DNA from: Azolla caroliniana | Lineage: Eukaryota > Plantae > Polypodiophyta | Direction of reading: 5' to 3' | DNA length: 64,000 nucleotides | Assembly: GCA_043228905.1 (NCBI GenBank) | Contig: JBHGNT010000014.1 | Span: 16,492,001 to 16,556,000 of the forward strand | Part shown: positions 1 to 64,000 of the stretch, piece by piece | Layout of the letters: each line of letters opens with the position of its first letter | How positions within the stretch are numbered: position 1 is the stretch's first letter | Program-made: the position numbers and the translations under genes | Notes under the pieces: model-generated | What the model was told of the DNA's origin: nothing | Seen by the model: the letters and a program-made list of their open reading frames with translations, nothing else | Databases searched by the model: none

Positions 1-540
1 TTTACCATAAATAGGATGCAAAATTCTCAACATCCTTTTCCAAATTCCTCTAGAAATAGGACATACCCATAAAACATGGTGAACCGATTCAATGGGAAAC
101 CCACAACTATCACATTTTAAATCATGGCAATGGCCCCACATCCATGACTTCACAGAACAACCATCCAAACAATAAATTTTTTTAGGAATTTGCATGGCCC
201 ATAGCCATTTCCAATAAGCATGTATGGTCTTCAATATAGTTTTAGTTCAGTAAGATGTTTATGTTGTCATGTATGGTGTTTATGGGCATCGAGATGGTTT
301 TTGATACTCTTCAAATTGGTTCTCTTTCTTTCCTATTGCCTTTGAGGTACTCACAAATAGTAAACACATATACATACTAAATGCATAAATACATACATAC
401 AAGCATGTGTGCATATGCACATACATACATACATACCTATATACATGTGCACATATGTACATAGATACACACATACGTACATACATACATATGTATGTAT
501 GGTATGGTCTTCATGTGCAGTTTAGGGTCTTCTTTATGGT

Positions 541-829
541 TATGTTCTATATGGTCTTCCATATGGTTATGGTATGTTCTCGTCTATGGTCTTTGAGATG
601 CTCTTTAAGCACAGTATATTCTCGTCTATGTTCTTGTATTGTTAAATGATTATGTTTATGGTGTTGTTAAATGCTTAAATGTATGTTCTATATGGTCTTC
701 CATATGGTTATGGTATGTTCTCGTCTATGGTGTTTGAGATGCTCTTTAAGCACGGTATATTCTCGTCTATGTTCTTGTATTGTTAAATGATTATGTTTAT
801 GGTGTTGTTAAATGCTTAAATGTATGTTT
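541..829. repeat. Direct tandem duplication, ~141-bp unit x2
   Basis: TATGTTCTATATGGTCTTCCATATGG...GTTAAATGCTTAAATGTATG starts at 541 and again at 682, with very few substitutions. Confidence 0.85.
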
Positions 830-2161
830 ATTATGTGCATGTTTATCATTTTTCACTTTATATATATTTTTAATGAAATTCTTTGTATGGTCTTCATGTT
901 TAGTTGTATGATTATGTTCTTGTCATATGTTTATATGGTTATGCATATGATTTTCATTGGTTTTTTATATGGTCTTGGGGACATTCTACAATATTTATAT
1001 GTTTGGTGCTTTTCAATATGGTCTTCAAGATGTTCTTGGAGATGGTCTAGTCTTGTCTTTTGTCTTGAGGTACATTACATGGTTATGCATATTATTATCT
1101 CTGGTCTTCTAGGCCATTTTGGATATGATATTTGATATATTCTTGTAAATTGGTTTGGGCTTATCTATGACCTTCGAGATGGTCTTCAAAGATGATCCTG
1201 TTTATTGAGATGGACTTTAATATAGTCGTCAAGGTGTTCTTGTATATGCTCTCATATTGTTTATGGTCCTCGAGGTGGTCTTGTATATTGAGATGGTTGT
1301 CTTTGTGAATGTTTGTGGTCTTGTCACATTTTTATGGTTGGGTTTATGAGTATCTATTCACACACACATTCTCCTTATACCAGCATTATTTATACAATGA
1401 AAAAGCCAAATGGTCTCTCATGTTCCATTAGAAATACACATGGTTAACAATAAAAAAAAGCAACTTCCAAAAAGCATTAGAATCACTAAAAAGCCAACAA
1501 GGTCACAATCTTCTTGAGAGCCGCCATGAGCCGCTTCTCACGGATCTCGGCCATATAGTGACCCGTGTTTCTCACTCTCAGACGCCACTCACATTAGTTC
1601 AAGGAGATTCGAGGCCAATTGTTGATTGAGGGCACATTATACGCATGCCGAAAAACCCACGTGGAAAAACAACATATGTTTCACATATGCTCGACAAACA
1701 AAAATTACAATCTTGTGAATACTTAAGGCACATCCCAAAGGCGATCATGTGACCCCTAACACCTTTGAAAACCCCAATGTGATCATGTAAATATGCACCT
1801 TTGAAATTAATTCTTGTTGAACATGGGGTTCTAACATATACGCATGTTTTGTGTACATATTCATATTCACCTTCTTACATGCACTAACATAACAAAAAAT
1901 ATAAACAAGATTATAAGCAACAAATAGTTCTTTTATATAAAAGAGAATCTCAAAGATCATGTCGCTTATTTCATACAAATGATCTACTACACTGGCTTAA
2001 TTTTGTCTCATGAAATTTGGTTAGCACTAGAAGTATAGAGATATCATCGTGAGCTTTAGCTCACACCCAACTCCATGACATCTTTTGGATTGTTCCCATC
2101 GTAGTATTAAGGATCATACTGTAACAAAATTGATGTAACCAAAGCTACACTAAAAAATGTC

Positions 2162-2988
2162 TCAATTTTGGTTTATTTGTGTACAAACATTTCGTATTTC
2201 TCCTTCTCCGTCCTCTCCAGTTAGCACGCCAATAGCTGACATCTTGATGATTGAATCCACAAACGATTGAAAGAAATCATTACTAGACAAGGCAAATTGG
2301 TTCACTAGATCTTTTGTCTCGGGATGTGCAAATAAAGCTTGGTCTGTTAACAATAATCCCATGTTATTTTGGAGACCTTTATAGTAGGAGTTGTCAAATT
2401 CAAAAGGAGAGGAAGGATCTAATGGCACAAAAACGTTGTTATTCAATTGTGGGCAACTTTGACGAATATCTTGCACAAGGGATGAATTCAAAAATGGATC
2501 TCCATCTATCATTCGGAAAGTGAATTGTCTACACTTTGCAAAGCCAATGGTATGGGCACCTATCTACATGATTAACATGATTAACAACATGAATGTATAG
2601 ACAACATGAGTTGTGTAGTTAAGAATAAAACAAAATAAGGTGTTTTAAAAAATGTTGATGTAGGTATACCTGAGAGAGACACAAGGTCTTGGGCATCAAG
2701 TCCCTTGGATATGAAAAGAGATATCAATTGGTCAACAGTCAAGTTAGATTGTGGTATGTTTCCGATGCCATTGGTTGCAAAAGACGTTCGACTATCTCTT
2801 CGTCCTAATGCAACTTGCCATGATGGTCCCCCAAGCTACAATTTCAATACAATCCATTAATGAAGTTAGAAACATTGTGTGAGACATTATATTCTAAGTT
2901 CTTTTCCTAGTGCGCAATAGATTAGAGAAGTAAAACGAACAAGGATATTGTGCTTATCTCTTACCATTGAGCTATCATATTATCTTCA

Positions 2989-3021
<33 letters not shown>

Positions 3022-3712
3022 TGTAAGGTATGGGAACTTACAAATATTATTGCCTCGCGTGCTGCAAGAACAATGATATCTGCACAAGAAACTACTCCGG
3101 GGCAAATTGATTCGAGGGCTCCTTTGATCTCATTTATTGTATTAAAGGCTTGTTGTGGAATATCATTATCCAAATAGTCCCTCTCAGCAAGATTGTCGGG
3201 TGTGGACGAAATCAAAATAGAGGCATCACATCCCTAGAAAAGTTAAGGTAAATGAGCCATGGGTGGGCATAATGTTAATTTCTTTATTTCGAAATGAATT
3301 ACAAGGTAAAACATAATTATTCAAGGAATAAACTCTGTAATATCATCATCTATGATTTGGACAAAATATTAGAATTAAAAATATTTTGAGCTTTGTTTGT
3401 CAACTTGGGAAAACTTATTGGAGTTTTACATGCAATCCAATTTTTATAATTACTCTACTACTAAGAAGTGATACTCTACATTTTGAGATTCTTCGGTACC
3501 TGGATAAAGCAATCATGGGCAAGTAGCCTCAACGTTGATGGCGAAACTACATTGTTTCTTTTTGCCAATGATTGGAATGTACTGCTCACTATGGAAGACA
3601 AGTTTGGACATGACGTATCGTAGAAATCCATAGAGAGTTGCCCATTTGAAACAATTGCATTTTGTAGAACAATCGCCAACAAAGCGATAAGCAACATGAC
3701 GTTTTTGTCCAT
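2162..3712 (-). CDS. Class III secretory plant peroxidase, 322 aa, 4 exons: 3712-3500, 3233-3042, 2835-2670, 2559-2162
   Basis: Signal peptide, then QLSMDFYDTSCP, LRLLAHDCFIQ/GCDAS, CPGVVSCADI, LGGPSWQVALGRRDS, proximal SGAHTIG, FDNSYY, GEIRNVC. All 8 conserved Cys present. GT-AG introns at the three canonical positions; exons 2 and 3 are the typical 192 and 166 bp; 969 nt in frame. Confidence 0.96.
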
Positions 3713-4185
3713 AATTGAATATCCTTGAGGTTGTTGTTAATCTAGAAAGACATGTTAAAGGCAATGAATTAGAAAATCTCAACATAAATATAGGTGGGTA
3801 TGGGACCTTAAACAATTGTAATATGTACTCAATCACTCTTTCTTAGATAAAACTATATCAAGTTTGTGCTCCACACATGACACCCTTTAAGAAAACACTA
3901 TATTCCACCACACAAGGCCTTTGAAGTGTTTTAACATGATTAAATATGTGAAAGAAAGGGAATTGCCTATAAGCCTTTGAAGTGCCAAAATGTTATGATT
4001 ATGAATATGCTGGGGAAATATTGATCTCAATCTATCTCTGTATAGATATGCACTGAAATGTATATATATGTATCAACGAATTCAAAAAGTACTAATTGTG
4101 CTCGAGTGAACTACCAATCAAGAGTTATGTAGCCACACATGAGAGTATGTATTAATACTACATGTTAGTGTGTCTCCCTAATTAG

Positions 4186-4339
4186 AACATGTGTTGTGTG
4201 ATCTCTTATAAAACTCGAACTTTCAATAGCATTAACATTGTGTTGTATGTATTAAACTTACATAAGAAAATGTGTCTCCTGAATAGTAACATGTGTTGTG
4301 TGATCTCTCATAAAACTCAAACTTTCAATACCATTAACA
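4186..4339. repeat. Short direct duplication (~53 bp, ~101-bp spacing)
   Basis: AACATGTGTTGTGTGATCTC..ATAAAACTC.AACTTTCAATA.CATTAACAT occurs at ~4186 and ~4288. Confidence 0.75.
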
Positions 4340-4384
4340 TACATATATATGAATATGAAACACAATACAACCCTTTCTGTGTCA

Positions 4385-4702
4385 GCCTCTCTATCGATCT
4401 CCCAAGCATCTCTAGTATTGGTCTGATAGGTCATATTTGAGCTCAAAAGAGCCTCTCTATTGGTCTCCCAGGCATCTCTACTATTGGTCTCATAGGTCAT
4501 ACTTGAGCTCAAAAGAGCCTCTCTATTGGTCTCCCAAGCATCTCTAGTATTGGTCTCATAGATCATATTTGAGCTCAAAAGAGCCTCTCTATTGGTCTCC
4601 CAAGCATCTCTAGTATTGGTCTCATAGGTCAAAAGAGCCTCTCTATTGGTCTCCCAAGCATCTCTAGTATTGGTCTCATAGGTCATATTTGAGCTCAAAA
4701 GA
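4385..4702. repeat. 66-bp minisatellite, ~5 copies (one shortened by 12 bp)
   Basis: Unit GCCTCTCTATTGGTCTCCCAAGCATCTCTAGTATTGGTCTCATAGGTCATATTTGAGCTCAAAAGA at ~4385, 4451, 4517, 4583 and 4637; it produces the 22-aa repeat in ORF 4258-4698. Confidence 0.9.
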
Positions 4703-5811
4703 GGACAATAAAATCTCTCTCTCTCTCAAACCCAGAACTATGATTAGCATGCATGTATGTATGTATGTATGTATAGAACAGAATTAAACAACTCTTAATC
4801 TCTTAATCTCTTAAAACTTTTAACATGATTAACAAGAAGGACATGCAACTAGTAGGAGGAGAAGAGGAAGAATCATAACGTAAAATTAGTGGTTTGAAAT
4901 GAATACTGCACATACCAAGAGTAGTGATGATGGACTCAAAATATATTGTGCAGCAATGGTAGACAACTAATTGTAAGACAAGGTAAAGATAGGTAGGTAG
5001 GTTGATTGATAGATTGATAGATTGATAGATAGGCAGACAGATTGATTGATTGATAGATTGATAGATTGATTGATAGATTGACTGATAGATTGATAGATGG
5101 ATGAATGGATAGATTGAGACAGAGAAACAGAGCATCTGTTTATAGTAAAGAGAGATCAAACATAAGAAGACTGAGAGGGAATGAATGAATGAATGAATGT
5201 GGAGTGAGTGAGTGAGCAGAATCAGGTTCTGATGCAGACGACCAATCGCTCCACACCCACCCTTCTCTCTGTCTCCCTGGCCATGCTTCTTCTTCTTCTT
5301 CTTCTTCTTCTTCTTCTTCTTCCTTATTGATAAGGAAAACAAAAAAAAAGCTCTGTTTTTCTGTGGTTTTTTCTTTTTCTTTTTTCCTTTTTCACAATTA
5401 TTTCTGGGTGAACCTTTTTTTTTTCCCCTTCAGAAAATGATCTAAAAACAGATTCACCTTCTGCTCCAGATTTAGGCCTACTCCCCCCCCCCCCCCTCCC
5501 CATGCCTTGGCTCTAAAAAAAAAAAAACAAGAGAAAAGCAGAAAAAAAGAAGAAGAAAAAAAGCAAAAGCAAAAGGTTATACTTATTGGAGCCACTCTTA
5601 ATTAGGGTTTTTACCCCTGTCTGCTGCTGCTGCTGCTATGTCTGTGCTTACTTCCATTAAAATTTGTACCTTCTCCAAATCCTCATTGCCATCTTCATGA
5701 TCATGATTATCATGATCATCAATCACCAATGCTCAATCATCATCTCTTGTAGCAGATGATGAGCTTCAGCTTTTTACCTCATAATGGGATAATTTGATTT
5801 TTGATTGCGCT

Positions 5812-5867
5812 ACCCTAAACCCTAAACCCTAACCTAAACTAAACTAAACCCTAAACCTAAACCTAAT
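5812..5867. promoter_or_regulatory. Degenerate CCCTAAA (telo-box / interstitial telomeric) repeat cluster
   Basis: ACCCTAAACCCTAAACCCTAACCTAAACTAAACTAAACCCTAAACCTAAACCTAA, ~80 bp upstream of the tRNA. A regulatory role is inferred from known plant telo-boxes. Confidence 0.6.
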
Positions 5868-5947
5868 ACAACAGAGAGGAAGTCTCAGATTTTCAATTAA
5901 TCTGTTTTGTGGTTTTAATTTTAATGTCAGATAGTAAACACAACTCG

Positions 5948-6021
5948 GCTTTCATAGCTCAGTTGGTTAGAGCACCCGTTTAGTAAGCGGGAGGTCTTGA
6001 GTTCAACTCTCAATGAAAGCA
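5948..6021 (+). tRNA. trnT-AGT: tRNA-Thr (anticodon AGT)
   Basis: GCTTTCA/TGAAAGC acceptor stem; D-arm GCTCAGTTGGTTAGAGC; anticodon arm CCCGT-TTAGTAA-GCGGG; T-arm TTGAG-TTCAACT-CTCAA; upstream CAA and a downstream T-run at ~6055. Confidence 0.97.
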
Positions 6022-9000
6022 AAAAGCCTAAAAAAAATTCTCCTCACTTTCTTCTTTTTAAAATTACATCATATTTTGTATTATAATTTATATATATATA
6101 TCCCATGATCCATCCATCTTTCTATGTATCTCCAATTCCTTCCTCTTGTCTAAGCAATTATCAATATCTCATATTCTTTACTTCATTTTTTTATTATTAA
6201 TTACATACATATTTTATATTATATATATCTATCTATCTCCAATTCCTTCCTTTTGTCTAAGAAATTATCAATATCTCTTGTTAAGAAGTTATTGTGTGCT
6301 TATTAATGTTTGTAACAATAGATTGACCCATGCGTAATATTCTTGAGATTCGACATCCGTAATATTCGTGGTATTCGAGAATAGAAAATGGCCCTAAGAA
6401 TATTATAAAACCATTCGTTTACACATATATATACACATACATATATACACATACACAAACATATATATACATATACACACACATACATAGATACATACAT
6501 AGTATGAACCATACGTACCATACTAAGAAAAACACCTTCAAAGAATGATAAATACCATACTTTTGGATTATCTATTTATTATGAGGTAAATAAGCCTAAA
6601 AAAACAAAAAAAAACATTAAAAAAAAGGGAAAAAACAAAAAAAAAAACACAAGAATGTTTGAATAACATTCGCATTCGTTTTCCAACGTAGGAAAACGAA
6701 TGTTATGCTAGACGAACACAAATTTTACATACTATGGATACATATATACACACATACATAGATACATATACACACGCATACATATATGTGTACACAGACA
6801 TACATCAATAATTAATTAACTCATTAACATAACAATTAATTCACTTAAACATTAATTGATTCACTAATACATTAATTAAATTACAAATACATATCTTAAT
6901 TCATTAACACATTAATTAATTCATTGGAAAATATTAGTTAATTAATTAATAATCAATTAATGCATTAATAATTAATGAATTAGGGCTTTGGCAAAACTTA
7001 GGGTTTTAGTGAAACTCTGAATTTGCAACGGACAACATGATGTAGGATTAGGTAGAGCATGAGAGGGAGTCGATGACGTAGGCCGAAAAGAAATTTTTTT
7101 GTCGAAAATAGGATTATGACAGAAATTAGGGTTTTTTGTCGATACCCTAATTTCTGGCCGAGAACAGGATATAGAGGGAGGCGAGGGTGTAAGTAGCGCA
7201 CAGAGGGAGTAGGGTGAGGCGTCCTCACTTCCTGTTGGCCACTGTTCACTCGCTCGTAAATAAAACACTATTTTATTTTATTTTATTTTATTTCAAAAAG
7301 AAGAAGAAAAAGAATATATTTACGTGTATTCGTATTCCTATTCGTATGGATTCGTGGGGCAAGCTCCACGAATGCGAATATTTCAAAACAAATGTTTTTG
7401 ACCATATATTAAAAACCCTAAACCCCATATATGTATACATTTATATGTGTGTATGTGTATGTACATATATACACTTAAGAAGATATGTATGTATATACAC
7501 ATACACACATATGTGTGTGTGTGTGTGTGCGTGTGTATACAGTATATCCGTATGGATATATATGTATATACACATGCATATATACTAAGAAGATATGGTT
7601 GTGCTTTATTTTCCGTATGTAATGAATGAACAAGGAGTTTTTGAACATAATATACTTTCTAGAATTTCGGCCCCGAAACGTCCTTTCCTATTATCCTCAC
7701 TCTTCTGAGTGCCATAAATCTCATGTTGGCTTTCCTTTCGCTCTTCATGAAGCATAGTATTGGACAAAAAATTAATTCCTTGCACATTTTGTCCGTACCC
7801 CCACATCATTTGACTTATTCTCTCTTTTTTGCAATGTAATTTTATGTTGTTGTTTGAGGTAACGTTTAAAGATATTTTGAAGACTTGCATAAGGGAAAAT
7901 TCTTGTCCGACTTAGAGTTTTCAAAAGATCAACATATACGATTGAACTAAATTGCCAATTTTTGTTTTGGTCGTATGGCCTCTAATTATAAAGAAGAACG
8001 TGGAAATTATGTGTGCATCCTCCTCTAATAAAGACAAGTAAAAGAACTATAAGGTATACTAAAGAAATTCTCTTTTCATGACAAAAAGAGCATGTCCATA
8101 CCCAAACACAAGACAAGGGGATTGTCTCCTAAGATAAACACATTACCTTATATTGCAAGTAGTACAAATTACTTCCTACATTATTTGCCACGCATTCAAA
8201 GGGTCTTGTTCTTATGTTATTGTGTCATTAAACTTTCGTATTTTCATGAATCTAAAGACAATTATGACACTTGAGTCAATTGCTATTTCCTTGGAGGCTT
8301 GAGCAACTATAAGATCTACATCGATGATTATTCCACAAATGCTTTACCTTTTAAAAGAATTTAAGATAATAAAAATAAAACTTGTCCGAGATGTAATGAT
8401 ATCCAAGGACCAGATTCTAGAGGTGGTCGTTATTAGGGTTGTGAATGAAGATACCCCCTCAACTTGTCCACAACAAATTATAACCTCATGTTCATAGACA
8501 ACATAACAATACATATTTTGAGAAGTCACAAATACATACAGGTCCCTAAAGTGAATGTTATAGGTGTCTTGTGATTTGAGCCATCACCACAATATTCTCA
8601 AGGAGAGATGATTAACAACATTATGCAACTTTTCGTAATTCCTTACTTGAAGGAATTGGTGTGTGTATTCTCGAAGTTGTGTTATTGCACCAAGTACCCA
8701 ACTAACACATTACCATACACTAGCAAAAGAAATTCCACTTATTCTTTACCATTTCTTGGTGGACACTGACCTGTCTTCCACCATCATAGCAATCCACGCG
8801 CATTGCTTATTTATAATAACTTACTTGGTGATGCATCCTTATGTTTATCTTACATTTCTCCTCTTATGGATCAATGCAGGGAAAAAACAATAAAAAAAGA
8901 GCTATTTTTCCGTCCCATCTTTACATATTTCCTCTTTTTCTAAACATTTGAATCAACAATTTTATTTGGTAGGTACACAAACACACACAACACTAGTGGG

Positions 9001-9867
9001 GCAAAAGGTAGAATCAATGAACGAAATGTGAATGGCTCCTTTCATTATAGAAGGAACTTCGGATCGAAGTAACAAGTGCAAATATTCTATATTAATTTTC
9101 CCTGTTCAACTCCAGCGTGGCATCGAATGTGGTGCATATGATACAACTTTTGGATGGGTTATTATTAGTTATTAGGTAACATCGATAGTGCAATCCGTCT
9201 TGAGAGAGCTCGGAGGTACGAGGATTCAGGAACGAAAGGAAGATCGTTCGATGCAATAAGAGATGCACATATATAATGTTTGTGATTCGATGATCTCTCA
9301 AGGAATAAATAGAAGTTTTTAAGCTTAGTGAGTGGGGGGTGATGGTATAGACTATATACTATACCGTATACATATATGTACATAGAAAGCAAAGGCAAAA
9401 GAGAGAGAGAGAGAGATCCACTCAAGACCAAAAGGAAATGAGTGAAATGAATAGTATGTGGAGTTTTAGAGTAAATTATAGGAGCCCATTATTGTAAATA
9501 TTCTTTAAATTGGGTTAGTTTGTTTTGGCACCAAGAAGAGTAAAAAGGAAAGGAAGGGGCTTTTGCAAAAAAATAAAAACAGAGCATTGATGATATACAT
9601 ATATAGAAGAAGAAAATAGACAAAAAGCAGAGAGAGCATTAAGAGCCCAGGAGAAACAGAGCATTTTTTATTTTTGTGTTGTTATGGAGCCAAGAAACAG
9701 AGCATTGCTTGCTCTGCTTGATATCGAGTTGGGGATGTCTGAGGCTCACAAGAGTAATTATTAAGAAGCTTCTCCATCTCTGTCTCTCTCCATAATCTTT
9801 GTGTTTATGTGTTATACATACATACACACATACATACATACATTCATACATACATACATAAACTCTT

Positions 9868-10518
9868 ATGGGTAATGCCCATATATCAGGAAGAAGAGCA
9901 GGGCGTGCTCTTGATTACCACCATGGCCATGATATTCTCACTAACACTCATAATGCATCCAACCCTAATCACCATGTGATGACAACTTCTTCGGGGGCCA
10001 CAAGCCGTGTTGCCGGGCGCGACGATGCCCCATCTCATATCGTCGCGGACAACAACCTTGGGCATGATGTCACGGCCAACAGCCTTGGGCATGATGTCAG
10101 CGGCGACAACCCGCAGGTACAAAACCATAGCCCCGGGTTAGTTGATCATGCCAATCCCCTAGGACCTTTACCCCCCTACCCTTCCTCTACCCTTGACTAT
10201 CCACCAGGACATTACAACCTACACACAAATGGTCATCTTGTCATCAATATAACTCAACCAAATCATTCCTTTATGATTAGTGATGGAGCAACCCCTGGTC
10301 ATGTATCCTCATCATCCCTTGGTCCTGTATCCATGTCCAGTGTCTTGCCTCTTCCTCACTTTGTGGAAAGCCCTAAGGCAAATACAATCATTAATGATGT
10401 TAATGTTAGGAAGGACACGCTTCGTCTCGAGAAAGATCACGAGAATCCGGGGTTTTATCTTGTATCCTTCTCCTTTGATGCCACAACAGATGGTTGGTAA
10501 GTAATGTTTATTCACTTT

Positions 10519-10561
<43 letters not shown>

Positions 10562-11880
10562 TTTTAATGCTTTGTTTATTGTTTACATAAAGTTAATTGA
10601 TCTAAAACTTGGTGACATATATGATTTAAGTTACTTACTGTTGGATCTTATATGTTTAAAGTTATCTATGCCATGTTGGGCATGGTAGGAAATGAAATGT
10701 ATTGTTGTTTACTTGGTGGCATATGATATAATATTATAACAAACTCCTAATAACATAGGTATGCATAATAGTTATGCATATGTCATATAACATAGTGCCC
10801 TTAACAAACTTCTAATGACATACTTATGGATATGTCATAACCATGTGATTAGGAGCTATGCAAACTCCCAATAACATAGTTATGCATATCTATTATAACA
10901 TAGTGCCCTTAACAAACTCCTAATGACATACTTATGCATATCTACTGAACATAGTGCCCTTAACAAACTCCTAATGAGATACTTATGCATATGTCTACTT
11001 ATGCATATGTCATTTATCACATAAGAATTTGTGAAATATATTAGCTTATGGGCCAAGCTTCTCATTATTTGGCTTTAGATGTGTAGGATTTGCATCTTGT
11101 TTCATGCAAAAGAAGGTCGAGGATGTAGCTTGAATGCAATGAAACCTGAAGTATTTGCACCTCTTCGGATACCCTTTACAAAAGGGTTGGATCAACACTT
11201 TAGGCAAGCTCCAGGGACAGGTGTGGACTTGTCATCGCTCCCAGAGTCGGACCTTGTGGACGACGGTCCAATGGAAATCTTTCCGCTCATCATAAGGACT
11301 GAGACAATGCCCAAAGGGCCCCCATCAGACATTTCACTGATATCAAGAGACGGAGAGCCCGTTGATTCTCCATTACCCAATTGGGTCAATGCACAAATGA
11401 CACATGCAGTATTAGAGAAAAAGGATGGGAATTACATTGTTAAAGTTGTCAAGCAAACCATATACGTAGAAGGGGTAAGGTATGAGCTCCAAGAGATATA
11501 TGGAATTGAGAATGTGAATGGATGTGCAGCCATGGATGGGACCGATGTTGGAAAGGAATGTGTGATATGCTTATCAGAACTTCGAGATACAACAGTACTT
11601 CCTTGTAGACACATGGTAATAATCATTTTTAGTATCGATTTGGCTCAATTCCCTCCACATTTCGGTTTCGTTATATTTTTTAGGTGAAATTTTTTGTACA
11701 TGTGAACAACCCCATCTTTTATTGCTTTTGTAGTGTATGTGTAGTGGATGTGCTAAAGTATTGAGGTTTCAATCAAATCGATGCCCCATTTGCCGAACCC
11801 CTGTCGAGAGGCTTTTGGAAATCAGAGTCTCTAAGAAGGATGAGAAGAATGACATTGTTAATGAAGCAAAAGGCTTGTAA
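9868..11880 (+). CDS. LOG2: LOG2/LUL (MGRN1/RNF157-like) C3HC5 RING E3 ubiquitin ligase, 434 aa, 3 exons: 9868-10496, 11087-11615, 11734-11880
   Basis: N-terminal MGN (myristoylation-type). DAR2 domain motifs: [60 protein letters not shown]: [44 protein letters not shown] junctions keep frame (1305 nt). The symbol denotes the family, not proven orthology. Confidence 0.93.
10735..11000. repeat. Degenerate ~56-bp tandem repeat in RING gene intron 1
   Basis: Recurring AACATAGTGCCCTTAACAAACTCCTAATGACATACTTATGCATAT units. Confidence 0.75.
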
Positions 11881-13046
11881 CTATTCAAACAAATGCATTT
11901 GGAAGAAGAATCACTAAGTAATTCAAAATCGAAGCGAGGGTTTTGTTGTATTATGTAGTTTTCCAGAACAAATTCTCATGTAGCATATATAACTTGGAAC
12001 AAATTATAGAAAACCAAATATGTAATGGTAAACATGACTTTCAAGATACACCATGAAAATGGATATTCATGTAGAGGCACATATATCATCAGTAGAACTT
12101 ATGTATCTACGATGATGACTGGATTAAAGTATCTAGTATCTCTTCTGCTAGAATGGTGATTGATATTTCACAAACATTATGTAACAATAAAAACTCTTAA
12201 ACTTTGCGCCTCCAACATTTTGTCAAGACAGCCCAAATAAGGAAGAGCCTTGTAAGTAGATCAGATGATTCTTCAAAATCCAGTTCCTTCTTTAGCTAAT
12301 GCCCTTATGCTACCAAAGTTGGCTTGTTTTTTGTGCACAAAACCACCAACCTTCTACTAGAATTGATTTCTATAAGAGGATGGAAATGTTAGATATTGGT
12401 GATGAAACTTGATGTTCTAGAAATAAAAAGGCATACTTTTTATCGCGTTTGAAATGTTTAGGACTATAGCACATAGTGGTAATTGTAGAATGCTTTGCCT
12501 GAAATCATTTTGTACAATTTACAACAAATTCAACAATCAATATATAACCATGGCATTTGGAAAATTCTTCAAGGAATCTTATATATGAAATCTTCAGCAC
12601 ATAGCTCCTGAACTAGACAATTACTAATACAAAAACACTTGTTTTCTTATACACTTGAATTAGGATATTTCTAGGTTGCCCTTTCACTATTTCCTCTATT
12701 ACATACTCCTAATTATTCCACATAACCATTGTTGGGTGTTCCACATCAGACTTGAATAAATAAAAGGAATACTTTCATCAATTTGTAATAATTTAGACAT
12801 TTCACTTTTTAAATCATCGAGGATTACCACTAGTTAGGATGTGCACAATGTTTTCATGTTTGATGAGAGAGATGGAGTTAATGTATATTTCACAAAAGAT
12901 GAAGGGAGTATTGATATGATAGTTGTGTATATTAGAGCAAGTGAGTTGTTCCCCTTGCATATTGGTGCATCAACATGTCCCATTAAGTTAATTGCAATAA
13001 CTTTGAAGTGTTTGGTGCCTGCAATTAATATAATTATGCATAATTT

Positions 13047-13091
<45 letters not shown>

Positions 13092-14573
13092 GATTTCATT
13101 ATCGTCTTCAAAAGTCAAATGTCATATGAGACCAAAAATATATCATTGTCATATAGTAAATGTGAAAGGGAGTTGCGATTCTCAATGTTCAAGAACTTTG
13201 CTAATGAATATCGCAATGGAGGGTGCACACTGTGACTGTGAGAGAAGTTTGTCCAAGGATTGGGTTTGGTCGAAGATGCGTGGAAAGCATAAGTCGGATT
13301 TGATCAGAGGCAAAGAGAGAACTGTATCAAAGTGTGATTGATACACATATTTCCGAACCTTGTTTAGGGCAAAGTGTGCATAGTTTGATCTCGGAGATTC
13401 TTTGGGCTTCTATTGAGGCACGATGATCAGTTGTGGTATTTCCACTTTCAGAGTGAAATTTTTCTATTCACGTGACACAGAATAGAATGCGGCAAATGAA
13501 CATGGAGATCACGAGCGATCATTTGCTAGTACGAAACAAAGGCACATGGAACCAAAGGTAGCCATGGATAATAATAGGAGAAGAAGACCATAACACAATA
13601 TCGGAGTGGGTAGAAATAAGGAGAAATATAGGGGGGCATTTGAGAAAATAAGGAAAAGCCAAGGCTAGAAGAATAAATTATGAGAAAATCCAGTTGGAGT
13701 TACATTTGTATGTTGTATTTATTTACATAACTGAACAAATTAAATTCCATAAAGTTCTTGTAAAACAAAATAGAATTAATTACAAATTCCCCCTTTTTTC
13801 TTTTAAAAACTAAAAACTAAAAACCTAAAGTTTTTAACTGAATTCAAGATCGAATCTTTATTTATGTATTTATTTATTTCTAATCCAATTAAAATGTATT
13901 ATCCAAAAACAAAATGGAAACTGAGAAATTATATCTATTTTTTCTGTTTTTGAAACTGAGAAAAGGAAAAGAAATGAAACAAATTTAAATCTCAACAACT
14001 TCATACCTATAAATATATATACATATAGACTATTTTCTCAATACAATAATTTGGTTTATTTATTTATGTCATGAATTACGCAAAATTTTGGTTCTATTGG
14101 TTTGATTTTGCATTATTTTTATGTATTTATTTATTTCATATCTTATAGAATGCTGGTGTTTTTTAAAATAAATAAATAATTAATTAATTCTTTTCTGGCT
14201 TTTCAATGACCAAAATAACTATACATCTTCTTCTCCAAATATTATATATATATGTATGTATGTATGTATTGTGTGTGTGTGTATATATTAATAGATTCTC
14301 TTGAAATGACAAGCAATTTCAATAGGTAATTTTTAGTTATGTAATCTTCAGAGTTAATCTTACTGTTATGTGTAGAGTAATTATCTTAAATCTTTGCATT
14401 AATCTTAGTGTTATTTTGTAGTTGCTGATCATTAGTTAAAGAAATCCATTGCTTCATTTTGGATTGTGAAGGGAGAGAGAGAGAGAGTAATATAGAAAAC
14501 ATCTAAGGCCAAACTAAAAGAAAACAGAGCAACAAAAGGGAAAAAAGAAGAAGAAGAAGAAGAAGCCAGTGCC

Positions 14574-15335
14574 ATGTCTCAACAACATCATTGTGTTAAG
14601 CCTCTGATCATTTCTATTAACTGTGGCTTCCTGCTACTTATCATCTTCTTGTTCCAATCTCAGCATGAAGAAGTCTATGGCTGGCACAAAATCCTGCCAG
14701 CATTAATCCCAGCTTGGTATAGTTACAACAATTCCAGTATCAATCTTCTTCAGCCTAATACTACTGACATTCAACCTAAAATGAATGGATCCATCCATAC
14801 AATCCCCCCTACTGTAATTAGGGTTTGGGAAACAAATACTAATATTTCAAATATGAGCTACTCCATACCTCAGGAGGTAAACATATGGTGTGCACACCAT
14901 TCTTGTTGGTGTCTCTTTTCATTCAACCATCAAAATGCTTTTATTCTTGAATGGTCATCTAATTTTGAGTTTGATATGAAATCTATGGATGGCTTGGATT
15001 GCAGCTGAGGAGTCTGAGAAGGTTGGAGGAGGGTTTAAGGAGTGCAAGGGTAGCTCTGCAAGCCATCAACAAGAAGAAGGAGAAGTCTAACAAGAAGATT
15101 AATGACAGCATTAGTAGCAGGACATTACATGAAGAAGAACAGAAACTGATGAACACAACACACTCACATGGGCATGATCCTCATCATTTCTATCCTCAGG
15201 GTCCCATTTACAAGAATGCTCCCCTGTTTCATGAGTAAGGATCTTCCCATTCACATACATACATACATACATACATACATACATACATACATACATACAT
15301 ACATACATACATACATACATACATACATACATACA

Positions 15336-15366
<31 letters not shown>

Positions 15367-15371
15367 GTACA

Positions 15372-15402
<31 letters not shown>

Positions 15403-15455
15403 GTACATACATACATACATACATACATACATACATACATACATACATACATACA

Positions 15456-15486
<31 letters not shown>

Positions 15487-16868
15487 GTACATACATACAT
15501 ACATACATACATACATACATACATACATACATTCATACATACACATGCATACAAAGTAATGAGCACTCTTTCATGTGCCTCTATCCCCCAAAAAACAATG
15601 TTTTCCAAAGGACTCTCAATCACTAACCAACCTTCTCTTACTTATACCCTCGGCTTATCATATTAAATGTTTTGGCATCGGTTTGTTTGCCTTGCTTTTG
15701 TGATCCTTCCATAGGAGCTACACTCAAATGGAGAAGAGATTCAAGATCTTTGTGTACCGGGAAGGAAAACAACCCCTTGTGCACGATGGGCCATGCAAAG
15801 ACATATATTCAACCGAGGGCCGCTTCATACATGCGCTTAAAGGGAGCAACCCATTTGTTACGACGGATCCATATAAAGCCCACATGTTTTTCTTTCCATT
15901 TAGTGTTTCGAAAATGGTTAGCTATCTCTACAAGCCAGGATCATTGGATATGAGCCCTTTGATACATTTTGTGAAAGACTATGTTGAGGTTATTGGTGGC
16001 AAGTATCCATTTTGGAATAGAAGTGAAGGTGCTGACCATTTCATGCTATCATGCCATGATTGGGTTAGTATACTTTTTTGCCACAACATCGATATTGGTC
16101 ACAACTACATTGTGTATGTTGTCGTAACTTAGTTTGCTTTACATATAATGTCTTGTTATTACTAATCATTGTCATCTTGATTAGGGTCCACATGTCTCGA
16201 GAGCACATCCACACCTTGAGAGGCATGCAATCCGGGTGCTATGCAATGCAAATAGTTCTGAGGGTTTCATACCACATAAAGACGCTAGCCTTCCTGAGAT
16301 CAACATGGTTGGAGGATATATACCAAAACATTTGGGAGGATTTCCAATGAAAGAGAGAACATATTTAGCTTTCTTTGCCGGCCAAGAACATGGTCCAGTT
16401 AGACCTACACTCTTCAAACACTGGGAAGGAAAAGATAGTGACATGAAGGTTTTCCACAGGTTGACACATGCCAATGTAAATGAATCATACGAGGGATTTA
16501 TGAAGAAAACTAGGTTTTGTCTTTGCCCTGGGGGGTTTGAAGTGAATAGCCCAAGGATTATTGAGGCGATTTACTACGATTGCATTCCGGTTATAATTGC
16601 GGATGGCTTTGTTTTGCCATTTAGTGATGTGTTGGATTGGGAGGCTTTCTCAATTCAAGTGAAGGAGAAAGATATACCAAGGCTTAAGGAAATACTATTA
16701 GATGTCCCTATGGTGAAATGTGAAGAATTGCAAGGTAGGATAAGGGAAGTGAAGAGACATTTCTTCTTTAATAAGCCACCCATGAGATATGACCTTTTCC
16801 ACATGATTTTGCATTCGGTGTGGCTTCGTAGGTTGAATATTCGCCTCAATTATGAACTATACAAGTAG
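14574..16868 (+). CDS. Exostosin-family (CAZy GT47) glycosyltransferase, At5g03795/XGD1-like group, 521 aa, 4 exons: 14574-14876, 15005-15234, 15715-16063, 16185-16868
   Basis: N-terminal TM anchor; motifs LEEGLRSAR, SYTQMEKRFKIFVYREG, HDGPCKDIYSTEGRF, WNRSEGADHFMLSCHDW/GP, CNANSSEGF, FCLCPGGFEVNSPRIIEA, ILHSVWLRRLN. Splice phases consistent (1566 nt). Confidence 0.93.
15253..15550. repeat. Long (TACA)n microsatellite in GT47 intron 2
   Basis: About 300 bp of near-perfect ATAC repeats with periodic ATATGT interruptions; source of several spurious ORFs. Confidence 0.95.
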
Positions 16869-17614
16869 TTTATTGCATGTGCAAAAGGAGGACCAAATTT
16901 AATCTTCTTAGCTTAAATATGAACTACATTTTTGTACATAAAAATATATCATTATATGATGATGTCACATGCATAATGGTACAAATTGGTGCTAAATGTT
17001 GTTCAAGTCACGCTTGATGATATTGAGAAGTTTTGTAATGGTAAATATTGTTAGCCAAATTAAACATTACTTATAAAGAGAATGAGAGTGCCATATGATA
17101 ACATAAAAAAGATATTAATATCCTTCTTTCCAATATCAAGTTAGATCTCATAACCAATCAAATGAAGATACTATAACTTGGTTGATCTTTCACACATGCA
17201 AATATTAGTGTTAATGAGTTGTCTTCTTTTGTGAAATAAAAATTCAGATTGTTGATATTTTTTTATCTCTTCTATCTCAATATATGATATCTTGAATATT
17301 GGAACTAGGGCAACAACTTCCTTCTTGTTTCTTTGTCATGCAAAACCATGTGTTTCTCTTTTGGTCAAAATCTACCTATAAAGTTTCTTGGGTGTTCGTT
17401 ATATAGATAGTAGACCCGTCTACCATCAACTATATTAAATGTGCATATCCTTCTTCTTTTAGAACCTTAAAGAGATTTCTAGTCAATTGTTCACTAACTT
17501 GATGAGCTAATGGAACTATATCTACTTGTTGAGAAGCTCATGAGCTTAAGTCCTAGTTCTCTACTTCCGTTGTGGTACAAAGTTATGCGAACAACATTTT
17601 GTATGTGATCAGGT

Positions 17615-18185
17615 AAGTGATGGAGATTGCTTCGATTAACATTTTTTGCTTAAAGTGGGACTTTTGGTGGCGTAAGGCCACAATTAGAAGTAGTCTCGAA
17701 GAGGAGGCAAACACGAGGAAATGCCATGGTGAAAGTTCAAGATAACTAAAATGTTATATTCCTACACCCTTGTCTTATCCACTCCAAAACCAAGTGATGG
17801 AGATTGCTTCAATTAACATCTTTTGCTTAAAGTGGGACTTTTGGTGGGGTAAGGCCACAATTAGAAGTAGTATCAAAGAGGAGGCAAACATGAGGAAATG
17901 CCATGGTGACAGTTCAAGATAATTAAAATGTTATATTCCGACAACATTGTCTTATCCACTCCAAAACCAATTGAACCATCCACTCCAAAACCAAGTGATG
18001 GAGATTGCTTCAAAATTAACATCTTTTGCTTAAAGTGGGACTTTTGGTGGGGTAAGGCCACAATTAGAAGTAGTCTCAAAGAGGAGGCAAACATGAAGAA
18101 ATGCCATGGTGAAAGTTCAAGATAACTAAAATATTATATTCCTACACCATTGTTTTATCCACTCCAAAACCAATTGAACCATCAC
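17615..18185. repeat. ~180-200-bp tandem repeat, 3 copies
   Basis: GTGATGGAGATTGCTTC...TTGCTTAAAGTGGGACTTTTGGTGG.GTAAGGCCACAATTAGAAGTAG...ATCCACTCCAAAACCA at ~17617, ~17794 and ~17994. Confidence 0.9.
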
Positions 18186-20590
18186 CTCACCTACTCGAAA
18201 AGGAAAGCTCTCAACAACACGGAGAAGACCTCTTGCTAAATACAAACCAGTCCCATTAGACACTAAGTTGAATCCTAAGGACCCATCATAGCAATTTTAT
18301 GCCACACTATGCATATGCACTCAATAGTTGCCATACTGATACTAAGTCAGCAACAAACTAGTATTTTGTCTTCTATCATTAGTCACATGCTAGCCAAATA
18401 TCTAGGTCACGCTAAATACTAACCAATCCCATCTCACATTAGGAGTTGTACCCCAAGGACCCATTATAACAACTTTATGCCAAGCTATGCACTCATTAGT
18501 GGCTTAGTGATACAAGGTCAACAACAAACTAGTGCCTTGCTACCATGGCAAATCTTGTATCATCAGTAAGATGGCACCCAAATATCTATAGGTTAAGGGA
18601 TGCCCATGACTACATTCAATGTTTCAAGAAAGTCCTTTTTTCTTATGAGCCCATTCCTAACACTTACCCTTCACAACCATGTTGGAAAATAGTTATGTAC
18701 CATCCCTAAAGTGGTATTAGCAAACTTTAACAAAGAAAGAGGATTTTCTAAAATAATATCTCAGGACCCTGTTAACTAGTTTTTCTCCTTATGCCAAGAG
18801 CAACCCAAAAGGTTTGCATGTGATCTAGAAAGAACCATCATCTTGACCATGGGAGTGTTAAGTTCACTTTGTTAAATATAATCCAACCAAGCAAAACATA
18901 TTGATGGGCAGCAACCCTGCCAAAGTGGTTGGCTCCGAGGAAATGCCAATCTTTGTAACCATATCTTTCCATTTATCGTGTAGTTCAAAGAAATGAAGAA
19001 ACACATCATCAAAGAAGATGTCAATTCTGAAATATAAAGCATGGCTTCTCGTTTTGTTAATTAGCTGTTAAGGAGCATGATATGGTGGTTTACAAAAGTA
19101 TCACAGAATTCACAACATGATTCTCCACTTCTTGACTTCAATAAAGAACATAACATTGTCAACAAGAAAAATGGGCATATTTATGATCTTCAAGAGCATA
19201 CAATAATGAAAATGAGGTTCCGAATGGCTACATCCTAAACATACCTTGTAATCCCATCGTTTCATTACATGCATACCTCATATGCTCCTTTCACAACAAG
19301 ACATTTAATGATCATAGAAACCATAGCCTATATGCAGTTTTGAGGTTGTGAGTGGCTCCTTCCACAACATAACTATGAACCCTATCTTTTAGCTATCAAG
19401 ACAATTCATTATACCATTGAGATCTTCTTTCTTATGAAAAACCTTGTCTGAGATGTACTGCATTTCAACATCTATCACTCCTTCACCAATCAACCTCACT
19501 TTCTCTCATAAATCAACCACCTCCATTGCGCTTGCTCAACCTCTATAGTTTTTTTATGGTTAGAAATAAAACTGCATCAAAAATCCAATTAGGACAAATA
19601 ACCTAACAGAAAGCAACTATGTCATTTGTTGCTAACAAATGTCCAATCAACAAAAACCAAATGTTTCACTCCCAACTAAGGGCTAAATAGCTGAAGTGGA
19701 TGTACACTAACATATATTTTTCTCTTCACTTACCAATGTGGATCAGTAAACTTATAAGATGTGCATACAACAAAAGATCACATTTATAACTAACAAACAT
19801 AAATCCTAGTCGGGCTTTAAATTCACATTGCAAATGAACCAAATATCCAATAAGATCAATTTATGGCTTCAGAGCGCAAGCCAACTCTTAATAGGATGAT
19901 GTTCCTATCTCCAGAAAGATTGGTCATAAGATTATGGTGTAGAATGACATGACAACATAAAGATGTTATATCCAGCATTCACTCATCCATTTCGTGACAT
20001 TAAGGGCATATATATGAGTGAAATGATCCAACTCTACTAGATTCACAACTTTCAGAACCTATACAAGCATGTTACTTCGACATGCTTAGATTCAACATAA
20101 GAGAAAATTATGATACCACATCCTTGCATTGTAATACATACACCAGTGAGAAAGCCGATACACAACAGTGGAGTTTAAATGAATGCACCATAGTCCACCC
20201 ATGATCTATGTGCACATTGCATACAAAGTGAAAATGAGGTGACTCGAGCTTAAAGCGATCTACAGATCAAAGCTCAAAGTCAAACCCAAGCTCAAAGCTA
20301 TACATACTTTTAGTGCTCCAAAAACTCCACTCCTTTTGGCGGGCAATGATTTTCTTCTGCAACCTTAGATTGCGAACTGTCCTTGGTGATTGCGTAAGAA
20401 TTTTTCTCAAGCTCAGCAAAAGCCTCTGTATTATTCCCCCCTGATGACACGAATTCATTTTTTCAGACTTGCTTTTCAAAAAACAAAAACACACCATTGT
20501 AAATGATATTGAGATTCCTTTTTATATTTTTTCGAAAGGCATATAAAATGAAGAATCTGGAAGGTTTTGAGTTTTTGAATACCATTGAAA

Positions 20591-23500
20591 CTAGGCAAGG
20601 TATCGATAAAGCTTCCTGTCACTCTTATCTCTCTCCAGAAACTCGCGCTCAATCAGTGACTCAATTCGCTTCTTTATAACAGCAGGGTTTGGGAGAAAAC
20701 GAGCTTGTAGTTGTTTTGTAACCTCACTAACAATGTTGTTGTGATCAAGAACTCTTCTAGACTTCATGATCCTTACAATGGCGGCCTCAATCTGAGGTTT
20801 TCTATCTTCTTCAACCTTTTGCCTCGTCTCTTGTTTCTCAGGTTCACTTTCCTTCTGTGCCACAACGGTTCCTATCTTCACCTTGAAGAATTTACTACTA
20901 AACTTGTCATTGAAAATGAACATGTCATCTTCACTTATGTCTTTGCTCATTGGCTCCTTTCGAAGCACATTTTTTCCTTTAACGCATGCTAAAGACTGAA
21001 GACATCTTTTCAAATCTTGAGATGGTATATTTGTTTGTTGTTCAATCTCCTTGTAAGTCATGCTATCTTCATTATTAAATAGCATGAGGGTACACATTTG
21101 GTACGTTGAAACATGCAGTTCATGCTTTTGCCCTTTACCAAAGACTGCTTTTAGATCAGCTGTGCCCATGTTAGTTTGCCAAGTAAGTCTTCTACCAGTG
21201 TGTGTGGAAAGATAGTAAGTCTTGAATTTATCACATATTGTCAATATTTCTGCAGGCAAGTTGCAACTAGCTCCTCCTTGGGTAGGCCAAGAACCAGTGG
21301 TGAGAACTTGCACTGATAAAGCAGGATTTTCACCACTCTCAGTGGCTGATATAAAAGCATTAAAACCTTGCATAGTATCTTTTGAAGTTTTCATATCTGT
21401 GAACATGCCTTCCAATTTGGAAGTAAATTGGTATCCACATTCCGTCTTTAACTTCACTATCAAGCTTCTTTCAGCATCATCTGAGACACTTTTGCCTGGT
21501 AAGAGGCGTTTCGCAAGATGTTGTTTGTAGTATTTCTCAAAAACATCCTTTTCTTGCAAGTACCTAAATAGCATCATAACTTTGTCCAATATGCTCTCAA
21601 TATCTTCCTCACTAACACCTTTCAATCCTTTCCTCAACTTATCATCAACAAACAGGGATATAAATTCTGGTGATCTAGGATTGAGATTGATGAAGTACTC
21701 AAATGAAGAGTTCAGAGCATTCTGAAAAGTTTTGTCATTGTTGAATGAAGTTGTGATAATTTTATCATACTTATCTTTCTCATCCAAAAGACGCTGGACA
21801 AACTCAACTGGATCTTTGAGCCTCTCTGGATCCGTCACAAGTTGTCTACCAGTCTCTCGAAGATGGTCATTCATTACATCTCTTACAAGACCTAATCCAT
21901 TAGAAACACGCTTGAAAAGACTATACATCCGTCCAAGATCTTCATATCTATCATCACTCAGCATGAACACAAGTCCTGAATTTTCCATATCCACTAGTCG
22001 GTCCACGTGATTTGCAATCATTTCCTTCTCCACAACAGTGGTAATTTTCACCTCTGACTTAGCATCAAGGTAATGTGACACTCTTTCTATTTCCTCATAC
22101 AGCCTTCTTTCAGCCTTCTTCAAGTAATCGCCACAATCGCATGACTCTATGTACTCTTGGGATTCCAACTTGTAGAAAGCTGATGCAGCATCAAGGAATG
22201 GTTTCTCAAAATCTTCTTGGTAGACATAAGAACCGAGATCCATTAGCATCTTTAGAACATTGCGCATAAGTCCCCTATTGATAACATCACCTGTTCTCTC
22301 TCGATGAACGAGATCTAAAAGAGTATCGAGAAGCCGTGGTTTGATCTTAGCAGACCTTATCACATTATCTCTCCACAAATTCAACCCAAGCTCATGTACT
22401 GGGGTCTTCTGACAAGTTGTTACATAGGTCCGGTCCATATACATCAAGATGTCTCTTATCATCTGAAGAGCCTTGTTATGTTCCAGCCAATTCCGATTCA
22501 ATTCCTCAAGAAAAAGCCCACCCTGAGCAGACTCGATGGATCTCGCCATTTCTTTAAGGTGTTGGCTCATAGTATTCACCAAACCGGCATAGAGCTTCTC
22601 TCCAAACTTATGAAGCACCATGTTATATGCATTCCTGAAGAACAATAGCATAATAATAAAACCAGGTTACATGCATTCATCAACGGTTTATAACATAATG
22701 AGGAAATATGTCATACGTCTTCCTAAACAGTACTACAGTGAAGAACCATGTAAACTGCATTCATGGCCAAGAACTTATTAAGAATTTATGGTATATCCAT
22801 TCTTGAATAACAGCAACATAAACAGGAGCCGTGATGTAACCATTCCTAAAGAACAATAATATATGTTCCTCAATAAAAATAGCATAATGTCGGACAATTG
22901 TATTTTATTACTGAACAACAACCTCATCAAGAACCATGTTGCAATCCTCAACAACAATCACATAATAAAACACTCATATTATATAGGCATTGCTAAACAG
23001 CAATGACATAATATTATATGCAAATTTACACAGAACTATGTCACATGCAGTCCAGGACAATAATAGCAATTGAGAAGGAACCATATTTTATACAATAATA
23101 TAGTAAAACACATGTAATGTCTAATAATATAGTGAGAAACCATGGTATAAGCATTCAACTATGCTGATATAAATTCCCAGCTTCAGCATATGCTCTGGAA
23201 TGATTGACCTTGCTTTACATGGCAAATGGCCACATCTCTATGAGTGGACAAGTAACAAGATAATATTACATTAAAAACCATCCTATACACATCTTGAAAA
23301 GCCATGTTCTATCAATATGCAATCTTGAGCAAAAACAATGTGGTGAAGACAGTGGTATATGCAATAGCATAGTGATGAACTATGTTAGATGCAATTCTGA
23401 ACAACAATTGCATAGTGAACCCGCAATCTTGAGCAAAAATAATGTGGTGAAGAACATTGGTATATGCAATAGCATAGTGAAGAACTATGTTAGATGCAAT

Positions 23501-24282
23501 TCTGAACAATTGCATAGTGAACAATATTATATGCATTAAGATAGTGAAGAACAATGTTTAACATAGTATGTGTCACGTTACAGGTATTCCTCAATGATAA
23601 TAGCAGCATTCCCTCACTTTTGCATTTGATCCAATCATAACATGATTGACAATGAAACTCATGGGATGGTTGGCCATTGATGATTTAATCACAATACATA
23701 AATGCACCATGTGAATGAACCATGCCAAATGCATCCCTGAACCATAATGAGGAACCCTGTTATAAGCAATCCTAAACAATAGTAACATAGTAAAGAACCC
23801 TAGTACATGCAATAACTCAGAGAAGAATAAAATTATATGCATTTCTGAGCAATAATAATCTAAATTTCCTTCTTTGGTATATGATCCAAGACCCAGAAAG
23901 ATCACAAGACTGCCGATTACAATAATACAACACCCATTACATGGATAATGATATAATATTCACCATCAAATGGATGATGATGATATACTGAAAAGCACAT
24001 GGATGGTGATGGTAGTGATAACTATATCTCTATGGGTAGCCATTGTATTTTTGAAATGCCAAAAAAGAAAAGCAATTTTGTTTTGGACAAAAAGGATGCA
24101 CAGGAAAATGGAAGAACTTGCCTGTACAGCTCTTCAAAACTGAGCCCACTCGCATTATGGTTGTAGATTTCATGGATAGCATCCTCAAGTATCCTCCATG
24201 TCCTCTCTGCGTACTTCGGATCAATCTCCACCTTATGCTTAAATGGCTCGATCTTGAAGCTTTTCTTCTTTGGAAGACTCAT
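20591..24282 (-). CDS. CUL3: Cullin-3, 734 aa, 2 coding exons: 24282-24122 and 22634-20591 (GC-AG intron)
   Basis: FKIEPFKH...NASGLSFEELYR/NAYNMVLHKFGEKLY, DILMYMDR, SLFVDDKLRKG, LTTGSWP, TGRRLTWQTNMGTADL, neddylation motif IVRIMKSRR, terminal DRKLYRYLA; 161+2044 nt in frame. Confidence 0.97.
23320..23523. repeat. ~103-bp direct duplication in the CUL3 intron
   Basis: GCAATCTTGAGCAAAAA.AATGTGGTGAAGA...GTTAGATGCAATTCTGAACAA..TTGCATAGTGAAC at ~23320 and ~23423. Confidence 0.85.
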
Positions 24283-24317
24283 CCTTCTCGATCTTTCTTC
24301 TTCTTAGACACAAAACC

Positions 24318-24587
24318 CTGAAATATGGAGGGAAATATAGCAACTAAATCTCGTCAAAGAAAAAAACCAGGGGTATTTGTTTGTGAGAAACAACACAAGG
24401 AGCGTAGTCGAAGAAAAAGCAGAAGGAAATCGTAAGGGAAAAAAGAGCAGAGACAATCGTAAGAAAAGAGAAATGGTGCCAAAAAAAAACAGAGAAAGAA
24501 CGTAGTAAATCGTAGAGGAGGAAAGGGCGGGGCGGAAATCGTCGGGAAGCAGGGAGGAATTTAGTGTGAAGGAGAAGATTGTATTAG

Positions 24588-24632
<45 letters not shown>

Positions 24633-24637
24633 GGTAC
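24318..24637 (-). other. Probable 5'-UTR intron of CUL3
   Basis: Minus-strand donor CTCAAG|GTACCT at 24637, a CT-rich body, and acceptor ATTTCAG|G at 24318, 35 nt before the ATG. Confidence 0.6.
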
Positions 24638-24829
24638 CTTGAGATCTCTCTGTCTGCACAGAGAGAGACAGAAAGGCAGAGAGAAACTGGAATATGCTGT
24701 GTCACGGGGGCGACAGCGATGGCGAAACACAGAGAGAAGAAAAAGGCTATTACAAATTTCTGCTTCTCTTCTCTTCTTCTTCTTCTTCTTCTTCTTCTTC
24801 TTCTTCTCTAAATGAGATGCTCTGCATCT

Positions 24830-24875
<46 letters not shown>

Positions 24876-26183
24876 CTGGCTCTGTCTCTGGCTATGTCTC
24901 TATTGAGTCTATGGGGGTCTGAAAGAAAGCCCAGGCAAGAGTGGTGGTCACTACCATTGGTCATTGGTCTGTCTCTATGAGCAAGCCTTATTTGTGTGTG
25001 TGTGTGTGTGTGTGTGTTGTCTGTAGGCCATTGGCTAGGCCATTCGGGAACTCGCCTTTGGCAGGCCCCCCTCCCCTGCCTTCCATCCCCTTCTCACCCG
25101 TTGCCGCAAGCAACCCCTTCTTGGGCAATAACGACTGAAACAATAGGTAATAATAATATATAGTCAGGGCACCAGTTTGCCCCCCGAAAGATGCGTCAGC
25201 CCCTTTGCTTGAGTGCAAGACGGCGGGCAACACCGTGCACTTGCTTGGAGCACAAACAACCCCAAAAGGACTTTTCTATACACGTTGGTAAGCAGCAATA
25301 AACTCTCTGCCTGCTGAGTTTTAGTAGTAATGGCGAGTGTTGTAAGGAAATTCTAGCATTTTGTGGGGAAAAAAGTATCAGAGGACATTGATCTCATTGA
25401 GAAGTGATTCCAACACTTAAGGGGTGCACCATGACCAGGATGGAGGTTGATGAAATGAAAATGCATTTAGTTATCCACTTTGTTGGCAAAGAATGGGTGT
25501 CCCATTAAAGAGCTCATAAAATTCAAGCACTATGAGGAACTTATCAATGTTTTCCTTCCAATGGAAAGTCAAGTTGTTAGAGCTTAATCTTAATGTAAGC
25601 ATGAAATAAGTAAATGTAATATAGACAGAGAAGAAAAGAGAGAGAAAGAAGGGTGTCAATCCACCCGACCACCCCTAAGTGAAGGGATCGAGACAGAGTC
25701 GAGCCTCGATTGGCGTCTCATACCACCAACTTGGCATCAAGTCATACCGAGTACTTGCGCACTCACTACAAGTGTTTAATCACCACAAGATCAGAGTCTC
25801 AAGGTAGTCGAATGATGTGTCTAATGAGGGTAACTAGGCCTCATATTTATCGCCGGACCTAAGGGCCCCAAGCAAACTCACACTTGGCCCGTAGGGTTGT
25901 CTCAATTCCTAGGATTAAAAGCAATCCCCCATTCTTTACACTCTCGATTAACCTTCACACTTTATCCTCGTGTGTAGATTCATACTACAGTATAACTTAC
26001 CATGGGATAATTTATGGTCATGCCCGTAACATACTCCCCCCCCTCTTTAAAACATTGCACTCTTGCAATGAAAATTTAGGGAAGTTAGTTTTAATGGTGT
26101 TTTCTCGTTCCCATGTAGCATCCTTTATAGATTTATCCATCCATTTCATTTTTAATTCTCATATTGTTTTAGACTGCCAATAT

Positions 26184-26693
26184 TGTCGCAGACATGACTG
26201 TAGTCATGTCAAGATTCAAACTCTTCACCTCTTATATATAGTCAAGTGTTATGTTCTAACCAATACATCCAAATACATGGTCATGTTATGTATATCTTAG
26301 TATATTATTCCTAGATTATCTATTTCAAGTTCTAGGAGTTTTTAGAAAGTTCTAGAACTAGAAGGTTCTAGAATATTTACCCAAATATTCTAATGCATGT
26401 ACTTCAACTCGCAATATAAATACTTGTAACCTCCTTAGTCCCTTTCAAGGGATTCAACACCAATCATTGACATATTAATCTAGTTTTTCCTCGTTTCATG
26501 CCATATTGTCTCCTTGATCTTCATATTTGTCTTCATGCTTTCCAGTTAATCCTAGCTTCCTAAGTTCATAGTCTCATCACTCACAACTTCTATAGTTTCT
26601 AGCCTCATACTTCGAGTTCCACGTTTGTAACTTATCGTTCGTAGCTTCGTCATCCGTGCTCTATCGTAGTCCAGGGTTGGTGTGTCCGTAACA
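26184..26693. mobile_element. Solo LTR inserted in Gypsy-A
   Basis: TGTCGCAGAC...GTCCGTAACA termini; degenerate TSD AATAT/AATGT; interrupts the integrase-chromodomain linker. Confidence 0.6.
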
Positions 26694-27179
26694 AATGTTT
26701 TGTCTTAATATTGAGAAATTTCTATGGTACATGTGGTTTAGAAGTTAAATCTTAAGAAGTAACTTGAGCTTCAATTGTAACTGTATTGTCGCCAAAACCA
26801 AGAAGTTCTTTTAAACAACTTACATGAAAAACTGGATGGATTTCGACACCATCAAGAAGAGTTAGATGATAGCTGATGAATCAATGCATTTGAGGATTGT
26901 AAATGGTCTACACAACTCTAGGGCTAACTTAGAACACTTACCCATAGACAATGACTTAGAATTGTGAGGTACACGTAGAAATACCTTTTGTCTAGGGTTG
27001 AATACACGAGGTTGCTTATTATGGTCGACATAAAAACACGCTCTATCTTGAGCTATTTTCTCATGCAATATGCAACATATCTTGAATATCCCTTAGAAAG
27101 TTTTGCGTACTTCGCAACTCATCATGATGTATATTAACATCAATCAAGGCTCGTGGCTGAAAGCCATACATCAACATAA

Positions 27180-27832
27180 TGATGAGTTCGGACCTTAGAT
27201 CTATGAGAAAGATAGACTGAAATAGTACACAACGTGGAAATAGAAAACAGAAAAACAAAACAGAGAATGCACAGTCCACAATATTTATGTGGAAACCCTA
27301 AAACGGGAAAAAAACCACGAGACAACAGAATTTTACTATGAATAGAGATACAAAGGGAAGATTTACAAGTCTCTGTAAAACAGATTATACCCACTTAGAG
27401 TTTAGGCAAGTTCCACTAAACTCTGCCTCTCTCACACCCACACTCTCGCATCTCTTCCTACTCTTTATTACTCTCTCTTTTGCACTCAACTACAAAAGCT
27501 CTAACTTGCATCATCACCATAATGGTTGCCCTAGGTGTATTTATACTCATACAGAGTATGGGCTATTTACAAATGTAGCTTATTATTATTATATATAATG
27601 TATATAGTAATTAATCTGCGCAACTTGTCGGCCTTGCCTTCACTTGGAGCACCATCAATGTAGTCGACTATCATAGTTGGCTCTCTATCTCCTCCAAGAA
27701 CCAGTCGAAGACCCTGTCGACTCGCTGGTCGATCCGACCGACCATCCTGTATTCGGCCCGTCGATTCGATTGCCAACTTCTTCCTAGACTTCGACTGTCG
27801 ACTTCTCCCATTGGAGGGACAAATTCCTAACA
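27180..27832. mobile_element. Solo LTR (Copia-like) inserted in Gypsy-A integrase
   Basis: TG...CA ends; perfect 5-bp TSD CATAA (27175-27179 / 27833-27837); splits the TGYNPF-MLMYG motif. Confidence 0.85.
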
Positions 27833-28478
27833 CATAAAAGGATTATATCCTGTCAATGTATGTTTGGAGCTATTATAAGCAAACTCCAATTTTGGGAGAT
27901 AACATTCCCATTTTGTTGGCTTTGTAGCAACATATGCTTGAAGCATGTCCTCAATAATTTGATTTATAGTTCATTTTGCCCGTCAATTAGATTGAGGATG
28001 ATTTGTGGAGCTCATGCTCAATGTAGTTTCTAACTTCTTATAAAGGTCCGTCCAAAAGCCGTTAGTAAACTTTGGATCTCGATCCCTCACAATATCCATC
28101 GGTAACCCATAAAAAGGAAATAATTCATCAATGAATTGGTAAGCCAATTCAGGAGTTGTTACCATGATTTTAGTAACAATAAATCTGCCCATTTTAGTTA
28201 GTCTATCAACTACAACCCATATGGCATCATGAGCTTTTTGGGTGCGAGGAAGGTTAACGATAAAATCCATGTATATACTTTCCGACTTATCGTTGGGAAT
28301 TTCTAAGGGATGTAAAAGTCGAACAGGTTTAAGTCGCTCGACTTTGTTAAGTTACATTGATGACATTTAGTCACATAGTTATGTATGTCAAGACGCATCT
28401 TAGGCCAATAGAATTGAGTGGAGATAAGAACGAGTGCGAGATGTATTCTAGGGTGCCCTGTTGAGGGTGCATCATGGC

Positions 28479-31362
28479 TGTAAAGAATCGGGTATGATTC
28501 TTGTGTAAAGGAAGAGATGTGTGTTATGTGTATGTGTGAGAGGAATTAGAGGAGAGATGAGAGAACACAAGATAGATAGAAAAAGGAATACTCAAGAAGA
28601 AGGTGTATATTTCACAAGTAGAATAAGATTTACAAAATGTAGCATAACAAGGAGTGACAACCAACTTAGTATGAAGTATGAGGAGGGTGCTTTATATAGA
28701 GTCACCCTCTCTCTTCATTAACTAACTACAACAACCACTCTCTCTCTTGGGGAATGTGAAGACTCATAGTCATGGGAAATATGTAACTCATTAGCTATGT
28801 GTCATAGAATATGATTCTATGACACATAGTTAATGTGTAGAGTGTAGTGGTGTGACTCTTGACCTTTGAGTAATCATAGATTCTCAAGAGGTGTGTGAAG
28901 ATTCGTGTTGATGTGTTGAAAGTCGACATCTCCGGCCTGTACGCGCTCTTGAATGAAGTGATAGCGCACTTCGATATGCTTTGTGTGTGTGGAACACCGG
29001 GTTCTGAGTCAGATATATACTGCTCATGTTGTCGTAGTAAATGGGAGTCAAAGGGGATGCCCAGATCCTTCAAAATCCTCTTGAGCCATACAACTTCACA
29101 TGCAGCTACGGCTGCGCCCCTGTATTCGGCCTCCATACTCGAAAGAGCTACGGTTGGTTGTTTCTTGCTACTCCACAAAATTGCTCCGCTGCCAAGGGAG
29201 AAGACAAAACCAGAGGTTGATTGTCGATCGGCTTTGTAGCCGGCCCAGTCGGCATCCGTGTACCTTCGAGTCGAGTTGATGTGGCCGATGCGTAAAGGAT
29301 GTCGTAATCCATTGTGCCACTCACGTATCGTAATACTCGTTTAACGCAATTGAAATGGATATCTCGCGGAGTTTGCATGAATTGGCTAAGGAGGCCGACC
29401 GGATAGTTGAGGTCGGGTCGCGTGATTGTGAGATAGATGAGGCTCCCGATAAGTTGTCGATATTGATTCGGCTCGCACTCGTTTGTGCCGGAGTCGGCAT
29501 CTAGTTTGAGGTTTCGATCGAGAGGGGTTGCCATAGATTTGCACTCTGTCATCCCGAACTTGTATAATAAGTTGAGAATGTAGTGCCGTTGAGAGATTAT
29601 AATGCCGACCAGAGTCCGAATTACCTCGATGCCTAGGAAGTAATGAAGCTCCTTCATGTCCGTCATCTCGAATTTGTTGGAGAGGAGGGACTTCACCTTG
29701 TTGACGTCGACTAAATGCTCACCTCCAATGACCAGATCATCCACATATAGGATGATGACAATCGAGCTTCTAGAGTCATTTTGTACGTAGAGGGAGTTGT
29801 CGGATTTTGACATTTGAAAGCCGATTTGATGAAGATATTGCGTAATCTTCGAATGCCAAGCACGCGTTGCTTGCTTGAGGCCGTAGAGTGGCTTCTTGAG
29901 TCGGTACACGACTTTCGGATGAATGCACGATTCGAAGCCGGGAGGTTGTACCATGTACACCTCCTCTTCTAATTCACCTTGGAGGAAAGTGTTCTTAACG
30001 TTCATCTGGTGGAGGTGCCACCCTTTCACCGCTGTGAGTGCAATTATGGTCTGCATAGTCGTCATCTTTGCCACCGGGGCAAATGTCTCTTCATAGTTGA
30101 CTCCATGTGACTGAGTGTATCCTTTCACTACGAGTCGAGCTTTGTAACGGTTTACGGAGCCATCGACATTATACTTCACCTTGTAGATCCATCTGTAGCC
30201 AATTGCCTTCTTGTGCGGTGAGTGGGGAACAAGATCCCATGTCTCATTCTTGGAGAGTGCTTGCATCTCCTCATTCATCGCTTCAACCCATCTAGGGTCC
30301 TTCGCGGCTTCGGAAAACATTTTCGACTTCGGTACTGTCGCCACCTTCATCATAAAGGTGTAATGGTACGCCATATAATTGCTGTAGCCAAATTGGGTGG
30401 ATCGACGAAGCTTCTCATTTGTGGATACTAAGGCTTTCTTTGCTCCATTTGTTGGGATATCAAGGCCTTCGAACTCACTATTGAGGGAGTGAGTCGATTC
30501 ATTGCCGTTGAAATGATTGTCTTCATACTCCGACATTTTCGCCTTGCCGTTGTCCAGCTTCGAACTCGGTCGAGATGTGCTTTGATCGTTCAGAGGCTCT
30601 TGTGGCCCACTAAGCCTTGTCGTAATTGGACTTTCTTCAAACATGTGCATAAGGTGATCTTCATTTTCTATCTCTTGTTCGGTAGATTCCGGGTCAAGCG
30701 AAATCAGAGTCGAAGTTGTCTCTGGTGCATACCAAGATGTGGACTCGTCGAAAACAACGTCTCGACTTACTCGAGATTTTCGAGTTGAGGGGTTATAACA
30801 CTTGTACCCCTTTTGCTCTAGTGAGTATCCTATGAGGATACATTTCTTCGACTTCGGGTCAAGCTTTTGTCACTTTTCGTCGGGGATGTGCACATACGCA
30901 ATCAAGCCGAATATCCGAACATGTGATAGATCTGGCTTCTTTTCGAAAAACTTCTCTTGCGGCATGAGTTCATGCACGCCGGATGTTGTACACCGATTCA
31001 TGAGATAGACGATCATGTTAGCTGCTTCCGCCCAATGCTATTTCAGCATGTGCTTTTCGTTAAACATAGCTCGTGCCACTTTGAGGATGTGCCGATTCTT
31101 GTGTTCGGCTACTCCGTTTTGTTGTGACGTATGTCGACACGAAAATTCTCGCCAAATCCCTTCATTTTGAAGATACGTCGTAAACTCATCCGAGAAATAT
31201 TCTTTGCCTCCATCCGATCGAAGGCACCATACGTGTCAACTAGTAGTTTTTTCGACTCCATTCGTGAATTTTTGGAAGTGTTCGAACACTTTGCTCTTTT
31301 GCCACATCGGGTAGATCCAAGTGTGCCTATAGAAGTCGTCGATAAAGGTCACCTAGTATCAA
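28479..31362 (-). mobile_element. Copia-A: degenerate Ty1/Copia, 3' half (INT-RT-RNaseH, 5'-truncated 3' LTR 28479-~28895)
   Basis: RT ORF 29148-30650 (WVEAMNEEM, YKARLVVKGY, LYVDDL); frameshifted RNase H (KQPTVALSSMEAEY); integrase remnants 30700-31350. Confidence 0.9.
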
Positions 31363-32005
31363 TGTTGAGAATCAAGCTCAACATAGCACAATGTGTGAAC
31401 ACACCTTTTGAGAATCTATGATTACTCAAAGGTCAAGAGTCACACCACTACTCTCTACACATTAACTATGTGTCATAGAATCATATTCTATGATACATAA
31501 CTAATGAGTTACATATTCCCCATGACTATGAGTCTTCACATTCCCCAAGAGAGAGAGTGGTTGTTGTAGTTAGTTAATGAAGAGAGAGGATGACTCTATA
31601 TAAAGCACCCTCCTCATACTTCGTACTAAGTTGGTTGTCACTCCTTGTTATGCTACATTTTGTAAATCTTATTCTACTTGTGAAATATACACCTTCTTCT
31701 TGAGTATTCCTTTTTCTATCTATCTTGTGTTCTCTCATCTCTCCTCTAATTCCTCTCACACATACACATAACACACATCTCTTCCACTACACAAGAATCA
31801 TACCCGATTCTTTACATGGTATCAGAGCGATTTGGTAGCTCAATCCAGCCCACTCACCTCATCGTGATCGTGTGTTGTGCTCTACGCCGACGTTCAAGAA
31901 GAACTGGCTCATCGCTATCGTAGTACCACTCATAGCTCGTGTTCGAGAGAGAAGGAAAAGAAGAAAGGAAGCTTAATCGACAATGAATACTCAAATGGGG
32001 AGCGA
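31363..32005 (+). mobile_element. Copia-A': 5' end of a same-family Copia inserted in opposite orientation (LTR 31363-31816, PBS, gag start)
   Basis: TGTTGAGAATC...TTTACA LTR, a near-identical reverse complement of 28479-28895; PBS TGGTATCAGAGC (tRNA-iMet) at 31817; gag start MNTQMGS cut off at 32006. Confidence 0.9.
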
Positions 32006-32086
32006 TGTCGTGAGAATCCGTCACTATGTGTGGATCGTGAGACGGAACCGTTGGGGTTATGAACTGGAAGGAATTAGTACACACAC

Positions 32087-32438
32087 TGTTGTTGGGCTAA
32101 GAATGGCCTCACCCCCCTCCCAAGGGGGTTACGTGAGAGAGAGAAAGAAGGAGAGTGAAAATAAGAAGTGACACAAAATGAGAGGGGAAAAATCTATATT
32201 CCATTATGCCCCATGGGTGGGGTTTATATACTACAAGGGGTAACCGTTACAAAGAAAGAAGGAGACAAGTAGGGAGTTACATTTCTTACCCACTTTCTCA
32301 CCTTTGTACACATACACACCAATATGCATGTGTTCATACACATACTAATCCTCATTCACTCATTCATATTACACATACACATCAACCATATTATCGTGTT
32401 CCACCCCTTATGCCTCCCGTATATCCTTATGGGTAACA
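32087..32438. mobile_element. Solo LTR inserted in the Gypsy-B 3' LTR
   Basis: TGTTG...TAACA ends; TSD CACAC/CACAC; absent from the partner LTR at ~55560. Confidence 0.9.
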
Positions 32439-35117
32439 CACACGCACAACACAAGCAAGATTCACATATAAGATAAGTAGATGAGAGGAAACATTCGTTT
32501 ATTGTAAAAGAAATCTATCCTTTATAAACTTAGAATCATGTTACAATGGATTGGATATGAAAATGAGAGATAAAACTTTTAAAGAAAGGAGCCAACATCC
32601 ATATAAGGAGTGGTCCAATATGAATATGAGAGATTATTGTTGAAAGGAAGGAGCCAACAACCATGTAAGGAGTGGTCCGATATCAATATGAGAGAGATTT
32701 CTTCCCCCAAGGATTGAGAGAGAGAAGAAGAAGAAGAAAAAAAAAGTAGAGGGAAAAAATGGAACTTATATCGAGCTCTTTGTTGATCCCCCTTCCCAAT
32801 GTTACTTTGCATGTCCACTTTTAGTTGCATGCTTCCATTTTTAGTTGCATTCCTTTTACTTTTAGTTGCATGTGACCGTTCGTATAATTCCGTCCGAAAC
32901 GTCCACGCGGCCATGCACGTGTACGCCCGAAACTTGCACACGCGCGTACGCCCGAAACGTGCACACCATATAGTGAACATTCTGTGCTCCACACATTGAT
33001 ATAATGAATAGGTTTTGGCTTTCTATATATATTGGGGAATCCAATGTTATCTTATCTATGTGGGATATCTTACAGTTTTGTTTTCCCCCCCTTTTCTCTT
33101 CAAACTTCTCACTCACATAACGTGATGCTTGTTTATCCATTTCATGCGTAGGAAAATACGTTATGAAGCTCTTGAAGACATCTATCTTTCCACATCAATA
33201 CATTAAGGTAATCTTAAATAATTATTTTACTAGTTTTCATATCGTGTGTGGAAAACCACACGACATTCACCCCCACCAAACCTGCACATCCACCGGTATG
33301 TGCCAATTGTGGTGAGGTTCCTCTTTTAATTACTCTTTTTCAACCTCGATGTTTGAGGCTACATCATCTAGAGCTTCGATTTCAAGATTTGGGGCCTCTC
33401 TTCTCTTAAAGATCTTGATCCTCTTTCCTGCGATTGGCAAGGCAAGTCGAGTTCCATCTAACTCCGCTAAAAAATAGGTTGCATTGTTTCCAATTTTCTT
33501 AACCATATACGGGCCAAACCATCGTTTTGCAAACTTTCGAGCAGTGCTATATTGATTATCGAGACTACTATCATAGACAAGAACCCAATCTCCTTCAATT
33601 TTTCTTTGTCGAAGATGATGCTTTTTATCAAAATCCTCCTTGTTCTTCAATCGAGCCTGGCACAACCATTCTATTGCCAACTCGACATCTTCAGGCCTCT
33701 ATTCTAATTGTTGAATCCTTATAGCTAGCAAATCTTCTCGACTTATTTCATCTTGCCATGGCAAAGATGTCCACGAAGCAATACTTTGCTCAATAGGCAT
33801 TATTGGTTTTTGCCCTAATATGAGTTCGGCCGACATATATCCTGTAGTCGTGCTATGTGTAGTTCTATCAACCCAGAATGCATAAGGTAGTAATTGTGGC
33901 CAATTCCCCATTTTGCCGTCGCAAGCCTTTGTTAGAGCTTTTACAATCGGACTATGTCATCGTTCCACCTTCCCATTTGCGTCTGAGTTGTATGCCATGG
34001 TGAGCAATGGTTTGACGCCTATTCTTGAAAAGAACTCTTTAGCTTCATTTGCATCTAACTCTCCCTTATCTGCTACTATTTTGCTGACACATCCGTATCG
34101 ACAAATGACATCTTCAAGGAGAAACTTACAAACCACCGAAGTTGTTTTATTCCTTAGTGCCCGTCCTTCTACTTGGTTGGTGAGATCCTCTCTTGCTAGC
34201 ACGAGATACTTCATTTGCCCCAATTCCATCGGCATAACAAATATGTCTACCAACCACTTATAATGCATTGATAATGGATATGTCGGATGAAGTTCATCCC
34301 TATGTTGAATATTTGAGTATAATTGGCATTGCTCACATGTTTCAACATAGCTTGCCACATCTTTGTAAACACCCGACCACCAATACTTCTCCTTGAGCTT
34401 TGTGAAAGTTGCCCATATGCCTCGATGACCTGCCCACACACTATCATGAAATTCAACAATTAGTGTTTGTTGATCTTGTTTCTTGCACACTACTCGAAGT
34501 GGAGTTCCATTCTTCATCTTTGGAAACTTTCATAGATGTTCTTCTTTGAGGAAGAACTTGTAGGCCTTCTTCCTAATTCGGTAGAAGTCTTCCTTTGACC
34601 ATGATTCATCCTTTGTAAGAGAGCTTAAGTACTTGCCAATTTCGATGAATTCTCCCTCATAATCTTCTACTTTAAACACTGCTAGCACCCGACCACAAGA
34701 AACCGTAAAGAAGTTTAGGCCAACATCCTCTTCGTTGGAGTGCAAATCTTCTTCACCCTCATACCTTGCCCTTGACAACATATCGGCCACCACATTATGC
34801 TTTCCATTTGTATGTCGAATCTCGGGGTTGAGGGACTTGATATAGGCAATCCATCGCAACATAGCAATATCCGGTGTAGCACAACCGGATATCATTCAGA
34901 GCATAGGTAGACAATTAGTTTTGATTATGACCTCTGTTCCGATAAGGTAGTCACGATCGGTTTTAACCGTAGATACTATTCCCCATAGCTCTCTCTTTAC
35001 TTGGTGTTAAGAATTAGGTAAGTAATTAAGCAAGGATTAATTAGTACCTAATTATGTGATTAGTTGATAAGTGGAAGATTAAGTGATATGTGTGTGTATG
35101 TGTGTATGTTTGAGAGA

Positions 35118-35151
<34 letters not shown>

Positions 35152-36311
35152 CAACACAAGATGGGGGATGAGTAAGTATATTAAAATAGCATTATCATCA
35201 TCAAAAACAAAAATACCCACAATGAGGTATATATACATCTCATGTGCAAAGGTGCACATGTGTGAGTAGAATATAGGTACTAATGTGTAAGTCCTATATT
35301 AAATGTACTTAGGAGTGGAGGATTTAGAATATCCCACTTAAGTACAAGGTCCTATTTTAAGGCGTTATAGTCAACACTTCTGACTAGATTCTATCTAGGT
35401 AACTATGAAATTACATTGTTGACTAACTAACTAAACTAAATTGAGCTTGATCTCTCAACATGCCCCCTCAAGCTCAAGTGTGAGGCGTCCGACATCCGCT
35501 TTGGCTTTTGTCGGCTTCTTGTGCTTCCGTCCGGCCTTCGGCTTTCTTCGCCTTGGCAATCTCGGTTCCTCCCCCTCAAGCCGGTGACGAAGGCTTGTAG
35601 TGTGTGGGCGAAGGTCAACTACTTCCACCCATCGTGGGTTACGAGCCGCTTTGGTGGAGCTCTTGGGCTCTTGTTCGGCCGCTACCTTCATCGCAAAGGC
35701 ATAATGATGGGCCATATACTCGTTGTAGCCGAGCCGAGTGACGAGATTCTTCTCTCTAGAAGAGCATCAAAGTTTTTCGCTCGCCGATGTGAGCACCTTC
35801 TTTACTCCGGGTGTACGCATGATGGGTACACCGAACTCACTGTCTAGTGAGGGAGCCTAAACATCCGAATCACTGTCGTCGGGGTGATCGACTTCGTATT
35901 CGGGCATCTTACCTTTGCCTTTGTCCAAGTTCATACTTGACCGCGGCGTGCTTGGGTCGCGTGGGGGCTCTTGTGGCCCACTAGGCTTTGCCATAATTGG
36001 ACTTTCTTCGAACATGTGTTTGAAGCGATCTCCATCTTCTACCTCTTGTTCGACGTATTCTGGGTCGAGCGGAGTCGGAGTCGAAGTTGCCTCTGGTGCG
36101 TACCACGATGCGGACTCGTCGAAGACTATGTCTCGACTTACCTGAACCGCTTGGGTAGAAGGGTTGTAGCACTTGTAGGCCTTCTTCTTGGACGAGTATC
36201 CTATGAGGATACATTCCTCCGACTTCGCGTCGGGCTTCTGTCGTTGTTTGTTTGGGATGCGTACATTCGCAATGCTTCCGAACACCTTGAGATGCGACAG
36301 GATCGGCTTCC

Positions 36312-39300
36312 TGTCGAATACATGTGTATAATGGACGTATTCACACTATCCCGTTTTGGCCATTTATGTAATTAGCATAAAGGGTAGTTGCCCTAAGTCG
36401 GTCACTATATATAGTGACCTTGTAACCTTTTTGTAAGGTTGGTTGTTGTATTATTTGCTTTATGAAATAAAGACTCTTTTGTGCCTCTCTCTCTCTCTCT
36501 CTCTCTGTGCAACGACCTACATTCTGTCATACGCAGGGAATAAACAGGAATCGAGTGCTTCTTGATCTTCCGCACTGACGACATTGCTTACAACATCTGG
36601 TATCAGAGCCTGCACAGTAGTCGGTTCTTCAATCCGCTGTCGGCCGTCGTCTCTGCATTCGGTTTCCTGCGTCATTCGAAGAAGAGAGAAGAAGAAGAAA
36701 AACCAGGTTTGCATCTCATCGCGTTAGATTATCTTGCTTGGAGTAAGCCAGCAGGTTGTACTCCGTTCCTTGTGATCGCAACCGCTCGAGGTGAAATCCC
36801 CTTGTGCAACATTGACACGATCGTGCTCCACTCGGTTAAACGGCATCCGAAAAGGTCATTGAACGCTGTTCGCCGCTCGTTGTAACCACTCGGTGCAGAT
36901 CGGTCTCAAGACAACAACCCCAAATTCGTGCTTCATCTGGCTGATCGACATTCGGGAGGATCAGTTGGATCCGTCTTTCTCGTTGCTGCAGTCAACCGAA
37001 GCAGAATCGGTCCAGATAATCGGGTTCAATAATCGGTATTCGGCATATATATCCGAAGCGAACCGGGCTCACTCCGACTCGGCGACATTCGGGAAGACCA
37101 GTCGGTTCTGTCCCTCAAGTTACCGGAATCAATTCGAGCAAGTTCAACAATACATATATCCGAAGCCGAACCGACTCGGGTTCAAATCCGACTAGAACGA
37201 TATCGGGTGAGCCAACCGGCTGCACTCCAACAAGGTTCTCAGTCAACTCCGAACCAAGCTTCGTCAACCAAAACCGAATTTGATGGCATCAACATCCGGC
37301 TCGTCAGAAATGAGTCTACGAAAGTTCGATGGATCGAACTTCAACTTCTGGAAGGAACAAATGCAGGACTATCTCATAGTCAAGGGACAAATCGATCCCA
37401 TCGAAAATGAAGAACCTCCAGAAGGATACAAACCAATGGAGTGGCAGAAGCTGGACAGAATCGTCCGCGCCACGACTCGGATGCACCTATCGGAATCGGT
37501 ATACTTTACGGTGCAATCGTGTACGACAGCATTCAAACTGTGGAAAACACTGTCGGACACTTACGAAAAGAAGGTCGCCGCAACGAAGATGTTTCTGATC
37601 CGGCGCCTCTACAACTTGCGGATGAAAGAATCCGATTCGGTCCAAGCACACCTCAATGAGTACGAAAGCATAAGCTCCCAAATCTCGTCACAGGGGACGG
37701 CAATCGAGGATGAACTCAGAGCAATGATACTCATGAGCAGCCTTCCCTCATCATGGGAAACTTTCGTCACAACCGTGTGCAACGCGTCAACCACGGCTGT
37801 TAAATACTCCGAAGTCATGAGCGCAATCCTGACCGAAGCAGCTCGGAGAAAGTCTTTCGCCAAAGACTCAACAGACGACGCTTATGTAGTACAAGGTTCG
37901 ACAGACCGATCGAACATACGAGGAAGAGATTCCTCACGACCGCCGAACAATCAGCGAAGACGGAGCCAGTCACGGGATAACCGAATCTGCAACTATTGCA
38001 AGAAACCCGGACACATCAAAGCCGACTGCCGCGCACTCAAGAACAAGAACAACAAGAAGAGTGGCCGGCATGAGGAGATCAATTACGTCAGCTCCTCAGC
38101 TGATGTACTACCGGACGACCCGAATATACTATCAATCGAAAATCCAGTCGGATCAGAAGTTCTGCTCACGACTGAAGAATCGAGCACATGGCTCTTGGAT
38201 TCGGGCGCGTCATTTCATGTGACTCCTCATCGGTCCCAATTTCGGCAATATACGATCCGTCACTCCGACTCAGTTCGGGTCGGCAACTCACAACACTGTG
38301 ACATCATCGGAATCGGCACAGTAGAGCTCAACCTTGCAGGTGGCTCTACACTTGTACTCCACAATGTCCGACATGTACCCGAGCTCTCAAGGCCATTGAT
38401 CTCAGTCGGACAACTAGATGAAGACGACATTCGTGCCGGTTTTTCTTCGGGAGGGTGGACACTCCACAGGGGGAACCTCCTGCTTGCTAGAGGACCCAAG
38501 ATACACTCCCTGTATCCGTTACATGTTACGCTCAGAGAGGGTAACCTGTTTTTGGTGGATATTCCTGTGTCATCACTATGGCACCGAAGATTAGGACACC
38601 TCAGCAAGGCCGGCATCACGCATCTATCTAGAGCCGGATACATCCCCAAACTCTCCTTCTCCGACCATCAATTCTGCGAGCATTGCCAGTATGGCAAACA
38701 AGTAGCCGCATCACACCCGACATCAGCACCAAGAGAAACGAGACCTCTTGATTTAGTCCATTCGGACGTCTGTGGCCCAATGCCGCATCAGTCTCTAGGT
38801 GGTGCCTCTTACTTCGTCAGTTTTATTGACGATTCGACTCGAAAGGTGTGGGCTTATCCAATTCGCACCAAAGATCGTGTCTTCTCGATCTTCACCGATT
38901 GGCTCGCTATGGTGGAAAATCAAGCCGACCGAAAGCTGAAATGCCTTCGGACAGACAATGGGGGAGAGTTCAAATCCGAAGAATTCGTCAAATTCTGCCG
39001 ACAACGCGGCATCCGACGTGAATTTACGGCACCACACAGTCCGGAGCAAAACGGGATTGCAGAACGAATGAATCGGACAATCCAAGAACGGATAGTTTCC
39101 ATGCTCCAACACTCCCGACTGTCGGATGGCTTCTGGGCAGAGGCTCTACTCACGGCAGTACACATAATCAATATGTCGCCAAGTAGACCTCTAGGACTTC
39201 AAATTCCTCAGGAACTATGGATCGGCAGTAAGCCGAATTACGACAAGCTGAGGACCTTCGGATGCGAGGCGTACGCCCTCATTCCGAAAGATGATCGCCG

Positions 39301-41773
39301 AAAACTTGCACCTCGGTCCAGGAAATGCATTTTCCTTGGATATGGATCAGACGGCGAAATGGGATACCGACTCTGGGACCCCGAACGCAGACAAATCGTT
39401 CGAAGTTCGGACGTTGTGTTCAACGAGTCGGCTATGAATCCATCAGTCGAAAAACCGATCGAAGTCCGAAGGGTAACATTCTCCGATGTGCCGACCCTTC
39501 AAGAAGGCCCCGCTCTCAACACACGGTCAGCTTCACGGGTAGCTGAACCTTATACTACCGACTCGGACAACTCTGACTCGGCACAGCCGAATGATTCGGT
39601 TTCGGACCATCCGACCTCGATACCCGATGCGACCAGTCCAATCATACCTCGACGATCCGGGAGACTGTCGCAACCTCCGGAGAGGTATTCTCCTGGAATT
39701 TTCTTCACCGACGCCGGCGAACCGACGTCTTACGAAGAAGCATCGACATCTGTCGATTCGGCCACCTGGCATCTGGCGATGGAGTCGGAAATGCACTCCA
39801 TTCGGGCAAACAAGACTTGGGATCTGGTCGAATTACCTAGGAACCGACGTGCTCTTCCTTGCAAGTGGGTTTATCGACTAAAAGAGACGTCTGATTCGAC
39901 CACCCCAAAGTACAAGGCCAGATTAGTTGCGAAGGGCTTCCGACAAGAATATGGCGTCGACTTCGACGAGATTTTTTCACCAGTGGTGAAAATGACAACC
40001 CTTCGTTTTCTGCTCGGCGTCGTGGCAGCCGACAACTTGGAGCTGATTCAGCTAGATGTCAAAACAGCCTTCCTCCATGGTGATCTCGAGGAGGAAATTT
40101 ATATGGAGCAGCCAAAAGGCTTCGTGGCAACTGGCCAAGAACATCTAGTCTGCCGACTCAGGAAGAGTCTATACGGCCTCAAACAGGCACCGCGACAATG
40201 GTACAAGAAGTTCGACGACTTCATCCAATCGATCGGCTTCTCCAAAAGCGATGAGGACCATTGTCTCTTCACCAACACAGCTCAAGATGGATCACCCATC
40301 TTCCTCATCATTTACGTGGACGACATGCTAATTTCTGGACGCCACGCACGCGAACTTGCCGATCTCATTCGGCAACTGCGGTTGAAGTTTGCCATGAAGG
40401 ACCTCGGTCCGGCACGACACATCCTTGGCATGAAGATTAGTCGGCATCGCGATAAACGACATCTCTTTTTGTCTCAGACTGACTATATCGGACGTGTCTT
40501 GGAACGCTTCAACATGCAATCAGCCAAATCTGCTTCAACCCCGCTCCCAATGAATCTTCGGCTCTCTCAGCGAGACTGCCCGACATCCGGCCCGGAGGGG
40601 GAAGATATGAAGTCGGTACCGTATGCACCGGCAGTCGGCTCCCTTATGTACCTGATGGTCGCGACACGGCCTGACATCTCTCATGCCGTAGGAGTCGTTA
40701 GCAGATTTATGCACAATCCTGGCCGATCGCATTGGAACGCAGTCAAGCATGTGTTCAGATATCTGGCTGGCACAAAAGATCACGGCATTCTTTTCGGTCC
40801 GAACCGAACCTCAGGCGTAGTCGGTTACACCGACTCGGACTTCGCCGGCTGTATAGACAGTCGGAAATCAACAACCGGATACTGCTTCAAATTCGGCAAT
40901 GGAGCAATCTCGTGGAAGTCGAAACTTCAGGAGTGCACAGCGACCTCAACGACCGAAGCTGAATATGTAGCTGCGTCCGACGCAGCAAAAGAAGCTTTGT
41001 GGCTCGGTCGGCTGGCGCACACGTTTCGACAAGTCGACCATGACTCGGCTCCAGTTGTCTACAGCGACAGTCAAGGTGCTGTTGCCTTGTCGAAAAATCC
41101 GGTTCACCACAACGCCTCCAAACATATCGATGTCCGATATCACTTCGTTCGGGACTGCGTCATTTCAGGGAAAATCGGTCTAGAGAAAATATCCACAACC
41201 GACAATGTCGCAGATGGAATGACCAAGTGTCTTTCGGCAGACCGTTTTCGGTCTCTTCGGCATCAGATGGGCGTAACGACAAACCAGTCCGGTTAGAGCC
41301 GGACACAGAGCAGGATGGTTCCCGACAACCGACATCAGTTGCTTAATGATCGGCTTCAACTGTTCCGACCCGACCAGTTCGGTCTTCTGCCTTCGGACCC
41401 TGCCGACTCGAACAAAGCTGATATGTCCGAGAACCTAAGTCTATACCTGTAATCTAAGATAACCCATGTATACGCCCATTACGGGGGAGTGTCGAATACA
41501 TGTGTATAATGGACGTATTCACACTATCCCGTTTTGGCCATTTATGTAATTAGCATAAAGGGTAGTTGCCCTAAGTCGGTCACTATATATAGTGACCTTG
41601 TAACCTTTTTGTAAGGTTGGTTGTTGTATTATTTGCTTTATGAAATAAAGACTCTTTTGTGCCTCTCTCTCTCTCTCTCTCTCTGTGCAACGACCTACAT
41701 TCTGTCATACGCAGGGAATAAACAGGAATCGAGTGCTTCTTGATCTTCCGCACTGACGACATTGCTTACAACA
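36312..41773 (+). mobile_element. Copia-C: intact young Ty1/Copia (Tnt1/Tork-like), 5462 bp
   Basis: 284-bp LTRs (36312-36595, 41490-41773) with no difference found by eye; perfect TSD CTTCC; PBS tRNA-iMet 36598-36609; PPT GGGGGAG; single uninterrupted gag-pol. Confidence 0.97.
37283..41296 (+). CDS. Copia Gag-Pol polyprotein (1337 aa)
   Basis: KFDGSNF, Zn knuckle CNYCKKPGHIKADC, PR WLLDSGASFH, INT HHCC plus DVCGP/TDNGGEF/NGIAERMN, RT YVDDM, RNase H TEAEY...HIDVRYHFVRD...ADGMTK. Confidence 0.95.
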   Translation: MASTSGSSEMSLRKFDGSNFNFWKEQMQDYLIVKGQIDPIENEEPPEGYKPMEWQKLDRIVRATTRMHLSESVYFTVQSCTTAFKLWKTLSDTYEKKVAATKMFLIRRLYNLRMKESDSVQAHLNEYESISSQISSQGTAIEDELRAMILMSSLPSSWETFVTTVCNASTTAVKYSEVMSAILTEAARRKSFAKDSTDDAYVVQGSTDRSNIRGRDSSRPPNNQRRRSQSRDNRICNYCKKPGHIKADCRALKNKNNKKSGRHEEINYVSSSADVLPDDPNILSIENPVGSEVLLTTEESSTWLLDSGASFHVTPHRSQFRQYTIRHSDSVRVGNSQHCDIIGIGTVELNLAGGSTLVLHNVRHVPELSRPLISVGQLDEDDIRAGFSSGGWTLHRGNLLLARGPKIHSLYPLHVTLREGNLFLVDIPVSSLWHRRLGHLSKAGITHLSRAGYIPKLSFSDHQFCEHCQYGKQVAASHPTSAPRETRPLDLVHSDVCGPMPHQSLGGASYFVSFIDDSTRKVWAYPIRTKDRVFSIFTDWLAMVENQADRKLKCLRTDNGGEFKSEEFVKFCRQRGIRREFTAPHSPEQNGIAERMNRTIQERIVSMLQHSRLSDGFWAEALLTAVHIINMSPSRPLGLQIPQELWIGSKPNYDKLRTFGCEAYALIPKDDRRKLAPRSRKCIFLGYGSDGEMGYRLWDPERRQIVRSSDVVFNESAMNPSVEKPIEVRRVTFSDVPTLQEGPALNTRSASRVAEPYTTDSDNSDSAQPNDSVSDHPTSIPDATSPIIPRRSGRLSQPPERYSPGIFFTDAGEPTSYEEASTSVDSATWHLAMESEMHSIRANKTWDLVELPRNRRALPCKWVYRLKETSDSTTPKYKARLVAKGFRQEYGVDFDEIFSPVVKMTTLRFLLGVVAADNLELIQLDVKTAFLHGDLEEEIYMEQPKGFVATGQEHLVCRLRKSLYGLKQAPRQWYKKFDDFIQSIGFSKSDEDHCLFTNTAQDGSPIFLIIYVDDMLISGRHARELADLIRQLRLKFAMKDLGPARHILGMKISRHRDKRHLFLSQTDYIGRVLERFNMQSAKSASTPLPMNLRLSQRDCPTSGPEGEDMKSVPYAPAVGSLMYLMVATRPDISHAVGVVSRFMHNPGRSHWNAVKHVFRYLAGTKDHGILFGPNRTSGVVGYTDSDFAGCIDSRKSTTGYCFKFGNGAISWKSKLQECTATSTTEAEYVAASDAAKEALWLGRLAHTFRQVDHDSAPVVYSDSQGAVALSKNPVHHNASKHIDVRYHFVRDCVISGKIGLEKISTTDNVADGMTKCLSADRFRSLRHQMGVTTNQSG

Positions 41774-44700
41774 CTTCCGTCCGACGTGGAGCTCGTAGGG
41801 AGTTAGCTCATGGACTCCATTGGTGGTACACCGATTCATGAGATAGACGGCCGTGGATGCCGCTTCGGCCCAATAGAAATTCAGCATGTGCTTCTCATGC
41901 ATCATGGCGCGTGCTACCTTGAGTATTTGCCGATTTTTCCTTTCGGCGACTCCATTTTGTTGGGGGCTTGTGTCGGCACGAGAATTCTCTTCGAATGCCT
42001 TCACTTTGGAGGTAGGAGGTGAATTCATCGGAGAAGTACTCCTTGCCTCCATCCGATCGTAGGCATCAAGTGTGCCGACCAGTTTCTTTTTCGACTTGCC
42101 CCTTGAGCTTTTGGAAGTGGGAGAGCACTTCGCTTTTCTTCTTCATCGGGTAAATCCACGCGTAGCGCGAGTAGTCGTCGATGAATGTTACGTAGTATCT
42201 GCATTCGCCAATCATCGGCGTTGGAGCCGGTCCCCATACATCCGAGTGTATGAAATTGAGGAGGCCTTTGCTTGTGGAGCTCTCCTTCAGGAATGGGAGT
42301 CGATGTTGTTTTCTGAGTTGACACGCTTCGCATACTGGGTCGACTCATTTCGACTCGAATGTCGGAAGTCCGATGACGACTCCCTTGGTTTGCATCACTC
42401 GTAGCCGTTGGAGGTTTATGTGGCCGATTCTCTTGTGCCACAACTCAATGCTTGTCTCGGTTTTGAGACCTTTGGCATACATTGCTGATTTCACCTCGTT
42501 CGAATCGAGGATGAACATTTGGCCGTCTCTCCGCCCCTTAGCTATGAGTCGACCATCTTTCTCAATGAAACAACCTTCATTGTTGAAGCGGACTTGCATG
42601 CCTTGCTCCACGATTTGGCCGACTGAGACCAAATTCTTCGTTATTGTGGGCACGTGCAAGACATTCTTGATGCAAGTTTGCTCGCCTTCTTTCCCGAATG
42701 GGACATTGCGGATGTGCCGAATGGGGTGCGTGGTGTCATCTCCCGTCTCTATGAAGCCGGGTCGATCCGGCGTTCGTAAATCACGAAACCACTCTTCGTG
42801 AGATGTCATGTGATGTGAGGCGCTAGAATCGATGAACCACATGTCTTCCGAGTTGGAGGTGCTTGTGGAGTTGGAGGCCGACATAGAGTTCGCTCTATGC
42901 CTCATTACAAATAGTCCACCATAATCATCGTATTCGGAGTTGACGGCGTAATTCGTGAGTTGTCGACTTGTGGAAGCCGACGCGTTTCTTCTTTTTCGGC
43001 ACTCCTCGCGATGGTCGATTTTGCCGCAATAATTGCAAGTTGCGGGCCTCGTTTGCCGACCATGTTCAGCGTGGAAGCTCCCCCTTCTTCCAAAGGTTCC
43101 TCGATGGCTTCCGTGAAGGTTTGAGTTCCCTTCATGTGATGGGTCGAATTGGCCTCTTCTACCGCCGTGACCTCCTCCTCAGCCACCGTCTGAATTCGAG
43201 AAGAACATTTGTCCTTCCGACGTCTTGCTTTTGGTTCGGACGTGGTTCTCTTCGACCAATAGCATTGATTAGAGGTCGAAGAATGAAGGAGGTTTTTCTC
43301 TCGCCAAGATTGCTGTCCGTAATGGATCGAATCGTTGTGCGAGGCTACCCAAGCATACTTGAACCATCTCGTCTTCGTCGACGTTTATTTTGATGGAGCC
43401 AAGCGAGTTGCAAATGCTCTTGATCTTGGCGGTGTAGTCCGACACATACATGTCTTTTTGCTGAATGTTGTTCAACTCTTGTCGGAGTTGAAGCTTTTGT
43501 GCAGTCGTGTTGGCGGCGAATATTTTCTTTAAGTTCGCCCACGCTTCTTTAGGCGTGTTGGCATCTCGAATGTGGCTAAGCATGTGGTCGTGGACACATG
43601 TTGCCAAACAATACATGACTCGACTCGCCGCTTGCTCCCATGTTGCGTAGTCGGCATTCTTTGAGTCGGGTCGATTTTCTTGAGCGTCGTTGATGTAGCT
43701 CCAATACCCTCGGCCGACGAGGTATTGGGTCATCTTGTACTCCCAAGATGAATAATTGCTCCAGTCTAGCTTTTCACTAGGGAGCATACTACCCATTTGT
43801 GTGTTCATGTTGATTAGTGTCTTCTCTTCTTTTACTTTTCTTCGTTCGATCACGTACACGTGCTACATAGCGGCACTACGGTAGCCGATAGCCAGATTTT
43901 GTCGTCGGCGTCTCGAACACACAATCACAGAGTCGGGTGGGCTTAGTGGATTTTCTAAACCACATGCTCTGATACCATGTTAAGAATTAGGAGATTAATT
44001 AAGCAAGGATTAATTAGTACCTAATTATGTGATTAGTTGATAAGCGGAAGATTAAGTGATATGTGTGTGTATGTGTGTATGTTTGAGAGAGGAAGAGAGA
44101 GAGAGAGATACAACACAAGATGGGAGATGAGTAAGTATATTAAATTAGCATTATCATCATCAAATACAAAAATACCCACAATGAGGTATATATACATCTC
44201 ATGTGCAAAGGTGCACATGTGTGAGTAGAATATAGGTACTAATGTGTAAGTCCTATATTAAATGTACTTAGGAGTGGAGGATCTAGAATATCCCACTTAA
44301 GTACAAGGTCCTATTTAAGGCGTTATAGTCAACACTTTTGACTAGATTCTATCTAGGTAACTACGAAGTTACATTGTTGACTAACTAACTAAACTAAATT
44401 GAGCTTGATCTCTCAACATTTGGGCATACTTTCTTTGTCTTTCGGTCAACAACTTTGCACCAAATCGGATTGCATACCGATTCTTTTCTTTGTCTTCTTG
44501 GTTTATCACCCATCCAATTCCAATCGGGCTTGTATCCACTGTCACATATATCGGGGTACCTTCGGTGTAGTTGTCTTTTCGCAGTGCCGGAGCTTCCAAT
44601 AATAGTTTCTTTAGCTTTTGAACCGCGTAGGTATGCTCATCTTCCCATTCGAACTTCGTCCTTTTCTTTAGTAATCCATACAATGGTTAAGCAACATGAG

Positions 44701-46873
44701 CATAATGTGGAATCCATATGTGATAGAATGACATGCTCCCAAGAATCTTCGCACCTATGTTTGAGACACACATTCTTCTTTCATCTCTTGAATAGCGTTC
44801 ACCTTGGATGGAGATGGCTTCCGGCCATAAGACCCACATAAGTGTCCTACTACCAATATTTCTGGTTGACCGAATGCAGACTTCTCTCCCGAAAACATGA
44901 GATTTGCATCCTCAAGCTTTTGCAACACCTTCTCGCTATCCTTTATATGATCGATGACGAATCTTCAGCAACCATCTTCATCTTTCGATTCATCTTTCTC
45001 TTCCACCAAGAATCCTTTGATTGGAATGTCATCTAAGAAGGGCATTGTGATATCAAGGATACAATACCTCAACACTTTATTCATGGCATTGACCATGTGG
45101 GCTATAGAATTTGTCGCCCCAAGGTGCACATCCTTACCAACCCAATTGGCGTCCTCATTGTCGTTATGTCTCTACTATCGACAACCAATTGAAACTGATC
45201 ATAGCTTGAGTAGAGATCACCAATGGAATAGATCGATCTTCCCGCGAAGGCTTCGGCAAATTCATCCACGCTTGAACCAATTCCGGCATTTTGGATCGTC
45301 ACCTTGTTGACGGGTTGGAGATCTTGAATAAAGCATAAGGACCCATTCTTCTTTGGCACCGTAAACCATCTATTAGAGTAGGGAGCATTGGATGACTCAA
45401 GAATTCCCATCCTAACCTTTTCCTTTAGAAGCTCAATAAACTTCGGAATGTGAGCTCTTGGAACCGGTATCGGCTTGAGGTTCCAAGGTACATGCGGCAC
45501 CATAAATATCACCATCGACTCTATCATCTTCGGGTCAGCACATCCAATCTCTTGTGGGGAGAAGGCGAAGGCTTTCCCATGTCTCTCAAGCATTCCGCGG
45601 AACATTTGCTCCTCTTTAGGGAGGAGGAAATTCTCCTTTCCAACTTGTAGCTTCCCTTTTGTCTCTTTAGTAAAGACATGACCTATTGCCTTTGGATCCC
45701 TTAAGCTTGGATCATTAGAAACTTCCTTCATCTTTTGCTAGCTATCTTCCGGTAGCGGAACCGCAACTGGCTTGATCTTTCTATCCACTGTTTTATATTT
45801 TGTGTTGACTTCAGCTTCCTCCATCAAGATGCCTCGGTGATATTCATCGATGATAGCGTACATGTTGACGGAGTTAACCGAAATCTCATGTCGATTGTGA
45901 GGATAACTCAAGTCCACGACTTCCTCGATTTCGCCGATGGTGTCGTTAAATGAGGCTTCCTCTAGAATATGAGGTACGAATTCTTCTTCTCCTATTATGC
46001 TTTCTTCTTTCAGCGCCTTCTCGAAGTCTTGTGTCCGACGCTTGTACTTCTTGTTGAGTAGTGTTAGTTTACATGCGCCACTAGGTGTGACACATGTTGC
46101 TTCTCCTTGCAATCCACGTGCTCTACTTCCTTGTGGGGACTTATGATTTCTTGGACTATTTGTGCCCCATGCTTCAATAGTCCGTTCTAAAAATCTGAAG
46201 ATTCGCCTCCAAGGTTATCTCGGTTCCTTTCGTGATTGGCTCGCACCATTAGGAATTGAACAGATCTTTCGTTGTCAAGGCTCTTGACTCGCGCAAAAGA
46301 TGCTCCATTATCGAACACCTTGGTCTCCATCCGGGACGATGTGATATACAGTTGTCCTAGGATGATAGGATGTGAAGCTGAGTCTTGCACGAAGAAGTGT
46401 TGATCCATCTCCACATCTCCAATCGTGACTTTAACATTGGGGCAAGCTCCGTACAAGTCTTCTGTGCCCTTCGTTGCCGCTCGAATCTTCCATCCGTGGT
46501 TTGTATTAATCGGCCATCTTCCCTTTTTGTAGAACTCGGTCAACATGAGGTTAATCTCCGAACCATGGTTAATCAAAGCTACCATAGTCTCTTTCTTCTC
46601 CCCGATCGTCACCAACGTTTTCGTTGTCGCTCTTTCTCCTCTTTTGATCTTGCCATAGTTATGACTCTTGTTTTCACCTCCTCTTCATCCGCTTGTTGCT
46701 GCTTCGGCTTAATCAAGTCCACGATAGTATCGTGGAACTCCTTCTTAGCGATCCCAAGTAGCTCTCTCAAAGTAAGGTCGACATGATTGTCTAAAACATT
46801 ATCCTCAAGGACCTTCCACAAGTCGGTTGTTTGTTCTATGTCCGACCTTACCTTGTAAGTCGGCATTGCTCGT

Positions 46874-49800
46874 TGTCGCGTTGTTACGCGCGTGCATGTA
46901 GAAAGAGGCGGGACCGCGGGGGCCTTGAACCGAGGAGCAAGAGAGAGAGAGAGAGAGAGAAGAGGAGAGGAGAAGAGATTTGCAGATACGCAGAATGGAG
47001 AAGGAAAGAGAAAGAAACGGAACACTTAATTACAGTAACAGTCGATTACAATATCAAGAGATTACAAACTCTGACGATTACAACCGGCAAGGCGGCGATG
47101 GACCCGACACGGGGATCCTACTCACGCACACAGACAGAACACACTAGACCCCTAAAACAAGAAGCGTAGAAGGGAGTGCCTCTGCTGGCAGCACACGGGC
47201 TACCCACGAAGCAGAGGCGTCAAACTCCCAGCACTCACAAAGAATGACGATCGGAGGAGGAGAGAGAGCTCAACACTCGGTCCTGCAACACTTCGTCCTC
47301 CCTATCGCGCGATACCTTTTCTTCCTTCTCTCCCTCCTTAAATAGTTCGCAAAAAGGGAGACCCTTCTTCCTTAGTCCAATTGCTTTTTTCCCTGTCCCC
47401 TTCGACAGAGATACGCACAAATCCCCTAATAAATGTGTACTACCTAGTATTTGCATCAGCCGACCTAATTACGAATTATGTACAAAATATCAATTCTCGC
47501 GTCCACCCGTGTAAGAGCCGGTTCATGCGCCCTTTTCTCCGATTCCACCCATGGCCGGTTTTCTTCACGACATCCACCCCCACCAAACCGCGCATCCACC
47601 GGCATGCACCAGAGACGGGTAGATACCGAAGAAAACCGGCTTCACTTGTCGCTCTCCGATTCTTGCCGGGCTCGAACCGATCGTCGTCGTCGCTATCGCT
47701 CGCTAGCTCCGGCTCGTCTTCGAACCGATTCTTGAACGCTTTGATCTGCTTTCCGGCCACCAGTACCGCTAACCGTGTCTCGTCGAGTTCCGCTAGGTGG
47801 TACGTGCCGTTGTCGTTCACGCTCGTCACCGTGTAGGGCCCGAACCATCTCCTAGCGAACTTTCGCACCGCCTTGTGCTGATTGTCGAGGCTGTTGTTGT
47901 ATACCAAGACCCAGTCGCCTTCCTCGATCTTCTTTGGTCGCAACCAGTGCGTCCGGTTGAACCGGGTCTTGTTCTGCTCCCTTGTCGCCCGCAAATTTTC
48001 CTTCTCCCGTTTCACGTCCTCCGGCCTCCGCTCGAGTTGCCGAATCCGCACCGCCAGCACCTCCTCCCGGCTCATCTCGTCCTTCCAATCTACCGCCGCC
48101 CATAAAGAAACCATTCGTTCAACCGGCATGATCGGCTTTTGTCCATACATCAGCTCTGCCGGCATAAACCCTGTCACCGAACTGTGCGTAGTTCGGTCCA
48201 CCCATAGCGCGTAAGGAAGGAGCCGTGGCCAATTCCCGACCTGCCCTCCGCATGCACGCACCAACGCCTTTACGATCGGCCCGTGCCCACATTCTACCTT
48301 CCCGTTCGCCTCCGGATTGTACGCCGTAGTGAGGGAGAGTTTGACCCCTAGTTGGTCGAACAACTCCTCAGCTTCCCGCGCATCCAGCTCTCCCTTGTCC
48401 GCCACGATCCTCCCGACGCACCCGTACCGACACACTACCTCTTCGATCAGGAACCGGCATACCGCCACAGTTGTCTTGTTCTGCAGTGCACGGCCTTCCA
48501 CCTGGTTCGTTAAGTCTTCCCGTGCAAGCACCAGGTATCGCATCTGTCCTACTCTCATCGACATCGTCACCAAGTCCACCATCCACTTGAAATGGACTGC
48601 AGGCGGGTAAGTCGGGTGTAGCTCGTCCCGATGTCAAACTATGGAGTGCATCTGACAGCTTTCGCAAGTCGTTACGAATCGATGCACGTCCTGGTACAGC
48701 CCCGGCCACCAGTACTTCTCCTTCAGCTTCTCGAACGTGGCCCACGTTTTGCAGTGCCCGGCCCAGGGACTCTCGTGAAATGCCGCCAATAGTTCCTCCT
48801 ATTCTTCTTTCTTTGCCACTACTCGGAGCGGGATGCCGTTTCTTTTCTTTGGGTGCCTCCATATGCACCCGTCCCGTAGGAAGAATCGGTACGCCTTCTT
48901 CTATACCTGGCTCGCCTCTTCTCTTGTCCACGATGCGTTCGACGTCATCGCCCGTAGGAACCTCCCGATTTGGAGCCACTCCCCATCGTACCTGCTTTTG
49001 TCAAATTCGTTAAGCGCCGGAGTGTCCCCTTTCCTCGTCGTCACATTAGCCGACCCAAAGAAGTCCTCGCCGACTTCTTCGTCATCCGAAACCATGCCGT
49101 CTTCGTCGTTGAACCTTGCTCTCGAAAGCATGTCGGCCGTGGCGTTATCCTTTCCGGAGATGTGCCGTATCTCCGGGTTCAGGGACTTAATGTACGCTAT
49201 CCACCGGAGCATTGCTAGGTCCAACGTCGCGCATCCGAAAACCATGCCGAGTATTGGCAGGCAGTCCATCTCGATTGGTAGCTCCGTCCCGATCAGGTAG
49301 TCCCTGTCGGCCTTGATTGCCAAAACGATACCCCATAGTTCGTGCTTGACTTGGGCGTATCCTCGCTGTCGCTCACTCAATACCTTCGCCCCGAACTGGA
49401 TCGGGAACTGTGCGCCATCCTCGTCCTCCTGGTTGATCACCCACCCGATCTCGGTCGGGCTCGTGTCCACCGTCACATAGATGGGGACTCCCTTACCGTA
49501 AACCGCTTTACAGAGAGCTGGCGCTACCATAAGCGCCTCCTTTAGTCTCCGGACCGACTCCGTATGCTCCGTCCTCCACTCAAAGCTACGCCCCTTTTTC
49601 AATAGCCCGTAGAGGGGTTCCGCGACATGTGCGTAGTGCGGGATCCAGATGTGGTAGAACGCGCATGCTCCCAAGAATCTGCGGACCTCCGTGACCGACC
49701 TGCAATCGTTCCTCATCGCGGAGATGACCTCTACCTTTGCCGGAGACGGTTTCCTACCGTAAGGCCCGCACAGGTGTCTGACCACCAAGATCTCCGACTG

Positions 49801-52800
49801 CCCGAACGCCAATTTTTCTCCGGAGAAGGTGAGTCGTGCGTTTTTGAGCCTTTGCAGCACCTTCTCGCAGTCGGTGATGTGGTTCACGACGAACCTCTGG
49901 CATCTGTTTGGCCCGACAGTCTCGTCCGCATCATCCACCGGACACCCCTTTATCAGGATGTCGTCCAAGAATGGCATGGTGATGTCCGAGATGCAGTCCC
50001 TCAGCACCTTGTTCATTGCGTTCACCATATGCGCCACCGAATTCGTCCCCCCTTGTGGTAGGGTACACATCCGTACTAGGCCGAGAGGGGTTCACATCGT
50101 CGTGATATCCCTACTCTCCACGGCTAGCTGGAACTGGTCGTACCCCGAGTATAAGTCACCAACCGAATAGATCGACCTTCCAGCGAAGGCCTCCGCGAAC
50201 TCGTCTATGGTCGGTCCGATTTCTGCATTACGGATGGTCACCCTGTTGACCGGTTGCAGGTTCTGAATGAAGCGTAGCGTGCCGTTCTTCTTCAGCATCG
50301 TAAACCAACGATTCGAATACGGGGCACTCGACGGTTCAAGGATGCCCATCTCCACCTTTTGCTTCAAAAGCTCCATCAACTTCGGGATGTGAGCTCTCGG
50401 CACCGGAATCGGTTTGAGATTCCACGGTACATGCGGTACCGTGAAGATCACCATCGGTTCGACAATCGTCGGGTCCACGCACCCAATCTCCTCCGGCGAG
50501 AACGCAAAGGCTTTCCCATGCCTTCCGAGCATTCTCCGAAACCTGTCCTCCTCCGCCGCAGTAGAAAGCCACCCCCACTGACCGTAGCATTATGTCGGTG
50601 AACCGGTGCCCTATGCCAGCCGGATTCCGTAAACTTGGGTTTGACGCGACCCCTTTTATTCGCTCCTCGCTGCCCTTCGGCAAGGGTGCCGCGTTTGGCC
50701 TCACCTTCCGGTCCACAGTCTTGTACTTTGTATCCACGCGGGCCATCCGATCCGACCCGATCCTTTCCCTGAAGTCCGTGATGACTTCGTACATTCCCAT
50801 CGAACTAATCGGAATGGTCCGGTCTTCTCTAAGGTCTTCACCGATCACCTTTCGTAACTCGCCCAAGGTGTCATAAAAAGAGACCGCCTCCATGGCGCCG
50901 CTGATTTCTTCGTCGGGGGAGAGGACTCCGCATCCCCTGAGCCGCTCCTCCGCTCGCTTCCTCTCCTGGCCGCTGACGCCGGCTATAGTACAACCTCCGT
51001 TTTCGGAGAACCAAAACTTCCTACCTACTGAACATGTGTGGGGTTCTTCCGATACGTCCAGACTACTGCGGCCCCACGCCTTGATAGCCCTCTCTAAAAA
51101 TCCCCTCAGTTGTTGCCGTCGAGGGTCTCGCGATTCCTCTCATGGTTCAGACGTACGGTCATGAATTTGACGGAATGCCGACCGTCCTGGCTCTTGATGC
51201 GCGCGTACGCCGAACCGTTGTCCAGCACCTTCGTCTCCATGCGTGTTGCTATAATGTATGGTTCGCCGAGAATCACCGGGCGTGAGGATGTTTCCTGCAC
51301 GAAGAAATGTTTATCTATCTCAACGTCACCGACCTTTACGCGTATGTTCAAGCATGCACCATGCAGCTCCTCCGTAGCATGCGTCGCCGCGCGTATCTTC
51401 CACCCATGCTTGGTGTTGATCGGCCATTTACCCCTCTTGTAGAAATCCATGGACATCAGGTTGATTTCAGATCCATGGTCTACCAAGGCCACCACCGGTT
51501 CCGGAACTTCACCGATCCACACAGGGGTTTCCGTAGTTGCCCTGGTCCAATGCGGCTTTGCATAGTGGCTTTCCGCCAACTCGTCTTCTAGGGCCGTTTC
51601 TTCTAAGTGCATAGTCCGCACCTCCACCGGCTTCTCCGGTTCTGGCTCCGTCGATAGCCTCTTCCGCTTCACCAAGTCTACGATGGAGTCGTGGAACTCC
51701 CTCTTGGTGATTCCCAGCACCTCCCGCAACGACAACTCCACTTTACTATCGAGCATCTGCTCTTCAAGGACCTTCTGTAGGTCTGTTGCTCTCTCAATTT
51801 CGGTGCTCAACCGAAACCCCGCCTGCTTCTTTCCGTCCAGCGCGCCTGGGTTGCCGGCACCGGTCGGTTTCGGTCTGAATCGGGTCTCGTACCTCTGAGG
51901 GGGACCGACCCCCCCGGCCTTTCCTGCCCTTTTGTCTTCCACCAGAACCTCGTAGTTCTGGCAAGCGGCTTCTACGAAGCCTATTTTCTCTTCGACCGGA
52001 TCGTCCCATCCGGTGACCTCCTGAACCTGCTGCTCCGCGCGGTCCGCCTCTTCCTTCTTCAGCCGAACTCCGGAGAGGCCTTCTAGCACTAGCGGCCAGA
52101 ATCCGAAGTCCTTCACCTTTCGGGTCTCATCACCCCCGACACGAATTCCCGCCTACACTGAGTAGTTAACGACTTCTACATGCCGTGCCGCGGCCTCTTC
52201 CATCAACCTCTTCATTCCGCCCCGCCCCGTATTTAGTTCTAGGGCTCTCCGGGTGTCGCTCGCGTGGACCCGCCCGTTCCAGAGGTACACCACGTTGGTC
52301 CTGAGCGCGTCGGCGAAATCCATGCAATCCTTTCGAATGTGACCGATCGCGTCACACCATATGCACCGCTGCCCAGCCGCCGACCTCCGGTCGCGAGGTT
52401 GTTTGCCGTTGTCTCTCCGTGCCTATGCGATCTGCGGGTCGCGCACCATCTTTGTCAGCTCCTCCGGATGGGCCTCTGACCACGTCATTCGATGCCGACC
52501 CCGACTCCAGCCAAATTCGGGTCTCTTCCTTCCTACCAGCTGGCACCGATACCGGCTCCTCGAGCCTCCTTAGCGGAACCGGCCTTGACCTCGACGAGCT
52601 TTCGTCGCTCCAATCGCGCCGTTTGTCGAAACGGCTGCAGACCCGTTTTACCACGACCTAGTCTACCGTGAGCCCTTCGTCCGTTTCCAATAGGGGACCC
52701 ACCTTTTCCCTGTCGAGTGCGTCCACCGACTTGACAAACAGTAGTACTCGACTCGTTTTGAGCACGGTCCGGTCTAGCGTCGACAACCGCGCGAACCGTT

Positions 52801-53322
52801 TTTCGAACTCCTTTAGGAGCGCCGACGTGTTCCTCCCTTTTCCGGGGCTTTCCACCCACGCCATGAAGTCCCGCCTCGACAGCCGAAGCGAGTCGTCAAA
52901 CCCGTACTTCTCGAGGAGCTGCAGCTCGAACTCCTCCCAAGTCTAGCATCCGGCCATCACCTCGAGCACCTCCGCGTGGATGCTTGGCGTCACCACCCGA
53001 GGGAATCCGGACAACCGCCTGTCCATCGGGATATCCCTCATGATCATTTCGGCCTGGTAAGCCTCCAAATAACTTGTGGCGTCTTTCCCTCCGAACCAGC
53101 CTATAGTGCCGACGATCGATTCAATGGCTCTGTCGAGGGTACCTGTCCCCTCATGAGCGCTTACCAGCCAGTCGACGGCTACCACCATTACCTCTGCTAG
53201 CTCCGATCCCCTCATCTTTCGACTCCTTTGCCGCCTTTTCATGTCGGGTTCACCAAAGATGTCGCGTTGTTACGTGCTTGTTGTAGAAAGAGGCGGGACC
53301 ACGGGGGCCTTGAACCGAGGAG

Positions 53323-53366
<44 letters not shown>

Positions 53367-53973
53367 AGAGGAGAAGAGATTTGCAGATACGCAGAAGGGA
53401 GAAGGAAAGAGAAAGAAACGGAACACTTAATTACAGTATCAGTCGATTACAATATCAAGAGATTACAAACTCTGACGATTACAACCGGCAAGGCGGTGAT
53501 GGACCTGACACGGGGATCCTACTCATGCACACAGACAGAACACACTGGACCCCTAAAACAAGAAGCGTAGAAGGGAGCGTCTCTGTTGGCAGCGCACGGG
53601 CTACCCATGAAGCAGAGGCGTCGAACTCCCAGCACCCACAGAGAATGACGATCGGAGGAGGAGAGAGAGCTCGACACTTGGTCCTGCAACACTTCGTCCT
53701 CCCTATCGCGCGATACCTTTTCTTCCTTCTCTCCCTCCTTAAATAGTTCGCAAAAAGGGAGACCCTTCTTCCTTAGTCCAATTGCTTTTTTCCTTGTCCC
53801 CTTCGACAGAGATACGCACAAATCCCCTAATAAATGTGTACTACCTAGTATTTGCATCAGCCGACCTAATTACGAATTATGTACAAAATATCAATTCTCG
53901 CGTCCACCCGTGTAAGAGCCGGTTCATGCGCCCTTTTCTCCGATTCCGCCCATGGCCGGTTTTCTTCACGAAA
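46874..53973 (-). mobile_element. Gypsy-C: full-length degenerate tRNA-Trp-primed Ty3/Gypsy nested in Gypsy-B gag (LTRs 46874-47572 and 53260-~53973)
   Basis: Paired ~700-bp LTRs; PBS TGGTGAACCCGACATGA (minus, ~53239-53255); gag-PR 51094-53242; RT/RH 48901-50893 (LPQGGTNS, PFLDD); INT 47476-48800; scattered stops and frameshifts; TSD not cleanly preserved. Confidence 0.93.
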
Positions 53974-55983
53974 TCTCTTTTCCTTTCTTCACAAGTTCAT
54001 CAACTTCCATTCGAGAAGGTTGGTTCGATCCACCGGGCTTCATGCTTGTTTCTCCTATCTCTTTTCGTGGCGTAGGTTGGGCTTGTCCTTCTTTCCTTGC
54101 ATTCCTCGTATTGTGACGCTTTGATGTGCCATCTTCTTCACCGGTTCTTTTCCTCTTCTCTTCGACAAGAGCTTCATAGTTGTCACACACAACCTCCGCA
54201 AAGCTCGTGTTATCGTCGACTGGATCCGACCATCCGGTAACTCGTCGCACATTCCGATCAGCAAGTTGTAGATCCTCCAAATCGATTTTGCCTTTCTTTT
54301 CGCACTCAAATACCGTTGGCCAAAACCCAGCTCCCGGCTTGATCATCTTTAGGTTCTCTCTTCCAACTCGTATCCCGGCCAATGCGGCATAGTGCATGGC
54401 TTCTACATGCCTTGCATCTTCCTCTTCTATGATCTTATTCAGCCCGCCTCTTCCAAAGTTCACTCGTAGTGGCTTCCGGGTCTCGCTCGAATGAATCATG
54501 TTGCCATCCAAATAGACGACGTTCTTGCGAATCGCGTCTTGCAAGTCAGTGCACTCCCTTCGCGAGTGCTCGAAACTGTTGCACCACACACATCTATACG
54601 CTTCTTTTACCTTGGGCCCGCGTCGACCTAAGTTGGCGAACGATACCGCTTCAAATTTCTTGGAGAGCTCTTCGATTATGGATTCTTCCATCGCTTTCTT
54701 GTCGAAATTGTTGATCAGCTTGCTAGGCTTGATCGTCATAGGCGCTTTCCTCCTCCATGATTGTGGATTCTCCATATTAGTTTCCTCTTGCCATTGTCGA
54801 TGCTTATCAAGATGGCTACAAGCCTTCTTCACCGCCGCCCAGTCCGCTACCAAACCATTTGGTTGTGTTTTGTCCTCCAAAAAGTTGCCCAATTCTCGTC
54901 AATCTTTTGCATCCATTACCTTTAGGAATTGTAGGACTTTATCTCCATCGAGAACTCGTTGATTAACATTCAGAAGTCGATTGTACTTCTGGTCGAATTC
55001 GGCATATACTCCAGACGCACACATATTCTTGCTTTTCTTCTCGATCCACGTCATTAGTGTATGTCGAGTCATCCGTGATGCGTCTTCAAGCATGTATTCA
55101 GTGAGAAGCACCTTTTCGAACTCCACCCAAGTTGTGTGCTCGTTTTGGATCTCCATGACATGCTCGCGGATCCCTGGTTCCACCACATGTTTGAAGCTAG
55201 TAATTTGTTTGAGATCGTTGACATCCCTCTACTACATCTCGTTCCGATAGGTAGCAAGAAAATTCGTGATGTTCTTGCCACCAAATCGTCAAGCTATCTC
55301 GACTGTACGATCAACAACTTTGTCAATTAAAGCTTCTCGATCTCTCACCTTCAGCATGTATTCCACTACGGACAACATACCTTTCATTAATTCCTCTCCT
55401 TGAGTTCTACTTGTCGAAGCAATCGTTGTACTTGACATCCTCCCTACCGCCTCTTCACGTTGGGTTCACCACTTAATTATGTCGTGAGAATCCGTCATTA
55501 TGTGTGGATCGTGAGACGGAACCTCCGGGGTTATGGACCAGAACGAATTAGTACACACACGCACAACACAAGCAAGATTCACATATAAGATAAGTAGATG
55601 AGAGGAAACATTCTTTTATTGCAAAAGAAATCGATTCTTTATAAACTTAGAATCATGTTACAATGGATTGGATATGAAAATGAGAGATAAATCTTTTAAA
55701 GAAAGGAGCCAACATCCATATAAGGAGTGGTCCAATATGAATATGAGAGATTATTCTTGAAAGGAAGGAGCCAACAACCATGTAAGGAGTGGTTCGATAT
55801 CAATATGAGAGAGATTTCTTCCCCCAAGGAATGAGAGAGAGAAGAAGAAGAAGAAAAAACAAATTACAGGGAAAAAATGTAACTTATATCGAGCTCTTTG
55901 TTGATCCCCCTTCCCAATGTTACTTTGCATCTCAACCCACACGACGACGAAGAAGAAGAAGAAGAAGAAGAAGAAGAAGAAGA

Positions 55984-57896
55984 CATGGGCCACGTTCGAG
56001 AAACTGAAAGAGAAATACTGGTGGCCGGGGCTGTACCGGGATGTGTACCAGTTCGTGACGACGTGTGAAAGCTGTCAGTTGCACTCCACAGTCCGACATC
56101 GAGATGAGCTACACCCGACCTACCCGCCAACCGTCCATTTCAAGTGGATGGTAGACCCAGTGGCGATGCCAATGGGGGTAGGGCAGATGCGTCACCTAGT
56201 GCTTGTGCGGGAGGATTTGACGAACCAGGTGGAGGGCCGCGCATTGCAGAAATAGACGACTGCGGTGGTGTGCCGGTACAGGTGCATAGGGAAGATCATG
56301 GTGGACCGAGGAGAGCTAAACGCGCAAGAAGCTGAGAAGTTATTCGATCGGCTAGGGGTCAAGCTCTGTCTCACCACGACATACAATCCAAAGGCCAACG
56401 AGAAGGTAGAACGCGGGCACGGGCCGATCGTGAAGGTGTTGGTACATGCGTGCGATGGACAGGTCGGGAATTGGCCGCAACTCCTTCCTTACACGTTGTG
56501 GGCGGACCAGACTACGCACAATTCAGTAATAGGGTTCATGCCAGCGAAGCTGATGTACGGGCAGAAGCCTATCATGTTGGTGGACCAGACGATTTCCTCC
56601 TAGGCAGTGATAGATTGGAGAGACAAGATGAGCCGGGAGGAGCTGTTGGCGGTGCGGATTTGACAGCTCGAGCGAAGACCGGAGGACGTGGAGCGTGCAA
56701 AGGCGAAGCTACATGCGGCGAGGGAGAAGAACAAAGACCGGTTCGACCGGACGCACCGGCTGCGGCCAAAGAAGATCGAGGAAGGCGACTAGGTGTTGGT
56801 GTACGACAACAGCCTCGACAACCAGCACAAGGCAATGCACAAATTCACGAGGAGGTGGTTCGGGCCCTACACCGTAACGAGCGCGAATGACAACGGGACG
56901 TATCATCTTGCGGAGCTCGATGGGACACGATTAACAGTGCCGGTAGCCGGGAAGCAGATCAAGGCGTTCAAGAAGTGGCATGAGGATGAGCTGGACCCGG
57001 GAAGCATGACCAACGATGACGACCGGTTCAGAGTAGACGAGGATTCGGGAAGTGACGGATGATTACGGGCCGGTCTTCTCCGGCGATTGTTAGTGTTTGG
57101 CGCATACCAGTGGATGTGCGGTTTGGTGGGGGTGGATGTCGTGAAGAAAACCGGCCCTAAGAGGAATCAAGGAATTAAAGGCGTGAACCCGCCCTTGCAT
57201 GAGTGTGCGCAAATTGATACATTGTAGATAACTAGGAATAGGACGGCTGATGTAAATATACTAGGTATGACATATTTATTAACTAGGAAATCGACGCGTA
57301 TCTCTGTTCTAAAGGACAGAGAATAAAGTTGATGTGTTTGATGTAACGACCTCCTCTGCGACCTATAAAAGGGAGGGGAGAAGAAGAAGAAGGGATCGCG
57401 TTTTGGCGAGGACGAGGTGCTGTCAGACTGGGTATCGAGCTCTCTCCTCCTCTATCGTTGCTCTCTACTCTGTTTTTGCGTCGGTTGCCTCTGCTGCGCA
57501 TAAGCCCGGGTGCTTCCAGCAAAGGCTCCATCGTGCATTCTCTGTGTCGTGTGTGTGCGCGTGGGTTCTCTGTGTCGGGTCTATTGCCGACTTGCTGGTT
57601 GTAATCTTGCATACATTGTAACCTTGCTAGTTATTGAATTCAAACTTCTGTTTTCTCTCTTTGGTGTTCTCGCGAGTTTCCTCTACCTTGTCCAGTGAGC
57701 GTGTATCAGGTTCGGAGACTATACGCGTTCAGGTCATATTCGGCCAGTAACACTGTCCGCAACGAGCAGGCCTAGCCGGCGATAGGCTCGCGTATATCTC
57801 TCTCTCACTTTTGGTTTCGTAAACCCCTCAGTCCAAGGCCCTCACGGTCCCGCCTAAGTTTCTCCTGCATGAGCGGAACCACACGACAACGCGACA
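55984..57896 (+). mobile_element. Gypsy-D: 3' fragment (integrase, PPT, 3' LTR 57137-57896) related to Gypsy-C
   Basis: WATFEKLKEKYWW...REDLTNQVEGRAL...WFGPY; PPT GGTTTGGTGGGGGTGGA; LTR TGTCGTGAAGAAAACCGGCC...AACGCGACA with the same termini as Gypsy-C. Confidence 0.88.
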
Positions 57897-58403
57897 ACAA
57901 GAGATTGGGCCTCTGTTGGAAGCGCTCGGGCTTTCCACGAAAACAGAGGCAACCTCTCAACTTGCAGATAATGATCAAAGACAGAGGAGAAGAGCATGCG
58001 TTTAGTCCGACAACACTTAGTTCGACAACGCGTGATCCCCACTCATCCCCTTTTCCTCTCCTTTTATAGCACAAGGAGAGAGAGCCGTTACAGACTTGTT
58101 ACATCACCTTTTGGACAAAGATCTTCCTTGATTCCCTACCTAATGAATTCGTGCTACCTAGGATAATTACATCGCTGACCCGTACTTAACAATGTAAATA
58201 TATCAAAACATGTGCCCGTGTGTAAGGGCCGGTTCACGCACACTACCCACCAATTCCTCCTAGGGACGGTTTTCTCCAAGACAACGTGCATCCTAACCGC
58301 GCAATGTACGCATTTGCCCGTTTGTCTAAATCGTCCACACGGCCATGCACGCGTACGCCTTAAACTTGCACACGCGCGTACGTCCAAAAACGTGCACACG
58401 CGC
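57897..58403 (-). mobile_element. Fragments of related Gypsy LTRs
   Basis: 57897-58283 ends TTTTCTCCAAGACA (reverse complement resembles the C/D LTR start); 58330-58400 resembles Gypsy-B LTR 32895-32967. Confidence 0.55.
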
Positions 58404-60193
58404 TATCGTAGTGTAATTCGCACACTACGTGAAAATTGCATTGTGGTTTCTCCGGATGGGACAAGGAGGAACCGGATGAAGGAGGAACCGGCAAGGAAGA
58501 CCCAGTAAGGAGAACCGGTCAAAACCGGATGGAGGAACCCGCAAGGAGGGCCCGGTAAGAACCAGATAAAGGAGAACCGGCAAGAGCCGGATAAAGAAGG
58601 CCGGTCTCTCACCGGATGAAGAGACAAATTTATAAATAGAAGAAAAGATTGTTACATGCATAGGGCAAGATTCAAACCCTGTACCTCCACGTAGACAAAC
58701 CCCAACCTTACCATTGTACTAACTTATCCTAAGTGTTCTAAATATAGATTTAATACGTATACGACCTTTCTTTACGCCTACCTTTATTAAAAGGTAAGTC
58801 ATGCATTTTTAGAATGCGTGAATACTTTATTTATAAGAAGAATGTACACCAATAAAAAATTACTCATGCACATCTAGCGAGCATGAGCACTATATTTAGG
58901 AAATAAAAGCATAGTGTAAAAAGCAACTCATGCACATTTAGTGTGCATGAACACTTTAGAAAAAGCATGAAGCTATGCTTAGCCTTTTCCATCCTTATAT
59001 AAGGAGGAGAGAAAGATGTATGAGGTTGTTGATTATTTTTACAAGGATTGATCAATCTAATATATTCGTGGGATTCACGAGTTTATCATAAAAATTCTCT
59101 TTCTTACAATCTAAATATTGATAAAATACACTAAAAACGTGGGATTCATAAGTTTTATTTCTTACTTCTCTCTCTACCTATTCATAACTAGCCTTATATT
59201 GTATTCTGCTTTCTCCTAGTCCAAAACCTCAGTGGTTCCCACCGGACTCACGCAACGATCTAGAGCCGAAAGGCACGACACAAGTGGTGAACCCGACGTG
59301 AAACCGGGTGGCAAGGAGATGGAAATTCAACCAGAGGCTAACAACATGATGGTGATGTTCGAGCGGATGCTACAAGACCAACGCGCTGTCGTAGTGTATT
59401 TTGTACACTACGTGAAAAACGTATATAGTATTAGATTCAATAAAAAATGAAGAAATAGAAGAAAATAGCAAAATAAATGGAACATGCATAGGGCAAGATT
59501 CAAACCTTGCACCTCCATGTTAATAATGTAATGTCTTACCATTACACTAGCATTTCATTAGTGTTAAAGCATAGATGTCCCACATAGAAAGGTAAATTCA
59601 CGCTAGGATAAACATTAGAAAAACGCATAACAAAAGAAAAAGCTACACATACACATCTAGCGTGCATGATAAAAAACGCACAAGTTAGAAAAAAGCATGA
59701 TCACTTTAGATAAAGCATATAGTCTATCTATAGGAAAAGCATGGGGTCTATAGTTAGAGAAAAAGCATGGATTACTAAGACTTCCTCATCACTACATAAG
59801 GATGGGGAGCACAATGTAATTGTGTGTGAAAAATATTTGGAAACTAGATATGTTTCTAAAAAACACCAATTAATAAACTATACTCGTGGGATTCACGAGA
59901 ATTCTATATCATTCTCTTTCAACCGAAGTTTATATTCTTATATTCATATTGATTAATCTAATACAATACACTCGTGGGATTCACGAGTTTGCTATAACTC
60001 TTTCTTACAACATATTTATATTCTTATTAGCCTTAAAACTCTCTTCTTCCTAGTCCAAAACCCCAGTGGTTCCCACCCGACTCACGCAAACGATCCGGAG
60101 CCGAAAGGCACGACAGCGCGATGTCGGAGATTGCAACGGCAGTAGAGCGGCTCGTGCAAGGGAACGGGCAATTCAATGGGAAAATGTTGTCCG
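58404..60193 (+). mobile_element. Gypsy-E: 5' LTR (58404-59280), tRNA-Trp PBS and gag start, interrupted by a related solo LTR (59387-60115)
   Basis: Both LTRs run T(G/A)TCGTAGTG...GCCGAAAGGCACGACA; PBS TGGTGAACCCGACGTGA at 59285-59301; gag MEIQPEANNMMVMFERMLQDQRA continues after the solo LTR as MSEIATAVERLVQGNGQFNGK; solo-LTR TSD GCGC. Confidence 0.85.
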
Positions 60194-62998
60194 CCGGAAT
60201 AGTATGTCTTCGTCGCATGTATTAGTTTCGACCTTCCGTTCTTCACTATCACCTCCCGTCTCTTGGGTCTTACATCGGTTCTCAGACGCAATTGCCCAAG
60301 TCTTTGGAACAAGTGTGGAGAAAATTTGGCCGTCGTCATTGTTTGTATTATCTTGGTCCTTCTCTTTCTTTTCGCCACCATCCATCTCTTGGGTCTCACG
60401 TTGGTTCCCAGACGCAACTGCCCAAGTCTCTAGATGAAGTGTTAGGAAAGTCTCCACATGACCATCCACCATCGACTCATTCATAGTAGGAATCGGCAAC
60501 GGCTCGGCTCAAGCCTAAACCGTTTAGATAAACCGGTTTAGACCGGTTTGGCGGTTTGGCGGCTCGGCTCGACTCGGCTTAGGTTTGAGTCGGGTTAAAC
60601 GGTTTGAGCTCGGCTCGGCTCGGCTCAAGTTGTGCTAAACCGGCTCAAACCGGCTAAGCCGATTATTAAAATTAGGTCACAGTAAAAGTTAAAACACTTA
60701 AAAAGTTAAAACACTTAAAAAGGTTAAAGTCTACAGTCTTAAGACTTAAGTCTTACACTACGACTCACAATCTACAGTCTACAGAGATCAGAGAGAGAGA
60801 GGCCAAAACTTCAAATTAATATTCGTTTCCTTCTTGGTTCCTTTCTGCGATCCATCCATATCCACTTTTTCTGGATGCCACAATACCTTTAGCACCTTGT
60901 TATCAGATTCTGCCAAACTGTGTGAAACAAACTACCCTATTTGGCATACAAAAGTGCTATGCTGATAGGCAATGATATCTGTAATTGTCTTAAAAATGGA
61001 TAAAATACTGTGAAGCCCACTAATTTTGTTTAATATCCATCCTGGGAAGAAACCACAAAATGTACTACTTCTTGTTCTCAACATTGCCAACATTGTTCTC
61101 CAATAGTGTGCCAATATGACATGCGCATGGTGTATGACAGTCATTCAATGACTGGTACCATATCAAATCCTATGCTCGGGTCCTCGTGGGAAAGGGAATT
61201 ATGGGACATTCATTACTCACAATAAAGCTTTGGCAGTGGTCTAGCTTGTAAATTGCTAGAACTATGAGACAACATCGTTGTAGTGGTGGAGGATTTGACT
61301 TGAAGAGAATGATCAACATAATGGTACTTAACAATTTGTACTTAATTGCAGAGGATGATGTTATTGAATACTTGTATTTGGACAAGTGAAAATGGTTGGA
61401 ATATAACCAACTCGAACAACTAATGATTTCTTACACTTTTTGAATAGTAAACATTTACATTTTCTCATTGTAAGTTTTCTAGTCTTTTTTAAACTATGAG
61501 ACATTTGTCTTGTTTTTCTTTAAATTCTTTTTCATTGATTTTGTTTTCATGCTATTGTTGGTACTAAAGAGACATTTTGATCCTTGCAAACTGTTTCAAT
61601 CGTCCTTAAATTCACTAATTGTTCAGTGTTTTACTTGTTTTTATCGGTCTTCATCAAGTCTTTAGTGTTTTACTTGTTCACTAATTGTTCAGTGTTTTAC
61701 TTGTTTAGGGTTAGGAGGATTTAACATATATTTCAATTTGTCAAGTTACAATAATCCAAACCGCTTCCCAAACCGCTTTCCAAACCGTTTCCTAAACCAG
61801 TTTAGACTAAACCGGTTTAGCCTAAACCAGTTTAGGGACTGGTTCGGTTCGGTTTGGTTCAAGTTTGAGAACCATTAAACGGTTTAGGCTTAGCCGGTTT
61901 GGCTTGGATAAGGCCAAACCGGCTAAGCCTAAACCGAGCCGTTGCCGATTCCTAATTCATAGCCATCTCCGACTCAATGTTGTTTTTTGTGGCTATTTCT
62001 TCAATCTCATGGGCCTCACACCCATTGACCCTCTTGATCGAACAAGCTTCGATCATGCTTCTCTCTTCGTCGCATGTATTCGTTTCAACCTCCGGCTCCT
62101 CGCCGACACCTTCCATCTCTTGGGTCTCACGTTGGTTCTTTGACACAACTGCGCAAGTCTCCGGAGCATGTGTGGAGAAAATCCGGTCGTGATCGTTGTC
62201 GACGCTTATTGTCTTGTTCATAGCCGCCTCCTCGATCTTGATTTCAGTGGCAAGATCCTTCATCATGTTGATCTCACACTCTTTATCTCCCTTAATGCAA
62301 GTTTCGATTTGGCTTGCTCCATCATCCGTTGTTTCAAACACGACGCATGTTTTGAAACATTCAACCTCTGAAATGGCCGTCGTCGTCCTCAAGTTATCAT
62401 CAATCTTCTTTTCATTTAGGTTGTTTTGTTTAGACGGCTCGACTTCTTTAGATGGTCTCGTTTTCTCTATGATCGGCCTTACCAAGTCAATACCATCAAG
62501 CCATTGATGATGCCTGTCGATCTTGTTGTATGCTTGCCTCATCGCAACCCAGTCCGCCACAAGGTCGTTTGCTTGGGTATCATCTTCGAGGAGAGTCCCC
62601 AACTCTCGTCTATCCTTCATGTCCACGGCTTTTAAGAAGTACAAAGTCTTGTCCTCCTCCAACAACACTTGGTCCATGTTGGGGAGATGACTAAACATTT
62701 TGTCAAACTCGTCGTACACCCTCGAGGTGCTCATCTTCTTATTCTTCTTTTCTATGCACTTCATCAAGGCATGTCGAGTCATCCTCGACAAATCTTCCGT
62801 CATAAACTCTACTAATATCGCTTTCTCGAACTCCGACCACGTTGTCTTCCCTTCTTGAAGCTCGATGACGCTCCTTTGGGTGTTGTTGGCGACCACTCTC
62901 TTGAAACTTGTGATTTGACGTGCTTCAAACACGTCCCTCTGATTCATCTCCCTTTTATGCATCAAGGAACTTCGTAATGTTCCTTCCGTCAAATTGAC
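60194..62998 (-). mobile_element. Gypsy-F: gag-derived ORF of the B/C-type lineage with a repetitive C-terminal extension, split by a hAT insertion
   Basis: ORF 61952-62992 aligns by eye with Gypsy-B gag (TTWSEFEKAIL..SRMTRHALM..DMKDRRELG..DW). After removing the 1476-bp hAT plus one TSD it continues in frame as 60173-60486. Confidence 0.75.
60487..61954. mobile_element. Non-autonomous hAT-superfamily DNA transposon (1468 bp)
   Basis: 21-bp perfect TIR TAGGAATCGGCAACGGCTCGG; 8-bp TSD ATTCATAG on both sides; dense AAACCG/CGGTTT subterminal repeats; no transposase ORF. Confidence 0.92.
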
Positions 62999-64000
62999 TG
63001 TAAAAGGTAACGTGCGGAAGCAAGTATGAAGACCGAACAGAAGGAAGAAAACTCAGGTTTAATGGAGAGCTTGAGCTTACGCAGTATACGCGGGAGAGAC
63101 AGAGAGAGTGAGAGAAAACACAAGAGCTATATTCAACAAAAAATCTCGATTCACTACTCTCTATACATATGTGTGTTCCATGAACACTTTTATACAAGTC
63201 CTCGAAGGACTGACTGAAGTACTGACCGTACTTCAATGCTCTTTAAGAGCTCCTATACTAACTCCCAAATATATTCCTCACGGAATATCTTTCCTAACGG
63301 CCTCCCGGTTTACGAACTCGGCCTAACCGATCGGTCCCAACCGATCCGGTCCTCGGCTTCTTCAGCCGATCCGGCCGATGTTGAGCTTGTCTCTCAACAC
63401 TCCCCCTCAAGCTCAACTCGAGGCTCTTCGGGATCCTCGGGCTCATAGCTCCGGTTCCTCCTGGCTTCACGCCTCGTTCGCGCTCCTCAACCTGTTCGAC
63501 TCCGCGCGCTTCGACCCTTCCGGTCGGCTTGTATACTCATGCGGCCCTTATCAACTCCTGCTGCCTTTTCTTCGGCTTGGGCCTCGGTTGATTCAGCGTA
63601 TCTGAATGAAACAACCGAACCGACTCGGCTACCTCCGATCGGTTTTCGCTCTCGTCCGAGTTGGCTGTCTCCAACTCGTCTTCGGACTTCTCGCCCTCGG
63701 TGGCGTTATCTTCCCCATGCGTGGTTGGCTTCGGCTCTCTCCTTCGGCTGCTCCCCTTCTGTCCGCTTTCGGACTTTTCCGCGGGTCCGCCCTCGGCTTC
63801 TTCAGCCGATCCGAAGTCGAACTCGACAACCGAGTTAACAACCGAGTCAACCGACTCGGTGTCGTGGCCTCCGCTCCTTTCCTGCTGCTTTGCTTGGTCG
63901 TTCAGGATTGTTCTCCCCCTCAAGTTTGGCACGTTGAGGTGACGCAATCCGAGCGCACCAGAGAATTGCCGCAACCCTTCCAGACCAAGAGGCTTTGTGA
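62999..64000 (-). mobile_element. Copia-D: 3' end (RNase H tail, C-terminal extension, PPT, 3' LTR 62999-63399); continues beyond the window
   Basis: TKPLGLEGLRQFSGALG RNase H end; PPT TTGAGGGGGAG; LTR TGTTGAGAGACAAGCTCAAC...TTTTACA, with termini like Copia-A and Copia-B. Confidence 0.85.

Follow-up and report, generated by a model that had tools for sequence, protein, structure and literature searches.

How a retrotransposon obtains its polymerase when gag-protease and pol lie in offset reading frames, and a stop codon closes the first of them, is the question raised by a locus of Azolla caroliniana. The locus lies in a 64,000-nucleotide stretch of contig JBHGNT010000014.1 (positions 16,492,001 to 16,556,000 of the forward strand), here called the window. 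A short cassette (46196-46134, minus strand) is found there between gag-protease and pol of a decayed Ty3/gypsy element, element B. Comparison of this junction with those of related elements indicates that the cassette is very probably a programmed -1 ribosomal frameshift signal giving Gag-PR and Gag-PR-Pol, of which the window copy would be a decayed example.

Elements B and C in the window

The internal part of element B is found in three minus-strand pieces (55471-53976, 46874-44409, and 35004-32889), split by a second element of the same type, element C, and by a Copia-type insertion (Table 1). Stops and frame breaks occur in both elements, and B is also split by the nested insertions; with several such lesions in each, both are non-functional. 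The junction signal would have been functional in the active elements from which they descend, and it is likely functional in intact relatives today.

Table 1. Positions of the features of elements B and C (window coordinates) and of the L038 and L039 cassettes (locus coordinates)
Feature	Position	Strand	Remarks
B slippery heptamer A_GAU_UUU	46190..46196	-	relatives have G_GAU_UUU
B zero-frame stop TAG closing gag-protease	46187..46189	-	first 3 nt of spacer
B spacer UAGAAC, 6 nt	46184..46189	-	5 nt in relatives with a ninth C-G pair in stem 1
B stem 1, 5' arm GGACTATT (RNA GGACUAUU)	46176..46183	-	predicted pairing
B stem 1, 3' arm AATAGTCC (RNA AAUAGUCC)	46153..46160	-	predicted pairing
B stem 2, 5' strand UGGGG	46165..46169	-	within stem 1 loop; predicted pairing
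B stem 2, 3' strand CCCCA	46134..46138	-	14 nt past stem 1; predicted pairing
B gag-protease, 3' part	46187..46874	-	DUF4100-like stretch followed by aspartic protease; frame broken once near 46630
B pol, -1 frame	44409..46193	-	linker of ~130 codons, RT, RNase H start; has stops and frame breaks
B pol remainder	32889..35004	-	RNase H end, integrase; past nested Copia-type insertion 35005-44419
B primer binding site and gag 5' part	53976..55471	-	primer binding site 55471-55454; four stops
B 5' LTR	55480..55936	-	far end not delimited
B 3' LTR	32005..32818	-	interrupted ~32087-32435; flank TCGC
Element C, nested in B gag	46874..53975	-	at ACGA site; LTRs 46874-47581 and 53260-53975
C homologous cassette	51039..51103	-	same layout as B
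C heptamer G_GAU_UUU	51103-51097	-	then UAG 51096-51094
C stem 1	51090-51084/51066-51060	-	7 pairs, 3 of them G-U
C stem 2	51076-51072/51043-51039	-	predicted pairing
AG_GUU_UUU cassettes	L038:2836-2907, L039:2498-2569		pol in -2/+1 frame; same predicted pseudoknot

Several other features of the window are recorded here for their own sake. A Copia element (37211-41296, plus strand) has an intact ORF of 1361 codons and LTRs (36312-36595 and 41490-41773) that are 100% identical; it is a very recent insertion, inside another Copia-type element that is itself inside B. A third-element fragment of the same lineage as B and C, comprising integrase and part of an LTR (55980-57636, plus strand), is 74% identical to C and inverted. 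A short LTR-bounded element at 59061-60430 (plus strand), followed by GCGC, has the primer binding site of B and C and apparently no coding domains; it is possibly a non-autonomous derivative. An ORF of 366 codons (61952-63052, minus strand) resembles the N-terminal part of the lineage's gag (32-47% identity), with no protease after it in that ORF. A Cullin gene (20591-22666, minus strand) runs uninterrupted for 691 codons with Cullin and neddylation domains, and a 418-nt inverted repeat (28479-31816, 98% complementary) flanks a Copia RT fragment at 29148-30869.

The junction cassette

The protease ORF of element B (46187-46684, minus strand) ends with the codons TCA GAT TTT TAG, and stem 1 is formed by eight Watson-Crick pairs between GGACTATT and AATAGTCC. 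The letters, the spacer, the eight-pair stem, and the loop pairing given in the preliminary description are each found at their minus-strand positions. Its claim that the -1 frame is open across the junction is likewise borne out: this frame, which is that of RT, has no stop between 46214 and a premature TAG at 45740-45738. The folding energy of the B cassette has a z score of -2.3, with 4 of 200 shuffles equally good, and its pseudoknot score exceeds that of all 60 shuffles. Rfam models around the cassette gave nothing near the gathering score (five weak matches only).

The first base of the B heptamer is unusual. The closest relatives have TCG GAT TTT in 12 of 13 cases, and contigs of four sequencing runs mostly have G at 46196, so the A is a variant of the window copy; the earlier guess of a G-to-A change is thus supported. 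The change is consistent with CpG decay. A_GAU_UUU, which does not fit the X_XXY_YYZ-type pattern even with G_GA allowed, is a rare variant in a dead element. The run contigs that cover the B cassette also have a stem 1 longer by one pair, at 46152.

Element C carries the homologous cassette with an intact heptamer and a premature TGA two codons upstream of it. Taken alone, the folding energy of the C cassette is not unusual (z +0.63, nested structure against shuffles). The sequence GATTTTTAG occurs twice in the window on both strands, once at each of the two junctions. B and C had been described as independent copies of one signal that differ in LTRs and base composition. The differences are real: the LTRs have no significant similarity (best E 1.4), and the GC content is 0.41-0.46 in the internal part of B versus 0.57 in C. 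The independence does not hold, since protease and RT DNA of the two elements are 68-69% identical and the signal was therefore inherited by both. Pairing is indeed preserved between the B and C stems, as had been proposed, but by one-sided wobble changes; two-sided covariation appears only in the wider set of loci. Two further features thought to be kept at the junction are not constrained. Conservation does not extend to the FLER-I-AWG peptide, which follows the RNA, and selection at the peptide level is rejected; the identity of the stop codon, UAG in both window copies, is free.

A survey of related loci

A metagenome scan yielded 186 confirmed loci, and the best 80 (L001-L080) were analyzed; 75 of these 80 come from one series of assemblies. 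G_GAU_UUY is found just after the protease in 71 of the best 80 loci, in the protease frame in 69 and after an upstream indel in 2. The remaining nine comprise two with AG_GUU_UUU, one with G_GGU_UUU, three single-base variants, one contig end, one deletion, and one unrelated continuation. The codon after the heptamer in the 71 loci is TAG in 31, TAA in 26, TGA in 11, and a sense codon in 3, so that a stop stands directly behind the heptamer in 68; in two of the three sense-codon loci, the stop follows five codons later, inside the loop. The run of five T at the heptamer is nearly invariant, interrupted by C in L053-L056 (G_GAU_UUC).

Of the 63 loci (among the best 80) with enough sequence, 56 have a pol frame that stays open for 200 codons or more. 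Frames were followed more closely in 27 representatives, selected for open frames. Past the heptamer, the zero frame lasts a median of 2 codons and the third frame 11; the pol frame stays open from there in every one of the 27. In the upstream direction, the pol frame closes again 1-38 codons from the heptamer; the distance is a single codon in L022 and L063, which fixes the location of the shift. Where a primer binding site is present, gag and protease mostly form one ORF of about 700-750 codons that starts just after it.

Three loci (L056:4468-4539, L076:1569-1640, and L077:935-1006) represent families whose zero-frame stop falls within the pseudoknot loop, 7 codons past the start of the heptamer, and whose protein ends in DF plus five residues; proteins of Physcomitrium and Adiantum have the same ending. 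From the shift site to a KYK motif ahead of RT, most loci have 121-133 codons (L076 has 141 and L063 has 156), while the sequence of this linker, located at 45800-46190 in element B, diverges; the linker is possibly a domain without a name or a spacer whose length is fixed. A single contig, L045 (1357-2250), contains an apparent tandem duplication of the protease end together with the frameshift cassette. A scan of viral contigs with a protease query found no relative.

Conservation and covariation of the predicted pseudoknot

H-type pseudoknots starting 4-10 nt after the heptamer were sought in 78 cassettes, grouped into 25 clusters. Such a structure is predicted in 23 of the 25, with a spacer of 4-7 nt, and none is predicted in the other 2; the prediction beats all 60 shuffles in 17 of the 25. 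As a nested fold, the L077 cassette is no better than its shuffles (z -0.02).

Covariation was scored on an unfitted alignment of 28 cassettes. In stem 1, 86.8% of 280 cells are paired versus 24-44% in slid controls, and two-sided changes occur at 8 of 10 pairs. The register of stem 2 varies, and each loop was scored against its own downstream segment and against those of other families. Own partners score 457 versus 389 +/- 12 for swapped partners, and 0 of 20000 permutations reach the own-partner value; GAGGGU:ACCCUC, GCGAGA:UCUCGC, and GCAGGGA:UCCUUGC are clear swaps. Kinship among the cassettes inflates these covariation counts. At third codon positions, conservation is 0.79-0.93 in the stem cores versus 0.36-0.71 in the spacer and loops, and because it tracks the stems and not the codon positions, it indicates constraint on the RNA. 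Aligning the junctions with other copies, as the preliminary description had advised, thus found the heptamer, the spacer, and both stems conserved and covarying across families of the best 80 of 186 loci.

Protein ends at the junction

Of 254 protein records, 111 have a tail of 14-50 residues past the end-of-protease motif; the tail ends in DF in 61 and in DF plus five residues in 23, with linkers of varying length. In 84 of 84 cases, a G-ending codon could encode the residue preceding DF, and this is not possible for 243 of 1149 linker residues; as the sequences are related, these counts do not amount to a probability. The 38 full-length gag-protease proteins comprise 24 with a DF end, 9 with DF plus five residues, 2 with VFx, and 3 with other ends. 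The named homologues come from Physcomitrium (ends KDFGEVPL and FVDF), Adiantum (QDFLGVPL), and Riccia (FEDF). No Chara or fungal homologue is named among the matches listed, and a Ylt1-like fungal affinity found no support.

How pol would be expressed

A canonical -1 signal consists of a heptamer, a spacer of 5-9 nt, and a pseudoknot, according to the relevant passages of 10.1101/2021.11.17.468997. G_GA is an accepted exception to XXX in shift heptamers, and G_GGU_UUU, the heptamer of L076, is among the most shift-prone, as stated in the sections of a 2016 review on such sites (PMC5009743). The same sections describe G_GAU_UUU with a nearby stop as the shift site of the pea enation mosaic umbravirus, where the stop matters and its identity does not (PMC5009743). 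The lineage has a heptamer of the G_GA kind, a predicted structure 4-7 nt downstream, and a -1 ORF without a conserved start of its own.

In the mechanism proposed, the pseudoknot would halt ribosomes while Asp and Phe tRNAs occupy G_GAU_UUU, and both tRNAs would slip back one base, to GGA UUU. A minority of ribosomes would continue (transframe ...xDF-L...) to make Gag-PR-RT-RH-IN, and the majority would stop at the zero-frame stop and release Gag-PR. Slippage would thereby set the Gag:Pol ratio and hold protease at the level of Gag. We infer the tandem slippage and the product ratio from the sequence features, which are themselves directly observed.

Other routes to pol were weighed against this mechanism. 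Splicing, in which removal of an intron with the stop and the cassette would bring RT into frame with protease and the hairpin would be a splicing or packaging element, has a precedent in Ogre, which joins GAG-PROT to RT in this way (PMC6317226, in its account of that lineage). Annotated gene models of Physcomitrium, Adiantum, and Riccia do bridge the junction with predicted introns, and three Riccia sorocarpa models share one junction. Across 10 fused models, however, the junctions scatter, with 69-169 residues between protease and RT. A simple pattern search found no donor-like motif in the 75 nt before the heptamer in any of the 27 representatives (0/27), and the would-be intron is open in the pol frame from the heptamer on. 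Splicing would also leave a conserved heptamer at a fixed distance from the pseudoknot unexplained, and it is very unlikely.

Pol might instead be expressed on its own, through reinitiation, internal initiation, or a subgenomic RNA, with the structure serving initiation or packaging. Pol does occupy a long ORF of its own, and in L039 an in-frame AUG lies 3 codons upstream of the heptamer. Yet the position of the first pol-frame AUG is scattered from -23 to +111 codons in the 27 representatives, all of them open from the heptamer, and separate expression is as improbable as splicing.

Slippage of a polymerase or reverse transcriptase at the U run, adding a base to some RNAs and so fusing the frames, would agree with the near invariance of the five-T run, and slippage at shift motifs is a topic in parts of the literature. 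The run is short, however, and is broken by C in the four G_GAU_UUC loci, and a conserved GGA with a pseudoknot 4-7 nt downstream fits ribosomal geometry as passages of 10.1101/2021.11.17.468997 describe it; this route is slightly less probable than the two before it. Stop-codon readthrough is rejected, since pol lies in another frame and each of the three stops is used. Random decay of an ancestral single ORF by a stop and an indel, with stems arising by chance, recalls the many random lesions in both window copies but is refuted by the comparative data: 71 of the best 80 of 186 loci share the break at an identical position, across families with a median RT protein identity of 72%, the two ORFs are otherwise intact in elements with the break, and the stems covary. 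Selection on a recoding signal rather than random indel decay, the view taken at the outset, is thus supported by the 80 loci.

A sub-lineage with pol in the -2 frame

Two loci depart from the -1 arrangement. L038 and L039 read CAG GTT TTT, one codon, and TAG, with the heptamer G_GUU_UUU; relative to the -1 type, one base is missing in the slip site, and the predicted pseudoknot begins 5 nt after the heptamer, one base closer. Pol lies in the -2 (= +1) frame, open for 1153 codons in L038 and 1100 in L039, with RT, RNase H, and integrase present. The gag-protease ORF is intact in L039 and has one internal stop in L038. A tree built from 22 of 38 usable RT pieces places the two as sisters at 100/100 support, with branch lengths of 0.11 and 0.086.

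The ending recurs in other proteins. Within cluster P0375, a QVFD end is found in 6 of 6 members that reach the C-terminus among the matches listed (15 of 35 listed), and 6 of 15 pol members among the matches listed start in the LTRTV register, most of these records perhaps coming from one study series. Two proteins end in QVFY. With these ends and this register present elsewhere, the junction of L038 and L039 is no one-off error. Read contigs give thin cover and weak support at L039, where one 751-nt contig is gap-free over 2489-2540 and none spans the whole stretch. Another protein, P0054, ends in WVFP and may represent a third -2-type family.

On balance, these observations favor a widespread gypsy lineage of seed-free plants with a pseudoknot-driven -1 shift after the protease, in which a sub-lineage would have switched to -2 by dropping one base of its slip site. 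In the HIV cassette, shortening the spacer increases -2 shifting relative to -1. Instead of a -2 shift, L038 and L039 may use a +1 shift at UUU.

Lineage assignment

Element B is a Ty3/gypsy element by its LTRs, primer binding site, and domain order PR-RT-RH-INT, and it is probably a non-chromovirus member of the Phygy lineage. Neither a chromodomain nor an archaeal RNase H (aRH) gave a Pfam hit at E 0.05 in any of 4 full pol translations, in which integrase follows RNase H within ~120-130 residues. One primer binding site motif is shared by 37 of the best 80 of 186 loci and by B and C, and it may be complementary to tRNA-Trp; none of the 31 viral loci with this motif contains a tRNA. TatI, which also has a 4-bp target site duplication and a Trp primer, is excluded by the lack of an additional RNase H in all four pol translations; aRH is present in 100% of TatI in the REXdb material of PMC6317226.

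Phygy has a 4-bp target site duplication of the NCGN type and a tRNA-Trp primer binding site. NCGN precedes 6 of 11 TGTCGTG LTR starts upstream of a primer binding site (10 other rows were set aside). Element C lies at ACGA, with its upstream copy partly lost, and the 3' flank of B is TCGC; no perfect two-sided duplication is seen. The NCGN flanks and the common primer binding site point to Phygy, with which the present elements share the order GAG-PROT-RT-RH-INT, the absence of chromodomain and aRH hits, NCGN near several LTR ends, and many homologues among unclassified Physcomitrium proteins. Phygy was described from Physcomitrium with its coding organization given as "ND" (PMC6317226, entry for that lineage), whereas here GAG-PROT overlaps RT-RH-INT and homologues extend to Riccia and Adiantum. 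That entry left the coding layout undetermined and blamed random stops and frameshifts (PMC6317226). The overlapping layout prevails in none of the 15 gypsy groups in the REXdb tabulation of the same paper (PMC6317226).

Novelty and significance

No published description of this signal was found in the titles and abstracts searched. Term look-up in the text of PMC7466625, PMC12786077, PMC6911290, PMC2864245, PMC13468544, PMC10508981, PMC8310308, and PMC5014426 returned none either. Drawing on a 2003 survey, the 2016 review names no gag/pol arrangement in plant LTR elements other than those with a +1 offset (PMC5009743). The mechanism itself belongs to a well-known class; what appears to be new is its placement after the protease in a plant gypsy lineage, together with the apparent -2 sub-lineage.

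If confirmed, the signal would be a plant retrotransposon recoding signal with strong comparative support, and it would account for a break that is now taken for decay or spanned by false introns in automated annotation. Intact elements of the lineage would then likely be undercounted. The cassette would offer a compact pseudoknot for plant ribosomes with many natural variants. The -2 branch, if true, would give retrotransposons a natural case of -2 frameshifting driven by RNA structure, and the -1/-2 pair would be a natural test of the reporter-based idea that a shorter spacer favors -2 over -1.

Comparison with known systems

Among known shift sites, that of pea enation mosaic virus 2 (umbravirus/dianthovirus type) has the identical heptamer and a zero-frame stop of free identity close behind, as far as the sections on this site in PMC5009743 describe it. 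The umbravirus site is in the replicase gene of an RNA virus; here the stop is usually immediate, the predicted pseudoknot is compact and local, and the host is a retrotransposon. In Rous sarcoma virus gag/pol and in MMTV, a heptamer, a spacer of 5-9 nt, and a pseudoknot set the ratio of structural to enzymatic products, a likeness that is predicted for the plant elements. The Rous sarcoma virus protease is encoded within gag, upstream of the shift. Both of these are retroviruses with a different heptamer, whereas the plant gypsy cassette is followed by a poorly conserved linker of ~130 codons. In Ogre and Retand (Tat), the break likewise falls between protease and RT, but these elements have aRH and rely on either an intron or one in-frame stop, in contrast to the overlapping offset frames of the present lineage, in which no aRH was found in the four pol translations.

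For the -2 branch, the closest likeness is the arterivirus nsp2TF site, with which L038 and L039 share both the G_GUU_UUU heptamer and the downstream ORF in the -2 frame. The arterivirus C-rich CCCANCUCC motif, 10 nt downstream, is absent in L038 and L039, where stem 1 of the pseudoknot takes its place. A protein complex on the C-rich motif 10 nt downstream of the arterivirus heptamer (passages of 10.1101/2021.11.17.468997) contrasts with a predicted pseudoknot 5 nt downstream in the plant loci. A precedent for a -1/-2 split within one group is provided by the Trichomonas vaginalis viruses, in which virus 1 uses a -2 shift and viruses 2-4 use -1.

Follow-up and report, generated by a model that had tools for sequence, protein, structure and literature searches.

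Our analysis points to a programmed ribosomal frameshift between the protease (PR) and the reverse transcriptase (RT) of a plant LTR retrotransposon lineage, of which two copies lie in the window, the whole 64,000-nucleotide stretch of Azolla caroliniana DNA analysed here. Judged from the sequences of its relatives, the lineage very probably carries, after the protease, a signal for pseudoknot-stimulated -1 slippage on G GAU UUU that would yield Gag-PR-RT-RH-IN as a minority product (RH, RNase H; IN, integrase). To the combined reading, in which the knot-driven PR/RT shift is lineage-wide and one branch has switched from -1 to -2 through a GAU to GUU change and the loss of one spacer base, we assign a probability of roughly 0.6. 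The class of mechanism is classical; what appears to be new, as far as we have searched, is its position behind the protease in an LTR lineage of plants, together with the apparent switch from -1 to -2.

The predicted H-type pseudoknot would stall the ribosome while GAU fills the P site and UUU the A site, and by tandem slippage the Asp and Phe tRNAs would re-pair on GGA UUU. A minority of ribosomes would slip by -1 and, having crossed a linker of about 120-140 codons, read on into RT-RH-IN, while the majority would stop at the end of gag-PR, leaving Gag-PR in excess over RT and IN. The pause, the slippage and the excess of Gag-PR are here extrapolated from established frameshift biology. The stop codon beside the heptamer may add to the effect; in this regard, passages of a 2016 review describe that the stop beside the G_GAU_UUU site of PEMV affects efficiency (PMC5009743).

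In the window copy, the heptamer G GAT TTT occupies 51103-51097 of the minus strand and is followed by the gag-PR-frame TAG at 51096-51094 (Table 1). The heptamer, 6-nt spacer, stems and stop that a preliminary description had picked out are all present on this strand, and the -1 offset it had claimed is borne out by where the two frames lie, that of PR at 51106-52152 and the one downstream at 50336-51139; homology leaves the latter at about 50550, a frame break of that copy. A blind search for H-type knots returns exactly the pairing originally noted, which beats 30/30 dinucleotide shuffles. Plain minimum-free-energy folding of the cassette also recovers stem 1, but with ordinary energy (z 0.43), and an Rfam search with the cassette produced 4 hits (E 1-7), none of them meaningful.

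The window copy itself is a decayed element, dead because its LTRs have diverged and many stops have accumulated. One of these, the TGA at 51106-51108, sits in frame two codons upstream of the site, so that this copy is unable to use its own slip site; further stops and frame breaks are found in gag and pol. The TGA had been suspected of being decay, and it is indeed private to the window copy, position 51108 being another letter in 90-98% of the depth in 4/4 sequencing runs. The proposed start of the pol ORF at 50893 did not hold up: the ATG there is another letter in 86-92% of the depth in three runs (32% in the fourth) and is no conserved pol start.

Table 1. Features of the window element and of the homologous cassette in the outer element (positions in the window)
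Feature	Coordinates	Strand	Evidence or remarks
Slippery heptamer G GAU UUU, gag-PR frame	51097..51103	-	Sequence; identical heptamer at 62/75 sites
6-nt spacer, opening with the gag-PR stop codon	51091..51096	-	29/29 representatives have 6 nt, -2 branch excepted
Pseudoknot stem 1, 5' arm	51084..51090	-	Sequence, H-type search, covariation
Pseudoknot stem 2, 5' arm, within the stem 1 loop	51072..51077	-	Sequence, H-type search
Pseudoknot stem 1, 3' arm	51060..51066	-	Sequence, H-type search, covariation
Pseudoknot stem 2, 3' arm	51038..51043	-	Sequence, H-type search
Gag-PR open stretch: DUF4100-like region and retropepsin domain (~51109-51558); premature stop at end	51106..52152	-	Frames, Pfam, fold search
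-1 frame: linker of ~120 codons and pol start	50336..51139	-	Frame offset -1 relative to PR frame
RT, RNase H and integrase, interrupted by stops and frame breaks	47476..50589	-	Frames, Pfam
5' LTR of window element	53260..53975	-	K2P 0.034 to 3' LTR (3.4% diverged)
3' LTR; polypurine tract before, ACGA after	46874..47574	-	LTR pair
Primer binding site (PBS)	53243..53255	-	Same 13-mer in 27 rows, plus one variant
Homologous cassette in outer element (A GAU UUU, UAG, 6-nt spacer, same knot)	46134..46196	-	PR 64% identical

The window element is 7.1 kb long, and its PBS at 53243-53255 is presumably a match to tRNA-Trp. The bases next to the LTR ends at 46874, 32006 and 60115 are ACGA, TCGC and GCGC, each read at a single flank. 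The element is inserted in an outer relative whose pol also lies in the -1 frame, the two forming part of a nest at 32006-57896. Of this outer relative, gag (~53966-55400), PR (46187-46857), RT (split at 44417/35003) and IN (33363-34304) can be traced; it is interrupted three times, by the window element, by a block at 35005-44419 with copia-type sequence and, in the 5' LTR, by a relative on the plus strand. A copia-type element (36312-41773, plus strand) has one open frame of 1361 codons and 284-bp LTRs that are 100% identical, indicating a very young insertion. Elsewhere in the window, another LTR pair-like repeat (59061-63052, plus strand) has a similar PBS at about 59280 and a gag-like ORF at 61952-63052 without a protease match; ARAGORN finds a tRNA-Thr(AGT) gene at 5948-6021 of the plus strand, and nearby host genes resemble cullin-3, a RING ligase, an exostosin and a peroxidase, as judged from their translations.

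Metagenome contigs were scanned with a peptide motif from the end of PR, a pattern in which the slip site takes no part, and 95 loci were obtained which, together with the two window copies, gave 97 rows. A site had to match N NNT TTY within 100 nt in the PR frame and to be followed by what looks like the start of a stem, and 77 of the rows yielded one; removal of two wrong picks (L039, L090) left 75 sites, and two short rows were also removed before clustering at 85%, which resulted in 31 representatives. The cassette recurs in 75 of the 95 protease-motif loci. On inspection, 3 of the 20 rows without a site are chance matches of bacterial type and 3 are contigs cut short, while 8 are deletions or derivatives lacking pol and 6 are degraded; altered heptamers are seen in L038, L062, L064 and L086. 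Six loci (L017, L079, L021, L035, L060 and L072) run almost directly from Gag-PR into a polypurine tract and an LTR-like start, with neither slip site nor pol, and are probable non-autonomous derivatives of at least two families, as their sequences suggest. No viral contig matched in protein or pattern searches, and the pattern search of genome contigs gave 7 matches labelled as bacterial.

The heptamer is conserved. G GAT TTT accounts for 62 of the 75 sites, the others being G GAT TTC (5), G GGT TTT (2), G GTT TTT (2), A GAT TTT (2), G GTT TTC (1) and G TAT TTT (1), and only three rows lack GG, namely both A GAU UUU cases of the window type and L048. Its first base is G in 30/31 representatives, compared with 760/3019 (25%) in the upstream PR-frame background, and this G is the wobble base of codons for Glu, Gln, Ser, Gly, Ala, Arg, Thr, Leu, Val, Met and Trp. 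The heptamer is of the X_XXY_YYZ type in the upstream frame, in its accepted G_GA variant; sites of the G GAU UUY, G GGU UUU and G GUU UUY types, and heptamers starting with G_GA, G_GU or G_GUU, are given as natural shift sites and variants in passages of the 2016 review (PMC5009743).

Conservation of the gag-frame stop, which had also been expected, is partial: the codon after the heptamer is a stop in 23/31 representatives (TAG 12, TAA 6, TGA 5), but a sense codon in 8. In one subgroup (L013, L019, L022, L077 and L091) a sense codon follows the heptamer and the stop comes 1 or 5 codons on, inside or before stem 1; the Physcomitrium and Adiantum proteins of this sense-codon subgroup end five residues after xF, mostly in PL.

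The spacer measures 6 nt in 29/29 representatives that do not belong to the -2 branch, within the 5-9 nt at which a stimulatory structure is looked for, a result that is favoured by the stem-start rule on which the picking of sites was partly based. The cassette alignment is almost gap-free. Stem 1, with 11 pairs over the 31 representatives, is paired in 83.6% of the cells, compared with only 27-43% when shifted by 1-3 columns, and both sides have changed in 9/11 pairs. Its covariation score exceeds 500/500 shuffles and the count of doubly changed pairs alone is matched by 35/500, figures to be read with the caveat that kinship among sequences can by itself beat shuffles. As the rows share ancestry and the majority derives from a single series of assemblies, the alignment cells are not independent events.

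In addition, a blind search finds an H-type knot in 26/31 representatives, each better than 30/30 of its own shuffles, and none in the other 5. Knots scoring -24 or better occur at 23/31 sites, compared with 44/6411 positions elsewhere on these contigs. For stem 2 the register was picked row by row for best pairing, which is a biased choice; in that register, U-A/C-G and G-C/A-U swaps are seen. In four runs containing the family, the bins of the slip site and the stem 1 5' arm have the highest summed contig depth of 451 bases, a poor measure that lends weak support. Taken together, the conservation foreseen for heptamer, spacer and stems, including stem covariation, is what the relatives display.

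The position of the site after a protease depends on the identity of the preceding domain. Pfam support for this domain is weak and sequence searches of the PDB found no protease; a fold search with a predicted model (pLDDT 65, one good model of five) retrieved the RVP domain of Ddi1 and retroviral proteases (best E 7e-6). On this modelled fold the domain is a retropepsin, in agreement with the initial annotation, and it is because the domain folds as a protease that we place the shift site after PR. At 51109-51558 of the window, the catalytic motif of the lineage reads DHG instead of DT/SG, and DTG is found in some Riccia relatives.

Protein homologues end where the layout would have them end. 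Among the 120 near-length homologues listed, 44 end in DF and 4 in NF. Among the 120 longer Gag-PR homologues listed, which include moss, fern and liverwort entries, 68 end exactly in DF or NF, 25 five residues after xF and 1 one residue after VF, while 10 run on, 6 end otherwise and 10 lack the motif. Named relatives come from Physcomitrium patens, Adiantum nelumboides and Riccia, and the nearest named hits are predicted proteins of P. patens. Two intact pol proteins contain, by Pfam, RT, one RNase H and integrase only, with no chromodomain or second RNase H. A distant member of the lineage may do without a shift, since P0346, a single ORF-called relative of 1374 aa, has DUF4100, protease, linker and RT all in one frame.

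With regard to the reading frame, the downstream pol motif lies in the -1 frame in 50 of the 56 rows with a hit (four +1, two 0), and a frame that stays open over a long distance is found in just two of the six exceptions, L047 and L070. Pol is open for 400 or more codons from the site in 29 rows, 27 of them in -1, 2 in -2/+1 and none in frame 0. Thus, no open DNA copy (0/29) has gag and pol in a single frame, and the -1 layout proposed for the lineage stands for 27/29 open rows, but the preliminary description overlooked a branch whose pol is in the -2 frame.

This branch consists of two sister families, L047 (site at ~2444, minus strand) and L070 (2497-2504), with 79% identity across 3.3 kb. 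They share the site C AG GUU UUU and keep a strong knot, and both have a 5-nt spacer (2/2), which is found in 0/29 of the other representatives. In the -2/+1 frame their pol stays open as far as the fetched sequence reaches (815 and 817 codons), whereas the -1 frame is closed; the gag-PR frame is also long and open. In a midpoint-rooted pol tree of 19 rows, chosen for long open frames and de-duplicated at 95% (three were lost for lack of an anchor motif), they form a supported pair (100/100) nested among -1 elements. L091, with G GUU UUC and a 6-nt spacer, is -1 over the 78 codons available.

With the knot one base closer, AG GUU UUU, a site that permits -2 re-pairing, would be driven to slip by -2 into this long ORF. 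According to passages of the sources, the same sequence is the -2/-1 site of PRRSV (PMC7618472), and -2 shifting is optimal at spacers 1-2 nt shorter than those for -1 (PMC3458567); the 5-nt spacer and the -2 frame of the pair would match this spacer rule. Given the general mechanism, we regard -2 slippage here as the likelier course, about two chances in three.

The alternative for these two families, that the shift is +1 on the U run through Phe-tRNA or that the frames are assembly errors, is doubtful, though the best placed of the competing explanations. A -2 and a +1 slip arrive in the same frame and are indistinguishable by sequence, and the frame is seen directly in two loci only; UUU UAC in L070 permits +1 re-pairing, whereas UUU GAC in L047 is a poorer match. 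Against assembly errors speak the agreement of two contigs 79% identical with both frames open, the pieces of an L047-like family that cover site, spacer and stem 1 without gaps in three DNA runs, each from a different study, and the matching protein ends in clusters P0142 and P0035 (35 and 4 sequences). In those three runs no piece bridges PR to pol, and L070 itself is poorly covered.

For the lineage as a whole, a frameshift has to be weighed against splicing as in Ogre elements, in which an intron around the gag-PR stop would be removed from some transcripts and PR joined to RT, with TTTTTAG as acceptor. Ogre elements do so according to passages of REXdb (PMC6317226), TTTTTAG is present in the window copies, and run-on forms joining PR to pol exist among gene models of Physcomitrium, Adiantum and Riccia. 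The junctions of these models differ from one another, however, and the 15 entries with PR before RT among the 120 pol homologues listed are all Riccia gene models with inconsistent junctions, as would be expected of gene predictors placing introns in a frameshift layout. TAG follows the heptamer in only 12/31 representatives, and the best AG within -60..+110 is shared by 20/31 and sits inside stem 1, leaving no conserved splice AG in that interval. In place of an Ogre-type non-coding gap the frames overlap, and, in contrast to an intron, the junction region has no stop in the -1 frame. The sole splice-like joint (51045/51209) comes from DNA runs, with one contig each, and results in the wrong frame. 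For want of a conserved AG, and with the pol frame open across the region, splicing is very improbable.

No better placed is separate translation of pol, from a subgenomic RNA or by AUG reinitiation, with another role for the knot such as packaging or dimerisation. A pol-frame AUG does lie 5 codons (L047) and 2 codons (L070) before the site, and reinitiation is possible in these two families; AUGs equally near the site occur in 10/29 rows of the -1 class. Independent initiation is unlikely because the position of the first pol AUG in 18 open rows varies between 6 and 111 codons past the site, and yet the frame is open back to the site and closes within 1-38 codons upstream of it. None of the rows examined shares a conserved pol AUG, so that pol is a long ORF open from the site without a conserved start of its own. 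Separate translation would also leave the conserved wobble G, the U run and the fixed spacer unexplained.

Polymerase slippage on the T run, by which a base added to some RNAs or DNA copies would bring pol into frame without a ribosomal slip, is the least probable of all: there is a run of 4-6 T at the site, and reverse transcriptase slippage at a retroviral shift site is already in print, but the run is short, rows with G GAU UUC or G GGU UUU having only three or four T, the contigs of four runs list no indel across the site, and a 3' knot at fixed spacing implicates the ribosome. Stop readthrough of the Retand or MLV type is excluded by the frame, as frame 0 closes again 3-69 codons on in rows with a site and holds 0/29 of the long ORFs.

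If correct, the programmed frameshift would fill in the ORF layout, listed as 'not determined', of a major retrotransposon lineage of mosses, liverworts and ferns, and would add a -1 pseudoknot signal to the recoding of plant LTR elements, where the 2016 review names +1-frame cases only. The 31 natural variants provide a ready set of shift sites, stops and stems on which plant ribosomes can be studied. Moreover, the -2 branch would provide a natural knot-driven -2 frameshift in a eukaryotic retroelement and, as -1 and -2 members share one knot, a test of the mRNA-tension (spacer-length) model on natural sequences.

Among known systems, the lineage looks like a non-chromovirus Ty3/gypsy group resembling Phygy of REXdb, which is suggested by its domain content, conserved PBS and NCGN-type flanks. 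As described in parts of PMC6317226, Phygy elements are likewise short and have no extra ORFs, chromodomain or aRH; they are listed with a tRNA-Trp PBS and a 4-bp NCGN target-site duplication, to which the conserved PBS and the single flanks seen here may correspond, and the 7.1 kb of the window element fall just below the 7.7-10 kb given there. Protein relatives in Physcomitrium patens are about 50% identical over the PR region, whereas the relatives found here also reach a fern and liverworts. In the same parts of PMC6317226, the polyprotein organisation of Phygy is entered as ND, and no lineage has overlapping GAG-PROT and RT frames, overlaps being confined to GAG versus PROT (Tcn1, Selgy and some SIRE). 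A split of Gag-PR (ORF one) from RT-RH-IN (ORF two) is as such already known in plants, from Ogre and Retand (Tat), the only lineages named there with a GAG-PROT/RT split (PMC6317226); theirs is an intron-containing gap or a single in-frame stop, whereas here the frames overlap at a slip site with a knot.

Our literature search, with Repbase, GyDB and subscription papers outside its scope, found no account of a post-protease slip signal, and no papers were found on 'DUF4100'. In Rous sarcoma virus the protease lies at the end of Gag, and pro-pol shifts are known from MMTV and HTLV. Sections of PMC7466625, PMC2864245, PMC5014426 and bioRxiv 2022.06.16.496473 contain nothing on the PR/RT junction. 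As regards plant elements, the relevant part of the 2016 review names only +1-frame cases as of 2003 (PMC5009743).

The closest functional parallels lie elsewhere, and are taken from parts of PMC5009743. In Rous sarcoma virus gag-pol, a knot-stimulated -1 shift likewise makes RT and IN rare products; that signal belongs to a retrovirus, with another heptamer and knot and no sign of homology. PEG10 and other Ty3/gypsy gag/pol signals also combine a heptamer with an H-type knot, but precede the protease and are found in animals. Dianthoviruses and umbraviruses share the G_GAU_UUU heptamer type with a stop at or near the site, and use a bulged stem-loop with long-range pairing, as against the compact local H-type knot predicted here. 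For -2 shifting, the natural cases named in PMC5009743 are phage Mu, arteriviruses and Trichomonas vaginalis virus 1. Among the arteriviruses, the nsp2 site of PRRSV has the identical 8-nt AG_GUU_UUU of L047 and L070 and a long ORF in the -2 frame; as passages of PMC7618472 describe, it is stimulated by a protein and involves no RNA structure, whereas in the two retrotransposon families a knot at 5 nt would act as the stimulator.
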